Shown piece after piece: positions 1 through 64,000 of a DNA stretch of 64,000 nucleotides. The notes below the pieces were generated by a model. It had not been told where the DNA came from. It saw only the letters and a list, made by a program, of their open reading frames with translations, and searched no databases. The stretch is from Amoebophrya sp. A120 (lineage: Eukaryota > Protista > Dinoflagellata). Numbering within the stretch: position 1 is the stretch's first letter; each line of letters starts with the position of its first letter. The translations under genes and the position numbers were made by a program. The stretch covers positions 6,874,580-6,938,579 of the forward strand of contig CAJINV010000005.1 in assembly GCA_905178155.1 (NCBI GenBank), read 5' to 3'.

Positions 1-3000
1 CAGAAGGATTTTATGGATCAAATCATGCAATTCGTCCTGAAGTTTGCGAGCTACGTGCTGGGGAAAAACATTACCAGCTTTTCGGACATCTTGGCCAGTC
101 TGGTGGATGTGATATTACAATGAAAAATGCCTTTGCCTCCACCCCAGACCTCGGCAGCATTTGCATTGCCAATCTTTCCATTGGAAACATTTCCCGTCTT
201 TCATATATCAGCATCACAAATTTTGTTCCATGCTGAATAGCTCAAATTTGTGTTGCAAAGGAGCCCAATAGCAGCCGGATCTGTTATGCAGAAGACACCT
301 TGCCGCGTACCTAGATCCTGTATCAGAAAGGCTTGCAGTGCTTGATGCAAGACAAAAAGCTTTCATGATTCGGAAACTTTGCATGAGAAACTTTTGTAAA
401 TTCCGGGGTGGGGGCATTTTTCATTGTAATATGTGAAGGCCATCATCCACAACATCCAGAAGGCCGTCCTGTCGCTGCTCGGAAGCCTCGGCGAGAAGTT
501 TATCAAACCTTTGATCAGCGTGTTTTCCCGGACCTTTTTCCAGGTGATCTACGACCCGTTGGTGTCCACCTCTTCCCAGTTTCTCGGTGACACCATTTCC
601 GGCCTGATCGGCGCGGGGTCGCCCGTGTCTTTCGTCGGAGGCATGATCGGCCCGACCATCCAAATGACCTTGCTGCAAGTCGGAACCACCTTACAAGGCA
701 TCGTGTTGCCCTTGTTCAAAAAAGCGCTCGAGGCGATTCTCCCGTCGGCACTGACGAAGTTGTTCAAAGGCGTCACCGAATCCATCGCGGATGGGAACAC
801 GGAGGATGTTTTGAAGGGCGTTCTTGAGGTGGGGAGTAATGGGGATGTTGCGGAGGTCGCTGCAGAGGAGGACGGGGATGAAGATAGAAGTACTTCTTCG
901 ACCAGTAGTTTCGTTCAGAAAAACAAAAAAGCGCTTGCAACTTCTTCGATGAAGAAAACCTCGTCAACCAAAGCGTCCAGCAGAAACAAAAAGAAAGCGT
1001 CTAAAAACAAACAAACAACGAGGAAGCAAAAGAAGTGGTTCAGCAGTCTTCGCAAGACGCTTACGAGCGCAAAGGACAGGCTCTTCGGGGGCGGCGGGGG
1101 TGAGAGGACCACGACGACGACGTCGACCACGAAGTCGAGGACCACGACGACGACTACAAAGTCGACGACCACGACAACACCAAAGCCAACCACGACTACA
1201 ACGAGAAAGCCAACGACGGCGGCGCCGGCACATGACCACGAGCACGACGTGTATGAGGATGCGTTGGATCACGATGATATCGTTGGTGAAGAAGATGACG
1301 ACGACGACAGTGTAGTTGAGCGACCGGAACGGGAACAAGAACAAGTTGAGGACGATGAAGGTGAGGATGACTTGTACGAGGATGCAGTTGAGAGTGATGA
1401 TGTTGACATATGAATTGCAAAAGTATCGTACTAGTATAAATGGCATTACAAATTTGCTCAGCATGAAAGCTAGAACTTGTCATGCTGTTTTACTTTAAGA
1501 ACAAAACTTGTCCTGCATAGTTGCAATTACTACGAGTACGATACTTTTGCACAGGATATGACAAGGATGATGACTACGAGGACGCCATGGAAGATGATGC
1601 TGGTGAAGAGGAAGATCAGTCTATGCAAGAAAAAAACTGTGTAAGTGTAAATCTGTGATGCAGAAAATGCAAAACAGTTACACTTGTCATGCTGGAGATG
1701 CGTCATAGGCTACTATCATGCGTGTTTCCACTTACTAGCTGCGCATGACAGGTTTTCCCTGTAATGCAAAATGCTTTTCCTACAAAGTTACACTTAAAAA
1801 GTTTTTCTCCTGGATACAGTCAGCCACCATCCTGGAGAAGATCAACGGGATCACGAAAAAAGTGAAACGGGACCTGGAAACCGTATGGATTGTATAAAAT
1901 GTCTGGGTCTTCTTGGAAGTTGCGAGATTTGTCATGCTTGTCTGGCATGACCAAAAAGTTTGTGATGCGTGTCCAAGAAGAGACACTTTTGCTTGTCATG
2001 CAAAACGCATTTTGTCATGCGGAAAGCGCAACACTAAGTAGCGCAAATATTTCTCATGCTTGACTGTGCATTACAGAGAATTCACTATTCACAACTCAGC
2101 ATTACAAGTTATTTCGAGACCCAGACATAGTTGCATTCGATAAACCGTGAAGAAAAACCAAATCTCCAACGACGACGAAGTGGAGCCCGGGAGTGGGGTG
2201 GTGGATGGGGAAGATGAAATGGCGAGGGACATGGCAAAACGAATTGACAAGGCTGTGGTGGTGGTTCATAAAACTAAAACCTCAAGCGAGGAGGTGCGCG
2301 GAGTTGTGGACGATCAGGATGATGATGAAGATCAAGACGACACATTCTCTTCCACCTCCTTATGGAGTTCTCAAATGTTACATTCTCAACTGTTACATGA
2401 TTTGTCATGCAAAATGACCATGACCCGCCAGACGATCAAGCTGCTTCGCATGACAATTTCTCGGAAGGCTAAGTAGCACTGTAATCCGGATCAAACCTGT
2501 AATGCAAGACGCGCAAGGTTCTCCCTCTCACCTGTGCTAGTCTTGCATTACAAATTCATGTAACAGTTGAGAATGTAACGTTTGAGAACGCCATACTCCT
2601 CTTTCACCGAGTTTCACTTCCACCTGAACCAAAAACACCAGTTCAAACTGTCCCTCCTGCACGAAAAAGTCCTCGAAAAGCGGCAGAAATCAGATTCCTA
2701 CAGCGCGATGAGTGATTTCATGATCTCCGGGATGAAAACCGCTTTCAGCTACATCCGAACCAATTACCTTCCGAAGTGCCCGGAGGGAAATCAAGCGAGT
2801 GAGACCCAGATGGCGCAGGCGATTGACTCGTCTTCGCAGTTGGTGGAAAGCCTCCCGTTCTGGTCGACGTTTCAGCAGTATTTGAAATCGGTCAGTGAAG
2901 TGCAGCTGCGGGGATTGGTGAGGTCTACGGTTGAAATATCAAATGTAAAAATGTCTGGGTCTGGAAGAGTGCATGTTTGTCATGCTTGTCTGGCATAACT

Positions 3001-6000
3001 CTCAAATCTGTCATGCACGTTACCCAAGAGCGCCACTTTTCTGTCATGCAGACACGCAGTTTGTCATGCAGAATAGGCAACACCTAGAAGCTCAGAAACT
3101 TGTCATACTGAGCCAGCACTTGTGGCCTCCTCACGATACGCCACCCAGCATCACAAGTTTCCAGACCCAGACATTTTTGCACTTGATATGAAAAGGTGAT
3201 TGACGTGATTGGCAGTGGGCTGTTTGAAACGGTCATCCCTTTTTTGGTTTCGCTACCAGTCTATCAACTGCAAATATGTCTGGGTCTGGAACGATGCAGC
3301 TTGTGATGCTAAATTTGGATCATGGAAAAATTTGTGTTGCATGATTACCAAAAGCTGTCCAGTTTTGACCAAGTTAGGCGGGAGTTTCTCATGCAGGGTA
3401 GGCATGATACAGATCTCACAGGAGAATCTGTCATGCTAGATCCTGCATTCCAGACCTCATGTGTCATGTTGGACCTGCATGAGAAGTCTAGTCTTGCACT
3501 CTTCTAGACCCAGACATATTTGCATTTGATACAATCGTTGGAAACGCGATTTCCTCGATCAAGCCGGGGATTCGTGTACCCTATGTAAAAACGCCCCCAT
3601 CCCATAGTCAAGTTGGTAAATCTGCAACAGAAATCTCCAGGCTTTGGGAGTTGTGCATGACAAGTTCCCATCTGCAGTGTAATACGGGAGGCCGCATGAG
3701 AGAGCCATTTTCTGATCCTGTCTACAGCATTGCAAATGTTAGGACACGATTGCAAGTACGTTTCATGGAGATGCGCATTACAAATGTTCCTGTCATTGCG
3801 CATTTGCATAACAGCTCTTGGGTGGGGACGTTTTTACATAGGATACCGTGCGGCGTTTAATTACGTCGCGGAGAAGATTTTGGAGCAGGCCGAGAGAATC
3901 GAGGACTGGCTGGCGGGATTCGGGGAAGACCTAGGGGAGAAGTTGGTGAACATGTTCCTCGAGCGGGTTCCGTGTCTGAACCTCGTGGATTATCAAATGT
4001 GATTTATCTCTGGGTCTGGCAGAAGGCTAATGTTTGTGATGCACCACATTTATTTCCATGGCCCACGGCCACGCCCAGCCGCAGCCCCATAAGTAGCTCT
4101 GTGATGCAGGTCCTAGGAGGTGATGCTTTCGCTTTGCTGTGCCTGTTCTGCGTGAGAAATTTTGTTTCAGTGCGGCCAAAAATACACAGCGTTAGTTACT
4201 CACGCAAGACAAATTTTTGTGTTGTCGAGAGGACGCATCACAGACTTGCACTCTACTTCCAGACCCAGGCATACTCGCAATGCATATGGATCAGATGGAG
4301 GAGTGGATCTTGGGTCAGGCGGAAATGGACGACATGACCGAGGCGGCGCTGACGAAGGAGAAGGAGGATGCAGAGGAGGATGATGCAAATCTTGACGACA
4401 GCGCTCCTGCGGGTAGCACAACTACAGCAGAGGAATATGATGACTATGATGACGATACAACGGACGATGATCACGACAACGTCTTTGTAGCTGAAGAAGA
4501 AGATGATGACGACGAGGACCAAAACTTCTCTACTTCCGGCTTTGTTCAAAAGCGGATGCAAATGGACCGGTTTTTGCGCGGTATCCAAGACGACGTGGTA
4601 GGTGGACACCAAAAGCAAGGAGAAGAACACTTCGACGATGAGACCGGCCCTAACGACGACGACGACGAAGCGTTTGCGAAGGACATCGTGTCGGTCAAGT
4701 TGCTGCGTCGCTTGAATGTGCATGCTGGAACAACTAATGTTGCTGACCTGCAAGAACACGACTACAACCTCGATGTTGGCTTTATTTCCACCAACAACCT
4801 GACCCTGCTCGAGACGTCGTCAAGGTCGTACACCGCAGCACTCGTCACTGAAACAAGCAAATTCCAGATGAAACAGAAGATGAATCTGGACACGTTTTTC
4901 GCCAAGTTCAACGAGGTGAAAGAGCACATCGTCAGTGAAATCGGGAGCAAACTACCGGAATTCGTTGACAAAGTGTCGGAACTTGTGCAAAGCACCTTCC
5001 AGGCCCCGTTGAAGACCCTACTGAGCAACAACATTCTCGCCAGTATGATTGCGATGCTCGGGAAGGGCTTTTGCCGGATCGTGGTGATGGCGTTTCAAGC
5101 GGCCATGCCCTTTGTCAGCACCGCTGCCACCACCGCGGGGAACACGATGCTTGGGGAAGCCAACATGAAGATGATTACGAGCGCTGCGTCCACGGTGATG
5201 CCGTGGCTGATCTCGAATTTCCTGTACGAGGCAACCCCGATTCACAACGCGTTGAAAATATGCATTGCAAATATGTCTGGGTCTGGAAGAGTGCAACTTG
5301 TGATGCTGCATTTGGATGCTGAAAAAAATCTGTATTGCATGAGGAGCAAGAGGAGTCAAATTTGGCTACGGGGAGAGGGCATCTGTCATGCGGGATGCGC
5401 ATCGATAAGCGCTGAAAAAACCTGTGATGCGAGAGCATACATCACAGACATCATGGATCATGGAAAATGTGCATAACAAACAGACATATTTGCATTCGAT
5501 AGAAAATGCTCGTTGACAAGCTGCTCGCGGACGAAACGATCAAGGGCATTTTTGACGCGGTCGCCGAAGTATGAGAGTGCACAACTCCCCCTCCCCCTGA
5601 TTCGTATTGCATGAGCAGCAATAGAAACACCAGCGCACATGGAGCCTGCTGCGCATGACAAGCTCATGCGCGTCATGTAGTACTGTTTAGGCTTTTAGAA
5701 TCTGTCATGCATAATAGTAACGCAAGGGAGCACTTGGATACTCATGGGATTTTGCATGAGAAATGAAAACGAGGGGGAGTTGTGCACTGTTATACGAAGT
5801 GATGGAGAAGCTGAAGGGCATTGGCGCGTTTTCCCTGTTTACCGACGCGTTAGAACAGGCTTGGAACTCGATTAAGTCGAAGTTGACCGGGGCAGATTTG
5901 CCGAGCGAAGAGGTGACAAATGAGGTCGAGAAGGAACACGAAAATGCGCTGAGTGCCCTGATATGAAGTGCAAAAGTATCGTACTGGTAGAAGCAAAGCG

Positions 6001-6756
6001 CATGACAAATTTTCTGAGCGTGAGAAATGAGCTTGGTAATGCGGATTTACCTCAAGGAGGAGATCGAGATTCAGATTTGCATTTGTAATGCATGACTTCG
6101 ATTATTAAGTACTAGCACTAGGAGTGCGATACTTTTGCCATGCATACCTGACCTTCACCAAAGAAGACCTAATCGAGGAGGAGCTCGCGACCGAGTGCCC
6201 CAGCGGCTACGAGCCGCTGGCGGATTCCGACGAGTGCGTTATCAAATGCAAAGAAATATGTCTTGGTCTGGAAATTTGTGATGCTGGGTGGCGTATCATG
6301 AGGAGGCCACAAGTGGGCTGGCCCAGCATGACAAGTTTCTGAGCTTCTTTGGTGTTGCCTATTCTGCATGGCAAACTGCGTCTCTGCATGACAGAAGAGT
6401 GGGGCTCTTGGGTAACGAGCATGACAGATTTCAGAGTCATGCCAGACAAGCATGACAAACTTGCATTCTTCCAGACCCAGACATATTTGCATTTGATATG
6501 CGTGGCGGCGATGCGACTGCTCTACCCCCCGGATCTGACGCTCGCGGAGTCGGAGCGCAAACCGTGGAACCAAGTGGGTTTGAGCAAAGCGGAGAAAATT
6601 GCCGTCATCAGCGAGAGGAACGTACCTCTCGGGTGCTTGAAAAAGTGGGACATGGTGAAGCGTGAGTACACGCTGGAATACAATCGAGAGGAGGAGGATG
6701 ACGTTGCCGCGGGAAGGCATTTGCAGAAAGTGAATCTGATTTGTGTTAAGGTTTAA
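1..6756 (+). CDS. Large multi-exon hypothetical protein with Asp/Glu- and Thr-rich tracts; 5' end lies upstream of the window
   Basis: ORFs 433-1413, 2147-2476, 2582-2998, 4217-5476 and smaller exons appear to join once 13 introners plus one copy of each 5-bp repeat are removed (not every junction was translated). No recognisable domain; a small Cys motif ECPSGYEPLADSDECV lies near the C-terminus. Confidence 0.7.
113..431. mobile_element. Introner (TATTACAATGAAAAATGC family)
   Basis: TIR tattacaatgaaaaatgc...gcatttttcattgtaata, direct repeat TGTGA; sister copy at 12040-12347. Confidence 0.9.
1409..1558. mobile_element. Introner (TGCAAAAGTATCGTACT family)
   Basis: TIR tgcaaaagtatcgtact...agtacgatacttttgca, direct repeat TGACA. 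Confidence 0.9.
1622..1816. mobile_element. Introner (AGAAAAAAACTGTG family)
   Basis: TAT...ATA ends, imperfect TIR, direct repeat CAGTC; related copies at 9816, 28824 and 38357. Confidence 0.85.
1884..2142. mobile_element. Introner (ATGTCTGGGTCT family)
   Basis: atgtctgggtct...agacccagacat, direct repeat AACCG. Confidence 0.9.
2361..2595. mobile_element. Introner with long (~40 bp) TIR
   Basis: tatggagttctcaaatgttacattctcaactgttacatga...tcatgtaacagttgagaatgtaacgtttgagaacgccata, direct repeat CTCCT; sister at 14859-15110. Confidence 0.9.
2937..3188 (+). mobile_element. Introner (ATGTCTGGGTCTGGAA family, subtype 1)
   Basis: Direct repeat TGAAA; similar copies at 23233 and 26568, reverse-complement copies at 6240, 21093 and 31423. 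Confidence 0.92.
3262..3531 (+). mobile_element. Introner (ATGTCTGGGTCTGGAA family, subtype 2)
   Basis: Direct repeat CAGTC/CAATC; similar copies at 11027, 12716 and 13424, reverse copies at 20504 and 29703. Confidence 0.9.
3577..3845. mobile_element. Introner (GTAAAAACGYCCCCA family)
   Basis: cctatgtaaaaacg...cgtttttacatagg, direct repeat TCGTG/CCGTG; relatives at 39120 and 39443. Confidence 0.85.
3991..4286. mobile_element. Introner
   Basis: TAT...ATA ends, ctgggtctgg...ccagacccag, direct repeat TGGAT. Confidence 0.85.
5259..5501. mobile_element. Introner
   Basis: tgcaaatatgtctg...cagacatatttgca, direct repeat GAAAA. Confidence 0.85.
5570..5794. mobile_element. Introner (AGTGCACAACTCCCC family)
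   Basis: agtgcacaactccccctc...gagggggagttgtgcact, direct repeat CGAAG; relatives at 8173, 37532 and 63700. Confidence 0.9.
5962..6146. mobile_element. Introner (CAAAAGTATCG family)
   Basis: TIR plus direct repeat CCTGA. Confidence 0.85.
6240..6498 (-). mobile_element. Introner, reverse-orientation copy of 2937-3188
   Basis: Internal sequence is the reverse complement of 2937-3188; direct repeat TGCGT. Confidence 0.9.
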
Positions 6757-7848
6757 AGATCATCATGACGTTCGCGATTAAGAAGCATTATTTTCTTTCA
6801 CTCAAGAACGAGAACTACATTGTACATTCACATTCAAGAAGTGGGGTCTGTTTCCTAGTTTTCAGAAATTTTATTGCATCCGTTGTTTTGAGTTTATCCT
6901 TATTTTTTGTAAAAGATTGAGATGTACAATTATCAGTATCAACATAAAGTTATTTGCGTTTCGCTTTCGGATTTTTGATCAATTTGCACAGCTTGCTATT
7001 TAAGTACATGATTTTCAGTTTCAACACTATACCACATTTTTGTTCATTCATCACTTTCCCTTATTTTCGAGGCTTTCCTTTTTAGCAAGAATTACACCAC
7101 ATCTTCATTTTCAAAATTTTTTGTTGTAACAGTTGCAGTTGGGTTTTCTTTCTTCTCTTTCTTTTTTATATCGCACAACGTACTTTCGCTTTATTTCAGA
7201 CAAGCTTTTTTGGGAAACAATTGTACGTATCAACTTTCACATAAAACATTTTAGCACGAAGAAGCGACGTAGCCGCGAGCCCATCGCTGGTTCTTCGTGA
7301 GTGCCGCCGTCACGGAGGCCGCGCCAGCAGTTTTTGTTGAAACGAGAAGAATAGAGAGAAGCAATTCTCTTTGCACAGCATCTATCATGCGAGCGGATTG
7401 GCATTGTGATTTTCATTTTGGTTTTGCTAGATCTTCCTACAACTTGAGAGGATTTTTATCGAACGGAGCGCTTGCATTAAGTACTCAGTAAGATGAGCTG
7501 CTTTTGACGAGAGATGAATTGAGGCACAACTACTCCCACATGGAGTGGGTCACTTAGCCGGGCGACGTTAATGTCATGAGAGAGGCATGCGCATCCAGAT
7601 TCATCTCATGCCGAATCAAAAATAGAACTACACCATGTAGGCGCCGACCGGATGAACAACAGCTTCTACACGACGTAGAAGCTACAACGACGGAGGATCC
7701 CGCGGAGCAGGAGCATAGTGCCCCAAGAATACTAGAAGAGCGGGACTAGTAGAACCACTTTCCTGCTGAACGAGACGAGGACAACGAACCACAACCACAA
7801 CCACGACGAAGGCCTTCTCTACTTCCGCCGTGGTACTTACGACCAAAA

Positions 7849-10800
7849 ATGTCTGCGGCTGCGGAAAACGTGCAAGTGGTGGTCCGGCTCCGGCCGGACG
7901 AAGAAAATTACGCCGACGGCTACGACTTATGCATTGCAAAAGTATTAACGTACGAAGTGGAACTTGCATGCCAAATTTTCTTTACCATAAAAATCCAAAG
8001 CTGGTGCCCTGCAACACTGCCATTTCATCCACCTGGAGGTAAGGTTACTTTTGCACAGCATACGACCCCAGCATCTACCACTTCGAGATCGACAAACCGC
8101 ATGTGTTGACCATCAGAGATCCCCTCTCCAAAGGCAGATCGGACCACACGTTTGTGTACAGCAAAATCCTCCTATGAAAGTGCACAACTCCCCTTCCCCC
8201 TCATTTGTCATGCGAAATTCCAAATCCACCCTTCGCCTGTTAGCACTGTTTGCATGACAGACTCAAAATCCAAAACAGGAGCACTACAATCCTCTAGAAA
8301 TTTGTCATGCAAGAGCTGCATCTTTGGTAGCGCTTGTGTTGCTGTTCATGCAACACAAATGAGGGGGAGGGGGTGTTGTGCACTCTGATACCCCCTCCCC
8401 GATGACAAACAGGAGAAAACTTTCACCGAAATCGCGAAGCTATGGATTGCAAATATCGATCTGGGTCTGGAAGAGCCAAAGAACTTGTGATGCTGCATTT
8501 GGATGCTAAAAAGATCTGTATTGCATGAGCAGCAAGAAGAGTCAAATTTGGCTACGCGGAGAGGGCACTTGTCATGCAAGACGTCGCGCATCGCGCTCAA
8601 AAAATCTGTGATGTTATTGCATACGTCAGAGAAATCACGGATCATGGAAAACGTGCATGACAAACTTCTCCTCTTCCAGACCCAGACATTTTTACATTTG
8701 AAAGAAGCCGCTGGTAAACCACACGATGCTGGGGTTCAACTCGTGTTGTTTCGCCTACGGGCAAACGGGCAGTGGGAAAACCTACTCCATTTTTGGCGAG
8801 GGCAACAACGAAGCGCGGGGGATTTTACCTAGGGCGGTGGAATATTTGTTTGAAAGGATAGAGGAGAACTCCGGCCGCAAGGAGATCGGCATGGTGTGCT
8901 CGTTTTTGGAAGTGTATCTGGACCAGATCCGCGATTTGGGACGAGCGTATTTGGCGGATAGACACAAACAAGGGAAGGACATCGTGGAAGGCGGGGGCGG
9001 TTCGAGTAGCTCCACTGCGAATGCAGGGTTCGGGGGAGGGAGTATACGGACGGGGGGAGCGAGTAGAGATTCTTTAATTGATGTGTCTCCTGTCATGCTC
9101 ATGCACGATGCGGATGCTGCATGTATCAAAGTGGTTTGTCATGCGGAATAAGTCACAAGACCAACCACGAAAAAATCAAAATCAGGTCGCCGCCCCACCA
9201 GCGCCTCCAGCACGCGTGGCACCACCGTCCAGCGAGCGAACTCCAACTCCCGCCCGAGTTCTGCCCACGGCGCGGGAGGCGGCGGAACAATACCCGACCC
9301 CTTCGGGATAGCAAACATAGGGAACAACCCGGGGGCCTTGTTGCAGAACTGGCACCAACAGGACTTAGAGATACACGAGACGCCGGAGGGACAGGTGTTT
9401 GTCAAAGATCTAACACTCGTCCCGGTCCGGACGATACAGGAAGTCATAGACGTGGTCAACTTAGGCCTGCAACTACGGGAGACCCACGGGACGAGCATGA
9501 ACGCGGTCAGTAGCCGAAGTCACACGGTGAGCAGGGAGATGTGATTTGTGTTGCTAAGATTGCATATGCGTTGAAGTTTGTGATGCATAGTTTCGTTCAC
9601 ATGCTCCAAAAAATAAAACTACCTCTTTTTATCAGGTTTTCACCATCAACGTTGTCCAGAAAGAGCGCCGCGCGGCCGATTCCGACGTGATATCGGGCAT
9701 GATAAACCTCGTTGACCTCGCCGGGTCAGAGAGAATAGCGCGGTCAAAGTCTGAGGGCAGTAGGTTTCAGGAAGCCGTGATGATAAACTCCTCTCTATCC
9801 GCACTCGGGAGGGTGTATCGCAAGAAAAACGTGTTACAGTTACACATTGTGTTGCAGGCCAAGCAAGACAGACAAGCTCTGTCATGCCGGATATGCATAG
9901 GATCCTCGTTTCGTAGTTGTTTTCCCGTAGGATTTCTGCATCACAAGTTTTCTCTCTCATGTAGAGAAATTTGTGTTGCTGAATTCACTACAAATGTGTA
10001 ACTATAACACTTTTTTTCGTGGGATAGGGTGGTGCTAGCGCTGAGTACAGATCCGAAGGAGGCAAAGTACTTTGTGTTTTTATATGATATATAATAGCGC
10101 GTTATATAACACAGATGTGAGATGACACAGATGCCACAGATGACACAGATGACGAACATTAGAAGCGCAAAGCAGTTGCAATCTTGGCGGCATCTGTGCA
10201 CAGATGACGAACATCGCGCACACCGAAATAGAAACCGCGGACGCCCTACGTCGCCCATTTGCATTGATGGCGCAAAAGATGGAGGGGGGGGCGTGAGCAA
10301 CTCGGCGAAGCCGTTTTTCAAATTCGCCCAAAGGAAGCTGAAGCGCTAGCGGGGTCTGCTAGTAAAGGCACCGCGGCCAAAATCTGCATTGCCTCGGGGC
10401 GAGCGCCTGCGTTTGCGCTTCGTCCCAAATCTTTTCGAGATTGTGCTCGGACTAAGCACCCAGCAGGGAAGCATGCTTACGCTTTAACGGACAGCTCCAC
10501 CCTGGCACGGGGCTGGCGCTCTTATTCGTAGCGTAAGCTCTTCTTCTGTGGCCAGATGGTCAGTAGTCGTGACACCATCGAGAAGTGTGCCGCGGCATTG
10601 CGCCGCTATGGTTGCCGTCAGCACAGTGCTCCTTGCGGGAGATGGGGGTCACGGCATCTGTGCCTTTTGTGTCGCCAATTTTGCATGAACCCAAAAAGCC
10701 GGCATCTGTGTCATCCGGGCATCTGTGTCCGTGGCATCTGTGTGGGACCACCCTTATATAACACGCTAATATAAGATTTCGATTTGGTGTGCGCGTGCAG

Positions 10801-13800
10801 TGCTGTTTTTTGATGATGCTTTTCATGCGTGCAGTACTTCTATGGCTCGTGCGACGTAATGCCGCCCCGGTAATGAATGCTATTCTTGGAGAAGTGCCTG
10901 ACTGACTCGTCCCTTGCTGTAAAAATAAAGGTAATCAACTCAGGTTCATTCCCTATCGCGATTCAAAGCTGACAAGGATACTCCAAGGATCTCTGGGTGG
11001 CAACAGTTTCACAACCTTACTCGCGTTATGGATTGCAAATATGTCTGGGTCTGGGAGGTGGCTACTTGTCATGGTAAATCTGAAGCATGCAAAAATCTGT
11101 GTTGCATGAGTGCCAAAAGCTGTCCACTTTTGACCAAGTTGGGAGGGAGTTTCTCATGCAGGATAGGCATGGTAGGGACCTCACAGAGTCTGTCATGCTA
11201 AGTCCCGCATTCCAGATCTCATAGGTCATGGAAAATCTGCATGACAAGTTTCCACTCTTCCAGACCCAGACATTTTTGCGCTTGAAACGCGTGTGTGCAC
11301 CCCGGAGCAGACAACTATGAGGAGTCGGTATAATTGATGTAGAATGATGAAGTGGTTTCCTCGGAGAAGATGTTCCTGATCGCGCTTTGTCAGCATGCGA
11401 AATCAACTTTGTCATGCGGGTATGCGCAATACAATAATACAATATTCAGGTAAACACCCTGATGTTTGCCGACCGGTGTCGCTACATGGAAAACAAGCCG
11501 GTTGTCAACTACCTCTCCGACCCAGCAGGGAAATCGAACGACCGCAAGGTAAAAAGGTTGCTGGCGGAAATCGCGGACCTGAAATCCCAACTCGACATCA
11601 GCAAAGCCACCAACGAGCATATGCAATACAAATTTTCCGCGCATGTACAAAAAAATGCATCACAAATTCCGCTAATTTGGAAGATCAAAAATTTGTCCTG
11701 CTGACTACAGACTAGAGGCAACTTTTGTTTTGCAGAAACAGCATTTTTACTTGTCCGGGAAAAAAGTTACTGTGGATAGATAAGCGAGCGGCGTTTGTGA
11801 ACGAGCAATTGGGCACGGGCGGGATGCCCGACTACCTGAAAGGCCTTGCTTCCGAAGCCGACGCGACGAAGAAAGCGAAGCAAGATTTAGAGAACGCACA
11901 AAGACTCGCGGCACAGAAGCTGGCCGAAGAGAAGGCGAAGGCGGAGGCCGCGGAAAAGAAGGCCCAAGAGGCTCTGAACGCGTTTGGGAATGCGAGGAAA
12001 GAGATGCAGGAAAGGGATGAGAAAAGGAGAAGGGAAATGTATTACAATGAAAAATGCCCCCGCCCCGGAACTTGGCAGCATTTGTATTCCCAACCTTTCT
12101 AATGGAAACATTTCCCGTCTTGCATATATCAGCATCACAAATTTTCCATGCTGAATAGCTCAAGTCTATGTTGCAGAGGAGCCCAACAGTAGCCAAATCT
12201 GTTATGCAAAAGATACCTTGCGCACCTAGGGTCTGCATCAGAAAGGCTCAACATAGTCCTTTCAAGCAAGACAAAAAGCGTTCATTTGGAAACTTTGCAT
12301 GACAAGCTTTAGCAAACTCCGGGGCGGGGGCAGTTTTCATTGTAATAAAATGCTGGAGATGCGGGATAAAATGCTGGCAATGGAGAAGGAGCTGGACCAA
12401 CAAAAGAAGAACTACGAGAAACTGATTGCAGAGGTAGTTTTAGAAGTTAGACTTGTTTAGCAGCTGCTTTGTGTCATGCGCAACATGCAGTACGATGATA
12501 AAGTTTGTCTTGCAAGAACTGCAAAAGCAAATGCGCATCAATTATCAGACCGCCGCCCAGAACAAGGAAGAGTTGGAGCATTGGAAGGATCAGGTGAAAA
12601 AGCTGATCAACACTAAGGACGACCTAATCATGCGCGTTCCCGACTTGCTAAAAGACTCTGCACTGCTCCTCGAGACGAAGCAGCAGACGTGGAAAGATCA
12701 GAACAAGGCACTGCATATGCATCGGAAATGTGTCTGGGTCTGGAAGGTTGCAACAACTTGTCATGCTAGATCTGAATCATGCAAAAAATCTGTGTTGCGT
12801 GATTACTAACAGCCGTCCTTTTTTACCAAGTTGAGAGGCAATTTCTCATGCAGGATAGGCATGATAGAGATCTCACAGAGTTTGTCATGCTAGGTGCTGC
12901 ATTCCAGCCCTCATGGGTCATGGAAAACCTGCGTCGCAAAGTTGCCAACATGCTTCCAGACCCAGATCGATATTTGCATTTGATACTGCACGACAGGCAC
13001 AAGCACCAGCTGCACGCGTTGAAGGATTCCCACGAGAGCGAGGCAACAAGTATCCTGTGCAAAAGTATCGTACTCGTAGTGATTGCATTTATGCATTGCA
13101 AATCCCTTTCTTAAGCTGAAACAGCATGACAAAGCCCATTTGTAATGCTGAGCTAATTTGTATTGCAAAACTACGAGCTCGAGCACGATGCTTTTGCAAT
13201 TGATAACCAGTATCGTGAAGCAATACAAGTACTTTCTGCAGGAGAAGGAGAATGAAACAGAGGAGTTGGTAAAGTCTTTCAACGAATACTACGAGAAGAA
13301 AAAGCGGGAACAGGCGGAATATGAAGAGGAAATGCTGGCGTTATACGAGTTGATCCAGCAACTCTCCAGAATTTGTCACGACATGGAGACCGGGCAATAC
13401 CCTGTGTGTTACCGATTAGGATTTATCAAATGCAAAAATGTCTGGGTCTGGAACAAAGCAACTTGTCATGCTATATCTGAATCATGTAAAAATCTGTGTT
13501 GCAGCATGATCACCAAAAGCTGTCCACTTTTGACCTAATCGAGAGGCAGTTTCTTATGCAGGATAGGCATGATAGAACTCTCACGGGATCTGTCATGCGG
13601 TGTCCTACATACCAGACCTCATGGGTCATGGAAAACCTGCATGACAAGTCTGGCACTCTTCCAGACCCAGACATTTTTGCAGTTGATAGGCTTACGGTGT
13701 GTGCAAGTCCCGCCCGGCGTGAAACCGACCTTGCCGTCGAAGGTCCAGAAGGGAGTTGGTGGAAACAACAAATTCGAAAAATTGTTCTCCGCGATAGCAT

Positions 13801-15455
13801 ATCCTTTGCAAAAGTATCGTACTCGTCGTACTAGTCGCAGTCACGCAAGACAAACTTCTTTTTCAAGCTATAATGAACATGAGAAATTCTATTTGTCATG
13901 TTGAGCTTAAATTTGTATTGCAATACTACGAGAACGAGAAGTGCGATACTTTTGCATTGCATATAGCAGAGACGAAGAGGAAAGCGGACAAGTACGAGAA
14001 AATGATGAATTTACGAGGCTTGCAGGAACCAGCAGACGCGAGCAAGCTGACAAACGGTATAAAGATGTTACTAAAATTTTTGTGGCGGTCACACGATTTT
14101 GGTTCGTTTCTGAGTCTATCGCATCATTAATCTATCGCATGATCTGAGCATTTTTTCGTGCAGAAGTGAATCGCATGCAAAATAAGTGGACCATGCGTAT
14201 GAAAAATTGCTGCCCTTGAAGATATGTTCGAAAAAATCCTGTCAGAACCAACTACCGCCGCGAACCAGCCGGACCACAGCACGTCAATGGAAAGCCCATC
14301 GAATAACGACATTCTGTCCAACTGGGACCCAAGAAAATTCACCTCGGATTTCTGCCGAAGTGCGGAGGAAGACAACGTCGACGTGTTGCGGGTGCTGAAC
14401 ATCGACCAGTTGAAGGCTTTATGCGTGTGCCTGAAAAACCGGGCCAACACCGAATTCGACATCCAGGCGGAGAAGCAGGTGGTGCGGGACGAGGTGATAT
14501 TGCAAGGAAAAATCCCCCCTCCCCATATTGAAACCGCGCCCTTCTGAAAATTTGTAATGCAGATCTGTGACCACAAATCGGGTCTGTCTTGCAAGATGGC
14601 GCGCTTAGGCTGTCCGCCACGTTATGCAGGCGATTTGTATTGCTGTAAGGCCTACAGGGTAGCCGTCTACCATGTAGCTAGGCGCCTACGCCAAAAGGCC
14701 CGCGCCTAGGCTCAGGATTTGCGTGCATTCCTCGACTGCAGCACAGATTTGATTTGTGTGTCCAAATCCAGCATCAGAAATTTCGTTTTGATATAGGGAG
14801 GAGGGATTTTTCGTGTTGATAGGTGATGCGGGATCTGTCGTCTCATCCAACGGTGGAATATAACCTGCTCTGGTGTTACAATCTCAAACGTGACAAGAAA
14901 ATCTGGAATTTGTGTTGCAAAATGCGCAACATCTAGCCTACTCCCAAAGGAGCGCGCGTGACAAGTTTCGAAGCCCCAAACCCAATGGGAATCTGACGAC
15001 ATTTGTATTGCGAAAAGCCCAAGTCTCCGTATGGTTTTCATGCTGTTCATGCAAGACAAATTCCAGATTCTATAGTAACGTTTGAGATTGTAACATCTGA
15101 GCAAGCCATATGCAGTACCTACGGTTTTTGGAGACGGAAGTGGACTCGTACAAGCAAAAACTGGCGGACGAGACACTGTATCCTGTGCAAATAAAGTACT
15201 ATGATCGTGCCGCTCGTAATCAATGACCGCAAGGTTGCATGACAAAAGTCGGGCTTTCTACTATACCTGAATTTTTATGATCCGCATGAGAAAATCCATT
15301 TTATCTCTTTCTTCAGAATAAAGTTGTGATGCAATTGTGCCTACTACCGTCACTGTTGTACTAGTACTTTTGCAATGCATACACCGAAAACGAGGAATTT
15401 GAAGGTCGCTCTGTCCAGCTCGCACATCAGCCGGGATGTGCCCTTGGGGAACTGA
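7849..15455 (+). CDS. Kinesin motor protein with coiled-coil tail
   Basis: Motifs across exons: [24 protein letters not shown] (P-loop), [23 protein letters not shown] (switch I), LVDLAGSER (switch II), [31 protein letters not shown]. It has about 14 introners (e.g. 7928-8062, 8173-8390, 8441-8703, 9816-10026, 11027-11287, 12040-12347, 12716-12985, 13051-13205, 13424-13688, 13800-13963, 14498-14821, 14859-15110, 15179-15381) and GT-AG introns (9527-9635, ~10067-10943, 12434-12548). Confidence 0.93.
10090..10773. mobile_element. MITE-like element inside a GT-AG kinesin intron
   Basis: Left end tataatagcgcgttatataa, right end ttatataacacgctaatata (inverted), TA at both ends, subterminal ACAGATG repeats on the left and CATCTGT on the right, GC-richer interior. 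Confidence 0.7.
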
Positions 15456-16724
15456 GGCAAAGACCGGGAACTGAAGACAAGAACGGTTGTTCGTGGGGGC
15501 GGCGGGGTTTGGTCTCGAAAACGAGAGACCAGCGTGAGCTGCTGCTGGCGCTTTTGCAGTTCCTCTACCGTCCAGCACCAGAAGTCGCGCACGTGTTGAT
15601 TGTTCTTGGTGAGCCTGAAAAACTCGAATGCAACAGAAGTTTTTCTGTGGAAGCAACATAGGACAGGAAGCTGGTGCACTTCATCGGTTTCCCAAAGAAC
15701 GATAAGAATACGAAGAAATTTTATGAAACCTGCAACCTAGTAGAGCAAAATGATTCAGATGAAAAACAAACCATTTCCCTAATGTAGGAGAGCAAAATGA
15801 TGATGATCTACTTTCAAACACCAAATTAGTTCAAATTAGAGTACACAACTTATTTGCATATGGATCCACGCGGGGCTTTTTCCATCGAATTGCTCTGTAT
15901 ACAAGATGGAACCCATCGTGCTGGCGACAAATGTCAAATGAAATCAAAGATCTTCAGCAAGTCGTCCACCACAATCCAGATGTAAATCAAGTCGAGTACT
16001 ATCGTTGAAACAAAAGGAAGATCTCGTCTCAACGCAAAAATAATGCCCGTAAATGCACGCACCCAAATGAACAATGGAACAGAAATGGCACTATCTCTGC
16101 CATGCATGTTGATGTGTAAAAACAAGGAATTACTTTGATTTTTCTAAAATGCAACAGGAACAACGACAGCGCCGATTAGATTGATTTCTCAGTCGAAAGG
16201 CTCAATGGATGTAAAAATCGTACAAGCAAGCGCGAAGTGATTGTGTTCCGTACAACGTCGACCAAATAGTGATGAGTATGGTCAGCCTTTTGTAGTAGCT
16301 GCACACTATTGAGAAGATCTCTTGTCGAGTTGCCTCCCAAGATTGCCTTTTATTTTTCGCTCCAATACTACGGCATCTGAATCTGATCTGTAACTGTAAG
16401 TACGGTTATTTTCATCCATTTTAGCGCTCATTTGAAAAAAATTCGTTTGGATGATCGCGACAATCAAGATGACCTTTTGACTCATTGTTTCTTCGTGTTT
16501 GCCACTACTTTCAGAAGTCCGAGTTCTTTTCAAGAAGCCACCGCTATTTTTTTTATCCTCCCGTAGTTTCTTCAGCACCGAAAATACGAGCTGCTCTTCA
16601 CGTTTTAGCAATATTACAACATTTGACAACAACTAGAACTTGATAAAGATTAACAAGACCGCCACCGCGACCTGCTACCACTTCGACGAACGATTGCCCA
16701 TCATGGCCAGTACAATTTCGTCTT

Positions 16725-17830
16725 CGTACCCGGGTCGCCTTCGTCTGCCTGTGAACCAGCGCAGCCCCTCGGCCGGCACGCTGGCAGGCGGCCAGCCCGC
16801 CCGGGTGGAGGGGCAGATGTGTCGCCGGGGCGCGCCATGCCCGTCGGAAAGCGGAAAGCGGCCGCCCCCCGGCACAGGCAAGGGGGCGGGCTGGCGTTGC
16901 TTGCCCAGGCAGAAGGCGGGGGGCTGGGGCGTGGGCAATCTTTGTTGGGCCGTCGCCTGCCAACAGCGAAAGGGGGTGAGAAGGATAGCGGACAGGGCGG
17001 CAGGCCGGGAGCACTCCTGCAAAGGGGTGGGGGCGCAGGGGGTGTGGGGCCGGCGATAGCCCGGACGTGCGAGCGGGCGCGCAGGGCCGGGGGTGCCCGC
17101 GATCATTCAATCTCCCCTAGCCTTGGTTTGCGCCTTGTGTTTGGTCGCCCCCCCTGGCACCGGGGAAAATATTTTCCCCGGTGGAGCGCTGCTCGTGTTT
17201 TACCTCGGCGGCGCCACCATCGGGGAAAATATTTTCCACGGTGGTGCGCTGTGGTCTTTCTTTTGTGTGTGCGTGCGAGAACCGCCGGAGGCCCCGCACC
17301 GGGCGGCCGCCACGGGCGCTGGAGGCGGGGGGGACTGGCACGTCGAACGATGGGGCGTGGCAGCGTCCTCCCGTGGCGGCCGCCCCGGCCGCCCAGGCGG
17401 CGGGCATGCAAGCTAGCATCTGCGGCGCCCGTGTCTGTGGGTTTATTTTGAACATTGTGATGGTGCCGGTGCTTATGAGGCCGCGCCGCCCGGGGCCGCC
17501 GTACCTACGGCGCCAGGCGTAGAACAGCAATCGGCTGCCGCGGTCGCGCCCTTGGTGCGGCGCCAGGGCTAAGGGGGGCACGAGGTGCAGCGCTATGCGC
17601 AACTAGGGCAGGCGGCTCGGGCGTCAAAAAGCGCGACGGCCGTGTCGCGTGTCGTATTTCTCTCGGGCGCCACCAGTCCGGCTGCCGGTGCGGCCATGGT
17701 GCCACACATTCAGGCTGTGGGTTTGGTGGCGGGATTGAGGGCGGTTTAGGAGGGGAGGTGGCGCGCGCGCGATGGTGATGCGTGGCCGTGTTGCCGGGGG
17801 CAAAGCGAAAAAATTACATGCAAAACGCGC
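16725..17830. other. GC-rich segment between two copies of a ~45-bp sequence, containing two palindromes
   Basis: Abrupt GC increase; taccacttcgRcgaacgattgcccatcatggccagtacaatt at ~16676 and ~17895; perfect 26-bp palindrome at 17158-17183 and an imperfect copy 60 bp later. Confidence 0.55.
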
Positions 17831-17920
17831 TTGGTATCTGTTGACTTTGTTCTTGTATTCCTTTGCGCTATTTCCGGAAAAACAACACCTACATACCACT
17901 TCGGCGAACGATTGCCCATC

Positions 17921-19774
17921 ATGGCCAGTACAATTACGCAGAAACAAGGCGGAAAAATTCTTGCCGCTCCACCTGCCATGTCCAACCCTTTTCTGCCTGC
18001 GACAAGGACAACCACGACCGGCAAGAGCGTCACTAAAACGGCGGGTAGTTCCACCACCAACACCATCTCCGGTGACATGGCCAGTCTGTTTCGGAAAAAC
18101 CACGAGAAGAACAAGAAAAAGTTAGTTGTGTTGCCCGGAAGACAGGCCTTGCCGAATTACGCGGAAAAGCAAAAGAAACTGTTCGGCGGAGGTAGTGGAA
18201 CTACTGGTACTGCGGGGGTCGTGTCCTCGGCGATGAATCTCAAAAACACGACCGCGCCTTCTGGCAAGGACAATTTGCACAGCAAGTTGAGCGACAATCC
18301 GTTTCACCAGCGGCTGCTGGCCCAGCAGGCGCAGCAGGCACAGCAGGCACAGCAGGCACAGCGACAGCAAAGCGGAACAAGCGGAGCAATGAACAGTAAG
18401 ACCCAGCAAAAGCAGCTCTTCTCGGGCGGGCAAACTGCTGTTGGCGGAGGTGCACAAGGTGGTTTGTTGCAAAAAATCACATCGACTTTGCAGAAGAGCA
18501 AGGAAATGAAGCAAGTAAACCCCGCGATGAAAATCATGCCAACGCAAAGGACGGCGAAGGAGCAGAAGATGGGCTGGGGCAACATGAAGTTCGGCGACAA
18601 AATCGGCGCTCCCCCGGGGAAGAAGGATATTAAGAGTGGTGGGGATCATGGAGGTTCTCCAAGGCAGCAGGAAGGGAACGCCGGGACTAAAAATGGCGTG
18701 AATAATAAAGCGCAGAACAACAAACGTGGCGCTGCGACGGGCGGGACTGGCGATCATGCAGGAGATAATGGGCAGAGTGGTAGTAAAAAGCAGAAGAAAA
18801 TTTACGGTACGCAGAGAATTCCTGGTCTGGAGCCCCAAGATGGGACGAGCAATAATGTTAAGCGTACTATGCCGCCCCCGCCCCCGCCAATGAAGTCTAT
18901 GCCCCCGCCCATGAAGTCAATGATTAATGCGCCTTTGTTGAAAAAACTCCCCGAACAAGCCATGAAACAAAAAGGAGCAGCTTCTTTGTTCACCGCAGCT
19001 CCTACTTCGAACAAGAATTCATCTCCGACGTCCAAAAACCTCCCCGCATCAACTGCGCCGCCGCCCTTGGTTCCGCTGCCGAAGGGGGTGAAGTTGGGCT
19101 CTGCTCTTTCTTCGCCGATCCGGGCGCCGAAACACGAAGATGGCGCGACTGAAGAGATGATTGTGGACGTCGGTGATGATGTTGGTACTGCAACTACTCC
19201 CGATGGTAGTACAACCGTTCCGACCAACAACCCATTTCTCCAACCAGATCCGCTCATGGCCCTACTGGGGTTTGAAGATCATGCGGTGAATGATAATAAA
19301 CCCACAACAAGCGCCGGCGGAGGTGCACCGGCGGCGACCAGCACGACTGGTCCATCGAAGATGAATATCAAGAGTAACAACACCGTTGGCAACAGCACAA
19401 CTAAAGCCACTGATAATTCTACTGCTAGTACAACACAGACGACCGGGACGACCCACAAGCTCCGGCCCCTGCCCCAGTCTGTGCAAGCCGGGGCTCTGAT
19501 TGAAACGCCGAAAGCGAAGCCGGCCGTGCTGGCGTCTACTGTGGCGTTAAACAATCCGTTTGCGACTAGTCTGGACGTCGGGAGTTTATTTTCGGGTGTG
19601 ACGAAGGCGAGTACGAGCGGCGCCGGAACTTCTACCACCGGTGGAAACAACATTGCCGCGAATAAAAAAGTGATGAAGTCGAATAATAAGAACAAGAATG
19701 GTGCGATGATCTCCCAAGGACATAACGGAGCTTTACCTGCTGGGAATTATGGGAGTAGAATATGCTCCGCGTAG
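17921..19774 (+). CDS. Long low-complexity (K/Q/G/T/P-rich) exon, probably an N-terminal extension of the Tpt1 gene
   Basis: Uninterrupted ORF 17831-19774 with ATG at 17921; the splice link to the 20135 exon is not resolved. Confidence 0.6.
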   Translation: MASTITQKQGGKILAAPPAMSNPFLPATRTTTTGKSVTKTAGSSTTNTISGDMASLFRKNHEKNKKKLVVLPGRQALPNYAEKQKKLFGGGSGTTGTAGVVSSAMNLKNTTAPSGKDNLHSKLSDNPFHQRLLAQQAQQAQQAQQAQRQQSGTSGAMNSKTQQKQLFSGGQTAVGGGAQGGLLQKITSTLQKSKEMKQVNPAMKIMPTQRTAKEQKMGWGNMKFGDKIGAPPGKKDIKSGGDHGGSPRQQEGNAGTKNGVNNKAQNNKRGAATGGTGDHAGDNGQSGSKKQKKIYGTQRIPGLEPQDGTSNNVKRTMPPPPPPMKSMPPPMKSMINAPLLKKLPEQAMKQKGAASLFTAAPTSNKNSSPTSKNLPASTAPPPLVPLPKGVKLGSALSSPIRAPKHEDGATEEMIVDVGDDVGTATTPDGSTTVPTNNPFLQPDPLMALLGFEDHAVNDNKPTTSAGGGAPAATSTTGPSKMNIKSNNTVGNSTTKATDNSTASTTQTTGTTHKLRPLPQSVQAGALIETPKAKPAVLASTVALNNPFATSLDVGSLFSGVTKASTSGAGTSTTGGNNIAANKKVMKSNNKNKNGAMISQGHNGALPAGNYGSRICSA

Positions 19775-20134
19775 CCGATTCTTGCTCTTCAATCTCAACA
19801 CGTTTTTAATATTTTTCAGCCTGCTTGTGTGGACGAAGTAGAAGTACATCATTATGTCAAAGTGCAAGACCTGCTACATTTTTTTTTGGCCTTGTGTCGA
19901 TCCTGCAGATGCATGAAGAACACGGCGCTGCCGTTACCAGCTGTAAGAAAGATTGTCAGCAGTTGCATCTTGCAAAACGATCAATCTGGTGGCCTAGTAC
20001 CAGCAGTTGTGCTCCTAGAATAAGAACGGCATCACTACAGGCAGAAAAAATATCGTAAAACAAAAGTTGCGACGATCGAAGTTGTTTTTCCTCTCCACAC
20101 CCCCCTCCAACCACTTCCCTCTTCCCGTCGCGAG

Positions 20135-22197
20135 GATCTTAACTTGCTGCCTGCTTGGCATATGCATTGCAAATATGTCTGGGTCTGGGAGGATCCAAAC
20201 TTGTCATGCTATTTTTGGACTCTAAAAAAATCTGTGTTGCATGGCCAGCAATTGGACTCCAGTTTTTGCCACTCGGACAGGGCATTTATCATGCAGGATA
20301 GGCATCAAGAAGCACTCAGAAAATCTGTGATGCTAACATACATCACAGACGTCATGGGACATGTAAGGCGTGCATGACAAATCGCACATTCTTCCAGACC
20401 CAGACACTTTTGCAGTTCATATGGCAGAAAACGAAACTATCGAAAGCGTTAGCATATCTGCTCCGGCACGGGAAGGACAGCGATATTGTGCTCGACAGCG
20501 ACGTATGAACTGCAAATGTGTCTGGGTCTGGAAGCCTGTAAACTTGTCATGCACGTTTTCCATGACTCCTGAGGTCTGGAATGCGGATCCTAGCATGACA
20601 GAGTCTGCGAGGTCTCTGTCATGCCCATCCTGCATGAGCAACTCCCCCCCAACTTGGTCGAAAGTGGACAGCTTTTGGTACTCATGCAAGACAGATATTT
20701 GCATGCTTCGGATTTAGCATGACAAGTTGCAATCTTGCAGACCCAGACATATTTGCAATCCATACGACGGTTTTGCGGAAGCGACAGACGTATTAGAAAC
20801 GAAAGAGTTTAAGAAGACATTGGGTTTGAATAACGACGACGAGAAAAATAATATGGCGAAACAAGGAAAAAAGACGAAGGCAAACAAAGGTAGTTGTACC
20901 AGTAAGATGAATTCTCACCAGGCTAGGGGTAGTGCGGGCAGTGACTTCGGCCTTCGGGTGTTGCGGCACTTGGTAGAAGCAGACAACAAGGGCAGGTTTT
21001 TGATCAAGGAACTACATGAGACTGATTTTAGCACCTCCGGCGACAGCACTCCTTCCTTCAAAATCCGCGCCAACCAGGGCCACAGCGAACAGTATCAAAT
21101 GTAAAAATGTCTGGGTCTGGAAATTTGTGATGCTGTGTGGCATATCATGAGGAGGCCACAATTACTGGCTCAGCATGACAAGTTTCTGAGCTTCTAGGTG
21201 TTGCCTATTCTGCATGACAAACTACGTTTCTGCATGACAGAAAAGTGGGGCTCTTTCGTAATGTGCGTGACAGATTTAAGAGTCATGCCAGACAAGCATG
21301 ACAAACTTGCATTTTTCAAGACCCAGACATTTTTGCAATTGATAAGCAGCGACAGGTGACGATTACGGATAACCGGCAAATTTTGCCCGATCAAGATGAA
21401 TTCTCCGGCGAATTTGACACTGTGATCCACGTATGCAATGCAAAAGCATCGCACCAGTATAAATTGCATCACAAATTAGCCCCGCATTGCAAGTTGAATT
21501 TGTAATGCTGAGTCACCTTCAGAAAAAGATTTGTAATGCATAAACGCAATCACTACGAATACGATACTTTTGCACAGGATACCACGGCACGACGTTTGCG
21601 AATTGGGAGAAAATCAAAGACTCTGGGGAATTGAGAAAAATGAACAGAACGCACATCCACTTTGCGAAAGGGGAACAAGCTTCATCATCTGGCGACGTTG
21701 CAAGTAAACAAGCTGTATCGGGAATTCGGAGTAACGCGGAAGTTTTGCTCTACGTCGACATATTCGCCGCGATGCGCGAGACGGAACTGCGAGAGTTAGC
21801 GGGAATGAGCACGAGTGGTTCACCTGGAGGTGCGTACTGTGGTCTGAAATTTGAGGAAAGCGCGAACTCTGTAGTTTTGTGTAGCGGTCCGGTGCCCTTG
21901 GAGTTTGTGACGAGAGTGGTCGACGCGAAGACTGGGGTGGAGCTGGAGAAGAACGATGTTGTCTCTTCTGCAGGACCACGGGGCGCTGCTAATGAACAAG
22001 AGAATCATTATCATAGTAGTATTGCCGCTTCTGCGCAAGAGAAGATGAACATTAAGACCAGCAACAAGCGCGTGGCTCCTTCTCCTGGCGGCACGGATGA
22101 TGATGAAGGCGATGATGAAACAGGAGCGACCTCCTGCATTGGTCTTGGTGGCAGCAAAAGTCCGGAACTCAAGAAACCAAAATCAGGACAGAATTAA
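20135..22197 (+). CDS. TPT1: tRNA 2'-phosphotransferase (Tpt1/KptA family) domain exons
   Basis: After removing introners 20161-20421, 20504-20764, 21093-21344 and 21432-21581: SKALAYLLRH, DGF, DNKGRF, IRANQGHS, IHGT, MNRTHIHFA, SGIRSNAEVLLYVD, SANSVVL. Confidence 0.9.
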
Positions 22198-23232
22198 AGA
22201 TTTTTGCTGTGTGGTGCTCCTGGTGAAAAATAGAAATCTTTGTGAGCTACATCAAACTGATTGCTTCTACTACTAGTAGAAGTGTACCTCTTCATCTAGA
22301 ACTTCACTTCTACGACAGATTACCTTTACCTATCTGTCTCGCCGTAAAAAACTGAATGTCTCGTCGTCCACCAATTACCAAATCATCGATGACGAGAACA
22401 AACCTACTCCGACCAAAAAAAGAATAAATTATATAAAAATCAAAAAGAAAATGCGGCACAAACAAAAGTAGCTGCTGCTTTGGCCCTTTTGCTATGCGAC
22501 GTGGCTGTGACTGTGCACCACCATAGCATGATCAGCAGGCATTCCATATCTATTCTTTGTGTTCGATAATTTCTGCGTACCTGCCAGGGCGAGAACTTCT
22601 CATCAACCCGCTACTAGGACAACGAACCCGAATCCTAAAGTCGCACAAGGAAGAAATAAAAGCAGTAGATCAATTCTATTCTGGATGAAGATTGAGATGC
22701 TGGCGCACGAACCAACACAAGAAAAAGCATTCAAGGTATAAAAGCACGAGCGTACTATTGGTGCCTCTACCTGGTGGAAATATCGGCCACCACCGGTTCA
22801 TCGCATTGAGGCTGCTCACCAGGTGGAGAGGAATTTCTAAAGGAGTGGGCACTGACAGCTCTGTACTGATTGATTCAGTCTCTTGCTTTTGACTTACTTG
22901 ATTTGAATTTGTGACATGCATGCTTTTTGTTTTTATCGCAGCGACATTTTTTCTGGCCTGCGGGTCAATGAACCTATGCTTCGGTATGACTTCTATTTCC
23001 TGCTTGCAATCATGTTCATGGTCACATTCGCAGTCACATTCATTAGATGAGGCGTCCTCTACTACCTTTGCGCATGATTTTTCGTGGTTCTCCTTTACTC
23101 TAAACAATGAACCAAGATGGCACAACATGCGGAAGATAGGATGAGCGTACCCTCGGCGCCGTCTCCACGACTGCACGGGGCTAGAAGAGTCAGATAGCAC
23201 CCGGTCGTGCTGGAGCGTATTACCAAGTACAA

Positions 23233-23484
23233 TACGGAGTGTAAAAATGTCTGGGTCTGGAAGAATGCATGTTTGTCATGCTTATCTGGCATGACTCTCA
23301 AATCTGTCATGCACGTTACCCAAGAGCGCCATTTTTCTGTCATTCAGAAACGCAGTGTGTCATGCGGAATAGACAGCACCTAGAAGCTCAGAATCTTGTC
23401 ATGCTGAGCCAGCACTTGTGGCCTCCTCATGGTACGCCCCCCAGCATCACAAGTTTCCAGACCCAGACATATTTGCACTTGATA
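23233..23484 (+). mobile_element. Introner outside any assigned CDS
   Basis: Subtype-1 copy with direct repeat TACAA. Confidence 0.88.
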
Positions 23485-23750
23485 TACAACCAGCGGCGCG
23501 GCTCCCGTCTGCAGGAGAGTCAGTCGTCTTAGGACCGACGTCAGCGCCACGATTAAGATTACATCTGCATCCACAGTAATATCAGCGCGGCGTCGTATAG
23601 AAGTAGCGTGCAGATTTTTGCTATAGGACAAACATCGGTGTGCGTGTGCGACCACCTCACAAGGAGCGGATAGGCACAACATCACGCACAGCGACCTCCT
23701 GCTCTAAGAACGGGCACAAAAAAAACACAGCACCACAGCCAGACCACATC

Positions 23751-26700
23751 ATGTCTTCTCCAGCAGCTTTCACCTGTGCGGCCTCGCTGTGGTGCGCCGC
23801 CGTGGCGTCCATTGCGTACGGACAGTATGAGTTGACCACCGCTGTAGTAGTCATCGTGCTCTCCAGTCTGGCCGCGAAGGCCGTGCTGAACGACCGCAAA
23901 AACCGGGACCCGAAAAACCGGAAAGATGAGCGGCCGCTGCCGGAGCAGATCTTCACCTTTATCACCTACGACATGTATGCATTGCAAACGGAACATGTCT
24001 GGGTCTGGATAATTTGTGATGCGAGAATTGTAGGACAAGAAGATCTCTGATGCAACATGAATGCGATTTTTGGTTGACTTTTTCTTCGTGCTGGAACGCA
24101 GTTTCTCATGCGTTTCATGAATGACTCTGCAATAAACGGTATCCGGGTAGACCAGGGCCCCTGCTCAGACCAGGGCCCCCAGGACCAGGGCCCCCAGGAC
24201 CAGGGCCCCCAGGACCAGGGCCCCCAGGACCAGGGCCCCCAGGACCAGGGCCCCCAGGACCAGGGCCCCCAGGACCAGGGCCCCCAGGACCACGGCCCCC
24301 AGGACCAGGGCCCCTACGGACTGGGGCCCCTACGGACTGAACGGCGTCCCGGAATCGGGTACACGGCGAGGCGCGGCCGGAACCGGAGTTGTCTGCCAGC
24401 GTATCTGGGCCACCAAGTATGCATGTCATGTAAGTCCTAGCATCGGGCCAGGAGGTGGAAGAAGGCAGGCCACACGTAATATGTGACGCAGTCTGCTGAC
24501 TACCCAGAGCATCTCTTTCGCTTTCTATATTCCTCGACACGCGTCACAAGTTCTTAGTAGTGCAGACCCAGATCTATTTACAATGCCACGGGCGCCGTTT
24601 GTATTCGAAATGTTGCCCAGCAAAAGCACTGCTTGAGTGGACAGGGATGCAGCTGGCTCAAAGTGGTGCTAACGAGAGACATCTCAAATTGTCACCATGA
24701 AAGTCGAGCTGTGCTTTTTTTGTACGTAGAGGGACGCCCCAACTCTTCCAGATCCAGACGCCGGCACACCAGATTCCGGGACGCCAGATTCTGAGACACG
24801 ACTGGGGTCCCAGTCCGTAGGGGCCCCAGTCCGTAGGGGCCCCAGCCCCTAGGGGCCCTGGTCCTAGGGGCCCTGGCCCTGGGGGCCCGGGTCCTGGGGG
24901 CCCTGGTCCTGGGGGCCCTGGTCCCAGGGGCCCTGGTCTACACCTTTACCGCAATAAACCTCGAAAAGTTTCTGATGCTGTCATGTTGTTCAAGCGGCCA
25001 GGCTGCAATGCGAGCATCAGCAACACAAATTTCCTGACATCCAGGGATATTTGCAATGCATAACAGGAATGGCCTGCTGATGTTTTCCGGCACCGCGGTT
25101 TTCCTCGCCTTCGCAATATCCTGTGCAAGAAAAGTATCTGATACTCGTATTGCAGTCAGGCATTACAAGTCTTTTTCTTAAGGTAAATCCGCATTACAAA
25201 TTTTATTTCTCATGCTGAGGAAATTTGCAATGCATTTATACGAGTGCGATACAGAGACTTTTGCAGTTCATACGCTAACTTTGTCACCAATTATTTCGTG
25301 ATTTTCTTCTGGTTTGCCGCCGTAAAGGAGGTCGTGACCATACAGGGGGAAGGGGAGGGAAGAACCGGAGGAGGTGCAGGAGTAGGAGAAGATATTACCG
25401 CTGACGGCTTGCTGGACAGTGTCAAAGCTGGGGTGCAATACGACAACTTTCTGGCGGATATTTTCAGGATACCGCTGACGAACACCGGACTCTGTGTGGG
25501 CGGCCTGTATGTTGCTGTTTTTCTTCAGGCTACTTTACCTTTCGGTTCAGTATCTACTTTGTTTTTAGCCACACGGCCAAGTACACAATACATTTGAAAC
25601 AGCTCGTGCTGGTGGACACATGTTGACTAGTACACAATAATCAAACTGGGGGAAATAAATAACACGTATTTACTAGAAATCAAATAAAATTTAGGTATAA
25701 CTTTCTGTGGTTTCTTTCCCTGTGGTCCCACTGGGCTGCGGCCACAACCGATCCGGGATTTATCGGCAAAGGCGAGTTCGAAGTGGCAGAAAACCACGAT
25801 CCGAGGTTTTGCAAGGTCTGCCAGCAAGACAAACCCGACCGGGCGCACCACTGCAAAGTGTGTTGCAGGTACAGTGTTGATATGGCTACTTAATAGAGCA
25901 GAAGTTTTCATTTCAAAGGGTTGAATAATATTGTTCCTTGATTGAAAATTGAATTTTTAGCACTGCTGCTGCTAGATGACTTTCATGCGGCACAACTGTA
26001 TTACCTAGCGTACTACAGTGGATATGGCCAACGAAGGATGAATCCCGAGCCTGAAGATGCTGTTTCTAAATTTTTTGCTTTTATTCCCACTCGACCAGGT
26101 GTATCTTCCGTATGGACCACCATTGCCCGTGGGTAAATAATTGCGTCGGCTGGAACAACCAAAGACTCTTTGTGCAGTTTCTGTTTTACATCACCAGTCT
26201 CTCCGTTTACACGTTGCTGCTGCTCGCCTACGTCCTCTACGCCTACTCTATGCTCCCCCGCGATATCCCCTGGAGCAATTTCGCAGTGTTGTGCGGGGTG
26301 CTGCTGTGTGCGGAGTCCTTTTTTTTCCTCTTCTTCGTCGCGGTATTGTTTTTTGAACGATTATTTTTTGATTTTGACGCAGCTCTTCATCTTATTTTCG
26401 AATCCATAAGGCTTTTACTTTTTTTACTTATCACACGCAAACGTGGTACAGTACTCCGTGGAAAATGAATTCTTCGCATGTTTTGTGATCATCTATGCAC
26501 AAAATTATCACAGAAAAGAATCACACAGCACATACTATACAGGACTTCCTTTCCGAGCAGATAGAGGTATCAACTGTAAAAATGTCTGGGTCTGGAAGAA
26601 TTCATGTTTGTCATGCTTGTCTGGCATGACTCTTAAATCTGTCATGCACGTTACCCAAGAGCTCCATTTTTCTGTGATGCAGAAGCGCAGTTTGTCATGC

Positions 26701-27250
26701 AGAATAGGCAACACTTAGGAGCTCAGAAACTTGTCATGCTGAGCCAGCATCTGTAGCCTCATCATGAGACGCCACTCAGCGTCACAAGTTTCCAAACCCA
26801 GACATTTTTACTTTTGATAAGAGGGCATCGAAACCAACTCCACGCTCGTGGAAACCTACCAGGCGAATATCCTGTGCAAAAGTATCGTACTCGTATAAAT
26901 GCATTACAAATTGACTTAGCATTACAAATTGAATTTGTAATGCGGATTTGCCTTAACAAAAAGATTTGTAATGCATAAACGCAATGAGGACGAGTGCGAT
27001 ACTTTTGCACAGGATAGCGAAGCGCGGACGACAATTTCCCACTCGGTTTGACAAGTGGGCGGAGGTGTTCGGAAAGCGGTGGTATTTGTGGTGGGTACCC
27101 TACAGCAACCCGAACCCGGTCGATCTCTTCGAGCCGGTATACACGGAAGTGGACCGGCATACGGAAGATAATGATATCACACAGATGATGAAAAAGGCTA
27201 GCGTGCGCATTTGTAATCATGCTCAAATGTTGAGTACACAACCACAATAA
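23751..27250 (+). CDS. DHHC-type palmitoyltransferase (3' end uncertain)
   Basis: [22 protein letters not shown] followed by [28 protein letters not shown], with hydrophobic TM segments; introners at 23976-25062, 25117-25272, 26568-26819 and 26868-27016 plus GT-AG introns. Confidence 0.92.
24138..24950. mobile_element. Mutator/foldback-like non-autonomous element nested in introner 23976-25062
   Basis: 9-bp TSD GCAATAAAC (24129-24137 and 24951-24959); ends ggta...gtagaccagggcccc / ggggccctggtctac...tacc; arrays of a 15-bp unit GGACCAGGGCCCCCA in opposite orientation at the two ends. Confidence 0.88.
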
Positions 27251-28159
27251 AGCAAATCATCTGTCTTGCACTTGCATACCTGAAACAGCATGCTATGGGT
27301 TGTAGCTCGCCCATGACAGACACAGATTTTATTCCTGTCTTATAGTTGATTTTCGCACGATGACAAATGTGACTCGCGAGCAGCTGTTTTGTCTGGGATA
27401 AATGAAATAGTTGAACTAGACGAGAAGTAGACCACCCCCCGACGAGATGGAGGACCCAATAGTCCTCACAAGATTTGCAGCCGCCGCCGTACTGCTTTTC
27501 TACTTTCAGGTGTCGTTTGGGAACTACGAGCCTAGTTTGCTTGTTGTGTAAAAGAACAATCTGCCAACTCTCCTCGATGCCCCGCTGCGATTGAATTTTT
27601 TCAATTGGCGGTCGCATCTACTCCGAGAGGGGGCTCGCAGTCTTGTAGTGTATTCCTTGTTTATTCCCTCGTGGTTAATCGTGTCTTGCAGTCGGAGACA
27701 AGGAAGGTGCAAACGAGAATGACAACCACGAGGACATGTTGTTTTGCGGGCCAGAAGTAGCAGTAGTTAGTACTCATTCTCTTGATTGAAGTACAAGCCA
27801 GGAGGTGGTAGTAGCACCAGGGGAAGCTGCTGCACGACGGTCATCGAATATATAAGTCGTCTGAGCTGTGGTCATCAGCGGTCGTAGCAAATATCGTCTC
27901 GGTTCTTTTTTTTTTCCCTGCATCTCGCAAGGCGGCAGCGACCCCGACGAAATTGGTGTGCAGGGGATACGGATTGCAAATGCACTTACTATCGCGCTAG
28001 TAGTCATGATCGCATCTTCACAAAGTTGCTCAGCCTGATGAGATTTGAAATTCGTACTGCGGATGAAAATTTACCTTGAGGGGAACGAGATTTGCAGTGC
28101 ATAATTGATGCGATTTCTCGTGCTACGAATGCGGTATTAATACTTTTGCAATGCATCAA

Positions 28160-30824
28160 GGACGGATGAAAGCGAGTCCGGGAGCGAGGAAGAAGATGAG
28201 GAGGAGACGGTGTCGGACCAGCTCTCGGAGTATCGGAGATGAAAGCACCACGACCTTCTGTCCTCAATTTGTAATGCGCATCTGTTTCGATTCGTGGTAA
28301 CGGTAAGGTAAGCAGGCTAAGCTTGTCTGTGATAGTACATGACAAATTGATGGCGCTCTTGATCTATTCTTGGTGCTTTTCTCAAGGATACTATCTCCAA
28401 CGACGATCAGAAGGACGGAGCCGCCCGCGGAGCCGGCCGCGGCACAAAAGAGCGAAAAAATGGCAGCAAAAACGGAAGCAAAGACTCGACGGGAAACAAG
28501 AAAATAAACAATGGCGGCACGTCGACCTCTGGCCCTGGCTCTGCTCCGAATTCCTCTTCGCAACCGTCATCTGGTAGCACCGTCCCGAAGCAGGACCATA
28601 TCAAAGGAAATAAGAACAACGCCGGCACAGGCAGCGCCGGTGGGAGAACAAATAGTAGCACCGCTTCTAGCACGGCAACGGCAACTACTGCACAAACGAA
28701 GCCGACCGCAACGTCAGGAGGTTCATCGACATCCGGCGCTCGGCCTCCGAAGTCAAAAACCGGCAGTCCTGTGGCCGCAAATGGTGTACAACCAGCACCA
28801 GCAAACAAGACCACGACAGGAGGTATCCCACGAAAAAAGTGTTACAGGTACACATTTGTTGTAGCTTCAGCATCACAAGTTTTCTCTGCAGGACAGAGAA
28901 AACTTGCAATGCAAAGATCATAAGGGAAAGCAGGAAGGAAACGAGGCTCCAAAGCATTTCCTGCATGAGAAAGGTTGTCTGTGTTGCCGGTCTTGCAACG
29001 CAATGTGCTGGAACTGTAACACTTTTTTCTTTCCATAGGTGTAGAGACGAGCCGAAAAGTCTCCTTTGACCAGGATGCCAAGGACAGCGACGGATCGGGG
29101 TTATCCTGTGCAAAAGTATCGTACTCGCATTGCAATCATGCATTACAAATCTTTTTCTTAAGGTAAATCCGCACTACAAATTTTATCTCTCATGCTGAGA
29201 AAATTTGTAATGCATTTACTTATACGAGTACGATACCTTATTTGCAGTTCATAGGGGTCCTCTCCGGGCGATGGGGACAGTGAGACCGACGAGGAGGACT
29301 ATCGCAGAGAAAAAGTGCAGCTGTGTATAGGAATTTTAAACTTCGAATGGTGGACGTGGAAATCAAATATAAGGTGTGGAAGAACAGCTCCAAGTTACAC
29401 GGTCTTGCCGTTTTTTACTTTTTCTTGTTGAAAATGCAACAAGCGGGCATCACCATCATCTCGTCCTCGCCTTGCTTTTAGGATGAAGGCGCATGATGGG
29501 AAATTTTCTTGAATGTTATGCATACTACTAGCGCACAACTTGTCATGCAGATGAACCTCCTGCACAGGAATGAGTCGACACCGAGTCGTCACATGGACCA
29601 AAGAGCTGCACTACTTTTTCCCTACGATATGAAAGTCCAAGTCGACTCCAAGAAGAACGACAATAACGCCAGTTTTGACCCTAATGGGCTCGAAAAACTG
29701 CTTATCAAATGCAAAAATGTCTGGGTCTGGAAGAATGCGCGATCTGTCATGCTGCTTTTCCATGATCCATGAGGTCTGGAATGCAGGACCTAGCATGACA
29801 GATTCCGCGAGTCTTTTCTAATGCCTATCCTGCGTGAGAAACTCCCTCCCGACTTGTGCAAAACTGGACGACTTTTGGTAATCATGCAACACAGATTTTT
29901 GCATGCTGCAGATTTAGCATGACAAGTTGCAATGTTCCAGACCCAGACACTTTTACATTTGATAGTGCTGCAGAAGGCCAGTTTTGTGCAAAAGCCGAAC
30001 GAGTACGAAAAAGTGCACGAGAAGACGAAAAAGCTACGAAGTTGCAACTATGTCTGGGAGGTCTGGAAAAGCGGAATCTGTATTGCGTGCTGTGCTAGAC
30101 TGCTGCAGAAGATGAATCTGTATTGCATGTTGAGCAACAGAAGCTGCGACCCCTGTTTTGTCATGCAAAAGCACAGTTGCTATTTTTAATGCGCGCTCCT
30201 GCGAATCTGTCCTCAGAGTCAGAATTTGAATTTGTCACGCTGGTGGACTCAACTCAGGAGTATGCTCAAGCATCGCCACTCAGCATTACAAATTTCCAGA
30301 CCCAGACACACATTTGCATTGCATAAAAACTCTTGGCCAACAAGACCCTGCGGAACAAGTACGTATGAACTGCAAAAGTAAATCGTATTCGTAGTTGTTG
30401 CAACCATGCATTACAAATTTTTTTGTTAAGGTAAATCCGCAGTACAAATTTTATTTCTCATGCTGAGGAAATTTGTAACGGTAATTCGCATGCATTTATA
30501 CGAGTGTGATACTTTAAAAACTTTTGCCATTCATAGTGCGGGTCAAATTACAAAACGCCCGAGCAGCAGCAGGCGCCACCCGCAACGGCGGGCGCGAGTG
30601 GTGGCGGAGCCACGAGTACCATGAATGAAAACGGCGACTATGTGTGGTCGAACGCCACAAAAGGCACGGGAAAAGCCACCGCGAGCGAGGCCGACGCCGC
30701 GCGGAAACGGAAAAAGGAGAAAGACGAAAAGCTGGGGCCGAAAGCGAGGCGAGAACAAAGTAAGGAAGCTTTAAAAGAGAAGCTGCGGCAGAAATTGGAA
30801 GCGAAAAAACAGGGCATCGCGTAG
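28160..30824 (+). CDS. Multi-exon hypothetical protein with acidic N-terminal part and Lys-rich C-terminus; start uncertain
   Basis: Exons TDESESGSEEEDEEE, LLFPYDMKVQVDSKK and MNENGDYVW...KKQGIA*, separated by introners (29102-29253, 29703-29964, 30364-30535 and others). Confidence 0.55.
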
Positions 30825-31422
30825 AAGCACCACCGCTCGCGGTCGTTTGGAGGTTTTCTTTTTTCCGTGAAAAGTATTCCTGCTTTGATCTTTACTACGA
30901 ACAGGGGGAGCTGCGAGCACCTAGATGTTGCCACGAGGTTCTTGGCCGCCCCGAGGCTGACGTTATTTTTACTGAACAAGAAGCTGTGCGCAAAATATTT
31001 TTAGAATGTCAGCCGGCATCGGAACTGGTGCTCCTGAATTTTTTTAACTAGCTGCACCATTCTCTGGATCTGATTCATTCATCACTTTTTTGGTGTTTGC
31101 CGCTTTATACTCTAATCACCATATGGGAAGCAAGAAATCTACATAACAAAAGATTTTAACCTTGTTGATCTTGATGTTTATTTACGCCGCGTTCCTTCAT
31201 GTGGGTGACTATCTACAGCTATTCGTATTCTGGAAGTCAAACATCTTCACTGCAGCGACAGAACAGGCTGTTCCGGGATCATATATAACGTAGTACTTAC
31301 AACAAATAGAAATACTACATCAGCGACAAATTTCTAAGAAAGCCAAAGCAGCTCCTTCTAGAATTCGAAACCTGGTCTTCGTCAGCGCAACTCGCATGAT
31401 GTAGTTGGTGACTGAAGCTGTT

Positions 31423-31674
31423 TATCAAATGTAAAAATGTCTGGGTCTGGAAACTTGTGATGCTGGGCGGCGTCTCATGATGAGGCCACACATGCTGGCT
31501 CAGCATGACAAGTTTCTGAGCTTCTAGGTGTTGCCTATTCTGCATGACAAGCTGCGTTCTTGCATCACAGAAAAACGGAGCTCTTGGGTAACGTGCATGA
31601 CAGATTCAAGAGTCTTGCCAGACAAGCATGACAAACATGCATTCTTCCCGACCCAGACATTTTTACATTTGATA
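31423..31674 (-). mobile_element. Introner outside any assigned CDS
   Basis: Reverse subtype-1 copy with direct repeat CTGTT. Confidence 0.88.
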
Positions 31675-31809
31675 CTGTTGTATTAGTTGGGCCGGTCCTC
31701 GTCCTACTTCTACGTGGATGCTGTCCGGGCGGTCGTGTTCGTGATCATCTTCTTCCTTGTCAAGGAAGCGAAGCTGAGGACATCTTGCAATCCCATCACC
31801 ACCGTGGGG

Positions 31810-31913
31810 GAGCTGCTGCTGTCGATACATATTTCATTTATATACGCTTTTTGAGCTGCTGCTGTCGATACATATTTCATTTTATATACGAAGGGAAGCA
31901 ATGCTTCCCTTCG
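31810..31913. repeat. 37-bp direct duplication followed by a 12-bp-stem hairpin
   Basis: gagctgctgctgtcgatacatatttcattt(t)atatacg at 31810-31846 and 31853-31890; cgaagggaagca-a-tgcttcccttcg at 31889-31913. Confidence 0.85.
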
Positions 31914-32054
31914 CGTGTTTTTTTGTAGATAAGTATGCTGAGCTGACACACTTAGTATTGCCGATGAGTGTCGTTCGCGTGATGTCCCTATTTGTAAACT
32001 GAAATTGTTGTTCTGAAGAAGAAGATTGGCGTGTCGGTTCAAGCTTAATTATTT

Positions 32055-33896
32055 TTGCCACAAATATCTACACCAGAGCCAGACTTTCATTTTCCTGTAC
32101 AAATATCTTCGTTATTTCACTCTGCATTCGGTAGTGCCCTTGTATTGAGTATGAAGAGACCTCTTGTTCTTGAGCAGCGCCGCTTTGCGCATCAAAACTG
32201 GCGAGTCTTCAAATCGCATGGCTTGTGTTTCCGTGACAGCGCAACAGGCTGGACTAAGCGGCATTCTCTCCTTTGTGATCGGGTGCAAATTATGGTTTAC
32301 TATCCGAGTTGCTTCATCTGTCGCTGGGCCCACTCAGTAAGGACGACAACCAGGCAGCAGCAGGACCAGAATGAGTGTGGCGGAGTTGTTCTTGGACGAC
32401 CACCTGATGAACAAGGCTTGCCGATGAAAGACGGCGTTCCATCACTCGACGTGCGGAAACAAAGCAGGCGGGGTCGCAAGCTGAAGAGAGAAGAGTTTTT
32501 CTCTCGCGCTGCGGCTCTGCAGGAATTTTGTGCCGAAGTGTCTGCAGCCGATGCGGTTGGGACGATACGCTTTGCCGGACTACCTTTTCTTTTCGGAAGC
32601 ATTCTTCTGTTCCGCTTTGACGAGAGAATAATTTGCGGTGCAGATGAAGAACAACACAGTGAAGCTAGCGCTGCGGCACTGAAGAAGCGCCAGCATGATT
32701 TATTACGGGCTAAGGAGGAAGAGGAATGGGTTGGGCGCGCAGGTCACGACTTAACTAATTTTTCCGCTGACAGCCTTCCTGCTCGACGAAGCGACTGCGA
32801 GCAGGAGCTTGGAAAAGATGTCAACTACTGCGAAAAAGTAGAAAAACAAGAAGTCCGGTGGCTCGCGGTGCAGCTGCGCAGCACGAAGCAAACCGAAACG
32901 CGAAGCCGTACTGGCCGCAAGTACTACAGGTATGCGAATTGCAAAAACGAGCTTCGTCTTCCATTTTTCTGCATCGCCCCCAGAGGGGGTGAGGACCACG
33001 AAAGAAAGATCTTCGCCGTTCGGGAATCGTTGGCGGGCCGTATTCCACAAGAGATCGTACGCTACGAGGACTCGCAGACGCGGATGTCCGGCCGGGCGGT
33101 GATAGAGGAGTTGCGACTGCACTGGGAACAGGCGGTAGCCGATGCGTCTTCTAAGCGTAAGCTGCGGACGCGGCGAGAGTGGCTAAACCTTTTGGAAGGT
33201 GCGGAGAAGCCGCGCTCCACATGCTCGTACCACTACACACTGGAACTTGAGGAGAAACTGTATAGCGCCTGTGGTTTCGAGCTGGAGTTTCCCCTGGGCA
33301 AGGAGGAGCATGCCGTCCACAACAGTTATGTTGGAGGGCTCAGAACGCTACACCGCACCATCTCGCACCGCACCTGCCGCAGTCGGAAATACGAATCCAA
33401 TGTGATCGATCTGACGTTGTCAGACCCGGACCACAAAACAAGCATACGGCCCGTGACTGTGCACGAGCTTCGGCGCATCGATCTTCTGTGCGCGATCGAA
33501 TACTGCGATCGCCAAGTTGGTAAGCCCCTACTCGGCGTGTATCTGTTCCCACAACGCATCGTCGAGTCTTTTTTTCACTACCCTACTGAAGATTCTGAAG
33601 CTACGGCGACTAGAAATGGTGCGCCCACTCCTGGGAAGCGGAAAGTTGGACGGATTTTTACTGTCCACCCGCAAAATAACACTGTCCCACGCATCAAAAG
33701 TTCCCAGGTCCGAAAACAGCAGCAGCTTCTTTACTACATTGACCTCCGACCAGAGGCGAGCCGTGATGTCAATTTGGCGAAGGCCAAGCGGATTCTTTCC
33801 GAGGTCGTAGCGTCGAATAGACTGGCTGCTCGGGGGAAGAAAGTTGCGTCGGACGTGGACGAAGCTCGGCCACTCATGGGTACGACTAAAGTGTAA
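32055..33896 (+). CDS. Intronless ORF, possible degenerate PD-(D/E)XK nuclease / MepB-like protein
   Basis: 613-aa ORF with no introners. WLAVQLRST resembles the (Q/E)xK strand of PD-(D/E)XK folds; C-terminal GVYLFP...GKR...VHP...QQQLLYYIDL resembles the MepB family. Both are by-eye resemblances. Confidence 0.5.
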   Translation: MPQISTPEPDFHFPVQISSLFHSAFGSALVLSMKRPLVLEQRRFAHQNWRVFKSHGLCFRDSATGWTKRHSLLCDRVQIMVYYPSCFICRWAHSVRTTTRQQQDQNECGGVVLGRPPDEQGLPMKDGVPSLDVRKQSRRGRKLKREEFFSRAAALQEFCAEVSAADAVGTIRFAGLPFLFGSILLFRFDERIICGADEEQHSEASAAALKKRQHDLLRAKEEEEWVGRAGHDLTNFSADSLPARRSDCEQELGKDVNYCEKVEKQEVRWLAVQLRSTKQTETRSRTGRKYYRYANCKNELRLPFFCIAPRGGEDHERKIFAVRESLAGRIPQEIVRYEDSQTRMSGRAVIEELRLHWEQAVADASSKRKLRTRREWLNLLEGAEKPRSTCSYHYTLELEEKLYSACGFELEFPLGKEEHAVHNSYVGGLRTLHRTISHRTCRSRKYESNVIDLTLSDPDHKTSIRPVTVHELRRIDLLCAIEYCDRQVGKPLLGVYLFPQRIVESFFHYPTEDSEATATRNGAPTPGKRKVGRIFTVHPQNNTVPRIKSSQVRKQQQLLYYIDLRPEASRDVNLAKAKRILSEVVASNRLAARGKKVASDVDEARPLMGTTKV

Positions 33897-34399
33897 GCTA
33901 TGCCACAGTCAAGCTCAACAACAAGCTGGCTCCACGCAGAAAAACCATCCTCGAACCCACCACGCCAAAGAAGTCGAGTGGCTTTTTTTTGTGTCTGTTC
34001 ACGGCACTTTATTTACGGGAGACGTAAAAGATGGATCAGTTGGGCAACCGATGCTCCGCCGCCTTTTTTGTTTCTGTCGTATTTCTCCTGTCGAAACGGG
34101 ATCGGAATCGTTTCAACAATCGAACACAGTCGCTCGTTTTCGTCTCCCCACTCGGAGCGTCTGAGTGAGCTTTTCCTTTTTCCTTTGCTTTTACCTATAC
34201 CTTGTTTGAGTACTACCAAGTGGTGACGTGTACCTCTAGGCCGCCAAGAAGTGACGCGTCTTCTACTTCCCTGATGGACGTGGTCGCGCAGACATGATCG
34301 CCAGGTTGTGGGGGTCAGTACATCAATCAGATTTTTATATGATTCATCAGCAGGTCGTGGGTCATTACCTGAGTCAGGTTTCAATATTCACTTTTCTGT

Positions 34400-34740
34400 C
34401 GTTTCGGAAGTTTTGCTCGTCATCGTTTTTTCTCGGTTCGCGTTTCGTTTGTTGACCCCGTAGTCCTCGTCGAGAGTCGTAAAAACAAGCCTCCTTCACT
34501 CATTCTTCACTGGCCTCGAGATTCCGATATCGTAGAAATTAAAATGTGTGTTCTGTGATCGTGGCCTGCTGTTGTTAGAACAAACTACCTCGTCTTCTTC
34601 ACCAGTCGTTGATAAAGAGCCATCATATAAAAAACTCGAAGTCGAGGGGAACAATACCAATGACTTGCTTTTTCCACCACGACGATGACCTATACGGTCT
34701 ACACGGCAACACACCCCGGACCTATACGGTCTACACGGAA
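34400..34740 (+). pseudogene. Diverged duplicate of the 5' region of the gene starting near 37380
   Basis: Colinear similarity with ~37080-37450, e.g. MTCFFHHDDDLYGLHGNTP versus MTCFYHHHDADLYGLDGKNTP. Confidence 0.6.
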
Positions 34741-36663
34741 CTTGTAATGCTGATTTCGCTCAGAAGCAGTCTATGTCTAATTGCATTTATTAGTACGAGT
34801 ACGATGCGAACGCTTTTACACTGGATAGCGCCTGCTCTGTAAGTAGGCAAGCAAGGGGGTACTTACAGCTACGAGAACTAAGGCGAAAGTTTCGTAGGCA
34901 CTTCAGTATTTATCAAAGGAGGCGCTGCGCTTTTGTGCTGATGCTGAGCAGCTTCAGCCACGGGGGATGACGGATGACAAAAAAAATGAATTTTTGTGAC
35001 GCGCCCGAGTCCTATTGCTATTCCTATTGGTCAGACCCCCGCCCAGTTCTATCCAGGAGAACTGAACCATACATGAAAAATCAAAGTGAACCACACATGA
35101 AAAATCAGAGTGGTTTGTCTAGTCGCACCCAACATGCGTCCGTCAAGCGTTGCACATTGAGCAAGATATTCAGGCGAGTTGGGTAGTTCTTCTCGATTAC
35201 TATTAACGCGGGTGAACTAATTTTGCTTTTCCATCAATTTCATGACGAATATGCTTTATCAGACTGTGAGCATAATATTACTCGCGCAATTTTAATACTC
35301 ACGCAATTACGATTAGGATTACGATTTGTATTTCGAAGACCACTTCTACTTCAATCCAGCAGTAGCGCGGCACCTCTTTTCACTGCTACTGCACAGTTTT
35401 AGGCGATGAGACCGAGCAGCATATATGATGAAAATCAAAACTGTTTCTTACTCTCTTCTGCCAATGGGCCGCAAGTTGTGCGTTTTCTCTGTTATTGTTT
35501 TTTCGTGCATTCGATTGATTTACAATATTGCTTGCCTTTTCCACCTTATTTGCACTCATAACTACGTACTTAAGTACTTGCACTGAGTAAAGGTTTTTCC
35601 AAAATTTTGTTCATGCAGATCTTATAGCGTTTTGTATGAAGAGTATTTTTATCATGACGTAGCAGCTTGTTCCTATCCACAGCCTTTTGATTGAAGTATC
35701 TACATGAAAAATAAGTATCTAAATTTTGTTTACCTTCACGACCTTCATCTTGAATGTTCTCTATTCAAGTGGTTTCTATTCTATTCAAGTGGTGGCTAGA
35801 AGGGGAAGATCGAGGTGTCAATGCGTCGTAGTGGATGGCCTCTTGTCGTAGGACCAAGAACACGACATTTCGACCACCCCCTTTTCTCGGGTTTCATTCG
35901 TGATGAAGTAGAGTGAAGAAGAAAGAATGTTCGTCTGTCATGGTTGTCGCATTGATTCAACATTTATTTTCTCGTGAATAAGCACTACATGTACAAGTAC
36001 ATGCTGCATCATCTTGGTCTTTATACTTCTATCTTCCGAACACGACGACTACATCCAGAGCGTTTCTGGTGACAGAAACAACACATGGCTTCTATGTAGT
36101 AGTCCGAACTAGAAGAGGACGAGTCATGATATTAAGTCGATCGGGATTTATTTTCCTCAGGGAACAACCGGTAGCTGTACCGTACTAGCTCTAGCAAAAA
36201 TGAGGAAGCTTTTCATTGATCAACACAGCAGGTTCAGGCTCGTCTTCTGACGGAGTATTTTCAGGTTCAGGTTCAGGTTCGTCTTCTGACGGTTCAGGTT
36301 CAGGCGGAGTATTTTGACAACGACATACTTACATTAGCAGCTTTACTACCATGCGGCAACTACGTGAAGAAATTGAAAAAAAGCGCAAACTGGTCATTTG
36401 TATGATCATGCCGGCGGTGGAGCAGCTGCAGGTGCAGCACAAGTAGGAGAGGTGTTCTTCTTGAGTTTAATCTTTTAAGATTCTCGTGTGGTTGTAGTTC
36501 TACTTGGAGGTACTGCTACGCAGCCAAGAGTCCCCGTCTTGTCTTGTTTCTTACTGAGTGTAGAGCCCGGATCGGTCCATGTTGACGTTGTCCTGCTTTA
36601 GAAAGGTCGGCCTAATCCATCATGTTCACGTAGGTGAGCGGCGACTTGTTTCTTCTGATCGTT

Positions 36664-36959
36664 TATCAGCTGCAAATATGTAGTCTGGGTCTGGAAAGGG
36701 TCATGGGATTTGTCATGATAGCTGTCGATCACACAAAGATCTGTATTGCAAGAGAGGCAAAAGACACGCAGATTGTTGCCACGACCCGGAGATGGGCATC
36801 TCTTATGCAGGATAGGCATGGGCAAACCTTCGCGAAAGCTGTGACGCTAGAGCATGCATCACAGGCACCTTCGGGAGCCATGTACAATTTGCATGACTTC
36901 CAACATGACAAATTCCCCAACTCTTCATCCAGACCCAGAGGACACATTTGCAATCCATA
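36664..36959. mobile_element. Introner, probably in a 5' UTR or upstream exon
   Basis: TAT...ATA ends, tgcaaatatg...cacatttgca, direct repeat TCGTT/TCGCT. Confidence 0.8.
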
Positions 36960-37379
36960 TCGCTCATTATCGCACTCGTTCTCCGAATGGAACAAGAAAG
37001 TCAGTCGCTCTCGTTGAAGATATTTATTCGATTCTGCTATCATGATCTTTTTCTTTTCGCTTTCATCTTCACCACTAGCTCGCCCGTCATCGTTTTTTCT
37101 CGGTTCGCGCTTCGTTCTATTACTATTTTGTTGACCTCGTCGTCCTCCTCCTCGTCGTCTTCCTTGAGAGTCGTGAAAAACCCTTCCTGATTTCTCACTG
37201 GCTTCAAGATTCCGACATCGCAAATCAACAAGCACGTGTTTTATCGTGGCTTGCTCGTGCAGCTGTTAGAACATACGAGCGACATCAAGATTTTTACCAA
37301 TCGTTACAAGTACAAAAGCTGCGAAAAATTCTACAGAGCAATCACATGAAATTATACCGCGTACAACTGCGGAACAAAA

Positions 37380-40300
37380 ATGTCAATGACTTGCTTTTAC
37401 CACCACCACGACGCCGACCTATATGGTCTAGACGGCAAGAACACCCCCCTGTTCCCGGGAGACCTAGATCAGTTGGACAACAATCTTTACGGCGCTGAGC
37501 CTGGTGCATCGTCTCCCGCTGCAGTGCCTCTTGTGACAATGCACAACTCTCCCTCATCCTCACTTGTATAGCAGGAGCAGCAACAAAAGCAATGCCACAA
37601 AGGTAGCTTTTGCATGACAAATCCACAAATGGATTGCAGTCCTGTTTAACTTTAGGCGTCCAAAACTTGTCATCCGCAGAGTGCTTAAGGTCAAGAGGCG
37701 GATTGTGCGGTAGTTTGCATGACAAATAAGGGGGAAGGGGAGTTCTGCATTGTCATACCTCTGACTTATCCGGTTCCCCCCTCGGACGTGTTTTCCACGA
37801 AGACGAAAACGCCGCTGATGAATGGAAGCGGAAGTGGAAACACAACTTCAACTGCCTCTGGTGCAAATGACGACGCAATAGCAGCTCCATTCTCGACGTC
37901 CGCAAAGAAGGCGAAAAAACTGCTCGGGAGCTCGAAATTATACAACCTCATGTTCGGAGGTCGTGGAGACGAGGCTGCTTCGTCTTCTTCAACGGCAGCG
38001 AACAAGAATAAAAATCTCGGAGAGATGGACTACAAAAGCAACCCGGCTCCTTTCCGGGAATACTTCCTGAACATCCTTGGGAGCTCCGGACTGAATGAGA
38101 AAATCAGCTCGGATATCAGCCGTAAAGATCAATCGGGGTGAGGAATAATGAGTACCATCTACTACGCACGACAGCAACGCGTGGCTTCCAAGAATTGTCA
38201 TGTTGTGCTCGTCCACTTGCAAGTGTGCCAGGCATCCATTCTTCCATCCCCATCACAAGTTTCCAGAGGACCCAGATCGATATTTGCGATGCATATCCGA
38301 CGGCAACTCCGAGTCCAACACGGGGACCGCTGGTTTGTTAAACGCTTACGAGGTACTATGTAAGAAAAAAACTGTGTAGTTGTAAATCTGTGATGCAGAA
38401 CATGCAACAGAGTTACACCTGTCATGCCAGAGTGCCACGCAGTCCACTTTTCATGTTTGTTTTCCGTTAGAAGCCACGCATGACAGGTTTTCTGTTATGT
38501 AGAGCAGATCTGTGATGCTGTCAGCCCAAGAATGTTACACTAACACAGTTTTTTTCTTGGATAGGTACTCATGCAGAAAGACTCTACAGCATCCAGTAGT
38601 GCCGGCGGCGCAACAAGCGGGCAAACATCAGCTGCTTCCGCCTCGTCTTCCGTAGCTGCAAATAACCTCGACACGATAGCTGATTACAATCAATTGCCGC
38701 AGAAAAAAGACCTTTTCTGGCTGGATTTGAAACCCAAGAACAGCATTCCGACCGGGGGAGGAGGTGGGGGAGTTACCGTGGCGCAGGAGAGCAACAAATC
38801 GGTGGATCATGTCGAAATATCCTGTGAGAATGTTGCTAATCGTACTCGTATCAACTTGAATTCATTTTGCATCAAGTAGGAACGTGCGTGGCACTGGCAG
38901 ATTTATTGCGGTCTTGGTCTTGTATTCAATTATTTTACCCTAATCCGCATCTAAGAATGCATTTTTTTCATGATATTCGTATAATTTGTTCGAGTGGGTG
39001 AATGTGGAGTTTCACTAGTAAAACTAAAAAAATTTGAGGCGGGTGCTTTTGGAAAAATGCATAGCGGACTTCTAAAAAAGCAGAAAACGTCGAACAGCCT
39101 GAAGATCGCGGGTTTCTCTTATCCTGAGTAGAAACATCTCCACCCTATAATCAAGATGGGAAAACTGCTAGACAAACCTACGAACTTAGGTTGTTGCGCA
39201 TGACAAGTTTGGCCTCATATTGTAATGCTGTTTAGCTCGTTCGGAAGCATCACAAATCTAGCCTACCATGCTGATTGGAGCATCACAAACTCAAGAACAC
39301 GATTAGAAATTGCTTCTCATGGGGCTCCGCATTAGAAACATTCTGAGCATGCGTTTTTGCATTACAACTAGGGGGTGGGGCCGTTTTTACATAGGATATC
39401 TCTTGCGTGCCATTCTCCCCGCCTCGAACAAAGTGAAACAATTATCCTGAGTAAAAACGTCCCCACTCCATAGTTGTCATGCAGATTTGCATCTACAGAA
39501 ACCTTTGTAATGCGGGTCCCAATGAGAGGCATTTCTATTCGTGTTTTGGGATTTGTAATGCCGAAAATAGGATGAGCAGACGGATTTGCGATGCGGCTGT
39601 CCTTCAGAACCTGCACTACACTACGGACTGCAGCTTGTCATGCGTGGCTCCCAAAGCTTCTAGATTTGTGTTGCTAAGTTCCCAAAGTGACTATGGGGTG
39701 GGGACGTTTTTACATATGATAGCAACGCCTCGAGGAACTGGAGCTGGAGCGATTTTTAGATCTGAATTTGCAGAAGCAGAAGGGGTATGCATTGCAAAAG
39801 TAACGTACTACGTACAAATTGCATTACAAATTTGCTCAGCTTGAAGAATGGAGTTTGTCATCCTGATTTCCCTTGGGAAGCAGATTTGTCATGCATATCA
39901 TATCTGCAAGCCGTACGAGTGCGATACTTTTGCAGTTGATAAGCGGCTCGGGTCCTACGCCTACAAAGACGTCTTCAACGTGCGCGGGTGGAATTTCAGC
40001 AAGGTCGGTCTATCAACCGCAAATATGTCTGGGTCTGGAAGATAATTGTCATGCATATTTTGCATGACCCAGGATGTCTGTAATGCACGACCTAGCATCT
40101 TCACAGATTTTTAGAGAGCTTCCTGATGCCCAATCCGCACGAGAAATAATGCCCCCGCCTCCGCGTAGCAACAATGAACTGGACTCCTGTTGCTGGTCAA
40201 CATGCACTACAAATTTCCTATAGAATCCAGTGCTATCGTCCGGATTTTGAGTCCACACGAATATGCATGAAGTCATCTCCTCTGAGTCCTCAGAGCGAGA

Positions 40301-43300
40301 CTCTTTTTTTTTGGATTGTGTTTGGGCCTAGAACTAAAGAGCAGCCTTTTAAAGCCATGCGCCATGCTAAGGATGTGGTTGCACGTATGGCAGCTGCGTG
40401 TAACCGAACTGGCTAGAATGGTAGTTGTAGTTTCCTAATTTTATCAAAGCATCGGATGAAGGAGGTAGTACAGTGAAGACTAAACAGTGGAAAAGGTAGA
40501 GCGACATTGCCGAAAAACTTCAACCAGCGCCGAAAGTCTTAACGAGCTGACTCTTGGCGCTGATTTGCTGTTTCTGAACCCCGTTGCAGTGGGGGGAGGA
40601 AAACAGCAGGCAGTGTCATCCCGGGCGTCCGTTCCCCCGCAGGCGTGAATGTGAGGGACGATGTAAGTAGGAGAAATACATATCTAAACAAGGACCTGGG
40701 GGTTGTATCTCCAACTGCCAGGCGGCAACCCAGCGAGTGCAGATTCAGCGGACGCAAGCCAAACGAACACAAGAGGAGGAACGAAGTCCGAGACGGCAAG
40801 AACAGCAGCAGCCACAGCCTTCCTTCTATGCCGTTTTATGACTTCTGCATGCCTTTTGTCTGTAATTTGTATAAAAAAAAAAAAATTTCCTATAGAATCC
40901 AGACACAGCATCACAAGTATGGACGGACAAAACCTTATTAATTCCGGATTTTATAGCTATAAAAATAGCTAGATTTAACTATGCATTTTTTAAGGTCGGT
41001 TTCCGTTTGGCAGCTCCATCCCTTCGTCTTCGTTTCGTTTCTGTTTCTTTTCCTTCCGTCTCCTCATTGGTTCGGTCAGTTGCGGTCTCGATAGCAAGAG
41101 AAGAAGCTGCTATTTGATCGTCGCGTTTTCGATGTGTTCGCCGCAGAAAGATCTTGAGGCGCATGATCCTGGCGACGTGGTTTTGTTGATCTAGATCGCG
41201 CTACATGTGTTAAAGCAAGCGATCATTTGTGTGGTCTCGCACATGATGTCGCTTCACGTACTACATTGCGGTGGCGAAAGTTGATTTTCGTGGATGGCAA
41301 AAAACAAGATCTTCATTGCCAGCAGCCGAGAAAAACATATCGAGAGTTTGAAGCTATTCTGAGCTTCTACATTGACAGAATGTTTTTGAAAGTGCACAGC
41401 TCGACCCCCTTTCACATGCATTACAAAAATTACAGCAAGTAGTGAGTAGCTCTGAGCCGTGCTTCGTGGGCCTTTATGTTTTTTATTTTGCCGGTGTTCG
41501 CTTACGGATCGCTGAAAAGCAGACCACTATGAAAAAATCTTAAAGCCACAACCACAGCGCGAGTCTCGAGCTCGTGTGTGATCCACATCTCGACGTAGTT
41601 CTTATGATTTTTGTGAAGCGGCTGCTTTTCGTGTGTTGATTGGAGGGGAACGAGCAGCATTGTGACCAATTTCGTTCGTATCGTTTTGATCGTGGGGCGT
41701 CGTCGTAAATGTGTGCGTCAAAGTCGCAAGCTCATCTACTGGGTCGTCGTTCCGCAATGCCAGACTTTCAAATAAAGACTAAGTTGAAGCTCAGCTGTCG
41801 TGGTCCTCGGAGTCGATTTCGACGTGTGTGTGAAAGCATCCGTGTAGCCGTGCGCGTACAAGTAGCGACAAATCTCAGCATCGTGTCGTTGGGGGGAAGC
41901 TATCGTTGCGCAGCTGTTGGGCATCGTGAGACGTGGGCCCTGTGTTAGTGGTTTAGATTTTGACTCTGACGTGGTTTTCTCATATGTAGCCAGAAGTTTA
42001 TCAGAGATGTCAAGGGGCATCAGACTGCAATATTTGTATTAGTATTTCAGAAGCATTCTCACGCTGAATAGAAGGAAACTAAGAAGCGAAGCTCTCATCT
42101 TTGACAAGCAGTAAAATTAGTACACATCTTGATCTTTTTGATGAGCCGAAGAAAAACAAAAAGTAAAAACACCTTCCTAGTTTTCCTCCGTCTACTACTG
42201 CTTTTCTTTTCTTTCTCGGATAGAACTGCCAGAGCATCAAATGCAACAATCAATGGTCGTGATGTCCTTCCGAGGTTGTGATGAGCTGGCACCCGCTTAG
42301 GTGGGGGGTTGCGTGGTCTCTTTCGTCATTGCTGCAACTGTCGGCGGAATAGCAGCTCTTGTTCAAATTTTCCACACGTGTTGGTCCAGGATGCCACGAC
42401 GTGCAGCCGAGAAGGGCGACGGGGCAGACGCCGGGTTTTTTGGTGAACAAGTTGGCGCTTCGGGCAAACAATACTCCAACTTGCAGAGGCTTCTTGAAGC
42501 TTATTTCGACCCGAATGACAAGAACAGCAACACTACTTCCGGCGCGTTTCTGAAACGCAATAGGAAGAGCAAGATCGTTTCCCTCGTGCCAACGTCGGAT
42601 ACTTTGCGGAAGCGGTTCTCCGCGTTCAAGGCCGACCGCGTGGTCGAAGGCGAGGCAGCTTGGGAACAGTTTGTGCGAGACCAGTGTGACCGGTTCAATG
42701 CGCCGTTCGACCGCGGCGACGCTGCTACGCGGAAGATCGTCGCAAAACCCAATCCGAACGCAGCACCAGCTGCGGAAAGTGAGACAGGAGGTAGTAGTGC
42801 GTCTGGTTCGCTGGATGCTGCGCAGGACTTGGCGCTGAACCCAGAAAAGTACTTCAACAACCCCGAGAAGAAGGACAACAACTTCGAGCACCTAAAGTCG
42901 ACCCGGAAGAAGGAGTACAAGTGGTTCGCACTGGGGAAAAGTTTAGGCGGAACCGCAAAGGCGCGGAACAAGACCTTCAAAATCGCCAGCAGTGCCGGCC
43001 TCTTCTCCCGGTTCAAAAAGATTACCCAAGGGCAGGCGGAGCTACGCGTTGATCACGCGCAGCGGAGCAGTTCCAAGTCCTGCTTCAATCTCCCGCGCCG
43101 GAAGAAAAGAGTCGTCATCCACCGCCACGTTGAGGTTTCCGAGTCTGAGGCAGAGGACGAGGAGGACGATATTCTTGCCGACGAAACGATCGTGAAGAAA
43201 CAGGGCAACGGGCGGGTGCGGGTCATGCGGGAAATTGCCGAAGAGGTTGAGATAACCGACGCGGAACTTTCCGAAGATGACGCTCCTTTGGTGCTGCCCG

Positions 43301-46300
43301 ACGGTGGCGACTACAACCTGGACGACGACCAGTTCCATCATCATCGCAACCAGCTGTTCGGTGATGATGTGAAGGTAGCAGCCGGCGGCATATCGAGGAA
43401 AGCAGCAAAAATTATCGCCCAGAAAGATGAGAAGGACAGGAACAAAGAAGCGGACCAGGAGCGAAAGGAGGCAGTTCGGTCGGAGCTGAAGTATTTCGAC
43501 GCCGGACGGATTGCTGCCCGCAACCGGTTGGTTTCGTTCTTATTGTCAAGCGGCATCTCCACCGCCGGTGATGCGAAGTGTAATGGTGCTGCCCCTGGTA
43601 CGTCGAAGAACAAGAACAATAACAGCACCGCTTCCAAAATCAACAGCAGCCAGAGCGTGAACGTGGGCGGCTTCTCATCTTCTGGCGCCTTGGCACAGTT
43701 AGGGGCGGCTGTGCGCCATCTGCTGCCAGCAAGTTTTCTCGGGTCCGGTGACTTGGTATCGGGAGAGCAAAGCATTCGTGCTACTGACCACGAGTTTCTG
43801 CGAAATCAAGCGGCGCCATCCATCTCGCCTGCGGATAGTGATATGAATATGTTCGACGACTTCGACTTCGAAGCGGAGTATCTTCCCCCGGATCCACCGA
43901 CCGCGGGGTCGAGCAGCAGCTCCAGTAGTAGTTCGGGAAGCGCAGCCGTCGGCAGTTCAGCAGCACGTGGCGTGCGCGCGTCCAAGTTTACCTTGTTGAA
44001 GCAGTTGCCGAGTAAATCCGTCTTGAAGCAGGCGGAGAAAAAACAGTCTCAACCGGTGGCGGGCAAAAGCAGCAAGGCGGTAAAGAAGAAGGTGGAAACC
44101 CTGCTCCCATCCTTGAGTGGTACCTGATTTTCATTTTTAGTTTTACTTTTACATTTACTATTATACCATGTTACTTTACTTATACTTTAACTTTTACTTT
44201 GCCACGCAGTGGCAGTACCACTACGACTACCAGTAGCAGCTCTTGTTCTTCAACTTCATCTGGATCTTGGTGCCGAGCTTCATCTTCTTCGCGTTCATTG
44301 TCAGTTTCAAACTCGAGGCACTACTCGTAGTCCTATTGTGAAGCCGAGTTGCAAGTGTAGAACTAGTTTCGATCGAGATTCATACTCTATTTCTAGTAGT
44401 TCTGACTGCAGTAGTAGTTGTGTTTGTAATGCTAAACATAAATCGACCTGTGCTTGTAGTCGAAAGCGGAACTATTGAAAAAGAAAACGAAAAAAAAAGC
44501 TGAAGCAGTCATGTAATACGAATACCACCAGATGAGGAGGAGGAGCCTGCTGCCCAGGTGGACACGCAGCCGGCGAGTTCGGCTTGCGGAGACAGTGGGG
44601 ATGGCTTCGACGCCTTTTTGAACTTTGGCTTCGGCAACGATGAACAGAATAGCCAGCCGTTCGGGTCGCTCGGTCAAAACAACTTTCCTTCCACCGCCCC
44701 GGACCTGGGATCATTTGGTGATGAAAATTCGCATCGTCTGCTGCAGTCCGGCTACCTCTATGGAACGGGGGTGAAGGGGGATCTGGGTCAGGCAGAAAAC
44801 CGGCCGAAGGTGGGGATACGAATCTCCCCGGACGCGACCCCGTACGATGAAATCAAGGCCCTCAATTGCTGGGCCACACTCTACAAAAGCGACTGGTACG
44901 ACCCCATGATCGTTTACTCCCACGATACCGTTTTGCCCACCATATCCACCGGCTCCGGCCATGAAGTTTTTTTACAGGATTTGTACGAATCCGCGTGGAG
45001 CATCGGATTCCCGCTACCCGGCATGTGGTCGAAGGTGTGTCGCGTCGGTAACAAGCTGCTGAAAATGCGGCCGTCGCTCATCTGCTCATCCGACTCCGCG
45101 TCCGACGTGAAAAAAGCAGTCAAGTGCTGGGTCGAGTATGCCACCGCGCAACGCTTCTACGACCCGGACCAACGGTTGGAGGAGCCGCTCTGGAATGTGA
45201 GCTGGCTCCAGTGCCAGTTGCATCTGGCCCACATTGTCGCGAGCACATTGGTCACCTTGTGTGGATTATGCTTTGCAAAAGTATAAGTAAAGTATCGCAG
45301 TCGCACTAGTAGTAGTAGCACTAGTAGAAATCGCATGAGAAAATCAAAATTGAAACTCGCCAGCAATGATGGCGAGATTAGATTTCTCATGCTGCGTACC
45401 AACTAAAAGTTAGTTTGTCATGCTGATCAGCATCAGCATCAACATCAGCAGCGGAACTTGTGATGCATTATTTTTCTTGCGACTGCTTTTGACTTTGAGT
45501 TTGAGTTTCGTTTTGCATTTGCTTTTGCTGCGAGAGCGATACTTACTTTAGCTTTTGCTCAGCATAGCGATCGTTGCTGCGGCTGGATTTTCGCCGAACG
45601 TTATCTGCGGTCTCCAAGACGGTCAATTTGTGGATCGCCCCGCGACGGGTAGCGAACGACAGGAAAGGGACAGTCCGGGGGCAAAAAACTACTGATGAAT
45701 TGCTGGTCGAGCTGTACACCGTCGACGACGAAGAATCGAAGAGACGCTTGCACCACATGACCTCGGTGGAGCAGGAGAAATTCCACAAGGAGCGCATCGC
45801 GAGCGACCCCAAATTGCTCGCGAAGAAGAGGCTGCTGGAGACCAAGCTTCGCTCTTCGGAGTCGGTCGTGAAGCGTGTCACCGGTTTCGTTCGGACGCGC
45901 TGGCTTTCGGTGGGAAAGTGTATCACGGGGCTGTGGAGGCAGCAGGAGATCATCGTCCAAAAAGTTCTGGATAAAAGTGATGACAAGCTGCAGAAGAAGA
46001 GCCGGAAGTTTCTTAACCGGGCCAAAGCTGCCTTCGGGAAGCCTCTGTGGTGGGGCGGGCTCCGCGTGTTGAGTCTCGTCCTGATTGAGATAGACCGCGT
46101 TGCGGGCGTCGTGATGCACAGTTGCTCCAAAGAATTGGACGGTGCCAGCATACCGGATTTTGTTGACAGTTTGCCGCGGTGTCACAAGGTCGACTTGTTT
46201 CAGCGGGTTACGGATTTCCTCGTCACCATCGGCGGCATGACGGTCCGCGGTCTCGCCACAGAGGGGCTGGCGCCGGTCGCCGCGATAATGTTCTGGACCA

Positions 46301-49300
46301 TGATACAGGAGATGGACCTACGACATTCTCCCCTTCGTGCATGGCCTTACCGATTGGCGTTTCTCTTCTCGAAGGACAAAGCGGAGCGTGCGGCAACTAT
46401 TCGAGACTTGCTGGCGGCGTGCGCCACCGAGGCGAAGCGGTCGCAGATGCCACTCGAGGCACTGGAGGTTTGGAAGTTGTTCCGGTTGGAGTTGAAGCAT
46501 GTTCTCGAAGCTCTCGAGCAAGGTCGTGTCGATGTCGGGTGGAGCAAACAGTTCTGCAGAAATCTGTGTCCCGTCGTCAGGGGCTTCCTCGCTAGCAGTC
46601 AGATCGCCGAAAGTTTGAACAGCACTACTTCCTGGGTAAAGCGGGAGGCCGGCGGTCTCATCGGCATTTTGCTGGGATCCGCCCGCACCTTCTGCAGACG
46701 GGGGGCGGGAAAAGATTTGGACTTCGAGCAGTTCCTCTTCATCAACGACCACTGCCTGTCGATCAGTGCAAATATGAGAATTCGGAAGCTGCTGGAGGAG
46801 AAGGGGATCTACGGCGACCCGCTGATTTCGGACCGAAGCGACTTCTTGCTGCGAAACGAGGTCCGGCCGGAAGAGAATCCGCATCGTGTGGTTGCGGAGC
46901 TGTTTGATGTACTTGCCCGGCCTGACTGTCCCGAGGCGGCGCCTCTCGTCGGGGGTGATAAGGCGAGGGGTGGGGCCGCGCGCACAAACTACGGTGGTCA
47001 GGCCCTGAACATGAAGGTCTTCGACTTTCGGGTTAGTGACATTCTGGGAATGCCTTTGTGGAACCGCGATGGAACGCCCGTGAAGAAGATGCAGTACTAC
47101 TTCGTGCTGAAGAAAACCAAGCAGGGCGCTCTTCTGGCCGAGGTGGTGGAAGACACGGACGGGAATGCGCCGCCGGGGCATCAGCTCCGGATGTCGGTCG
47201 ATTTTGGTGTCACGGTATCCGTTTCGGAAAAAACCAAAATACGTCGTGGAGTGGAAGTGCAGGTGCTGGATTTGTCATGCAAATCTTCTCTGTCATGCAG
47301 GGCCGGATCACAAGCCTGCTCCTGCTACTAGTTTTGCATTTGAGCATCAGCATTAACATGTACATGAGCATCACCATGCTGGCTCTCATTCTGCATGAGA
47401 AGGACTAATCTCAATTTGTGACTTCAACATGAGAAGAGCTTCAACGTGAACTAATCTGCATGAGAATGACTAGTCTCATTCTGCATGAGATTGGCTTCAG
47501 CACGAGCATCAGCTTCTTCATGTACATGGGCATCACAGTGCTGGCTCTCATTCTGCATGAGAAAGACTAATCTCAGTGAATTTGTGATGCAGCATGGGCA
47601 TCCAGAGCCAAGCTGCTCGGCACAATAAAGGCAGTCTGTGATGCGGGTCGCGACAATGTAGATCTGTAATGCTAGTATTGGTGGTAGTTTGCATCTGTCA
47701 TGCGCGGAACAATAGGACTAGCACTAGTACAACTAGGCTGCGCTTTTCAACTCAAACAACAACAATTATGGACTAGAAAGCACGGCAGGTTCTTGTCATA
47801 CAAGATCAATAGCCACGCAGCACAGACGGCCCTTTATTATCTCCTCGACGTACTTTTGGTTTTCCGTGCATAGTGCTGCTGGTTTTCCGATGCAATGTCC
47901 GCGCGCTACGAGGACCAGCCGGCAAAGTATGCGAAGAAGGCGGGGGAAAAAAAAGAGCCGCAGCTTCGACCCGTCGTCCAGAACGGTTCCACGCACCTGA
48001 AGTTCTACCACATGGACACGTCGAAGAGGCAGAGGCTCTGGCACATGGCACCGTCAACCGAATATGAATCCGAGTTCTACTATCAGCACCGGGTGAACGA
48101 TCTCGGCGTCCCCGACACTGAAAATCTGCGGCTTGGCTATAAGCCGGCCAAAACCTTCCCGGATCATGATCGCATCGTCGGCAAGTGCACTGTCATGCCG
48201 TGGGCCGACATCTGTTTGTCGAAGAACGCGGAAGAGGAGAACAGGGAGTTGAGGAAGGAGAAGCGGCTGCTGCGGAACGCGCGCATCGACTCACCGACCC
48301 GGCGATCCCGCGACGAGAAGTGGGGGAAGGTGCCGCAATCTATTAGGATGCCTGAAGTCGCGGCCAATGGGCTCGGCGACCGGGTTTACGGCATCTGGCA
48401 GATAGAACAAAAACAGTGGTGGGGGTATCTTGAAAAAGCAGTTCCCTTCGACCGCAGAAACGAGGTCCGGCCTAACGGCGCACAACCAGCAGGAGCAGTA
48501 CCTGCCGCAGTCGGGATCCAACCACCACAACCATCAGGCTCGGGCGCGCATGCAGGCGCGCGTGCGCATGCAGGCGCAGGCGGGCACGTGCGCGTGCACA
48601 CACATGCACACGCGGGTGACGGGCGCGGGCGTGCACCCGCGGGTACAGGCGCGGGCGGGCAGGCGCAGGCGAGCGCGCCTGCGGGCGCACACGCAGGTAC
48701 GGGCGCACACGCAGGTACGGGCGCACACGCAGGTACGGGCGCACACGCAGGTACGGGCGCGCACGCAGGTGCGGCCGCGCGCGCAGACACGGGCGCGCAC
48801 GCAGATACGGGCGCGCGCGAGCGTGTGGGCAAGCAACGCGCGGGTGCGGACACGCGCAATGCCGCGCAGCCGGGCGACGAGCAGCAGCCTTCTGGTTCCG
48901 GAAATGCAGGCGCACAACAGCAAAATGGAGATGAAGGGGAAGATCAGCAACAGAAAAACAAAAAACCGTGTGCCGCCCGAAAGAAGTACTTCGTCGCCAA
49001 AACGCGGCAAGAATTCGTCAGGAAGATGGTAGAGTTTGAAAACGGGAAGATCTGTGAGGTGGAGCGTGCCACACCGGAACAGGAAGTAGCTGCGAGCGCC
49101 TCGCTGGCGCAATACCAGAAGGAGAACAAAGTTCTGGAGAAGAAACAGAAGGGCGAGGACATCGAGCTTGACAGCGACATGGAAAGCACATACGAAGAGA
49201 CCGATGATTCTTCCAACTTCGGATCTTCAAGTGATGACTCGGACTAATGGTGCGGGGGATGTAGCGCATAAAGCTAAAGATCAGGACTTAAAGACACAGA

Positions 49301-52300
49301 TAAAGTAGCACTACAACTACTAGCATTGAAAGTGAGTATGAATATAATAAGATTAAGAATAGTAATAGTTTTTGTTTTTGTTTTAGTTATAGTTTTCCAC
49401 TTCCTGTTCCTTATCCTTTAGCTTTACCTTTTAGCTTTAGTTATAGAAATTGAAATTGTATTTCTATTTGTAATTGTAATGGTAACTGAATACAGGTGCA
49501 GGCACAGCTACAGGCAAGGGCGCCACTTCCACTACAGAAAGAGGCGCACTTCTTTGCCGCGATGCTCTGCGCTATTTGTGTTTCATAATCGTATCAGAAT
49601 CAGAGTAAGTGCACGATGCAGATTAGCATGAAAGTAAATGTAAAACTCAGCCGCTATGTCTATTGGTATTGCTCCAGCTATTCGTTTTGGTCTTTGGTTC
49701 TGGTTTATAAATATCAATAAGAAAAAGAATAAGAAAATGAAAAAGAATAACAGTTGCGCTTCCAGTTCTACTTCTATATCTATCTCTCTTACTCTTTCTT
49801 TTTGACTTTGTATTTGTAATCGTAATGGGAATGGTAATTCTAAGTCTAATTGTAACTCCAATTCGCAATAGAAATTGAAAATGTAAAAAAAATAAATATG
49901 AGTGCGCCAGCAGGAGCGCCTACGTCATGATCATGAAGAAAAATAAAAAGCGTGATAATAGGTTTATGATTTTATCTTCGTGCTCATGGCTTATTTCACT
50001 TTTGTGTTTTGACTTTTTGTTACTGGAAGACGAAGAAAGAAACCGACTCTGGTCATTGATCTTGCTCTGTTTCGTTTCGTTTATTATCTGTATCAACTAC
50101 ATGATCGAGGAAATTAGTAACTAGAATTACGCATATTTTTGCGTGGTGAAAATGTTCCTTTCACATGTGCGCGCACCTCTTTTCATATCATAAACATCCA
50201 TGTGATCATGCAGATCATGCAGATTTGCATCTTGAATCTCAGCGCTTTCGACCGAAGTGCGATCATATTCAAGAGCATGGCGACAGAATTATCGATGTCC
50301 TCGCGCAGTGGATTAAGCAAAACCGACACCGAAATTAGTGCACAGCCCACCACTTAGCAGACAATTTGAAAAACTACACGCAGCTAATGAAGACGCTGTG
50401 AAGCGTGACGCTGAAGAGCAAAACTCTTGCATGGACAACAGAAAAGCAGCCGCTTTTTCTTGCATTGTTAATACATGTATTCCTGTACAATAGATTTTGC
50501 GCATAACAAATTGAAACATAAATCAAAAGATGCTGTGCATTCCGATTGTTAGAAGATTGGCGCTTCTAATCCGGAATGAGGTAAGGAAAGTAGAAAATCA
50601 AGTGAGTAGTGCCTGCGCTCCACTGTAAAACCAGCGCGAAGCCGAGTAATGCGTCTTGTTGTGTTCGTCGATTTTTACTCGTCAGAAGCAGTCGGAAGAA
50701 AAATAATTGTCTTCGTTGGGGTCGATGATCACGTGGCTCTCAGCACCAAAATGCCAGATACAGAGCTATCTCTTGTCAGATTCAAGGTGATGAAATGGTC
50801 GTCAGCGGTGATGGCCAAAGTGGCCATTTTTAATTTAATTGAAATTCTACTGCCGTGGAGCACTATGACAGCAAAGGACGTCTTCTACCATATTTGACCA
50901 GATCTCCTATTCTAGTGGAAAAAAGCAGTAGAAATTCAATTAAATTGAAAGTGACCATTTTCAACATCATCATCTGACGGCTCAAAGTCTTCTGATAATG
51001 TGTTGCATCTTCATCATTTTGACCGCGTTTTCACCTCAAAACCAATAGGAATTGTGAGAGAATATTTGAAAAATATATTGAAAAAAGGTGAGTCTTTCGA
51101 CGTTACGTCACACTAATCGTCCTTCGGACGATGAAGTGGGGACGTTTTGCAGTCTCGTAGACTGTGGCGAGGCAGGCGTGCCAGAGGCAGATCATATTCT
51201 GCTCCGCTTCTGCAAAAACGGTTACGACCCGAACAACATGAGCCGCACCGTGGTGAAGTTGAAACAGCACCACGTGACCAACAGTGGCCGCCACGAGTGC
51301 AGCCGTCCCATCGTGGGGGACAACTTAGCGTCTTTGCGCCACGCCGTGCGCGAGCGCGGCCGCGCCGACGGCCTGGACGGGTCTAAGATGAGTACTATTA
51401 TTTTTGTGTTTTTCATGCCTATAGTCTTCATGTATAATCCATTAGACCGTGCGCAGTTCCATAGTGTTTTGCTTGTTTCGGGTTCATCACGCATTCATAT
51501 GTAGTGAGAAACTTTGTGCATAACTACACAGAAAATGTCGCATGTTGTCGTGCATTTCTCCTTGCGAGGAGGGCAAAGCGTCTTCGTGCACAATGTTACA
51601 AGTCAGAAAAAATCTCCTCGTGCAAGCATTTTACAGCTTTCTGATTTCATGCGCGTCCACATCGTTAGTCGTACACAGAGCACGTTCGAGGTACTGCATA
51701 GCAAAAAAATGCACGTTCGATGAGCTGCGTGTCATATACAAAAAGCACGCCCACGCGCACGTTCGAACTACTGCGTGTCGTAGTCATTGTCATATGCAAA
51801 AAATAAAAATTTCTTCCATTTTCATTTTTATTTTCACTTTCAGTTTCAATCTCAATTGCTAAATAAAAATTATAAACTTCCAGGACTCGTGGCAGTCGAC
51901 TATACGGGAACTGGTCGCTTCGACTTCCAGTTCGCGTTCGTGCACGGCGGGCATACCTGCTTAGCGTTCCTGCTGGAGGGATGCGATCCGGAGCCCTTTA
52001 TTGTGGATCTGGTGCTACTAAGTCCAGACGTGGACCGCCATCCCGAGCTTTTGACCAAGTTCGTCATGCTCAAGAATAACACCCCCGAAGGGATGTGCAA
52101 CGGGTGGATCGAAACCACCGTGCTCGCCGGAAAGGTTCGCAGTTGTTGTTGTTAGATTTTATTTTCAGCCAGATGATCCTCATCTTCATCTTACATCTTA
52201 GATGATAGTTGTAGTGTTTCTTTTTGCATTGTGACCGTTTTGCATCACAAATTGAAGTTTTACTTTTACACAAACTACAAAATGAAAATCTAAAACAAAT

Positions 52301-55300
52301 ACAGTCCTGGCCCAAGTTCAACCAGTACCGCGACACGCAGGCCCGCGCGGGCAGAACCCCGGACGAGTTCGATGTGTGGATCGAACGACTTGCGGGCCCC
52401 AAATGGCGCGGGCAGCTGAAGAGTTATGGGAAGCATGCCGTGACCATGTTTAATAGAGGCGTGGTCCAAGAATACACCCATTTTGGGTTGAGCGTCAGCC
52501 AGATGGTCCCCCGCCCGAAGCACAACGATGGACACTTAAAATTCTTCGCTTACAGCAACGTACTGATTTTTTTTCCACTTCCGTTCGAGCATCATTCTGA
52601 GAGTTTTAATGTGCAAGTACATGCGCATGTTCATGACAGGCTTCAGGTTTCTCTTTCTCTTGTAGCTACACCTACATGTAGATCACATTCACTTTTGCAT
52701 ACAAAAACAAGCGCAAGCTTTGAACTTAAGCTTCAAAGTAAAGTTGCAAACTTTAATTTAAATTTTAAAAATCAAAACAGAACACCCTGTCCTCGATCAA
52801 CCCGTACACCGACACCATCATCGAGAGTGGAAATGTCCAGCTTGACATGCACTACGCCGTGAGAGTCATCCTGCAGTTCGCGGCCGGCTGCCAGGCCGAC
52901 GTCGTCCCGTGGTCTGAATATCCTTTGCAAAAGCATCACGTCCTTTCTCATAGTGAGCGGATTTTCGCATTACAAATTGCATTGCAAGTAGTTTGTGTAT
53001 CTTGCCCTGAAACTGCGTGACAGATTGCTATTCTCATGCTGCACAAGATCGTGGTTCAGCTACTGGCACTGCTAGTGCTACTGTAGCAGAGTATAGTCGT
53101 GATGCTTTTCCTTTTGTGAAGATTCATAGGACCGTCGAGGAGGACATTTTGACCATGTTGATCAAGACCAACCTGGCCCCGGCCAAAATTCCGGACCGCA
53201 GCAACGAGGCCAAGAAGTGCAGGACCAGCGAGGAGATGCAGTTGATCTTGCCCATCAAGGAGCGGAACATCAAGTCCAACGTCGTGTCCCTCTTCAAGGC
53301 GATGAAAAAGGTGAAGGACTTCTATTCCAGCAAGAAAGAGACAGGTTTGTCCGAAGAGTCGGACTTGAAAGAAGCCAGTGATCTGGAAAAGAAAGCGAAC
53401 CCCCAGTACTGGGGTTTGAACTTCCAGGGGAACTGGGTTTTGTCCAAGGAGTTCAAGCGCACCCAACAGCAGAAGGCCGACGAAGACTTCCTGCTCACCA
53501 ACGTGGCCCAGCTGATCAAGACCAAGTACAAGTTCTGTGCGGGGAACCTGGGCTCGTCCGTCCAGTGCCATGTGGTTCCGTTCGACAAGAACATCCCGAA
53601 AGCCACGCTCCTGGAGCGGCTCATGTACGTGATCGGAAGCCAGAAGGAGTCTTTGTTCATCCACAAGTTGAAGGACGCCTGCCCGAGCGACCACATCGAG
53701 CGGCTGACGGAGTGCGTGACGGACGGGACGCTGCTGCTCCCCCTCGTCCCCACCACTGCCGACCCCGCTGGAAAGGTGGACTGCTTCGAGATCGACGAAA
53801 ATGTGGACGTCTCCTTGAACTGGAAAGGAAAAGCCGCCGCAGCCGCGAAGGGCGGAAGAGCGCCCGCAGCCGGAAAAGCGAAGAAAGACAAAGCCCAGCC
53901 CGCGAACGCGAAAGCCGCGGCCGCTTCGGGAAAAGGAAAGGCTGCCTCCCCCCCGCCCGAGGCAAAAGCTGCAGCTGCGGTAGCTGCGTTGAAGAAGGTA
54001 TAGTAAATCTAAATAGCAATACAATTACAAATACTATTTCGATTATTAAATCTAAAACTAAATCATAAAGTTAAAGACAAAGACTCAAATGAAAAAGCAA
54101 AGTGTAAACTTTAGTTGAAAATCAGACTCAGTTCAACCTGAGAGAGCGAGAAGGTAGAGTCGACAAGTCGTGTAAGAGAAGTTATTTGCAACTTTGCGAA
54201 AAAATCTGTCAGATGAAGTGCGATGCTTTTGTCGAGTGGGTGTCTTGTGCTCCTGGTTTTGTATTTGAGTTTGTGTCTCTCGGTTTTTATGCGCGCATTC
54301 GCTGCGCGAATAACATCAACAAGTGCAACTGCCCGCGTGTGTGCGCGCACACCCGCGTACGTGCGGGTACGTGTGCGTGCACACGGGCGTGCGCGCGTGC
54401 GCGTACACGCATATGTGCACGCGCGCGTACGTGCACGCACGCATACGTGCACGCGCGCATACGTGCACGCGCGCATGTGTGCGCGCACGCATACGTGCGC
54501 GCATGCGTACGTGCACGCGCGCGTACGTCCGCGCACGCGTACGCACACACGCGTGCGTGGGTGCGCGCGTACGCACATGCACACGCGCGCGCACCTACGT
54601 ACGCATGCACGCACCCGCGCGCACGGATGTGTGCGCGCACATTCGCCTGTCCGCGTCTGCGAACAGGTGCGTGCGCGTACAAATGAAGTTCTTGCGTTTT
54701 TGTTGCTGCAGGCACAGACTTTTAATACCAAACCAGGAACAAAAGATTGCCACTGAAGTCACCACACTCATCTAACAGAAACTGTCAGCGATTTTGATTT
54801 TCAGTGGCGCTTCCTCAGCTGCATCACCAACATCCCAAACATAAAATACAAACAAAATCTCACAGAAGGATCCCAATGCTCCGCCGTCCCCGGTGATCGA
54901 GAACCAGCTGGGTCTGCCGGACGAGACCGCGGAGGAGAAGTTGAACCGCGATGCCAATCGCCAGCGGTTGGAAAAGGACCCCAAGAAGTGCTCTTTGGAA
55001 TACCTCTCCGGAAAACAGCCGAAAGCGATGCGCTGGTGCATGTGTGTCCCGTCCGAGTTTTCGCACTTGACCGACCCGGAATTAGATAAGCATCATGAGT
55101 TATTACACAAGTTGCGGATATTAGTGAAACCGGACAACACGATGTACGACATCGGTAAAATCGGCGACGGCGTCGACTTCTCCATCGACAAGCTCTTCTT
55201 CAACCCCAGCGAGAAGCGGTTCCAAGGAAACTGGCAGTTCCCGAAGGGTGGTCCGCAGGCCCATAGTTTGGGACTCAGGTATTTACTGTTATTTATTTTT

Positions 55301-58300
55301 TGATGTTCATCTTCATGCTACGTCAACGTCTACTAGCACTAGCACTCGCACTGCAAATCCAAGTTCAAATTTGAGCACGTGTCCAAGTACTAGTAGAAGT
55401 GCCGTTACTATTTGCATTTCGATTTCGCTTTTTGTTTTCGGATTCTTGCATGATAGGTAGATGCAGTTCCAATGTTCGCTCGATCTTCATCTTTTGCAAA
55501 CGAAATTGAAACTGAAAACCAAATCGCACTACAGTCACATCAAATATTTTTGGAAGTGCAGTGATGCTTCCAAATGTGACCGCTCCAAAATTATTTTTTG
55601 GCGGACCATTACGGAGGAGATGCCATCTTCCGCGGAGAAGAACGCCCCGATGGTGAAGATATCCTTTCAAGTCCCGCTGGAAACAGGAGTCAAGGCGCTC
55701 GGCAATAGTAAGAAACAGAAAACGCGATGCTAGAAGTGGAGAGAAGAAAGAAAGTGTAAAGAGAAGTAAAGAAGAAGAAAGAAGTAAAGTGAAGAAAAAA
55801 AAGACCCCCAGAGAAGAAAAGGGGAAAGGAAGAAAGGCATTTTTGTTTTTGGTGCTCCTCCAGGTAGTAGGCATGCAATTTTGGAACTGTTTTTTTGGCA
55901 CAGGTGCAAACACCAACTCCATCACCACAGATACAGAAGTTGATCATGAGAAAAAAAGTGAAACGCTGAAGCATCCTATTTTCGTTTTCCACATGACCAA
56001 GATATCTTCATTATCACTATTTCGTGCTTATGCATGTCTCCAAAAAAAAAATCAGGTTTTGCATCCACCGCGCAGCTTCGAATGAGACCTCCTCTGTCGT
56101 GAAGCACAAGATACCTCCGCATGAGAACTCCTCTGTCGTGAAGCATCTGTTGTAGAACGGGAAAGAGACTTGATGTAGTAATTTTGTCAATGTTACGCTA
56201 GCACTACTAGTAGCGTTGTTCTTATTTGTGTTTCGCTTTCGCTATCTAGCTTCCAAGATCAAGAAGATGAAAAAAACAAAATAACAATCAAAGCTTCTCT
56301 TATGTAAGATTAGCCTGTGGGCAGAGCTAGAAGTCGATTTGCAAGCTACCAAATTTTCACAGTTTTCCTTTGATAGTTTCACCCGTCGTGCATTTTTTGC
56401 TTCTCTAGAAACGGATTCTACTTTTTCAACTTCGCTTTTCACTTATTGGAATCAAAATTCGTATGCAGCATCACTATTATTTATTTTTATACCGTATTCT
56501 TTGCCTCAGTTTGATTTTCGCTTCCTCTATCGTGTAGTACTGAAGTATGTTCGCCTCGGTTTGATTTTCGCTTCGTAGCCGCACGTAGAATGAAGTATGT
56601 TCGCCGAGACGGGAATCGTATGAAAAGTCCCCGCTTCTACATCTAGATCTACTATGAGCTATCTTTTTGTTTTTCGACTGAGCTTTTTTTTGTCGTCGGC
56701 CTCCTTGTCCACACTGATTCTAGACATGACGCATCACAGCCAAAGCGTGTGGATTGGAGACTTGACAACAGGCGCCTTTAGTAAGAAGAAGTCGAAGTTC
56801 TACACCTGCAGTTGCTTCGTTGCGATTTTCATTTTCTCGCTTCGCTTTGCACAGACATCTACTTCCAGTTGTAGAAGGACCACACTACGTAGAAATAGAA
56901 AAGGAAAACCGTAGCGCAAATCTTAGTTATGAATAAAGATGACTCGACTGAGCTTGCACTTGTTCGAAGCTACTTTGCTCCGGTTCTTTTAGTTCAGCGA
57001 GCATCTACAACTTCAAAATTTCCTAGAAAGAAAGGAGTATTGAAACTCAAATACAAATTGTAGCTCTAGCACTGATTTGATTTTCATTTTCAACGTCCGT
57101 GACCATGTGAGTTGGAGTGTCAATATCTGCTATCTGAGCTTCTGCCGTCCTGTAGTCGCCTGGTTGCGTTTCCCGTAGTTTGCCGCATAGCGTGGCACAA
57201 CAAAGAAGTAGTACTAGCGAGCATCTACGTGCGTAGTCTCTGACTTCAGGAAGGTATGTTTGTTTATGTCAACCGGTCGCCTTGGTCGGGCAGTGTTGTA
57301 GATGTTTCGCATCTGCAGCATTGCTCAACCTAGACCCCTTATGAATGTTTCGCACTCATCATGAAAAAGAACAAGAGCTGGTATTTGGACGCTAGGTTCT
57401 ACAAATAACGTAGAGACTCAGCCTTGTTCGAAAACTGTCTCACCTCGCGTTGCGCCACTTCAGTTTCTATTTCGAAAAGAATACAAAAGTAGCAGGAGGC
57501 TTCGTCATAAAACTGGAAGAGCGTTATCGCCATGTTTGTCGCGCGCGTCTGCAAGAAGCCGTACCTGCAGTGCCGCGATTTGATTTTCATTTTCATATCT
57601 GTATAGTTCGCAGCGCTCGCAACTATGGCTGCTCATTACATTAGACTACCCCCCATCGAAGCTGTGAATTTCGTTTTCTTTTTGTGGTCAAATCAAAATT
57701 AATTTGAGATATGTTCGTAGGCTACCCAATCCGACTTCAGCACCAGCATTGACGCTTTGAGTTTGGCGCTTCCATTTGACTTTTAATTTTATTTGCAATA
57801 TACAAAACGTACTAGTAGAAGCGTTTGATTGATCCATCGTATCACCGCCGGCTGGCATCAAGGTCACATCTCTCGCTGTGGTCCTTTTTGCACTTTCGGC
57901 ATAAACCTCCTTTTTATTTGAGTGCTCCGTGTCTTTGTCACTTGCGGAGGCAACGCTTTCGATACAACTTTTGCTGCTGAGAAGGAAAGGAAGTGCATAT
58001 CGACAAAACACGAGCACAAGCTACTTGCGCTTTTAAGTGTAGTTTCATTCGCAAGATGGTTTTCAATCTGATAACCGCTTCGCCTGAATACAAGCACCGG
58101 TCATCTAGTAGCTTTGTGGTGAGTGCTATCGTGCGTGCACGTCCTCGACCGGATTGCGATCCGCGTCGGAGCGTCAGTGCCGGTATCATATTCTCACCAC
58201 CGTGAACTACTTTTAGCACTACCCCGGACGTCGACGTTTTCATTCGTCACTGCCCCCCGGCAATTTCGGAAATCACTCTGATAACCTAGTCACGCTGCGA

Positions 58301-61073
58301 GTGATGCACACTGAATGAGAACTGAGTCTGAAACTGCTTTGCTTCTACCCGAAACAACTTTCGCTCTACCCATGAAATTAAAACATGCGTGTTTGTTCCA
58401 ACATTCAAAATGAAAATAGGACGCCCACACAGCTGCAGGGCCGTCGATAGGTGCGAAGCATTACAGCAGTGTCCGTAGTGCTGCCAGTAACGGTGTTCAG
58501 GTTCTTCTCCCTTCGAGAGGTCCATTAGTTGAAATCATCATACAGAATCAGTATCAGAATAAAGATCAACAGGAAGATGACTATCATAACCAAGAGCAAC
58601 GCGTTTCATCTTCCTTGAGTTTGAGTTTCCAGATGTAGTAGCCGGCGAGAGTCGTAATATGTATCTGAGTCACCATCTCGTTCTCGATGAGTGTCGAGCT
58701 TTTCGCTTTCCTTCGTCGTCTTCTGGTTTACATGGAGCATGTGAGATGTGACGTCGGTGGATGCACCAAAAATAAAGAAGCGTGTAGCTCAGGGGCAGCA
58801 AAGAGAGAAGCACTTTCTCCGTCTGTCTCGATCCAGTGTAGATCTAGGCCCACATCCGCTTTGATTTCGTGTCCGACCTCTTCTGCCAAAAAAAAACGTC
58901 CGTGAGGAGAGGACATGGTGACGCAGTCGTCCCGCAACTTCAAGAGGACATGTTGATGCAGCCGTCCCGCAACGCTTCGGAGCTCGTCGTCGTGAGGGGA
59001 AAAACTTTCAACGATAAGTACTACTTCGGGCAGCCGCTCTGCAGCATGGTCCTCCCGTAAAACCGTGATGCATTGCCGCCCATCGCAACGTCATCCGTTC
59101 TTATGTTTTGTTATTGCTGTTTTACTTTTAGTTTTAGTTTTACTTTAGCTTGAAGCTTTCATTATTGCAGGGCTGCTTGGTCTTATGCAACATAGTAAGT
59201 CTCAACTGTGCGCATGATCTTACTGATTTTAATTTCAATTTAGTATTGGTTCTGCATGACAGCCTTGTTATCTTGGTCGACTTCCCATTCTCCAAGCTGA
59301 GAAGTAAGATGTGTCTGCAAATCGCCCTGAGCTCGTATCAACAGCAATGGCAAAAGAGAACGATCGCGGTAGCGATGGGTGGCGTTTTTGTTTTTGATAC
59401 CCGTTCGCCCCACGGTCCCGCGTACTACACGAAAGTCGCGATCCCCTACAAGTCGCGGGCAAAACGCTTCAAGTCGGAGGACTACGAAAAGTGGGAGTTG
59501 CGGGAGGATGACACCCACTGGGAGATCTATCGCATCCTGCCTGCGATTGGCGAAAAGTGGGCCAGCGTCGAGCGCGTGGTGCGGGTTCTTCAGCTTCTAC
59601 TTTAACTTTAGTCTTTTGGTAAATAAATTGCGCGCGTACCTAGTGTTCCGGTTATGTTGAGGCACTTCTACATCTGGGAGCGTCCTCGACTCTTTCGTGT
59701 ACATCTCAGACCTACAATCAAAACCACCGCAATCATTGACACAGATTCCCAAGGCGGAGTGGCCGGGGACCCCGGATGGCTGGCTGCAGCCGCTGGTCGC
59801 CGTGGCCCCGACGAAGGCCCCGACGAAGCGGAAGGCGGACACACCCGTAGCCGGGCCCGCGCGACGACGACCCCGTCGCGACGTGCCTATCTGATGACCC
59901 GCAGCTGGTTGCTTCCGCAGTCTGTCGCGATTCTGCGTCAGCTATGTCGCGCATCGCCTAAAGAAGAACAAAGACAGATGGGCGTGACGGATATGAGAGG
60001 CGAAACAGGAGATGCTAATAGATCTAGATGTGCTTTTGGTTTTGCTTTTGCACAAGTACAAGCAGACGTAGAATAGGACGGCAGAAATTGAAATCATGAA
60101 AAAGGCAGTATGAAGAACAACAAACGTAGAACCAAGACCAACGAAATGGCTTCAGATAGAACATTGTTCAGAGTTTGTATCTTCTAGGCCCTAACCCAAA
60201 TCCAAACCTACGCTCCGGGGCCGCGCAAAAGTTCCTCCTACTTATGCCCGTTTTCCAACAATTCAACAAGCCACTGAGATGATAAAAATGATCAGCGTTG
60301 CAGCGTGTAGAGACAGGTTCGAAATGAGCTCGCAGCTGTTGAGGTCGTAGCTCAAAACGCACTGAGGCAAAGACAACGGAAGACAGGCCTTTTCATTATC
60401 AAGAAGAGCTCACCGCCCTACGGATCTGCTACAGAAAGCAAGAAGAAGAATGTTCCTAACCAAGTCGCTTCCATGGCAGTAAAAGCGTGTAGAAGGGCCA
60501 AAGTGATTCGCTGTCCCAGATCACCCGGCTGACCATCATCGATCAAAATCAACAACTGATCAGCTTTATGGTAGTCACTAAAGATAATTGAAATTCTGCG
60601 AGTATGCGTCTTTTCGTTGCGGGGGAGTGGGCATCCCAATGTACATCAACACCCACTTATTCGCTTGCGTTCAATTGTTAAAATCGGTAACCGGAATACC
60701 TAGCTAGAATAAACCAAACAGATTTGCAGGCGTTAAGAGCCGAGAGTCGGTTAGATACGAAGTTCGCAATTTGGATATCAATAGTAAAATCTAGCTATTT
60801 TTATAGCTATCGAAGTCCGGAATTAAGAGGTTTTGTCCGACCATAATCACAAGTTCTTGCAACCTTCCAGCCCAAGACATATTTGCACTTACATACAGTC
60901 CGGGCTACTCCAAAACGGTAGATGGGAGCGTGACGGGCAGCAGCGGAAAACAGCTGGTAGAGCGGATCAGGAACGAAAACGAGGTGGACTTTTTGAACGT
61001 GAAAAAAAAGGACTGGGAAGAGGAAAACGGAAAGCAACTACTTTTCCCAGAAATGCACTCGAAGCACCTTTGA
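37380..61073 (+). CDS. Hypothetical host gene whose last intron (40011-60895) holds the giant transposon
   Basis: Exons separated by introners at 37532-37757, 38114-38295, 38357-38563, 39120-39398, 39443-39721 and 39786-39941. The last junction reads ...VRGWNFSKVG|PGYSKTVDGSVTGSSGKQLVERIRNENEVDFLNVKKKDWEEENGKQLLFPEMHSKHL* in frame. Confidence 0.72.
40231..40882 (+). mobile_element. Poly(A)-tailed retroposon (SINE, truncated LINE or retrocopy)
   Basis: 20-bp TSD AAATTTCCTATAGAATCCAG at 40211-40230 and 40883-40902, with an A-run immediately before the second copy. Confidence 0.85.
42391..47331 (+). CDS. Large spliced hAT-superfamily-like DDE transposase
   Basis: Exon ~42391-44119, GT-AG intron, exon 44532-45266, introner 45267-45566, then exon from ~45572; both joins are in frame. 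Motifs in hAT order: ISPDAT (D), SSDSASDVKKA (D), CQLHLAHIV (CxxH), RTRWLS (RW), SSQIAESLNS (E). Confidence 0.75.
45267..45566. mobile_element. Degenerate introner inside the transposase gene
   Basis: tatgctttgcaaaag...agtatcgc / gcgatact...cttttgctcagcata, direct repeat TGGAT/GCGAT; removal gives TLCGS|LLRLDF in frame. Confidence 0.75.
47874..49247 (+). CDS. Element-encoded ORF with GTGAHA repeats and acidic tail; may be the last exon of the transposase
   Basis: 450-aa ORF; a phase-0 AG acceptor at 47873 is compatible with phase-0 GT donors near 47215 or 47263; 18-bp tandem unit gggcgcacacgcaggtac at ~48683-48770. Confidence 0.6.
   Translation, partial: CCWFSDAMSARYEDQPAKYAKKAGEKKEPQLRPVVQNGSTHLKFYHMDTSKRQRLWHMAPSTEYESEFYYQHRVNDLGVPDTENLRLGYKPAKTFPDHDRIVGKCTVMPWADICLSKNAEEENRELRKEKRLLRNARIDSPTRRSRDEKWGKVPQSIRMPEVAANGLGDRVYGIWQIEQKQWWGYLEKAVPFDRRNEVRPNGAQPAGAVPAAVGIQPPQPSGSGAHAGARAHAGAGGHVRVHTHAHAGDGRGRAPAGTGAGGQAQASAPAGAHAGTGAHAGTGAHAGTGAHAGTGAHAGAAARADTGAHADTGARERVGKQRAGADTRNAAQPGDEQQPSGSGNAGAQQQNGDEGEDQQQKNKKPCAARKKYFVAKTRQEFVRKMVEFENGKICEVERATPEQEVAASASLAQYQKENKVLEKKQKGEDIELDSDMESTYEETDDSSNFGSSSDDSD
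51088..55733 (+). CDS. Multi-exon cargo gene of unknown function
   Basis: GC-rich exons ~51088-51391, 51884-52134, 52305-52559, 52781-52911, 53130-53997, 54865-55278 and ~55534-55733, joined by phase-compatible GT-AG introns; the first exon boundaries are the least certain. Confidence 0.65.
54333..54680. repeat. Long alternating purine-pyrimidine tract
   Basis: About 350 bp of mixed GC/GT/AC/AT alternation (gcgtgtgtgcgcgcacac...) inside a cargo-gene intron. Confidence 0.9.
58869..59894 (+). CDS. Small multi-exon cargo gene of unknown function
   Basis: GC-rich coding-like islands at ~58900-59056, ~59345-59584 and ~59745-59894 with GT/AG borders; basic C-terminus KRK...RRRPRR. Confidence 0.45.
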
Positions 61074-61699
61074 TAGAAGAACGGACGAATTTTCGTTCGT
61101 GTGGAACAAACCATCATAGTTGTAGTTCTGGTTGTATCATACTTTTTACAACACGACGAATGGTGTATCTTCGATGTTCATGTTCTTCGACTTACTGCTG
61201 TGTGTTGGTTCTCTTCCTCCTCTTGTCGTGCACTCTTTCGTCACTTGTACGAACGACACAGACTTATTATACCCGCCCCGGTGCTTCTGGCAGCTGGCTC
61301 TACAGAGCGAGTACCAAAGACGTGACCGCGAAGAGTATCGTCCAAGCAGGGTCGACGTTTCTTGAGGTCATCTCGTAAACAAGGGGAGCGGTGAGAGGAG
61401 GATGCGCACCAGCACCAGCAGGAGGTAGCGGTCGAGACTTGCAGTAGTTGTATTTAACGTTCGTGAGTAATCTCAAAGTAGAAGCCTCAGCCTCAGGTCG
61501 TTGGGACATGGAGGTGCCATTGTAGCAAATAGTCGACGAACAAAGGAGCGACGAGGACTTTTTTTCGTTTACCAACTTGAGCAGGGAGGTCACCTGAGTC
61601 TGTCTCTGTTCTTGGAAGCTGGCGTTTTTAGTATAATAGCAAGCAGTAGTTTACAACTTACCACAGCCTACTTTTTTCTTTAGTTCTGAAGTACTCAAC

Positions 61700-64000
61700 A
61701 TGGGTTGCGGCGCCAGTCTTCCCACCTCCAGCAGCGTGAGCAGCCTGCCTACCGCGGCCGATTACCCAGATTGCCCTCCCCCGCCCATGCGGAGCCCCAC
61801 GGGGACAACAGCTACTGGTGGTACGCTGTTATCCTCCGGGAAAGGTGGTGGAGCTGTAGGAGATGTAGTTGCACATCAGCAGAAAAAGAGCAGCGGTGAC
61901 AACTCGGGACCAAAACTCCGCATTTTCAGCATCAACGATGTGTACAAGCTGGAGAATCTGGCGAAGTTTCAAACGCTGTTGAAGCTTCACAACTGCAAAT
62001 CAACACCGACCACCGTGGATTTGGTTACCCTGAACGGCGACTTGATTGGCGGGTCGCTACTGTTTATGCACTGCAAAAGTATCGTACTCGTAGTAATTGC
62101 ATTTATGCATAATTACAAGTCTCTTTCTCAAGGTAAATCAGCATGTCAAATTTAATTTGTAATGCTGAGCCAATTTGTAATGCAATCCAAACTAGTACGA
62201 TACTTTTGCACTTCATACTGTTCAACCTGGACAAGGGGAGATCAATCATCGACGTTTGCAATCATCTGCAAGTGGACTACATGTGCCTCGGCAACCACGA
62301 ATTCGACCACGGGTTGAAGGAGTTGGAAAACCGGGTGCTAGAATTCCAAGGGAAAGCGTGGTTGAACACGAACGTGCGGTGTAGCTCACCGGTATCCACC
62401 ACTGTAAATTTCCCGTACACGTACAAATGCGGTCTCGGCATGACAAAACTTGGCCTCGATCCTAGTTTAGCATGACAAGTTTTACCCTCCAAATTGGTGA
62501 AGTTTGTGATGCATCCTTACCCTCCAAATTGGTGAAGTGTTTGGGTGTGGTACGGGAAATTTGTATTGCATAGCCGGACGGAGAAAAAGGAGCGGTTTTG
62601 AACAGCATGCCGAGATACGACATTTTGGAAGTGGATGTACCACAGCCAGGACCTTCTACTTCTAGCAATCATGGCACCACTGCTGCAAAGAAATTTCGCA
62701 TCGGCCTGGTTGGCGTCTGCACGGCGGAATCCCCGAGTCTCTCCCTGCAGGACCCAACGAAGGAGGGGGTGGAATTTTTAGACCCCTTTGTGGAAACGCG
62801 AAAGATCCTCGACGGCGTTTTTTTCTGCAACCATCCGAGTAAGAAGCAGGTCGACGCTATGGGTGTGTGGTCAGGATCGAAATCGTCAAAGTTGAAATAA
62901 TTTGTAATGCAGAAATTGCAAGGCATGACGCGCCTGTCTTGCCGGGATGGCAAGTGAGGCCGATTGTGAGCCTGTTTAGGGTTTGAAATAGAGCTGCTAA
63001 AGTAGCATGACAAATTGGAAGATTCCGGTGCTCGGAAAATTTGTCATGCGCCGCTTGATAACTGGGTCGCCGATTGGCAACCATTTTATGCATGGCAAAT
63101 CGTTTGAACTTTGACGATTTCAATCCTGACGCATCCATAGACGCCGTTATTGCCATCACGCACCAAAGCAACGCGGACGACGAGAAGTTTCTAAAAGAGT
63201 TTCCAGAAATCAGCTGCGTCCTGGGCGGCCACGACCACATTCCGTGGCGGGTGTTTTGTGATGGTGGTGCAACTCCTGATAACGCCACCAGCAAGCGAAT
63301 CGCGGTGAAGGCGGGATTGGACTGCGAGGCCGTGGACATTGTGGAGTTTGAGTTTGGTTCCACCGGCTTGAATTTTTCCGGCCACACCTTCGTCTCACTC
63401 GTCGGGCCGGCTGCGGAAAATCTCCTCGATCCGGAAACGGGTGCGGTTCTGCGCCCGAAGTATTTTGACGACCCAGAGTTGCTGGAGAAAATCAAACAGC
63501 ACAAGAAAATCCTCTCTCTGAACGACTTCGCGATTCTGGATTGGCGCGATTACGATACCCTTTTGACCGAGGTGAACACTGCCGCGAAACACGAATCCGA
63601 TCCCTGGACGACCAAAAACATCCGCTCCAAACAGTGCAATTTCTACCATTTGATTGCGAAGTGGTGCAAGGAGGAACTTTGCGGACACTACCGAAACGAT
63701 ATGACAGTGCACAACTCGACGTCCCCCCGCTCATTTGTCATGCAAAAACCCAAATCCATTACCAGTTGCTAGTACCAGTACCTTGTGGCACCGCGTGCAT
63801 GACAAATTCCGGAAATCCAAACAGTACTACACTTTGCGCATGAACTTGTCATGCACAGGGTCCTCCTGTGCTGTTGTTCTTGTTTGTAATGGTGTTGATG
63901 CCATACATTACAAATGAGGGGGAAGGGCAGTTGAAGTTGTGCACTTTCATAAACGAGGCGGACGAAACCGGGAAACTGGCCTGGAGTAACTCCATCATGA
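61700..64000 (+). CDS. 5'-nucleotidase-like calcineurin-type metallophosphoesterase with N-terminal MGCGAS acylation motif; runs off the window
   Basis: SINDVY, LNGDLIGGS, LGNHEFDHG, AITHQ, LGGHDH; introners at 62065-62217, 62393-62572, 62858-63139 and 63700-63951. Confidence 0.9.

Follow-up and report, generated by a model that had tools for sequence, protein, structure and literature searches.

A 277-bp introner of Amoebophrya sp. A120, stretched to 20.9 kb by nested insertions, is absent from some host RNA

Results

The host gene and the introners of the window

The window, that is the whole stretch of 64,000 nucleotides from Amoebophrya sp. A120 that was analyzed, carries a host gene whose last exon is separated from the preceding exons by an introner of 20.9 kb (40011-60895). 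Within this introner lie a poly(A)-ended retro-insert and a transposon with terminal inverted repeats (TIRs), the latter containing a putative transposase-like gene and a second gene, termed gene B. The features are as follows:

37380-40007, plus strand: host gene from the coding start through the last upstream exon, eight exons with seven short introners between them (joints from X1 RNA)
40006-40010, plus strand: left direct repeat CGGTC, the copy retained in spliced RNA
40011-40230, plus strand: 5' part of the giant introner, including the left copy of a 20-bp duplication (40211-40230)
40231-40902, plus strand: poly(A)-ended retro-insert (652 bp) and right copy of the 20-bp duplication (40883-40902)
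40903-40917, plus strand: central piece of the introner with the left copy of the 8-bp target duplication (40910-40917)
40918-60845, plus strand: TIR transposon of 19,928 bp with TAT...ATA termini (TIRs 40918-40982 and 60781-60845)
42391-49247, plus strand: transposase-like gene, likely a single one, with predicted exons at about 42391-44117, 44532-45266, 45572 to about 47250, and about 47900-49247
45267-45566, plus strand: short TAT...ATA introner nested in the transposase-like gene
51130-54003, plus strand: gene B, multi-exon, with three GT..AG introns that preserve one frame
60846-60895, plus strand: right copy of the 8-bp target duplication (60846-60853), together with the 3' portion of the introner
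60898-61141, plus strand: last host exon, 57 codons, stop at 61071-61073

Three of the sequencing runs used (X1, X2 and X3, all from one sample) were judged to be RNA, since they contain spliced joints at seven other introners as well as non-templated A tails. X5 is a DNA run, and RNA and DNA come from different samples. A further run, X7, is indel-rich and without spliced host joints, and covers 37.4-41.1 kb at ~6-13x.

The spliced frame of the host gene, built by script, is identical residue for residue to the public A120 protein P0001 (CAD7951806.1, 397 aa), and the public gene model already spans the 20.9-kb introner. The public model is transcript-based, so it may not be independent of the RNA data. 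Searches of Pfam and PDB with the host protein gave no family and no match, respectively, and a search with one host exon recovered P0001 alone and no ortholog. The gene downstream of the host gene (61700-64000) is transcribed and spliced, with a joint from 62057 to 62216 in all three RNA runs; two of its ORFs were scanned against Pfam and gave no match. Inspection by eye revealed what we take to be metallophosphoesterase/5'-nucleotidase-like motifs in this gene.

The window is dense with short inverted-repeat TAT...ATA elements (35 by a simple rule), 27 of which show at least four of five matches in the flanking 5-bp repeat. They agree with the A120 introners described by Farhat et al. 2021 (PMC7789003), for which the available part of that paper gives complementary inverted repeats of 8-20 nt, a direct repeat of 3-5 nt and the terminal motif TAT + 7 nt + AAA. 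The flanking repeats are often imperfect: at least one mismatch, mostly at position 3, is found in 15 of the 35 introners (e.g. at 38114, 38818, 39443 and 39786), which exceeds the expectation for a fresh target duplication. In the introner at 38818-39063 the repeat is degenerate (CGAAA/GCGGA) and the ends pair more weakly than in any other introner tested (-21.8 kcal/mol), yet it is spliced out in X1 and X2. Elsewhere in the window, two arms of a 15-bp tandem repeat (24138-24339 and 24827-24938) are opposed as a long inverted repeat within a larger insert (~23.5-25.1 kb), possibly another stretched introner. Rfam yielded no match within 39900-61300, and a sigma-70 scan, which is not applicable to a eukaryote, stayed at chance level.

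Two insertions account for the size of the giant introner

The ends of the giant introner are complementary, starting with TAT at 40011 on the left and ending with ATA at 60895 on the right, and they are flanked by CGGTC and CAGTC (60896-60900). An earlier note on this DNA had described the survival of both ends and of the 5-bp repeat, which we confirm at these positions. The terminal motif TAT + 7 nt + AAA is exact on the left, with 8 nt in between at the right end. The same note had proposed that a 277-bp introner had grown to 20.9 kb; indeed, the two inserts explain the entire excess. Their removal by script leaves an introner of 277 bp, and the lengths add up exactly (277 + 672 + (19,928 + 8) = 20,885 bp). 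The flanking exons join in frame to the stop codon, TGA at 61071-61073, and the C-terminus predicted for the host protein is present in P0001, both as claimed. The nominal chance of an exact match at a fixed place is 1.5e-5 for the 8-mer and 9e-13 for the 20-mer.

Eleven short introners of the window were compared with the reconstructed 277 bp, which share 65-71% identity with seven of them and 59-62% with the other four. Contigs of X7 that derive from an uninterrupted copy of the family join 40199 to 40893. If introners are taken to be short and devoid of an internal transposase, the 277-bp core is one, and the giant form with its 20,890 nt and two secondary inserts is not.

The smaller insert (40231-40882) has both hallmarks of a non-LTR retro-insert, an exact 20-bp target duplication (40211/40883) and a 3' poly(A) run. 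RNA contigs of 4568 and 4188 nt from X1 and X2 match it from 40348 onward with ~5% differences, while its part 40231-40347 is unmatched and the contigs beyond the insert are unlike the window. Because these 4.2-4.6-kb contigs match at ~95%, the insert likely stems from the 3' end of a longer retro-element that is transcribed elsewhere.

The TIR element and its copies

The TIRs of the larger insert are 65 bp long and 89% identical over 66 columns. The exact 8-bp duplication (40910-40917/60846-60853) is seen at one copy of the element; a 9-bp reading fits too, and the 8-bp reading is favored because of the TAT...ATA symmetry and the second flank described below. Both termini of the element (40918-40934 and 60829-60845) begin with TAT, followed 8 nt later by a run of A, which resembles the A120 motif TAT + 7 + AAA. 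We rated it as improbable that the TAT...ATA introners descend from the giant element as their autonomous parent, since the duplication lengths differ (8 vs 5 bp) and the terminal 11-mer is confined, within the window, to the two ends of the element itself. GC-rich purine-pyrimidine tandem arrays are located at 48520-48850 and 54315-54690, of which one encodes a GAHA peptide repeat in the ORF starting at 47874 and the second, a self-complementary array, occupies a gap between ORFs. Upstream of gene B, an imperfect palindrome of ~180 bp is present (50800-50979).

At a second locus, the right end of the element continues into a different flank in all three RNA runs. In addition, the DNA graph breaks at 60785/60814, within the TIR, and X5 contains 73 differences inside the element versus none in the contig of the host flank. 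On this basis, at least one further near-identical copy of the element likely exists. The X5 depth (33-55 inside versus 25) agrees with an extra copy but is not itself a copy number. Near-identical copies and the open transposase-like frame suggest recent mobility. The simplest reading of the RNAs at the element's ends is a possible outward-reading promoter in its right end; contigs show neither start sites nor levels.

The 73 differences in X5 (42301-60814) are lopsided, with T in the window at 49 and T in the run at 2 (p ~1e-12), in both contig orientations. Such a skew suggests that collapsed copies gave a biased consensus, or that the assembly is in error, and not that mutations occurred. 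X7 is nearly empty over 41410-49600, an interior that X5, a run of that same sample, does cover; the gap could reflect a deleted copy, base modification or filtering.

A divergent transposase-like gene and gene B

Two ORFs of the element (44504-45266 and 45572-47250) are in one frame across the nested introner and its repeat (45267-45571). Following the residue patterns of hAT/MULE-type transposases, we marked by eye the residues D110, D197, C237/H240, W365 and E601 (numbered from 44504; codons at 44831, 45092, 45212/45221, 45901 and 46609). Residues of these types (D, D, CxxH, W, E) are required in hAT and MULE transposases according to the available parts of PMC4763223 and PMC5225508. A loose D-D-CxxH-W-E pattern occurred in 77 of 5000 shuffled sequences and the strict pattern, which was defined post hoc, in one of 5000. 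An exhaustive search yielded three relatives with 33-41% identity, two of them from Amoebophrya AT5.2. All three keep D110, D197, C237 and H240, and two of the three keep W365 and E601; of the 12 cysteines and 11 histidines, C237 and H240 alone, respectively, are kept in at least two relatives. At the level of these motifs, the element appears to encode a divergent D-D-CxxH-W-E transposase-like protein of hAT/MULE-like type.

The ORF 42301-44127 probably represents the first exon of this gene and 47874-49247 the last; the N-terminal exon is assigned to it because a profile matches weakly (E 0.001) and a GT..AG join keeps the frame. The earlier note had spoken of cargo genes on the strand of the host gene, which has to be revised: a single transposase-like gene most likely accounts, as its exons, for the ORF 42301-44127 and those that follow up to 49247. 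Word-index searches with the large exon as query gave no match, nor did Pfam, PHROGs, PDB sequence and profile searches or metagenome scans with the transposase-like protein. A BED finger and the hAT dimerization domain (PF05699) were not detected by Pfam scans of the window ORFs and the relatives. Atlas gave a lead to PF05699 clusters (0.82-0.84) and, for the other exon, to Transposase_21 (0.89), both under the 0.9 line. As to an RNase H-like fold, AlphaFold single-sequence models reached a pLDDT of 41, and fold searches with them gave no informative match.

Gene B gave no match in Pfam and PHROGs and has no relative in viral contigs. Compared with P0003, one of the relatives from AT5.2, it shows a weak tblastn match (E 8e-5) that is absent by masked blastp; because of this match, gene B may be an old part of the element and not fresh cargo.

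RNA and DNA evidence for removal of the giant introner

Junctions were read from loose contig ends, at the left half in X1, X2 and X7 and at the right half in X1, X2, X3 and X5. RNA joins 40007 to 60898 in one of the three RNA runs at the right end, as a single contig (X3). At least 255 loose letters precede 60898 in this contig, and the 30 shown equal 39978-40007, a 30-mer unique within the window. This is the junction that the earlier note had predicted, in its CGGTC variant: the removed piece comprises 20,890 nt (20,885 + 5), and the upstream CGGTC copy is retained in the RNA. A 3-nt stretch is common to both sides, so that the position of the cut slides over 3 nt; the four possible cuts are GT..CA, TC..AG, CT..GT and TA..TC, and none is GT..AG. 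Hence, 20,890 nt are absent from some host RNA, with non-GT-AG boundaries.

Unspliced RNA is present as well. An X1 contig of 1205 nt lacks the seven upstream introners and then runs through 39945-40075 into the giant introner; the sum of its exon pieces equals its length, with 0 differences in the six pieces listed. This form reaches a stop codon 11 codons into the introner and is without the last 57 residues, which bears out the caveat that the host transcript could be truncated. At the right boundary, contigs of X1 and X2 cross 60898 without a break. The last 150-180 bp of the element, the 3' end of the introner and the last exon are found in RNA contigs of all three runs, and non-templated A tails follow 61114 and 61141 in two of them. 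Across the region at the right end of the element (60663-61141), an in-frame start codon is lacking up to the final few codons of the exon.

Short RNA contigs at 59982-60551, one per run in three runs with a depth of ~3, are consistent with some read-through. X1 and X2 (on the right side X1-X3) are nearly contig-free over ~41.0-59.9 kb; a contig gap proves nothing, and therefore silence of the inner genes is not claimed. Since contig simplification can presumably drop the weaker branch, the ratio of spliced to unspliced RNA is not readable, and contigs give no efficiency, start sites or proof that both exons are on one molecule. In DNA, an X5 contig covers 60785-62092 without a break and with 0 differences, which argues against a common empty allele or a second copy of the last exon at this place; X5 may be the source of the assembly itself.

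Discussion

Removal of the giant introner

We consider it probable that the giant introner is removed in cis as one 20.9-kb intron by recognition of its ends, the interior being irrelevant. On this best reading the original non-GT-AG boundaries are still used after both insertions, and the end signals would therefore suffice. RNA polymerase would have to read through the entire element, and the introner ends would pair with each other in vivo. The calculated energy of this pairing is -35.9 kcal/mol, compared with -21.8 to -52.3 kcal/mol for 14 short introners. None of 828 interior windows offers the 5' end a better partner than the true 3' end, although the best competitor (-33.7 kcal/mol) trails by only ~2 kcal/mol. 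The 65-bp TIRs, whose duplex (-84.9 kcal/mol) exceeds every introner end tested, may help by looping out 19.9 kb. If splicing is slow or incomplete, truncated and last-exon-only RNAs would occur side by side. The introner would be a safe harbour, in which a likely cut-and-paste hAT/MULE-like transposon could insert into a gene without killing it.

The same contigs could in principle come from trans-splicing, in which a 5' transcript ending in or near the poly(A) insert is joined to a separate transcript from the right end of the transposon via the inverted repeats of the introner, an explanation that we regard as unlikely. Both half-RNAs do exist as contigs, the X1 exons running into the introner and the X1-X3 contigs containing TIR, introner end and last exon with A tails, and the element end enters the flank of the second locus in all three runs, as expected for an outward promoter. 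A contig depth of 84-107 at the right end versus 6-14 upstream is a hint only, as depth cannot rank parts. However, an unspliced cis pre-mRNA yields identical boundary contigs, low-depth contigs extend back to 59982, and the sole partner exon at 60898 is the correct one although the introner family is abundant; a precedent in Amoebophrya was not found in the accessible literature. Under this unlikely reading, the gene would be broken by the transposon into two transcription units, the 20 kb would never be present in a single transcript, and the host mRNA would be rebuilt from separate RNAs that each bear one half of a nuclear introner and meet through pairing of the inverted repeats. Quite improbable is a stepwise, twintron-like removal, in which the inner TAT...ATA element is excised from the RNA first and the remaining introner of ~950 nt is spliced thereafter. 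The element termini start with TAT like the A120 introners and the TIR duplex is strong (energy given above), but among the 10 loose ends listed for X1-X3 none joins into 60846-60854 (intermediates may be short-lived), and the 8-bp length of the element's duplication is found as a repeat in none of the 35 short introners of the window.

A minority of cells that have lost the transposon from their DNA, and keep an intron of ~1 kb, might also be the source of the junction. The signs of recent mobility, namely near-identical copies and an open transposase-like frame, and the different samples used for RNA and DNA would agree with such an excised allele, which we nevertheless judge very improbable: the X5 DNA contig runs across 60846-60898 without interruption and the filled right boundary is present in RNA of all three runs, with the proviso that contigs drop rare variants. 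An artefact of reverse transcription or assembly at short direct repeats would fit a joint that is found in one contig of one run with a 3-nt stretch in common. We give it hardly any credence, as the joint lies exactly at the family boundary, with 20,885 + 5 nt removed in the same way as at the seven upstream introners, and restores the frame of the public model.

Comparison with known systems

The giant introner resembles the A120 introner elements of PMC7789003 in its TAT-starting inverted repeats, the direct repeat of 3-5 nt, the non-canonical boundaries and its membership in a repeated family. It differs in length, since non-canonical introns average 240 nt in the available part of that paper and this one measures 20,890 nt, and in being nested, a word absent from the accessible text. 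The longest A120 intron tabulated there has 35,152 bp (Table 1). A 21-kb intron in A120 is in itself not new, since a 35-kb maximum has been tabulated and the public model spans the locus. According to the same text, U1 snRNA was undetected in Amoebophrya, and the route by which non-GT-AG introns are removed is an open question; putative transposases are given for A25 only and none for A120. In the parts of Gozashti et al. 2025 (PMC12130899) that were available, family fam9 has 278 bp, a 30-bp TIR and 2231 copies with coordinates reaching ~23.8 kb, and fam135 has four copies reaching ~18.8 kb with hAT5/hAT6 terminus flags. Five of the 58 A120 families exceed 10 kb there, and none is finally classed as hAT (Dataset S2). 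fam9 resembles the 277-bp introner in size and may correspond to it; the spans of large families may be gap-inflated. Because the coordinates of fam9 and fam135 run long, stretched copies are probably contained in these data; the text consulted does not discuss them.

As far as described in the accessible text of PMC11282704, nonconventional introns of euglenids are alike in their non-canonical junctions, end pairing, TSD-like repeats and unknown splicing route, but they belong to another lineage, range from dozens to several thousand nt and contain no nested 20-kb transposon. Group II twintrons, fungal stwintrons and trans-spliced split introns share the intron-in-intron geometry and possibly the pairing of split halves; in the sources available, group II introns and stwintrons are self-splicing or U2-type introns, unlike the A120 introner. 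The inner element shares with hAT/MULE transposons, as presented in the parts of PMC4763223 and PMC5225508 at hand, the TIRs, a duplication of 8(-9) bp and the ordered residues D, D, CxxH, W and E. MULE transposons have a duplication of 8-10 bp and long TIRs, and the duplication length and residues of the element would fit MULE as well as hAT, with no profile match. The element differs from both in that its gene carries introners and that the relatives found come only from AT5.2 and one contig. ToxhAT, a 14-kb cargo element (PMC12506042), is comparable in its large size and extra gene.

In the literature searched, no paper was found that describes this nesting, the coexisting RNA forms or a transposase in A120. 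New here are the nested build, the spliced and unspliced RNA forms, and a divergent transposase-like family in A120. This family weakens the published argument against a transposase-driven spread of introners, although the 8-bp duplication of the element does not match the 5-bp repeat of the introners. If trans-splicing were true, Amoebophrya introners would amount to split introns that are portable and withstand any insertion, even one that breaks transcription. On the preferred reading of removal in cis, a copy that is stretched 75-fold is cut at the exact boundary of its family, and the signal is therefore likely to be carried by the two ends and the way they pair and to depend neither on length nor on a compact hairpin. 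Introners can also shelter giant mobile elements inside genes.

Follow-up and report, generated by a model that had tools for sequence, protein, structure and literature searches.

A probable divergent hAT transposon of 19.9 kb, with its own predicted transposase and partner gene, nested in an introner of Amoebophrya sp. A120

Introduction

Transposons of the hAT superfamily, represented by Hermes, Ac and Tam3 and by the ZBED1-like and DUF659 groups, combine an 8-bp target site duplication (TSD) and terminal inverted repeats (TIRs) with a transposase that carries the residues D, D, CxxH, (T)RW and E in this order and at a characteristic spacing, and that contains a helical insertion domain. 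An N-terminal BED zinc finger is common in hAT transposases, though not universal, and excision by hAT transposases leaves hairpins on the DNA that flanks the element. In Hermes the motif glutamate is E572, which lies about 253 residues beyond the motif tryptophan, W319. W319 is given in PMC5225508, together with W401 and E419 of the MULE Muta1, which are 18 residues apart; MULEs share CxxH and W with hATs and generate TSDs of 8–9 bp. The TIRs of hATs are quoted as 5–27 bp (PMC12506042).

A few described elements come close to the locus reported here. TET+ hAT7 and other two-gene fungal transposons (PMC12730594) likewise pair a hAT transposase with a non-transposase gene; hAT7 has a 7-bp TSD and a TET/JBP gene, and the hAT7-1_PGr consensus is 9,592 characters long, whereas the present element has an 8-bp TSD, about twice that size and a partner gene without a family match. 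ToxhAT/ToxTA is a 14-kb TIR element with several genes that was formerly called hAT; it has a TA TSD, is non-autonomous and has been reclassified (PMC12506042), and on these grounds we rejected it as a precedent for a giant hAT. Polinton/Maverick, Teratorn and Starship are also large multi-gene mobile elements, while the predicted protein at our locus is of the DDE type and not a tyrosine recombinase.

Amoebophrya genomes are known for introners (PMC7789003, PMC12130899), which number in the tens of thousands and whose published flanking repeats are 3–5 nt long. Two putative transposases were reported in strain A25 and none in A120, and a general transposase-mediated spread of introners was ruled out in the same work (PMC7789003). 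In the Karlodinium-infecting strain no DNA transposons were found (PMC12005148); 12 transposon domain families were listed for AT5.2 (PMC6482013), so that transposons as such are known there. Here we describe an element of A120 that agrees with the hATs named above in its TSD, TIRs, motif order and spacing and, on a model of a relative, in its helical insertion domain. It differs from them in its length of 19.9 kb, in a predicted 1842-aa transposase with neither a Pfam hAT match nor a detected BED finger, in 65-nt TIRs with TATGG ends, and in two further genes, one of them conserved.

Results

The window, i.e., the whole stretch of DNA analysed, comprises 64,000 nucleotides of the A120 assembly, and all positions refer to it. 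The element and its surroundings are made up as follows.

40012..60896, + strand: host introner, a predicted host-gene intron, 277 nt once restored, with the 5-nt repeat CGGTC/CAGTC
40231..40902, + strand: poly(A)-tailed repeat fragment, distinct from the element but inserted in its introner; 20-bp duplication at 40211-40230 and 40883-40902
40910..40917, strand not applicable: left copy of the 8-bp TSD, ATCACAAG
40918..60845: element, 19.9 kb, bounded by 65-nt inverted repeats
40918..40982, + strand: left TIR, starting with TATGG and holding a perfect 16-nt palindrome at 40949-40964
60781..60845, - strand: right TIR, ending with CCATA
60846..60853, strand not applicable: right copy of the 8-bp TSD, ATCACAAG

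An initial annotation made from the letters of the sequence had claimed 65-bp inverted repeats 19.9 kb apart with TA...TA ends, an exact 8-bp flanking duplication and a position within an introner. Alignment of the two ends bears out the repeats, which are 82% identical without and 89% with gaps, agree in 17 of their 18 outermost nucleotides and run from TATGG to CCATA; the duplication is exact as well. Two random positions of the window share an 8-mer with a chance of 4.2e-5. As part of the introner motif, ATCACAAG is present 13 times in the window. Collinearity with sister introners is the stronger test. When the element and one ATCACAAG were removed, together with the poly(A)-tailed insert and its 20-bp duplication, a 277-nt introner was restored, of which at least 265 nt aligned to six sister introners of the window at 67–71% identity. 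The claimed location was therefore confirmed, and the restored introner indicates three nested layers: the introner, a retro-type fragment and the large element. Across the 5-nt repeat of the introner the flanking host exons are predicted to join in frame, and the last exon of the host gene is predicted to end at about 61073. An open frame at 40564-40941 was rejected as a host exon, since it falls inside the poly(A)-tailed insert; diverged copies of this fragment are present in the public runs X1, X7 and X8.

The element is 43% coding, and Rfam gave no match anywhere in 39000-62000. An inverted repeat of 45 nt (82%) at 50800-50979, upstream of gene 2, may be a promoter structure or a small non-autonomous element. 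CG/CA-rich tandem repeats occur with an 18-nt unit (AHAGTG-coding) in exon 4 of gene 1 (48640-48830) and with a 16-nt unit in intron 5 of gene 2 (54330-54650). Outside the element, similar non-coding stretches at 34380-34720 and 37080-37440, about 2.7 kb apart and recognised by eye, suggest a local duplication. An introner-rich downstream gene at 61700-64000 contains the motifs INDVY, LGNHEFD and GGHDH, which we take to be metallophosphoesterase/5'-nucleotidase-like; its single exons gave no Pfam match.

The largest gene of the element is predicted to encode the transposase.

42391..49247, + strand: gene 1, predicted hAT-like transposase, 1842 aa, spliced reading frame open
42391-44119, 44532-45262, 45568-47262 and 47874-49247, + strand: predicted exons 1 to 4 of gene 1
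45263..45567, + strand: predicted introner-derived non-canonical intron of gene 1, between CxxH and TRW, where the homologs are unbroken

The motif residues are D677, D764, C804xxH807, W932 and E1168. A HMMER scan of 1.84 billion representative proteins with exon 3 gave three matches at E up to 1e-3, namely P0001 (1278 aa, Logan), P0002 (848 aa, Logan) and P0003 (2480 aa, Amoebophrya AT5.2 g13352). P0001 covers exons 2 and 3 in one continuous reading frame (E 2e-47 among three sequences), and because P0001, and also P0002, are unbroken across the junction, the join of exons 2 and 3 is independently supported. Exon 4 has a motif that recurs in P0003 (z 12.8); in P0002 its signal is weak (z 3.2). 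An alignment of the window protein with its relatives (A2) revealed conserved xDATP, SDxxSD, CQxH, TRW and xES. All of D, D, CxxH, W and E are found in the window protein and in P0001, while P0002 has CxxH, W and E, and the gene model of P0003 is without the E; the distance from W to E is 236 residues in the window protein, 233 in P0001 and 232 in P0002. The spliced reading frame with D, D, CxxH, RW and E proposed in the initial annotation thus holds on the predicted splice sites, being open over 1842 aa with motifs conserved in relatives. On these alignments, the predicted transposase lineage is present in relatives, one of them from Amoebophrya AT5.2.

Word-based homolog searches with exon 3, with exon 2 (against longer proteins) and with alignment A2 gave no match, and no relatives of exon 2 were found in metagenome and viral contigs. 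The 30 metagenome matches to the 18-nt end pattern were all discarded as chance, as 6–22 of the 47 further bases matched and neither blastn nor tblastn gave a match.

Downstream of the transposase gene, two further genes are predicted.

51082..55733, + strand: gene 2, probable conserved partner, about 800 aa, seven predicted exons, start not fixed
52918..53129, + strand: probable introner-derived intron of gene 2; use of a second possible donor, at 52954, would likewise keep the frame
58953..59896, + strand: gene 3, about 190 aa, three predicted exons, orphan

Both predicted multi-exon frames are open, in line with the claim of at least two more multi-exon genes. Third-position GC content (GC3) is 0.76 in gene 2 and 0.77 in gene 3, as compared with 0.26–0.53 in 15 stop-free gap frames of at least 80 aa. 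Neither gene gave a family match (Pfam, PHROGs, NCBIfam). Gene 2 matched designed PPR proteins over 28 residues, which we treated as a repeat artefact, and a stretch near its N-terminus may resemble ParB/Srx-type motifs. When gene 2 was compared with the C-terminal part of P0003, 22% identity was obtained over 487 columns (z 34 against 100 shuffles). P0003 therefore holds, in one AT5.2 gene model, the transposase region, the motif of the last exon of gene 1 and the gene 2 homolog, in this order; either the transposase and its partner were fused by the gene predictor or they are truly one gene in AT5.2.

That genes 2 and 3 might be host genes captured by an ordinary hAT (Pack-type cargo) is suggested by their multiple exons, by their high, host-like GC3 and, for gene 3, by the lack of a match to P0001–P0003. 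We consider this origin unlikely. Although gene 2 and its homolog share only 22% identity, the order of transposase and partner is the same in AT5.2, which argues for long co-inheritance; within the element, introner-end motifs are rare (3, or 0.15 per kb, versus 61, or 1.38 per kb, outside); and nine of the 11 predicted introns in the genes of the element are GT-AG, the other two being probably introner-derived, unlike what a recently captured host block would have. With its homolog placed immediately after the transposase in AT5.2, gene 2 is likelier to be a conserved partner than a captured host gene, and a conserved part of the element rather than fresh cargo. From the initial annotation, the giant element with a gene set of its own is retained (19.9 kb, three predicted genes), and the term cargo is not, in view of the position of the gene 2 homolog in AT5.2.

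For the structural comparison, a core model was built on the relative P0001 rather than on the window protein, from a 5-sequence alignment (pLDDT 49.7). Among 48,161 chains, this low-confidence model matched Hermes (8edg_A) first, with Z 11.3 as compared with 8.4 for the next chain, rmsd 3.6 and 164 aligned residues, Z values below 13 being common for helical models. The alignment begins at model residue 158, the C of CQLH, opposite residue 265 of Hermes, and spans Hermes 265-432 with CxxH in register; it comprises the helical insertion domain only, as the RNase H core is mostly below pLDDT 50 and lies outside the aligned part. Foldseek gave no match with the P0001 core model, and Hermes was absent from the top 50 matches of a single-sequence model of window exon 3 (pLDDT 41). 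In Atlas, nine of the ten best named matches of the P0001 core belong to the family or clan of the top one, a hAT cluster; the scores (0.83–0.85) are leads only and point toward hAT C-terminal dimerisation, DUF659 and ZBED1 RNase-like families. Window exon 3 met a hAT cluster at rank 24, and KDZ was not among the Atlas matches listed.

Sequence profiles were silent. With hmmscan no exon or homolog matched Pfam at cut-off, hAT families and the KDZ domain included; PHROGs and NCBIfam gave no match at cut-off for exons or homologs; PDB sequence searches returned nothing meaningful and no match to Hermes; and in exon 1 neither a Pfam match for a BED finger nor a C2H2-type pattern was found. Among hAT traits, the locus has the 8-bp TSD (one insertion), TIRs, the D-D-E triad with CxxH and RW and, in the low-confidence model of the relative P0001, a Hermes-like helical insertion domain. 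Based on motifs, the Hermes match and the Atlas neighbours together, the gene 1 product is likely hAT-type, in line with the hAT-like transposase of the initial annotation, which had also named Hermes as the structure to compare.

It is rather unlikely, in our judgement, that the element is a real DNA transposon of another superfamily (IS3EU, Zisupton/KDZ or MULE), or of a new sister group that is hAT-like in action. IS3EU, compared here by its description in PMC12730594, has TAYGG...CCRTA termini and TIRs longer than 30 bp, and the TATGG...CCATA ends of the element fit both, but the IS3EU TSD is 6 bp and ours is 8 bp. A TSD of 8 bp is also made by Zisupton/KDZ and Dileera elements (PMC12730594), and MULEs approach the locus through CxxH, W and their TSD length, yet the W of the element and its relatives is 232–236 residues ahead of the E, far from the 18 residues of Muta1, where W stands close before E. 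No hAT profile gives a score, and Hermes could top the ranking merely because few structures have been solved in related groups; on the other side, the protein has the TRW motif, and hAT families account for most of the top named clusters among the Atlas matches listed. Scans for simple motifs revealed no Walker A, pPolB or ATPase motifs, in agreement with the absence of pPolB, packaging ATPase and capsid motifs noted initially; there was no Pfam or PHROG match to the Polinton genes (pPolB, packaging ATPase, capsid) and no viral match.

The shared TAT ends raise the question of how the element relates to introners. In the window we counted 71 TAT[CG]...[CG]ATA pairs, compared with 1–9 in five shuffles. 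Among 36 outermost introner candidates, the 5-nt flanking repeat is perfect in 18 and has at most one mismatch in 27, and a repeat of 6–9 nt was found in 0 of 36. A mismatch in the 5-nt repeat often creates the acceptor AG, and several introner families are represented. The introner ends (TAT, seven bases, a run of A) fit those of A120 introners as described in PMC7789003. Introners in the window are 105–330 nt long and non-coding, with 5-bp repeats, whereas the element is 19.9 kb long and coding, with an 8-bp TSD; TAT-starting inverted ends are common to both. One introner is the insertion target of the element and two probably sit within its genes.

A tempting reading is that this transposase, or a close paralog, mobilises the host introners. 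Both have TAT[CG]...[CG]ATA ends, and on an introner-end matrix the two ends of the element score above shuffled sites (0.4% and 1.4% of 499 shuffled TAT[CG] sites score as high). Furthermore, hAT lineages with a 5-bp TSD exist (hAT5; PMC12730594), A120 has no transposase according to PMC7789003, and in the supplement of PMC12130899 most of the 40 A120 introner families examined, out of 58, are labelled 'TIR DNA, Unknown'. We nevertheless regard it as quite unlikely. The similarity is weak beyond TAT[CG], with scores of 3.4 and 1.3, far under the introner median of 14.1; the same supplement offers a competing mobiliser, A120 fam38, labelled Ginger, '5-bp TSD, TA/TA termini'; and the TSD lengths differ. 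Because of its 8-bp TSD, as compared with the 5 bp of introners, the element is probably not their direct mobiliser. Another A120 introner family, fam135 (supplement 8 of PMC12130899), has an 18.8-kb alignment and hAT5/hAT6 terminus matches and is classed there as non-LTR/Unknown.

Public contigs were used to examine the assembly and the number of copies. Contigs of run X1 cover 30 of 30 bins of 40880-60879. The left junction is bridged by an X3 contig (40737-40964) and the right one by an X7 contig (60785-60879), each with at least 31 letters on both sides, which confirms both junctions of the initial annotation; no single public contig spans the whole element. That the structure stems from misassembly, or from repeats paired by chance, is very improbable: 80 sites differ from X1 contigs, 53 of them with T in the window, which suggests a collapsed or ambiguous assembly, and no contig is continuous over the element, but both junctions are bridged, the target restores to a normal introner and the exon order is that of the homologs. 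At these 53 sites X1 has A, C or G, and the left flank has little such bias; ambiguity codes may have been stored as T. Of 13 T-biased sites that were checked, 10 are in gene 1, all of them missense and at codon positions 1–2, with no effect on stops or catalytic residues.

The initial annotation had also looked to further TIR copies and to an empty site. A second right end was recovered in a 140-nt X7 contig, in which the end of the element is followed by a different flank beginning TGATTGGT, and again in X8; the left flank of this second copy and its TSD were not among the contig matches listed. No empty-site joint was seen in public contigs, searched with 34–38 nt of flank per side (contigs drop rare variants), and the X1 contig over the junction is unbroken. 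The X1 contig of the element starts exactly at 40918, as fits a convergence of different left flanks. Its depth is 33.3 versus 17.5 for the junction contig, a weak hint of extra copies, given that depth is not copy number. One X1 contig departs from the window at 46351, in exon 3 of gene 1, into at least 255 unrelated letters, so that another copy is possibly interrupted by an insertion. Taken together, these observations hint at two or a few copies. Contigs of X7, which we guess to be RNA, are confined to the final ~310 nt of the element (60537-60879) and enter the flank at two loci; they could represent an outward-reading transcript and are uninformative for the expression of the genes of the element.

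Discussion

Our preferred reading, to which we give a probability of roughly 78%, is that the locus is a divergent hAT cut-and-paste transposon inserted in an introner, with its own transposase and a conserved partner predicted, and that it likely has two or a few copies. That the element is autonomous and recently inserted, as the initial annotation proposed, is plausible. The two predicted introner-derived introns in its genes imply that the family is old in the lineage, even if the insertion is young.

By analogy with Hermes, the gene 1 product would bind the 65-nt ends and excise the element, and insertion would proceed with an 8-bp stagger at the target. What makes the element so large would be the great length of its low-complexity transposase, together with introns, spacers and two additional genes, rather than a block of captured host genes. 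With its two predicted introner-derived introns, the element would depend on the non-canonical splicing of the host. Insertion into a pre-existing intron would leave the host gene unharmed only as long as the resulting 20.9-kb intron can be spliced out. We tentatively suggest, as one possibility among others, that gene 2 is a helper of the element's own transposition, e.g., through DNA binding across ends 20 kb apart. A far-reaching extension is doubtful: that the element founds a Syndiniales-wide lineage of giant two-gene hATs invisible to scans, with 5-bp-TSD relatives that drive introners, which in turn colonised the transposase gene.

We found no description of the element in the openly accessible literature searched, which included passages of PMC7789003, PMC12130899, PMC12730594, PMC5225508, PMC12506042, PMC6431247, PMC9587614, PMC12005148 and PMC6482013. 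It is likely a new hAT-type transposon, from a genus in which earlier scans had turned up few transposases or none. A transposase that is invisible to Pfam and has a relative in AT5.2 suggests that negative scans can miss whole families, and alignment A2 provides a probe with which the transposase question can be asked anew. For the superfamily, the range of hATs appears to be extended to elements of about 20 kb with a conserved partner of no known family.
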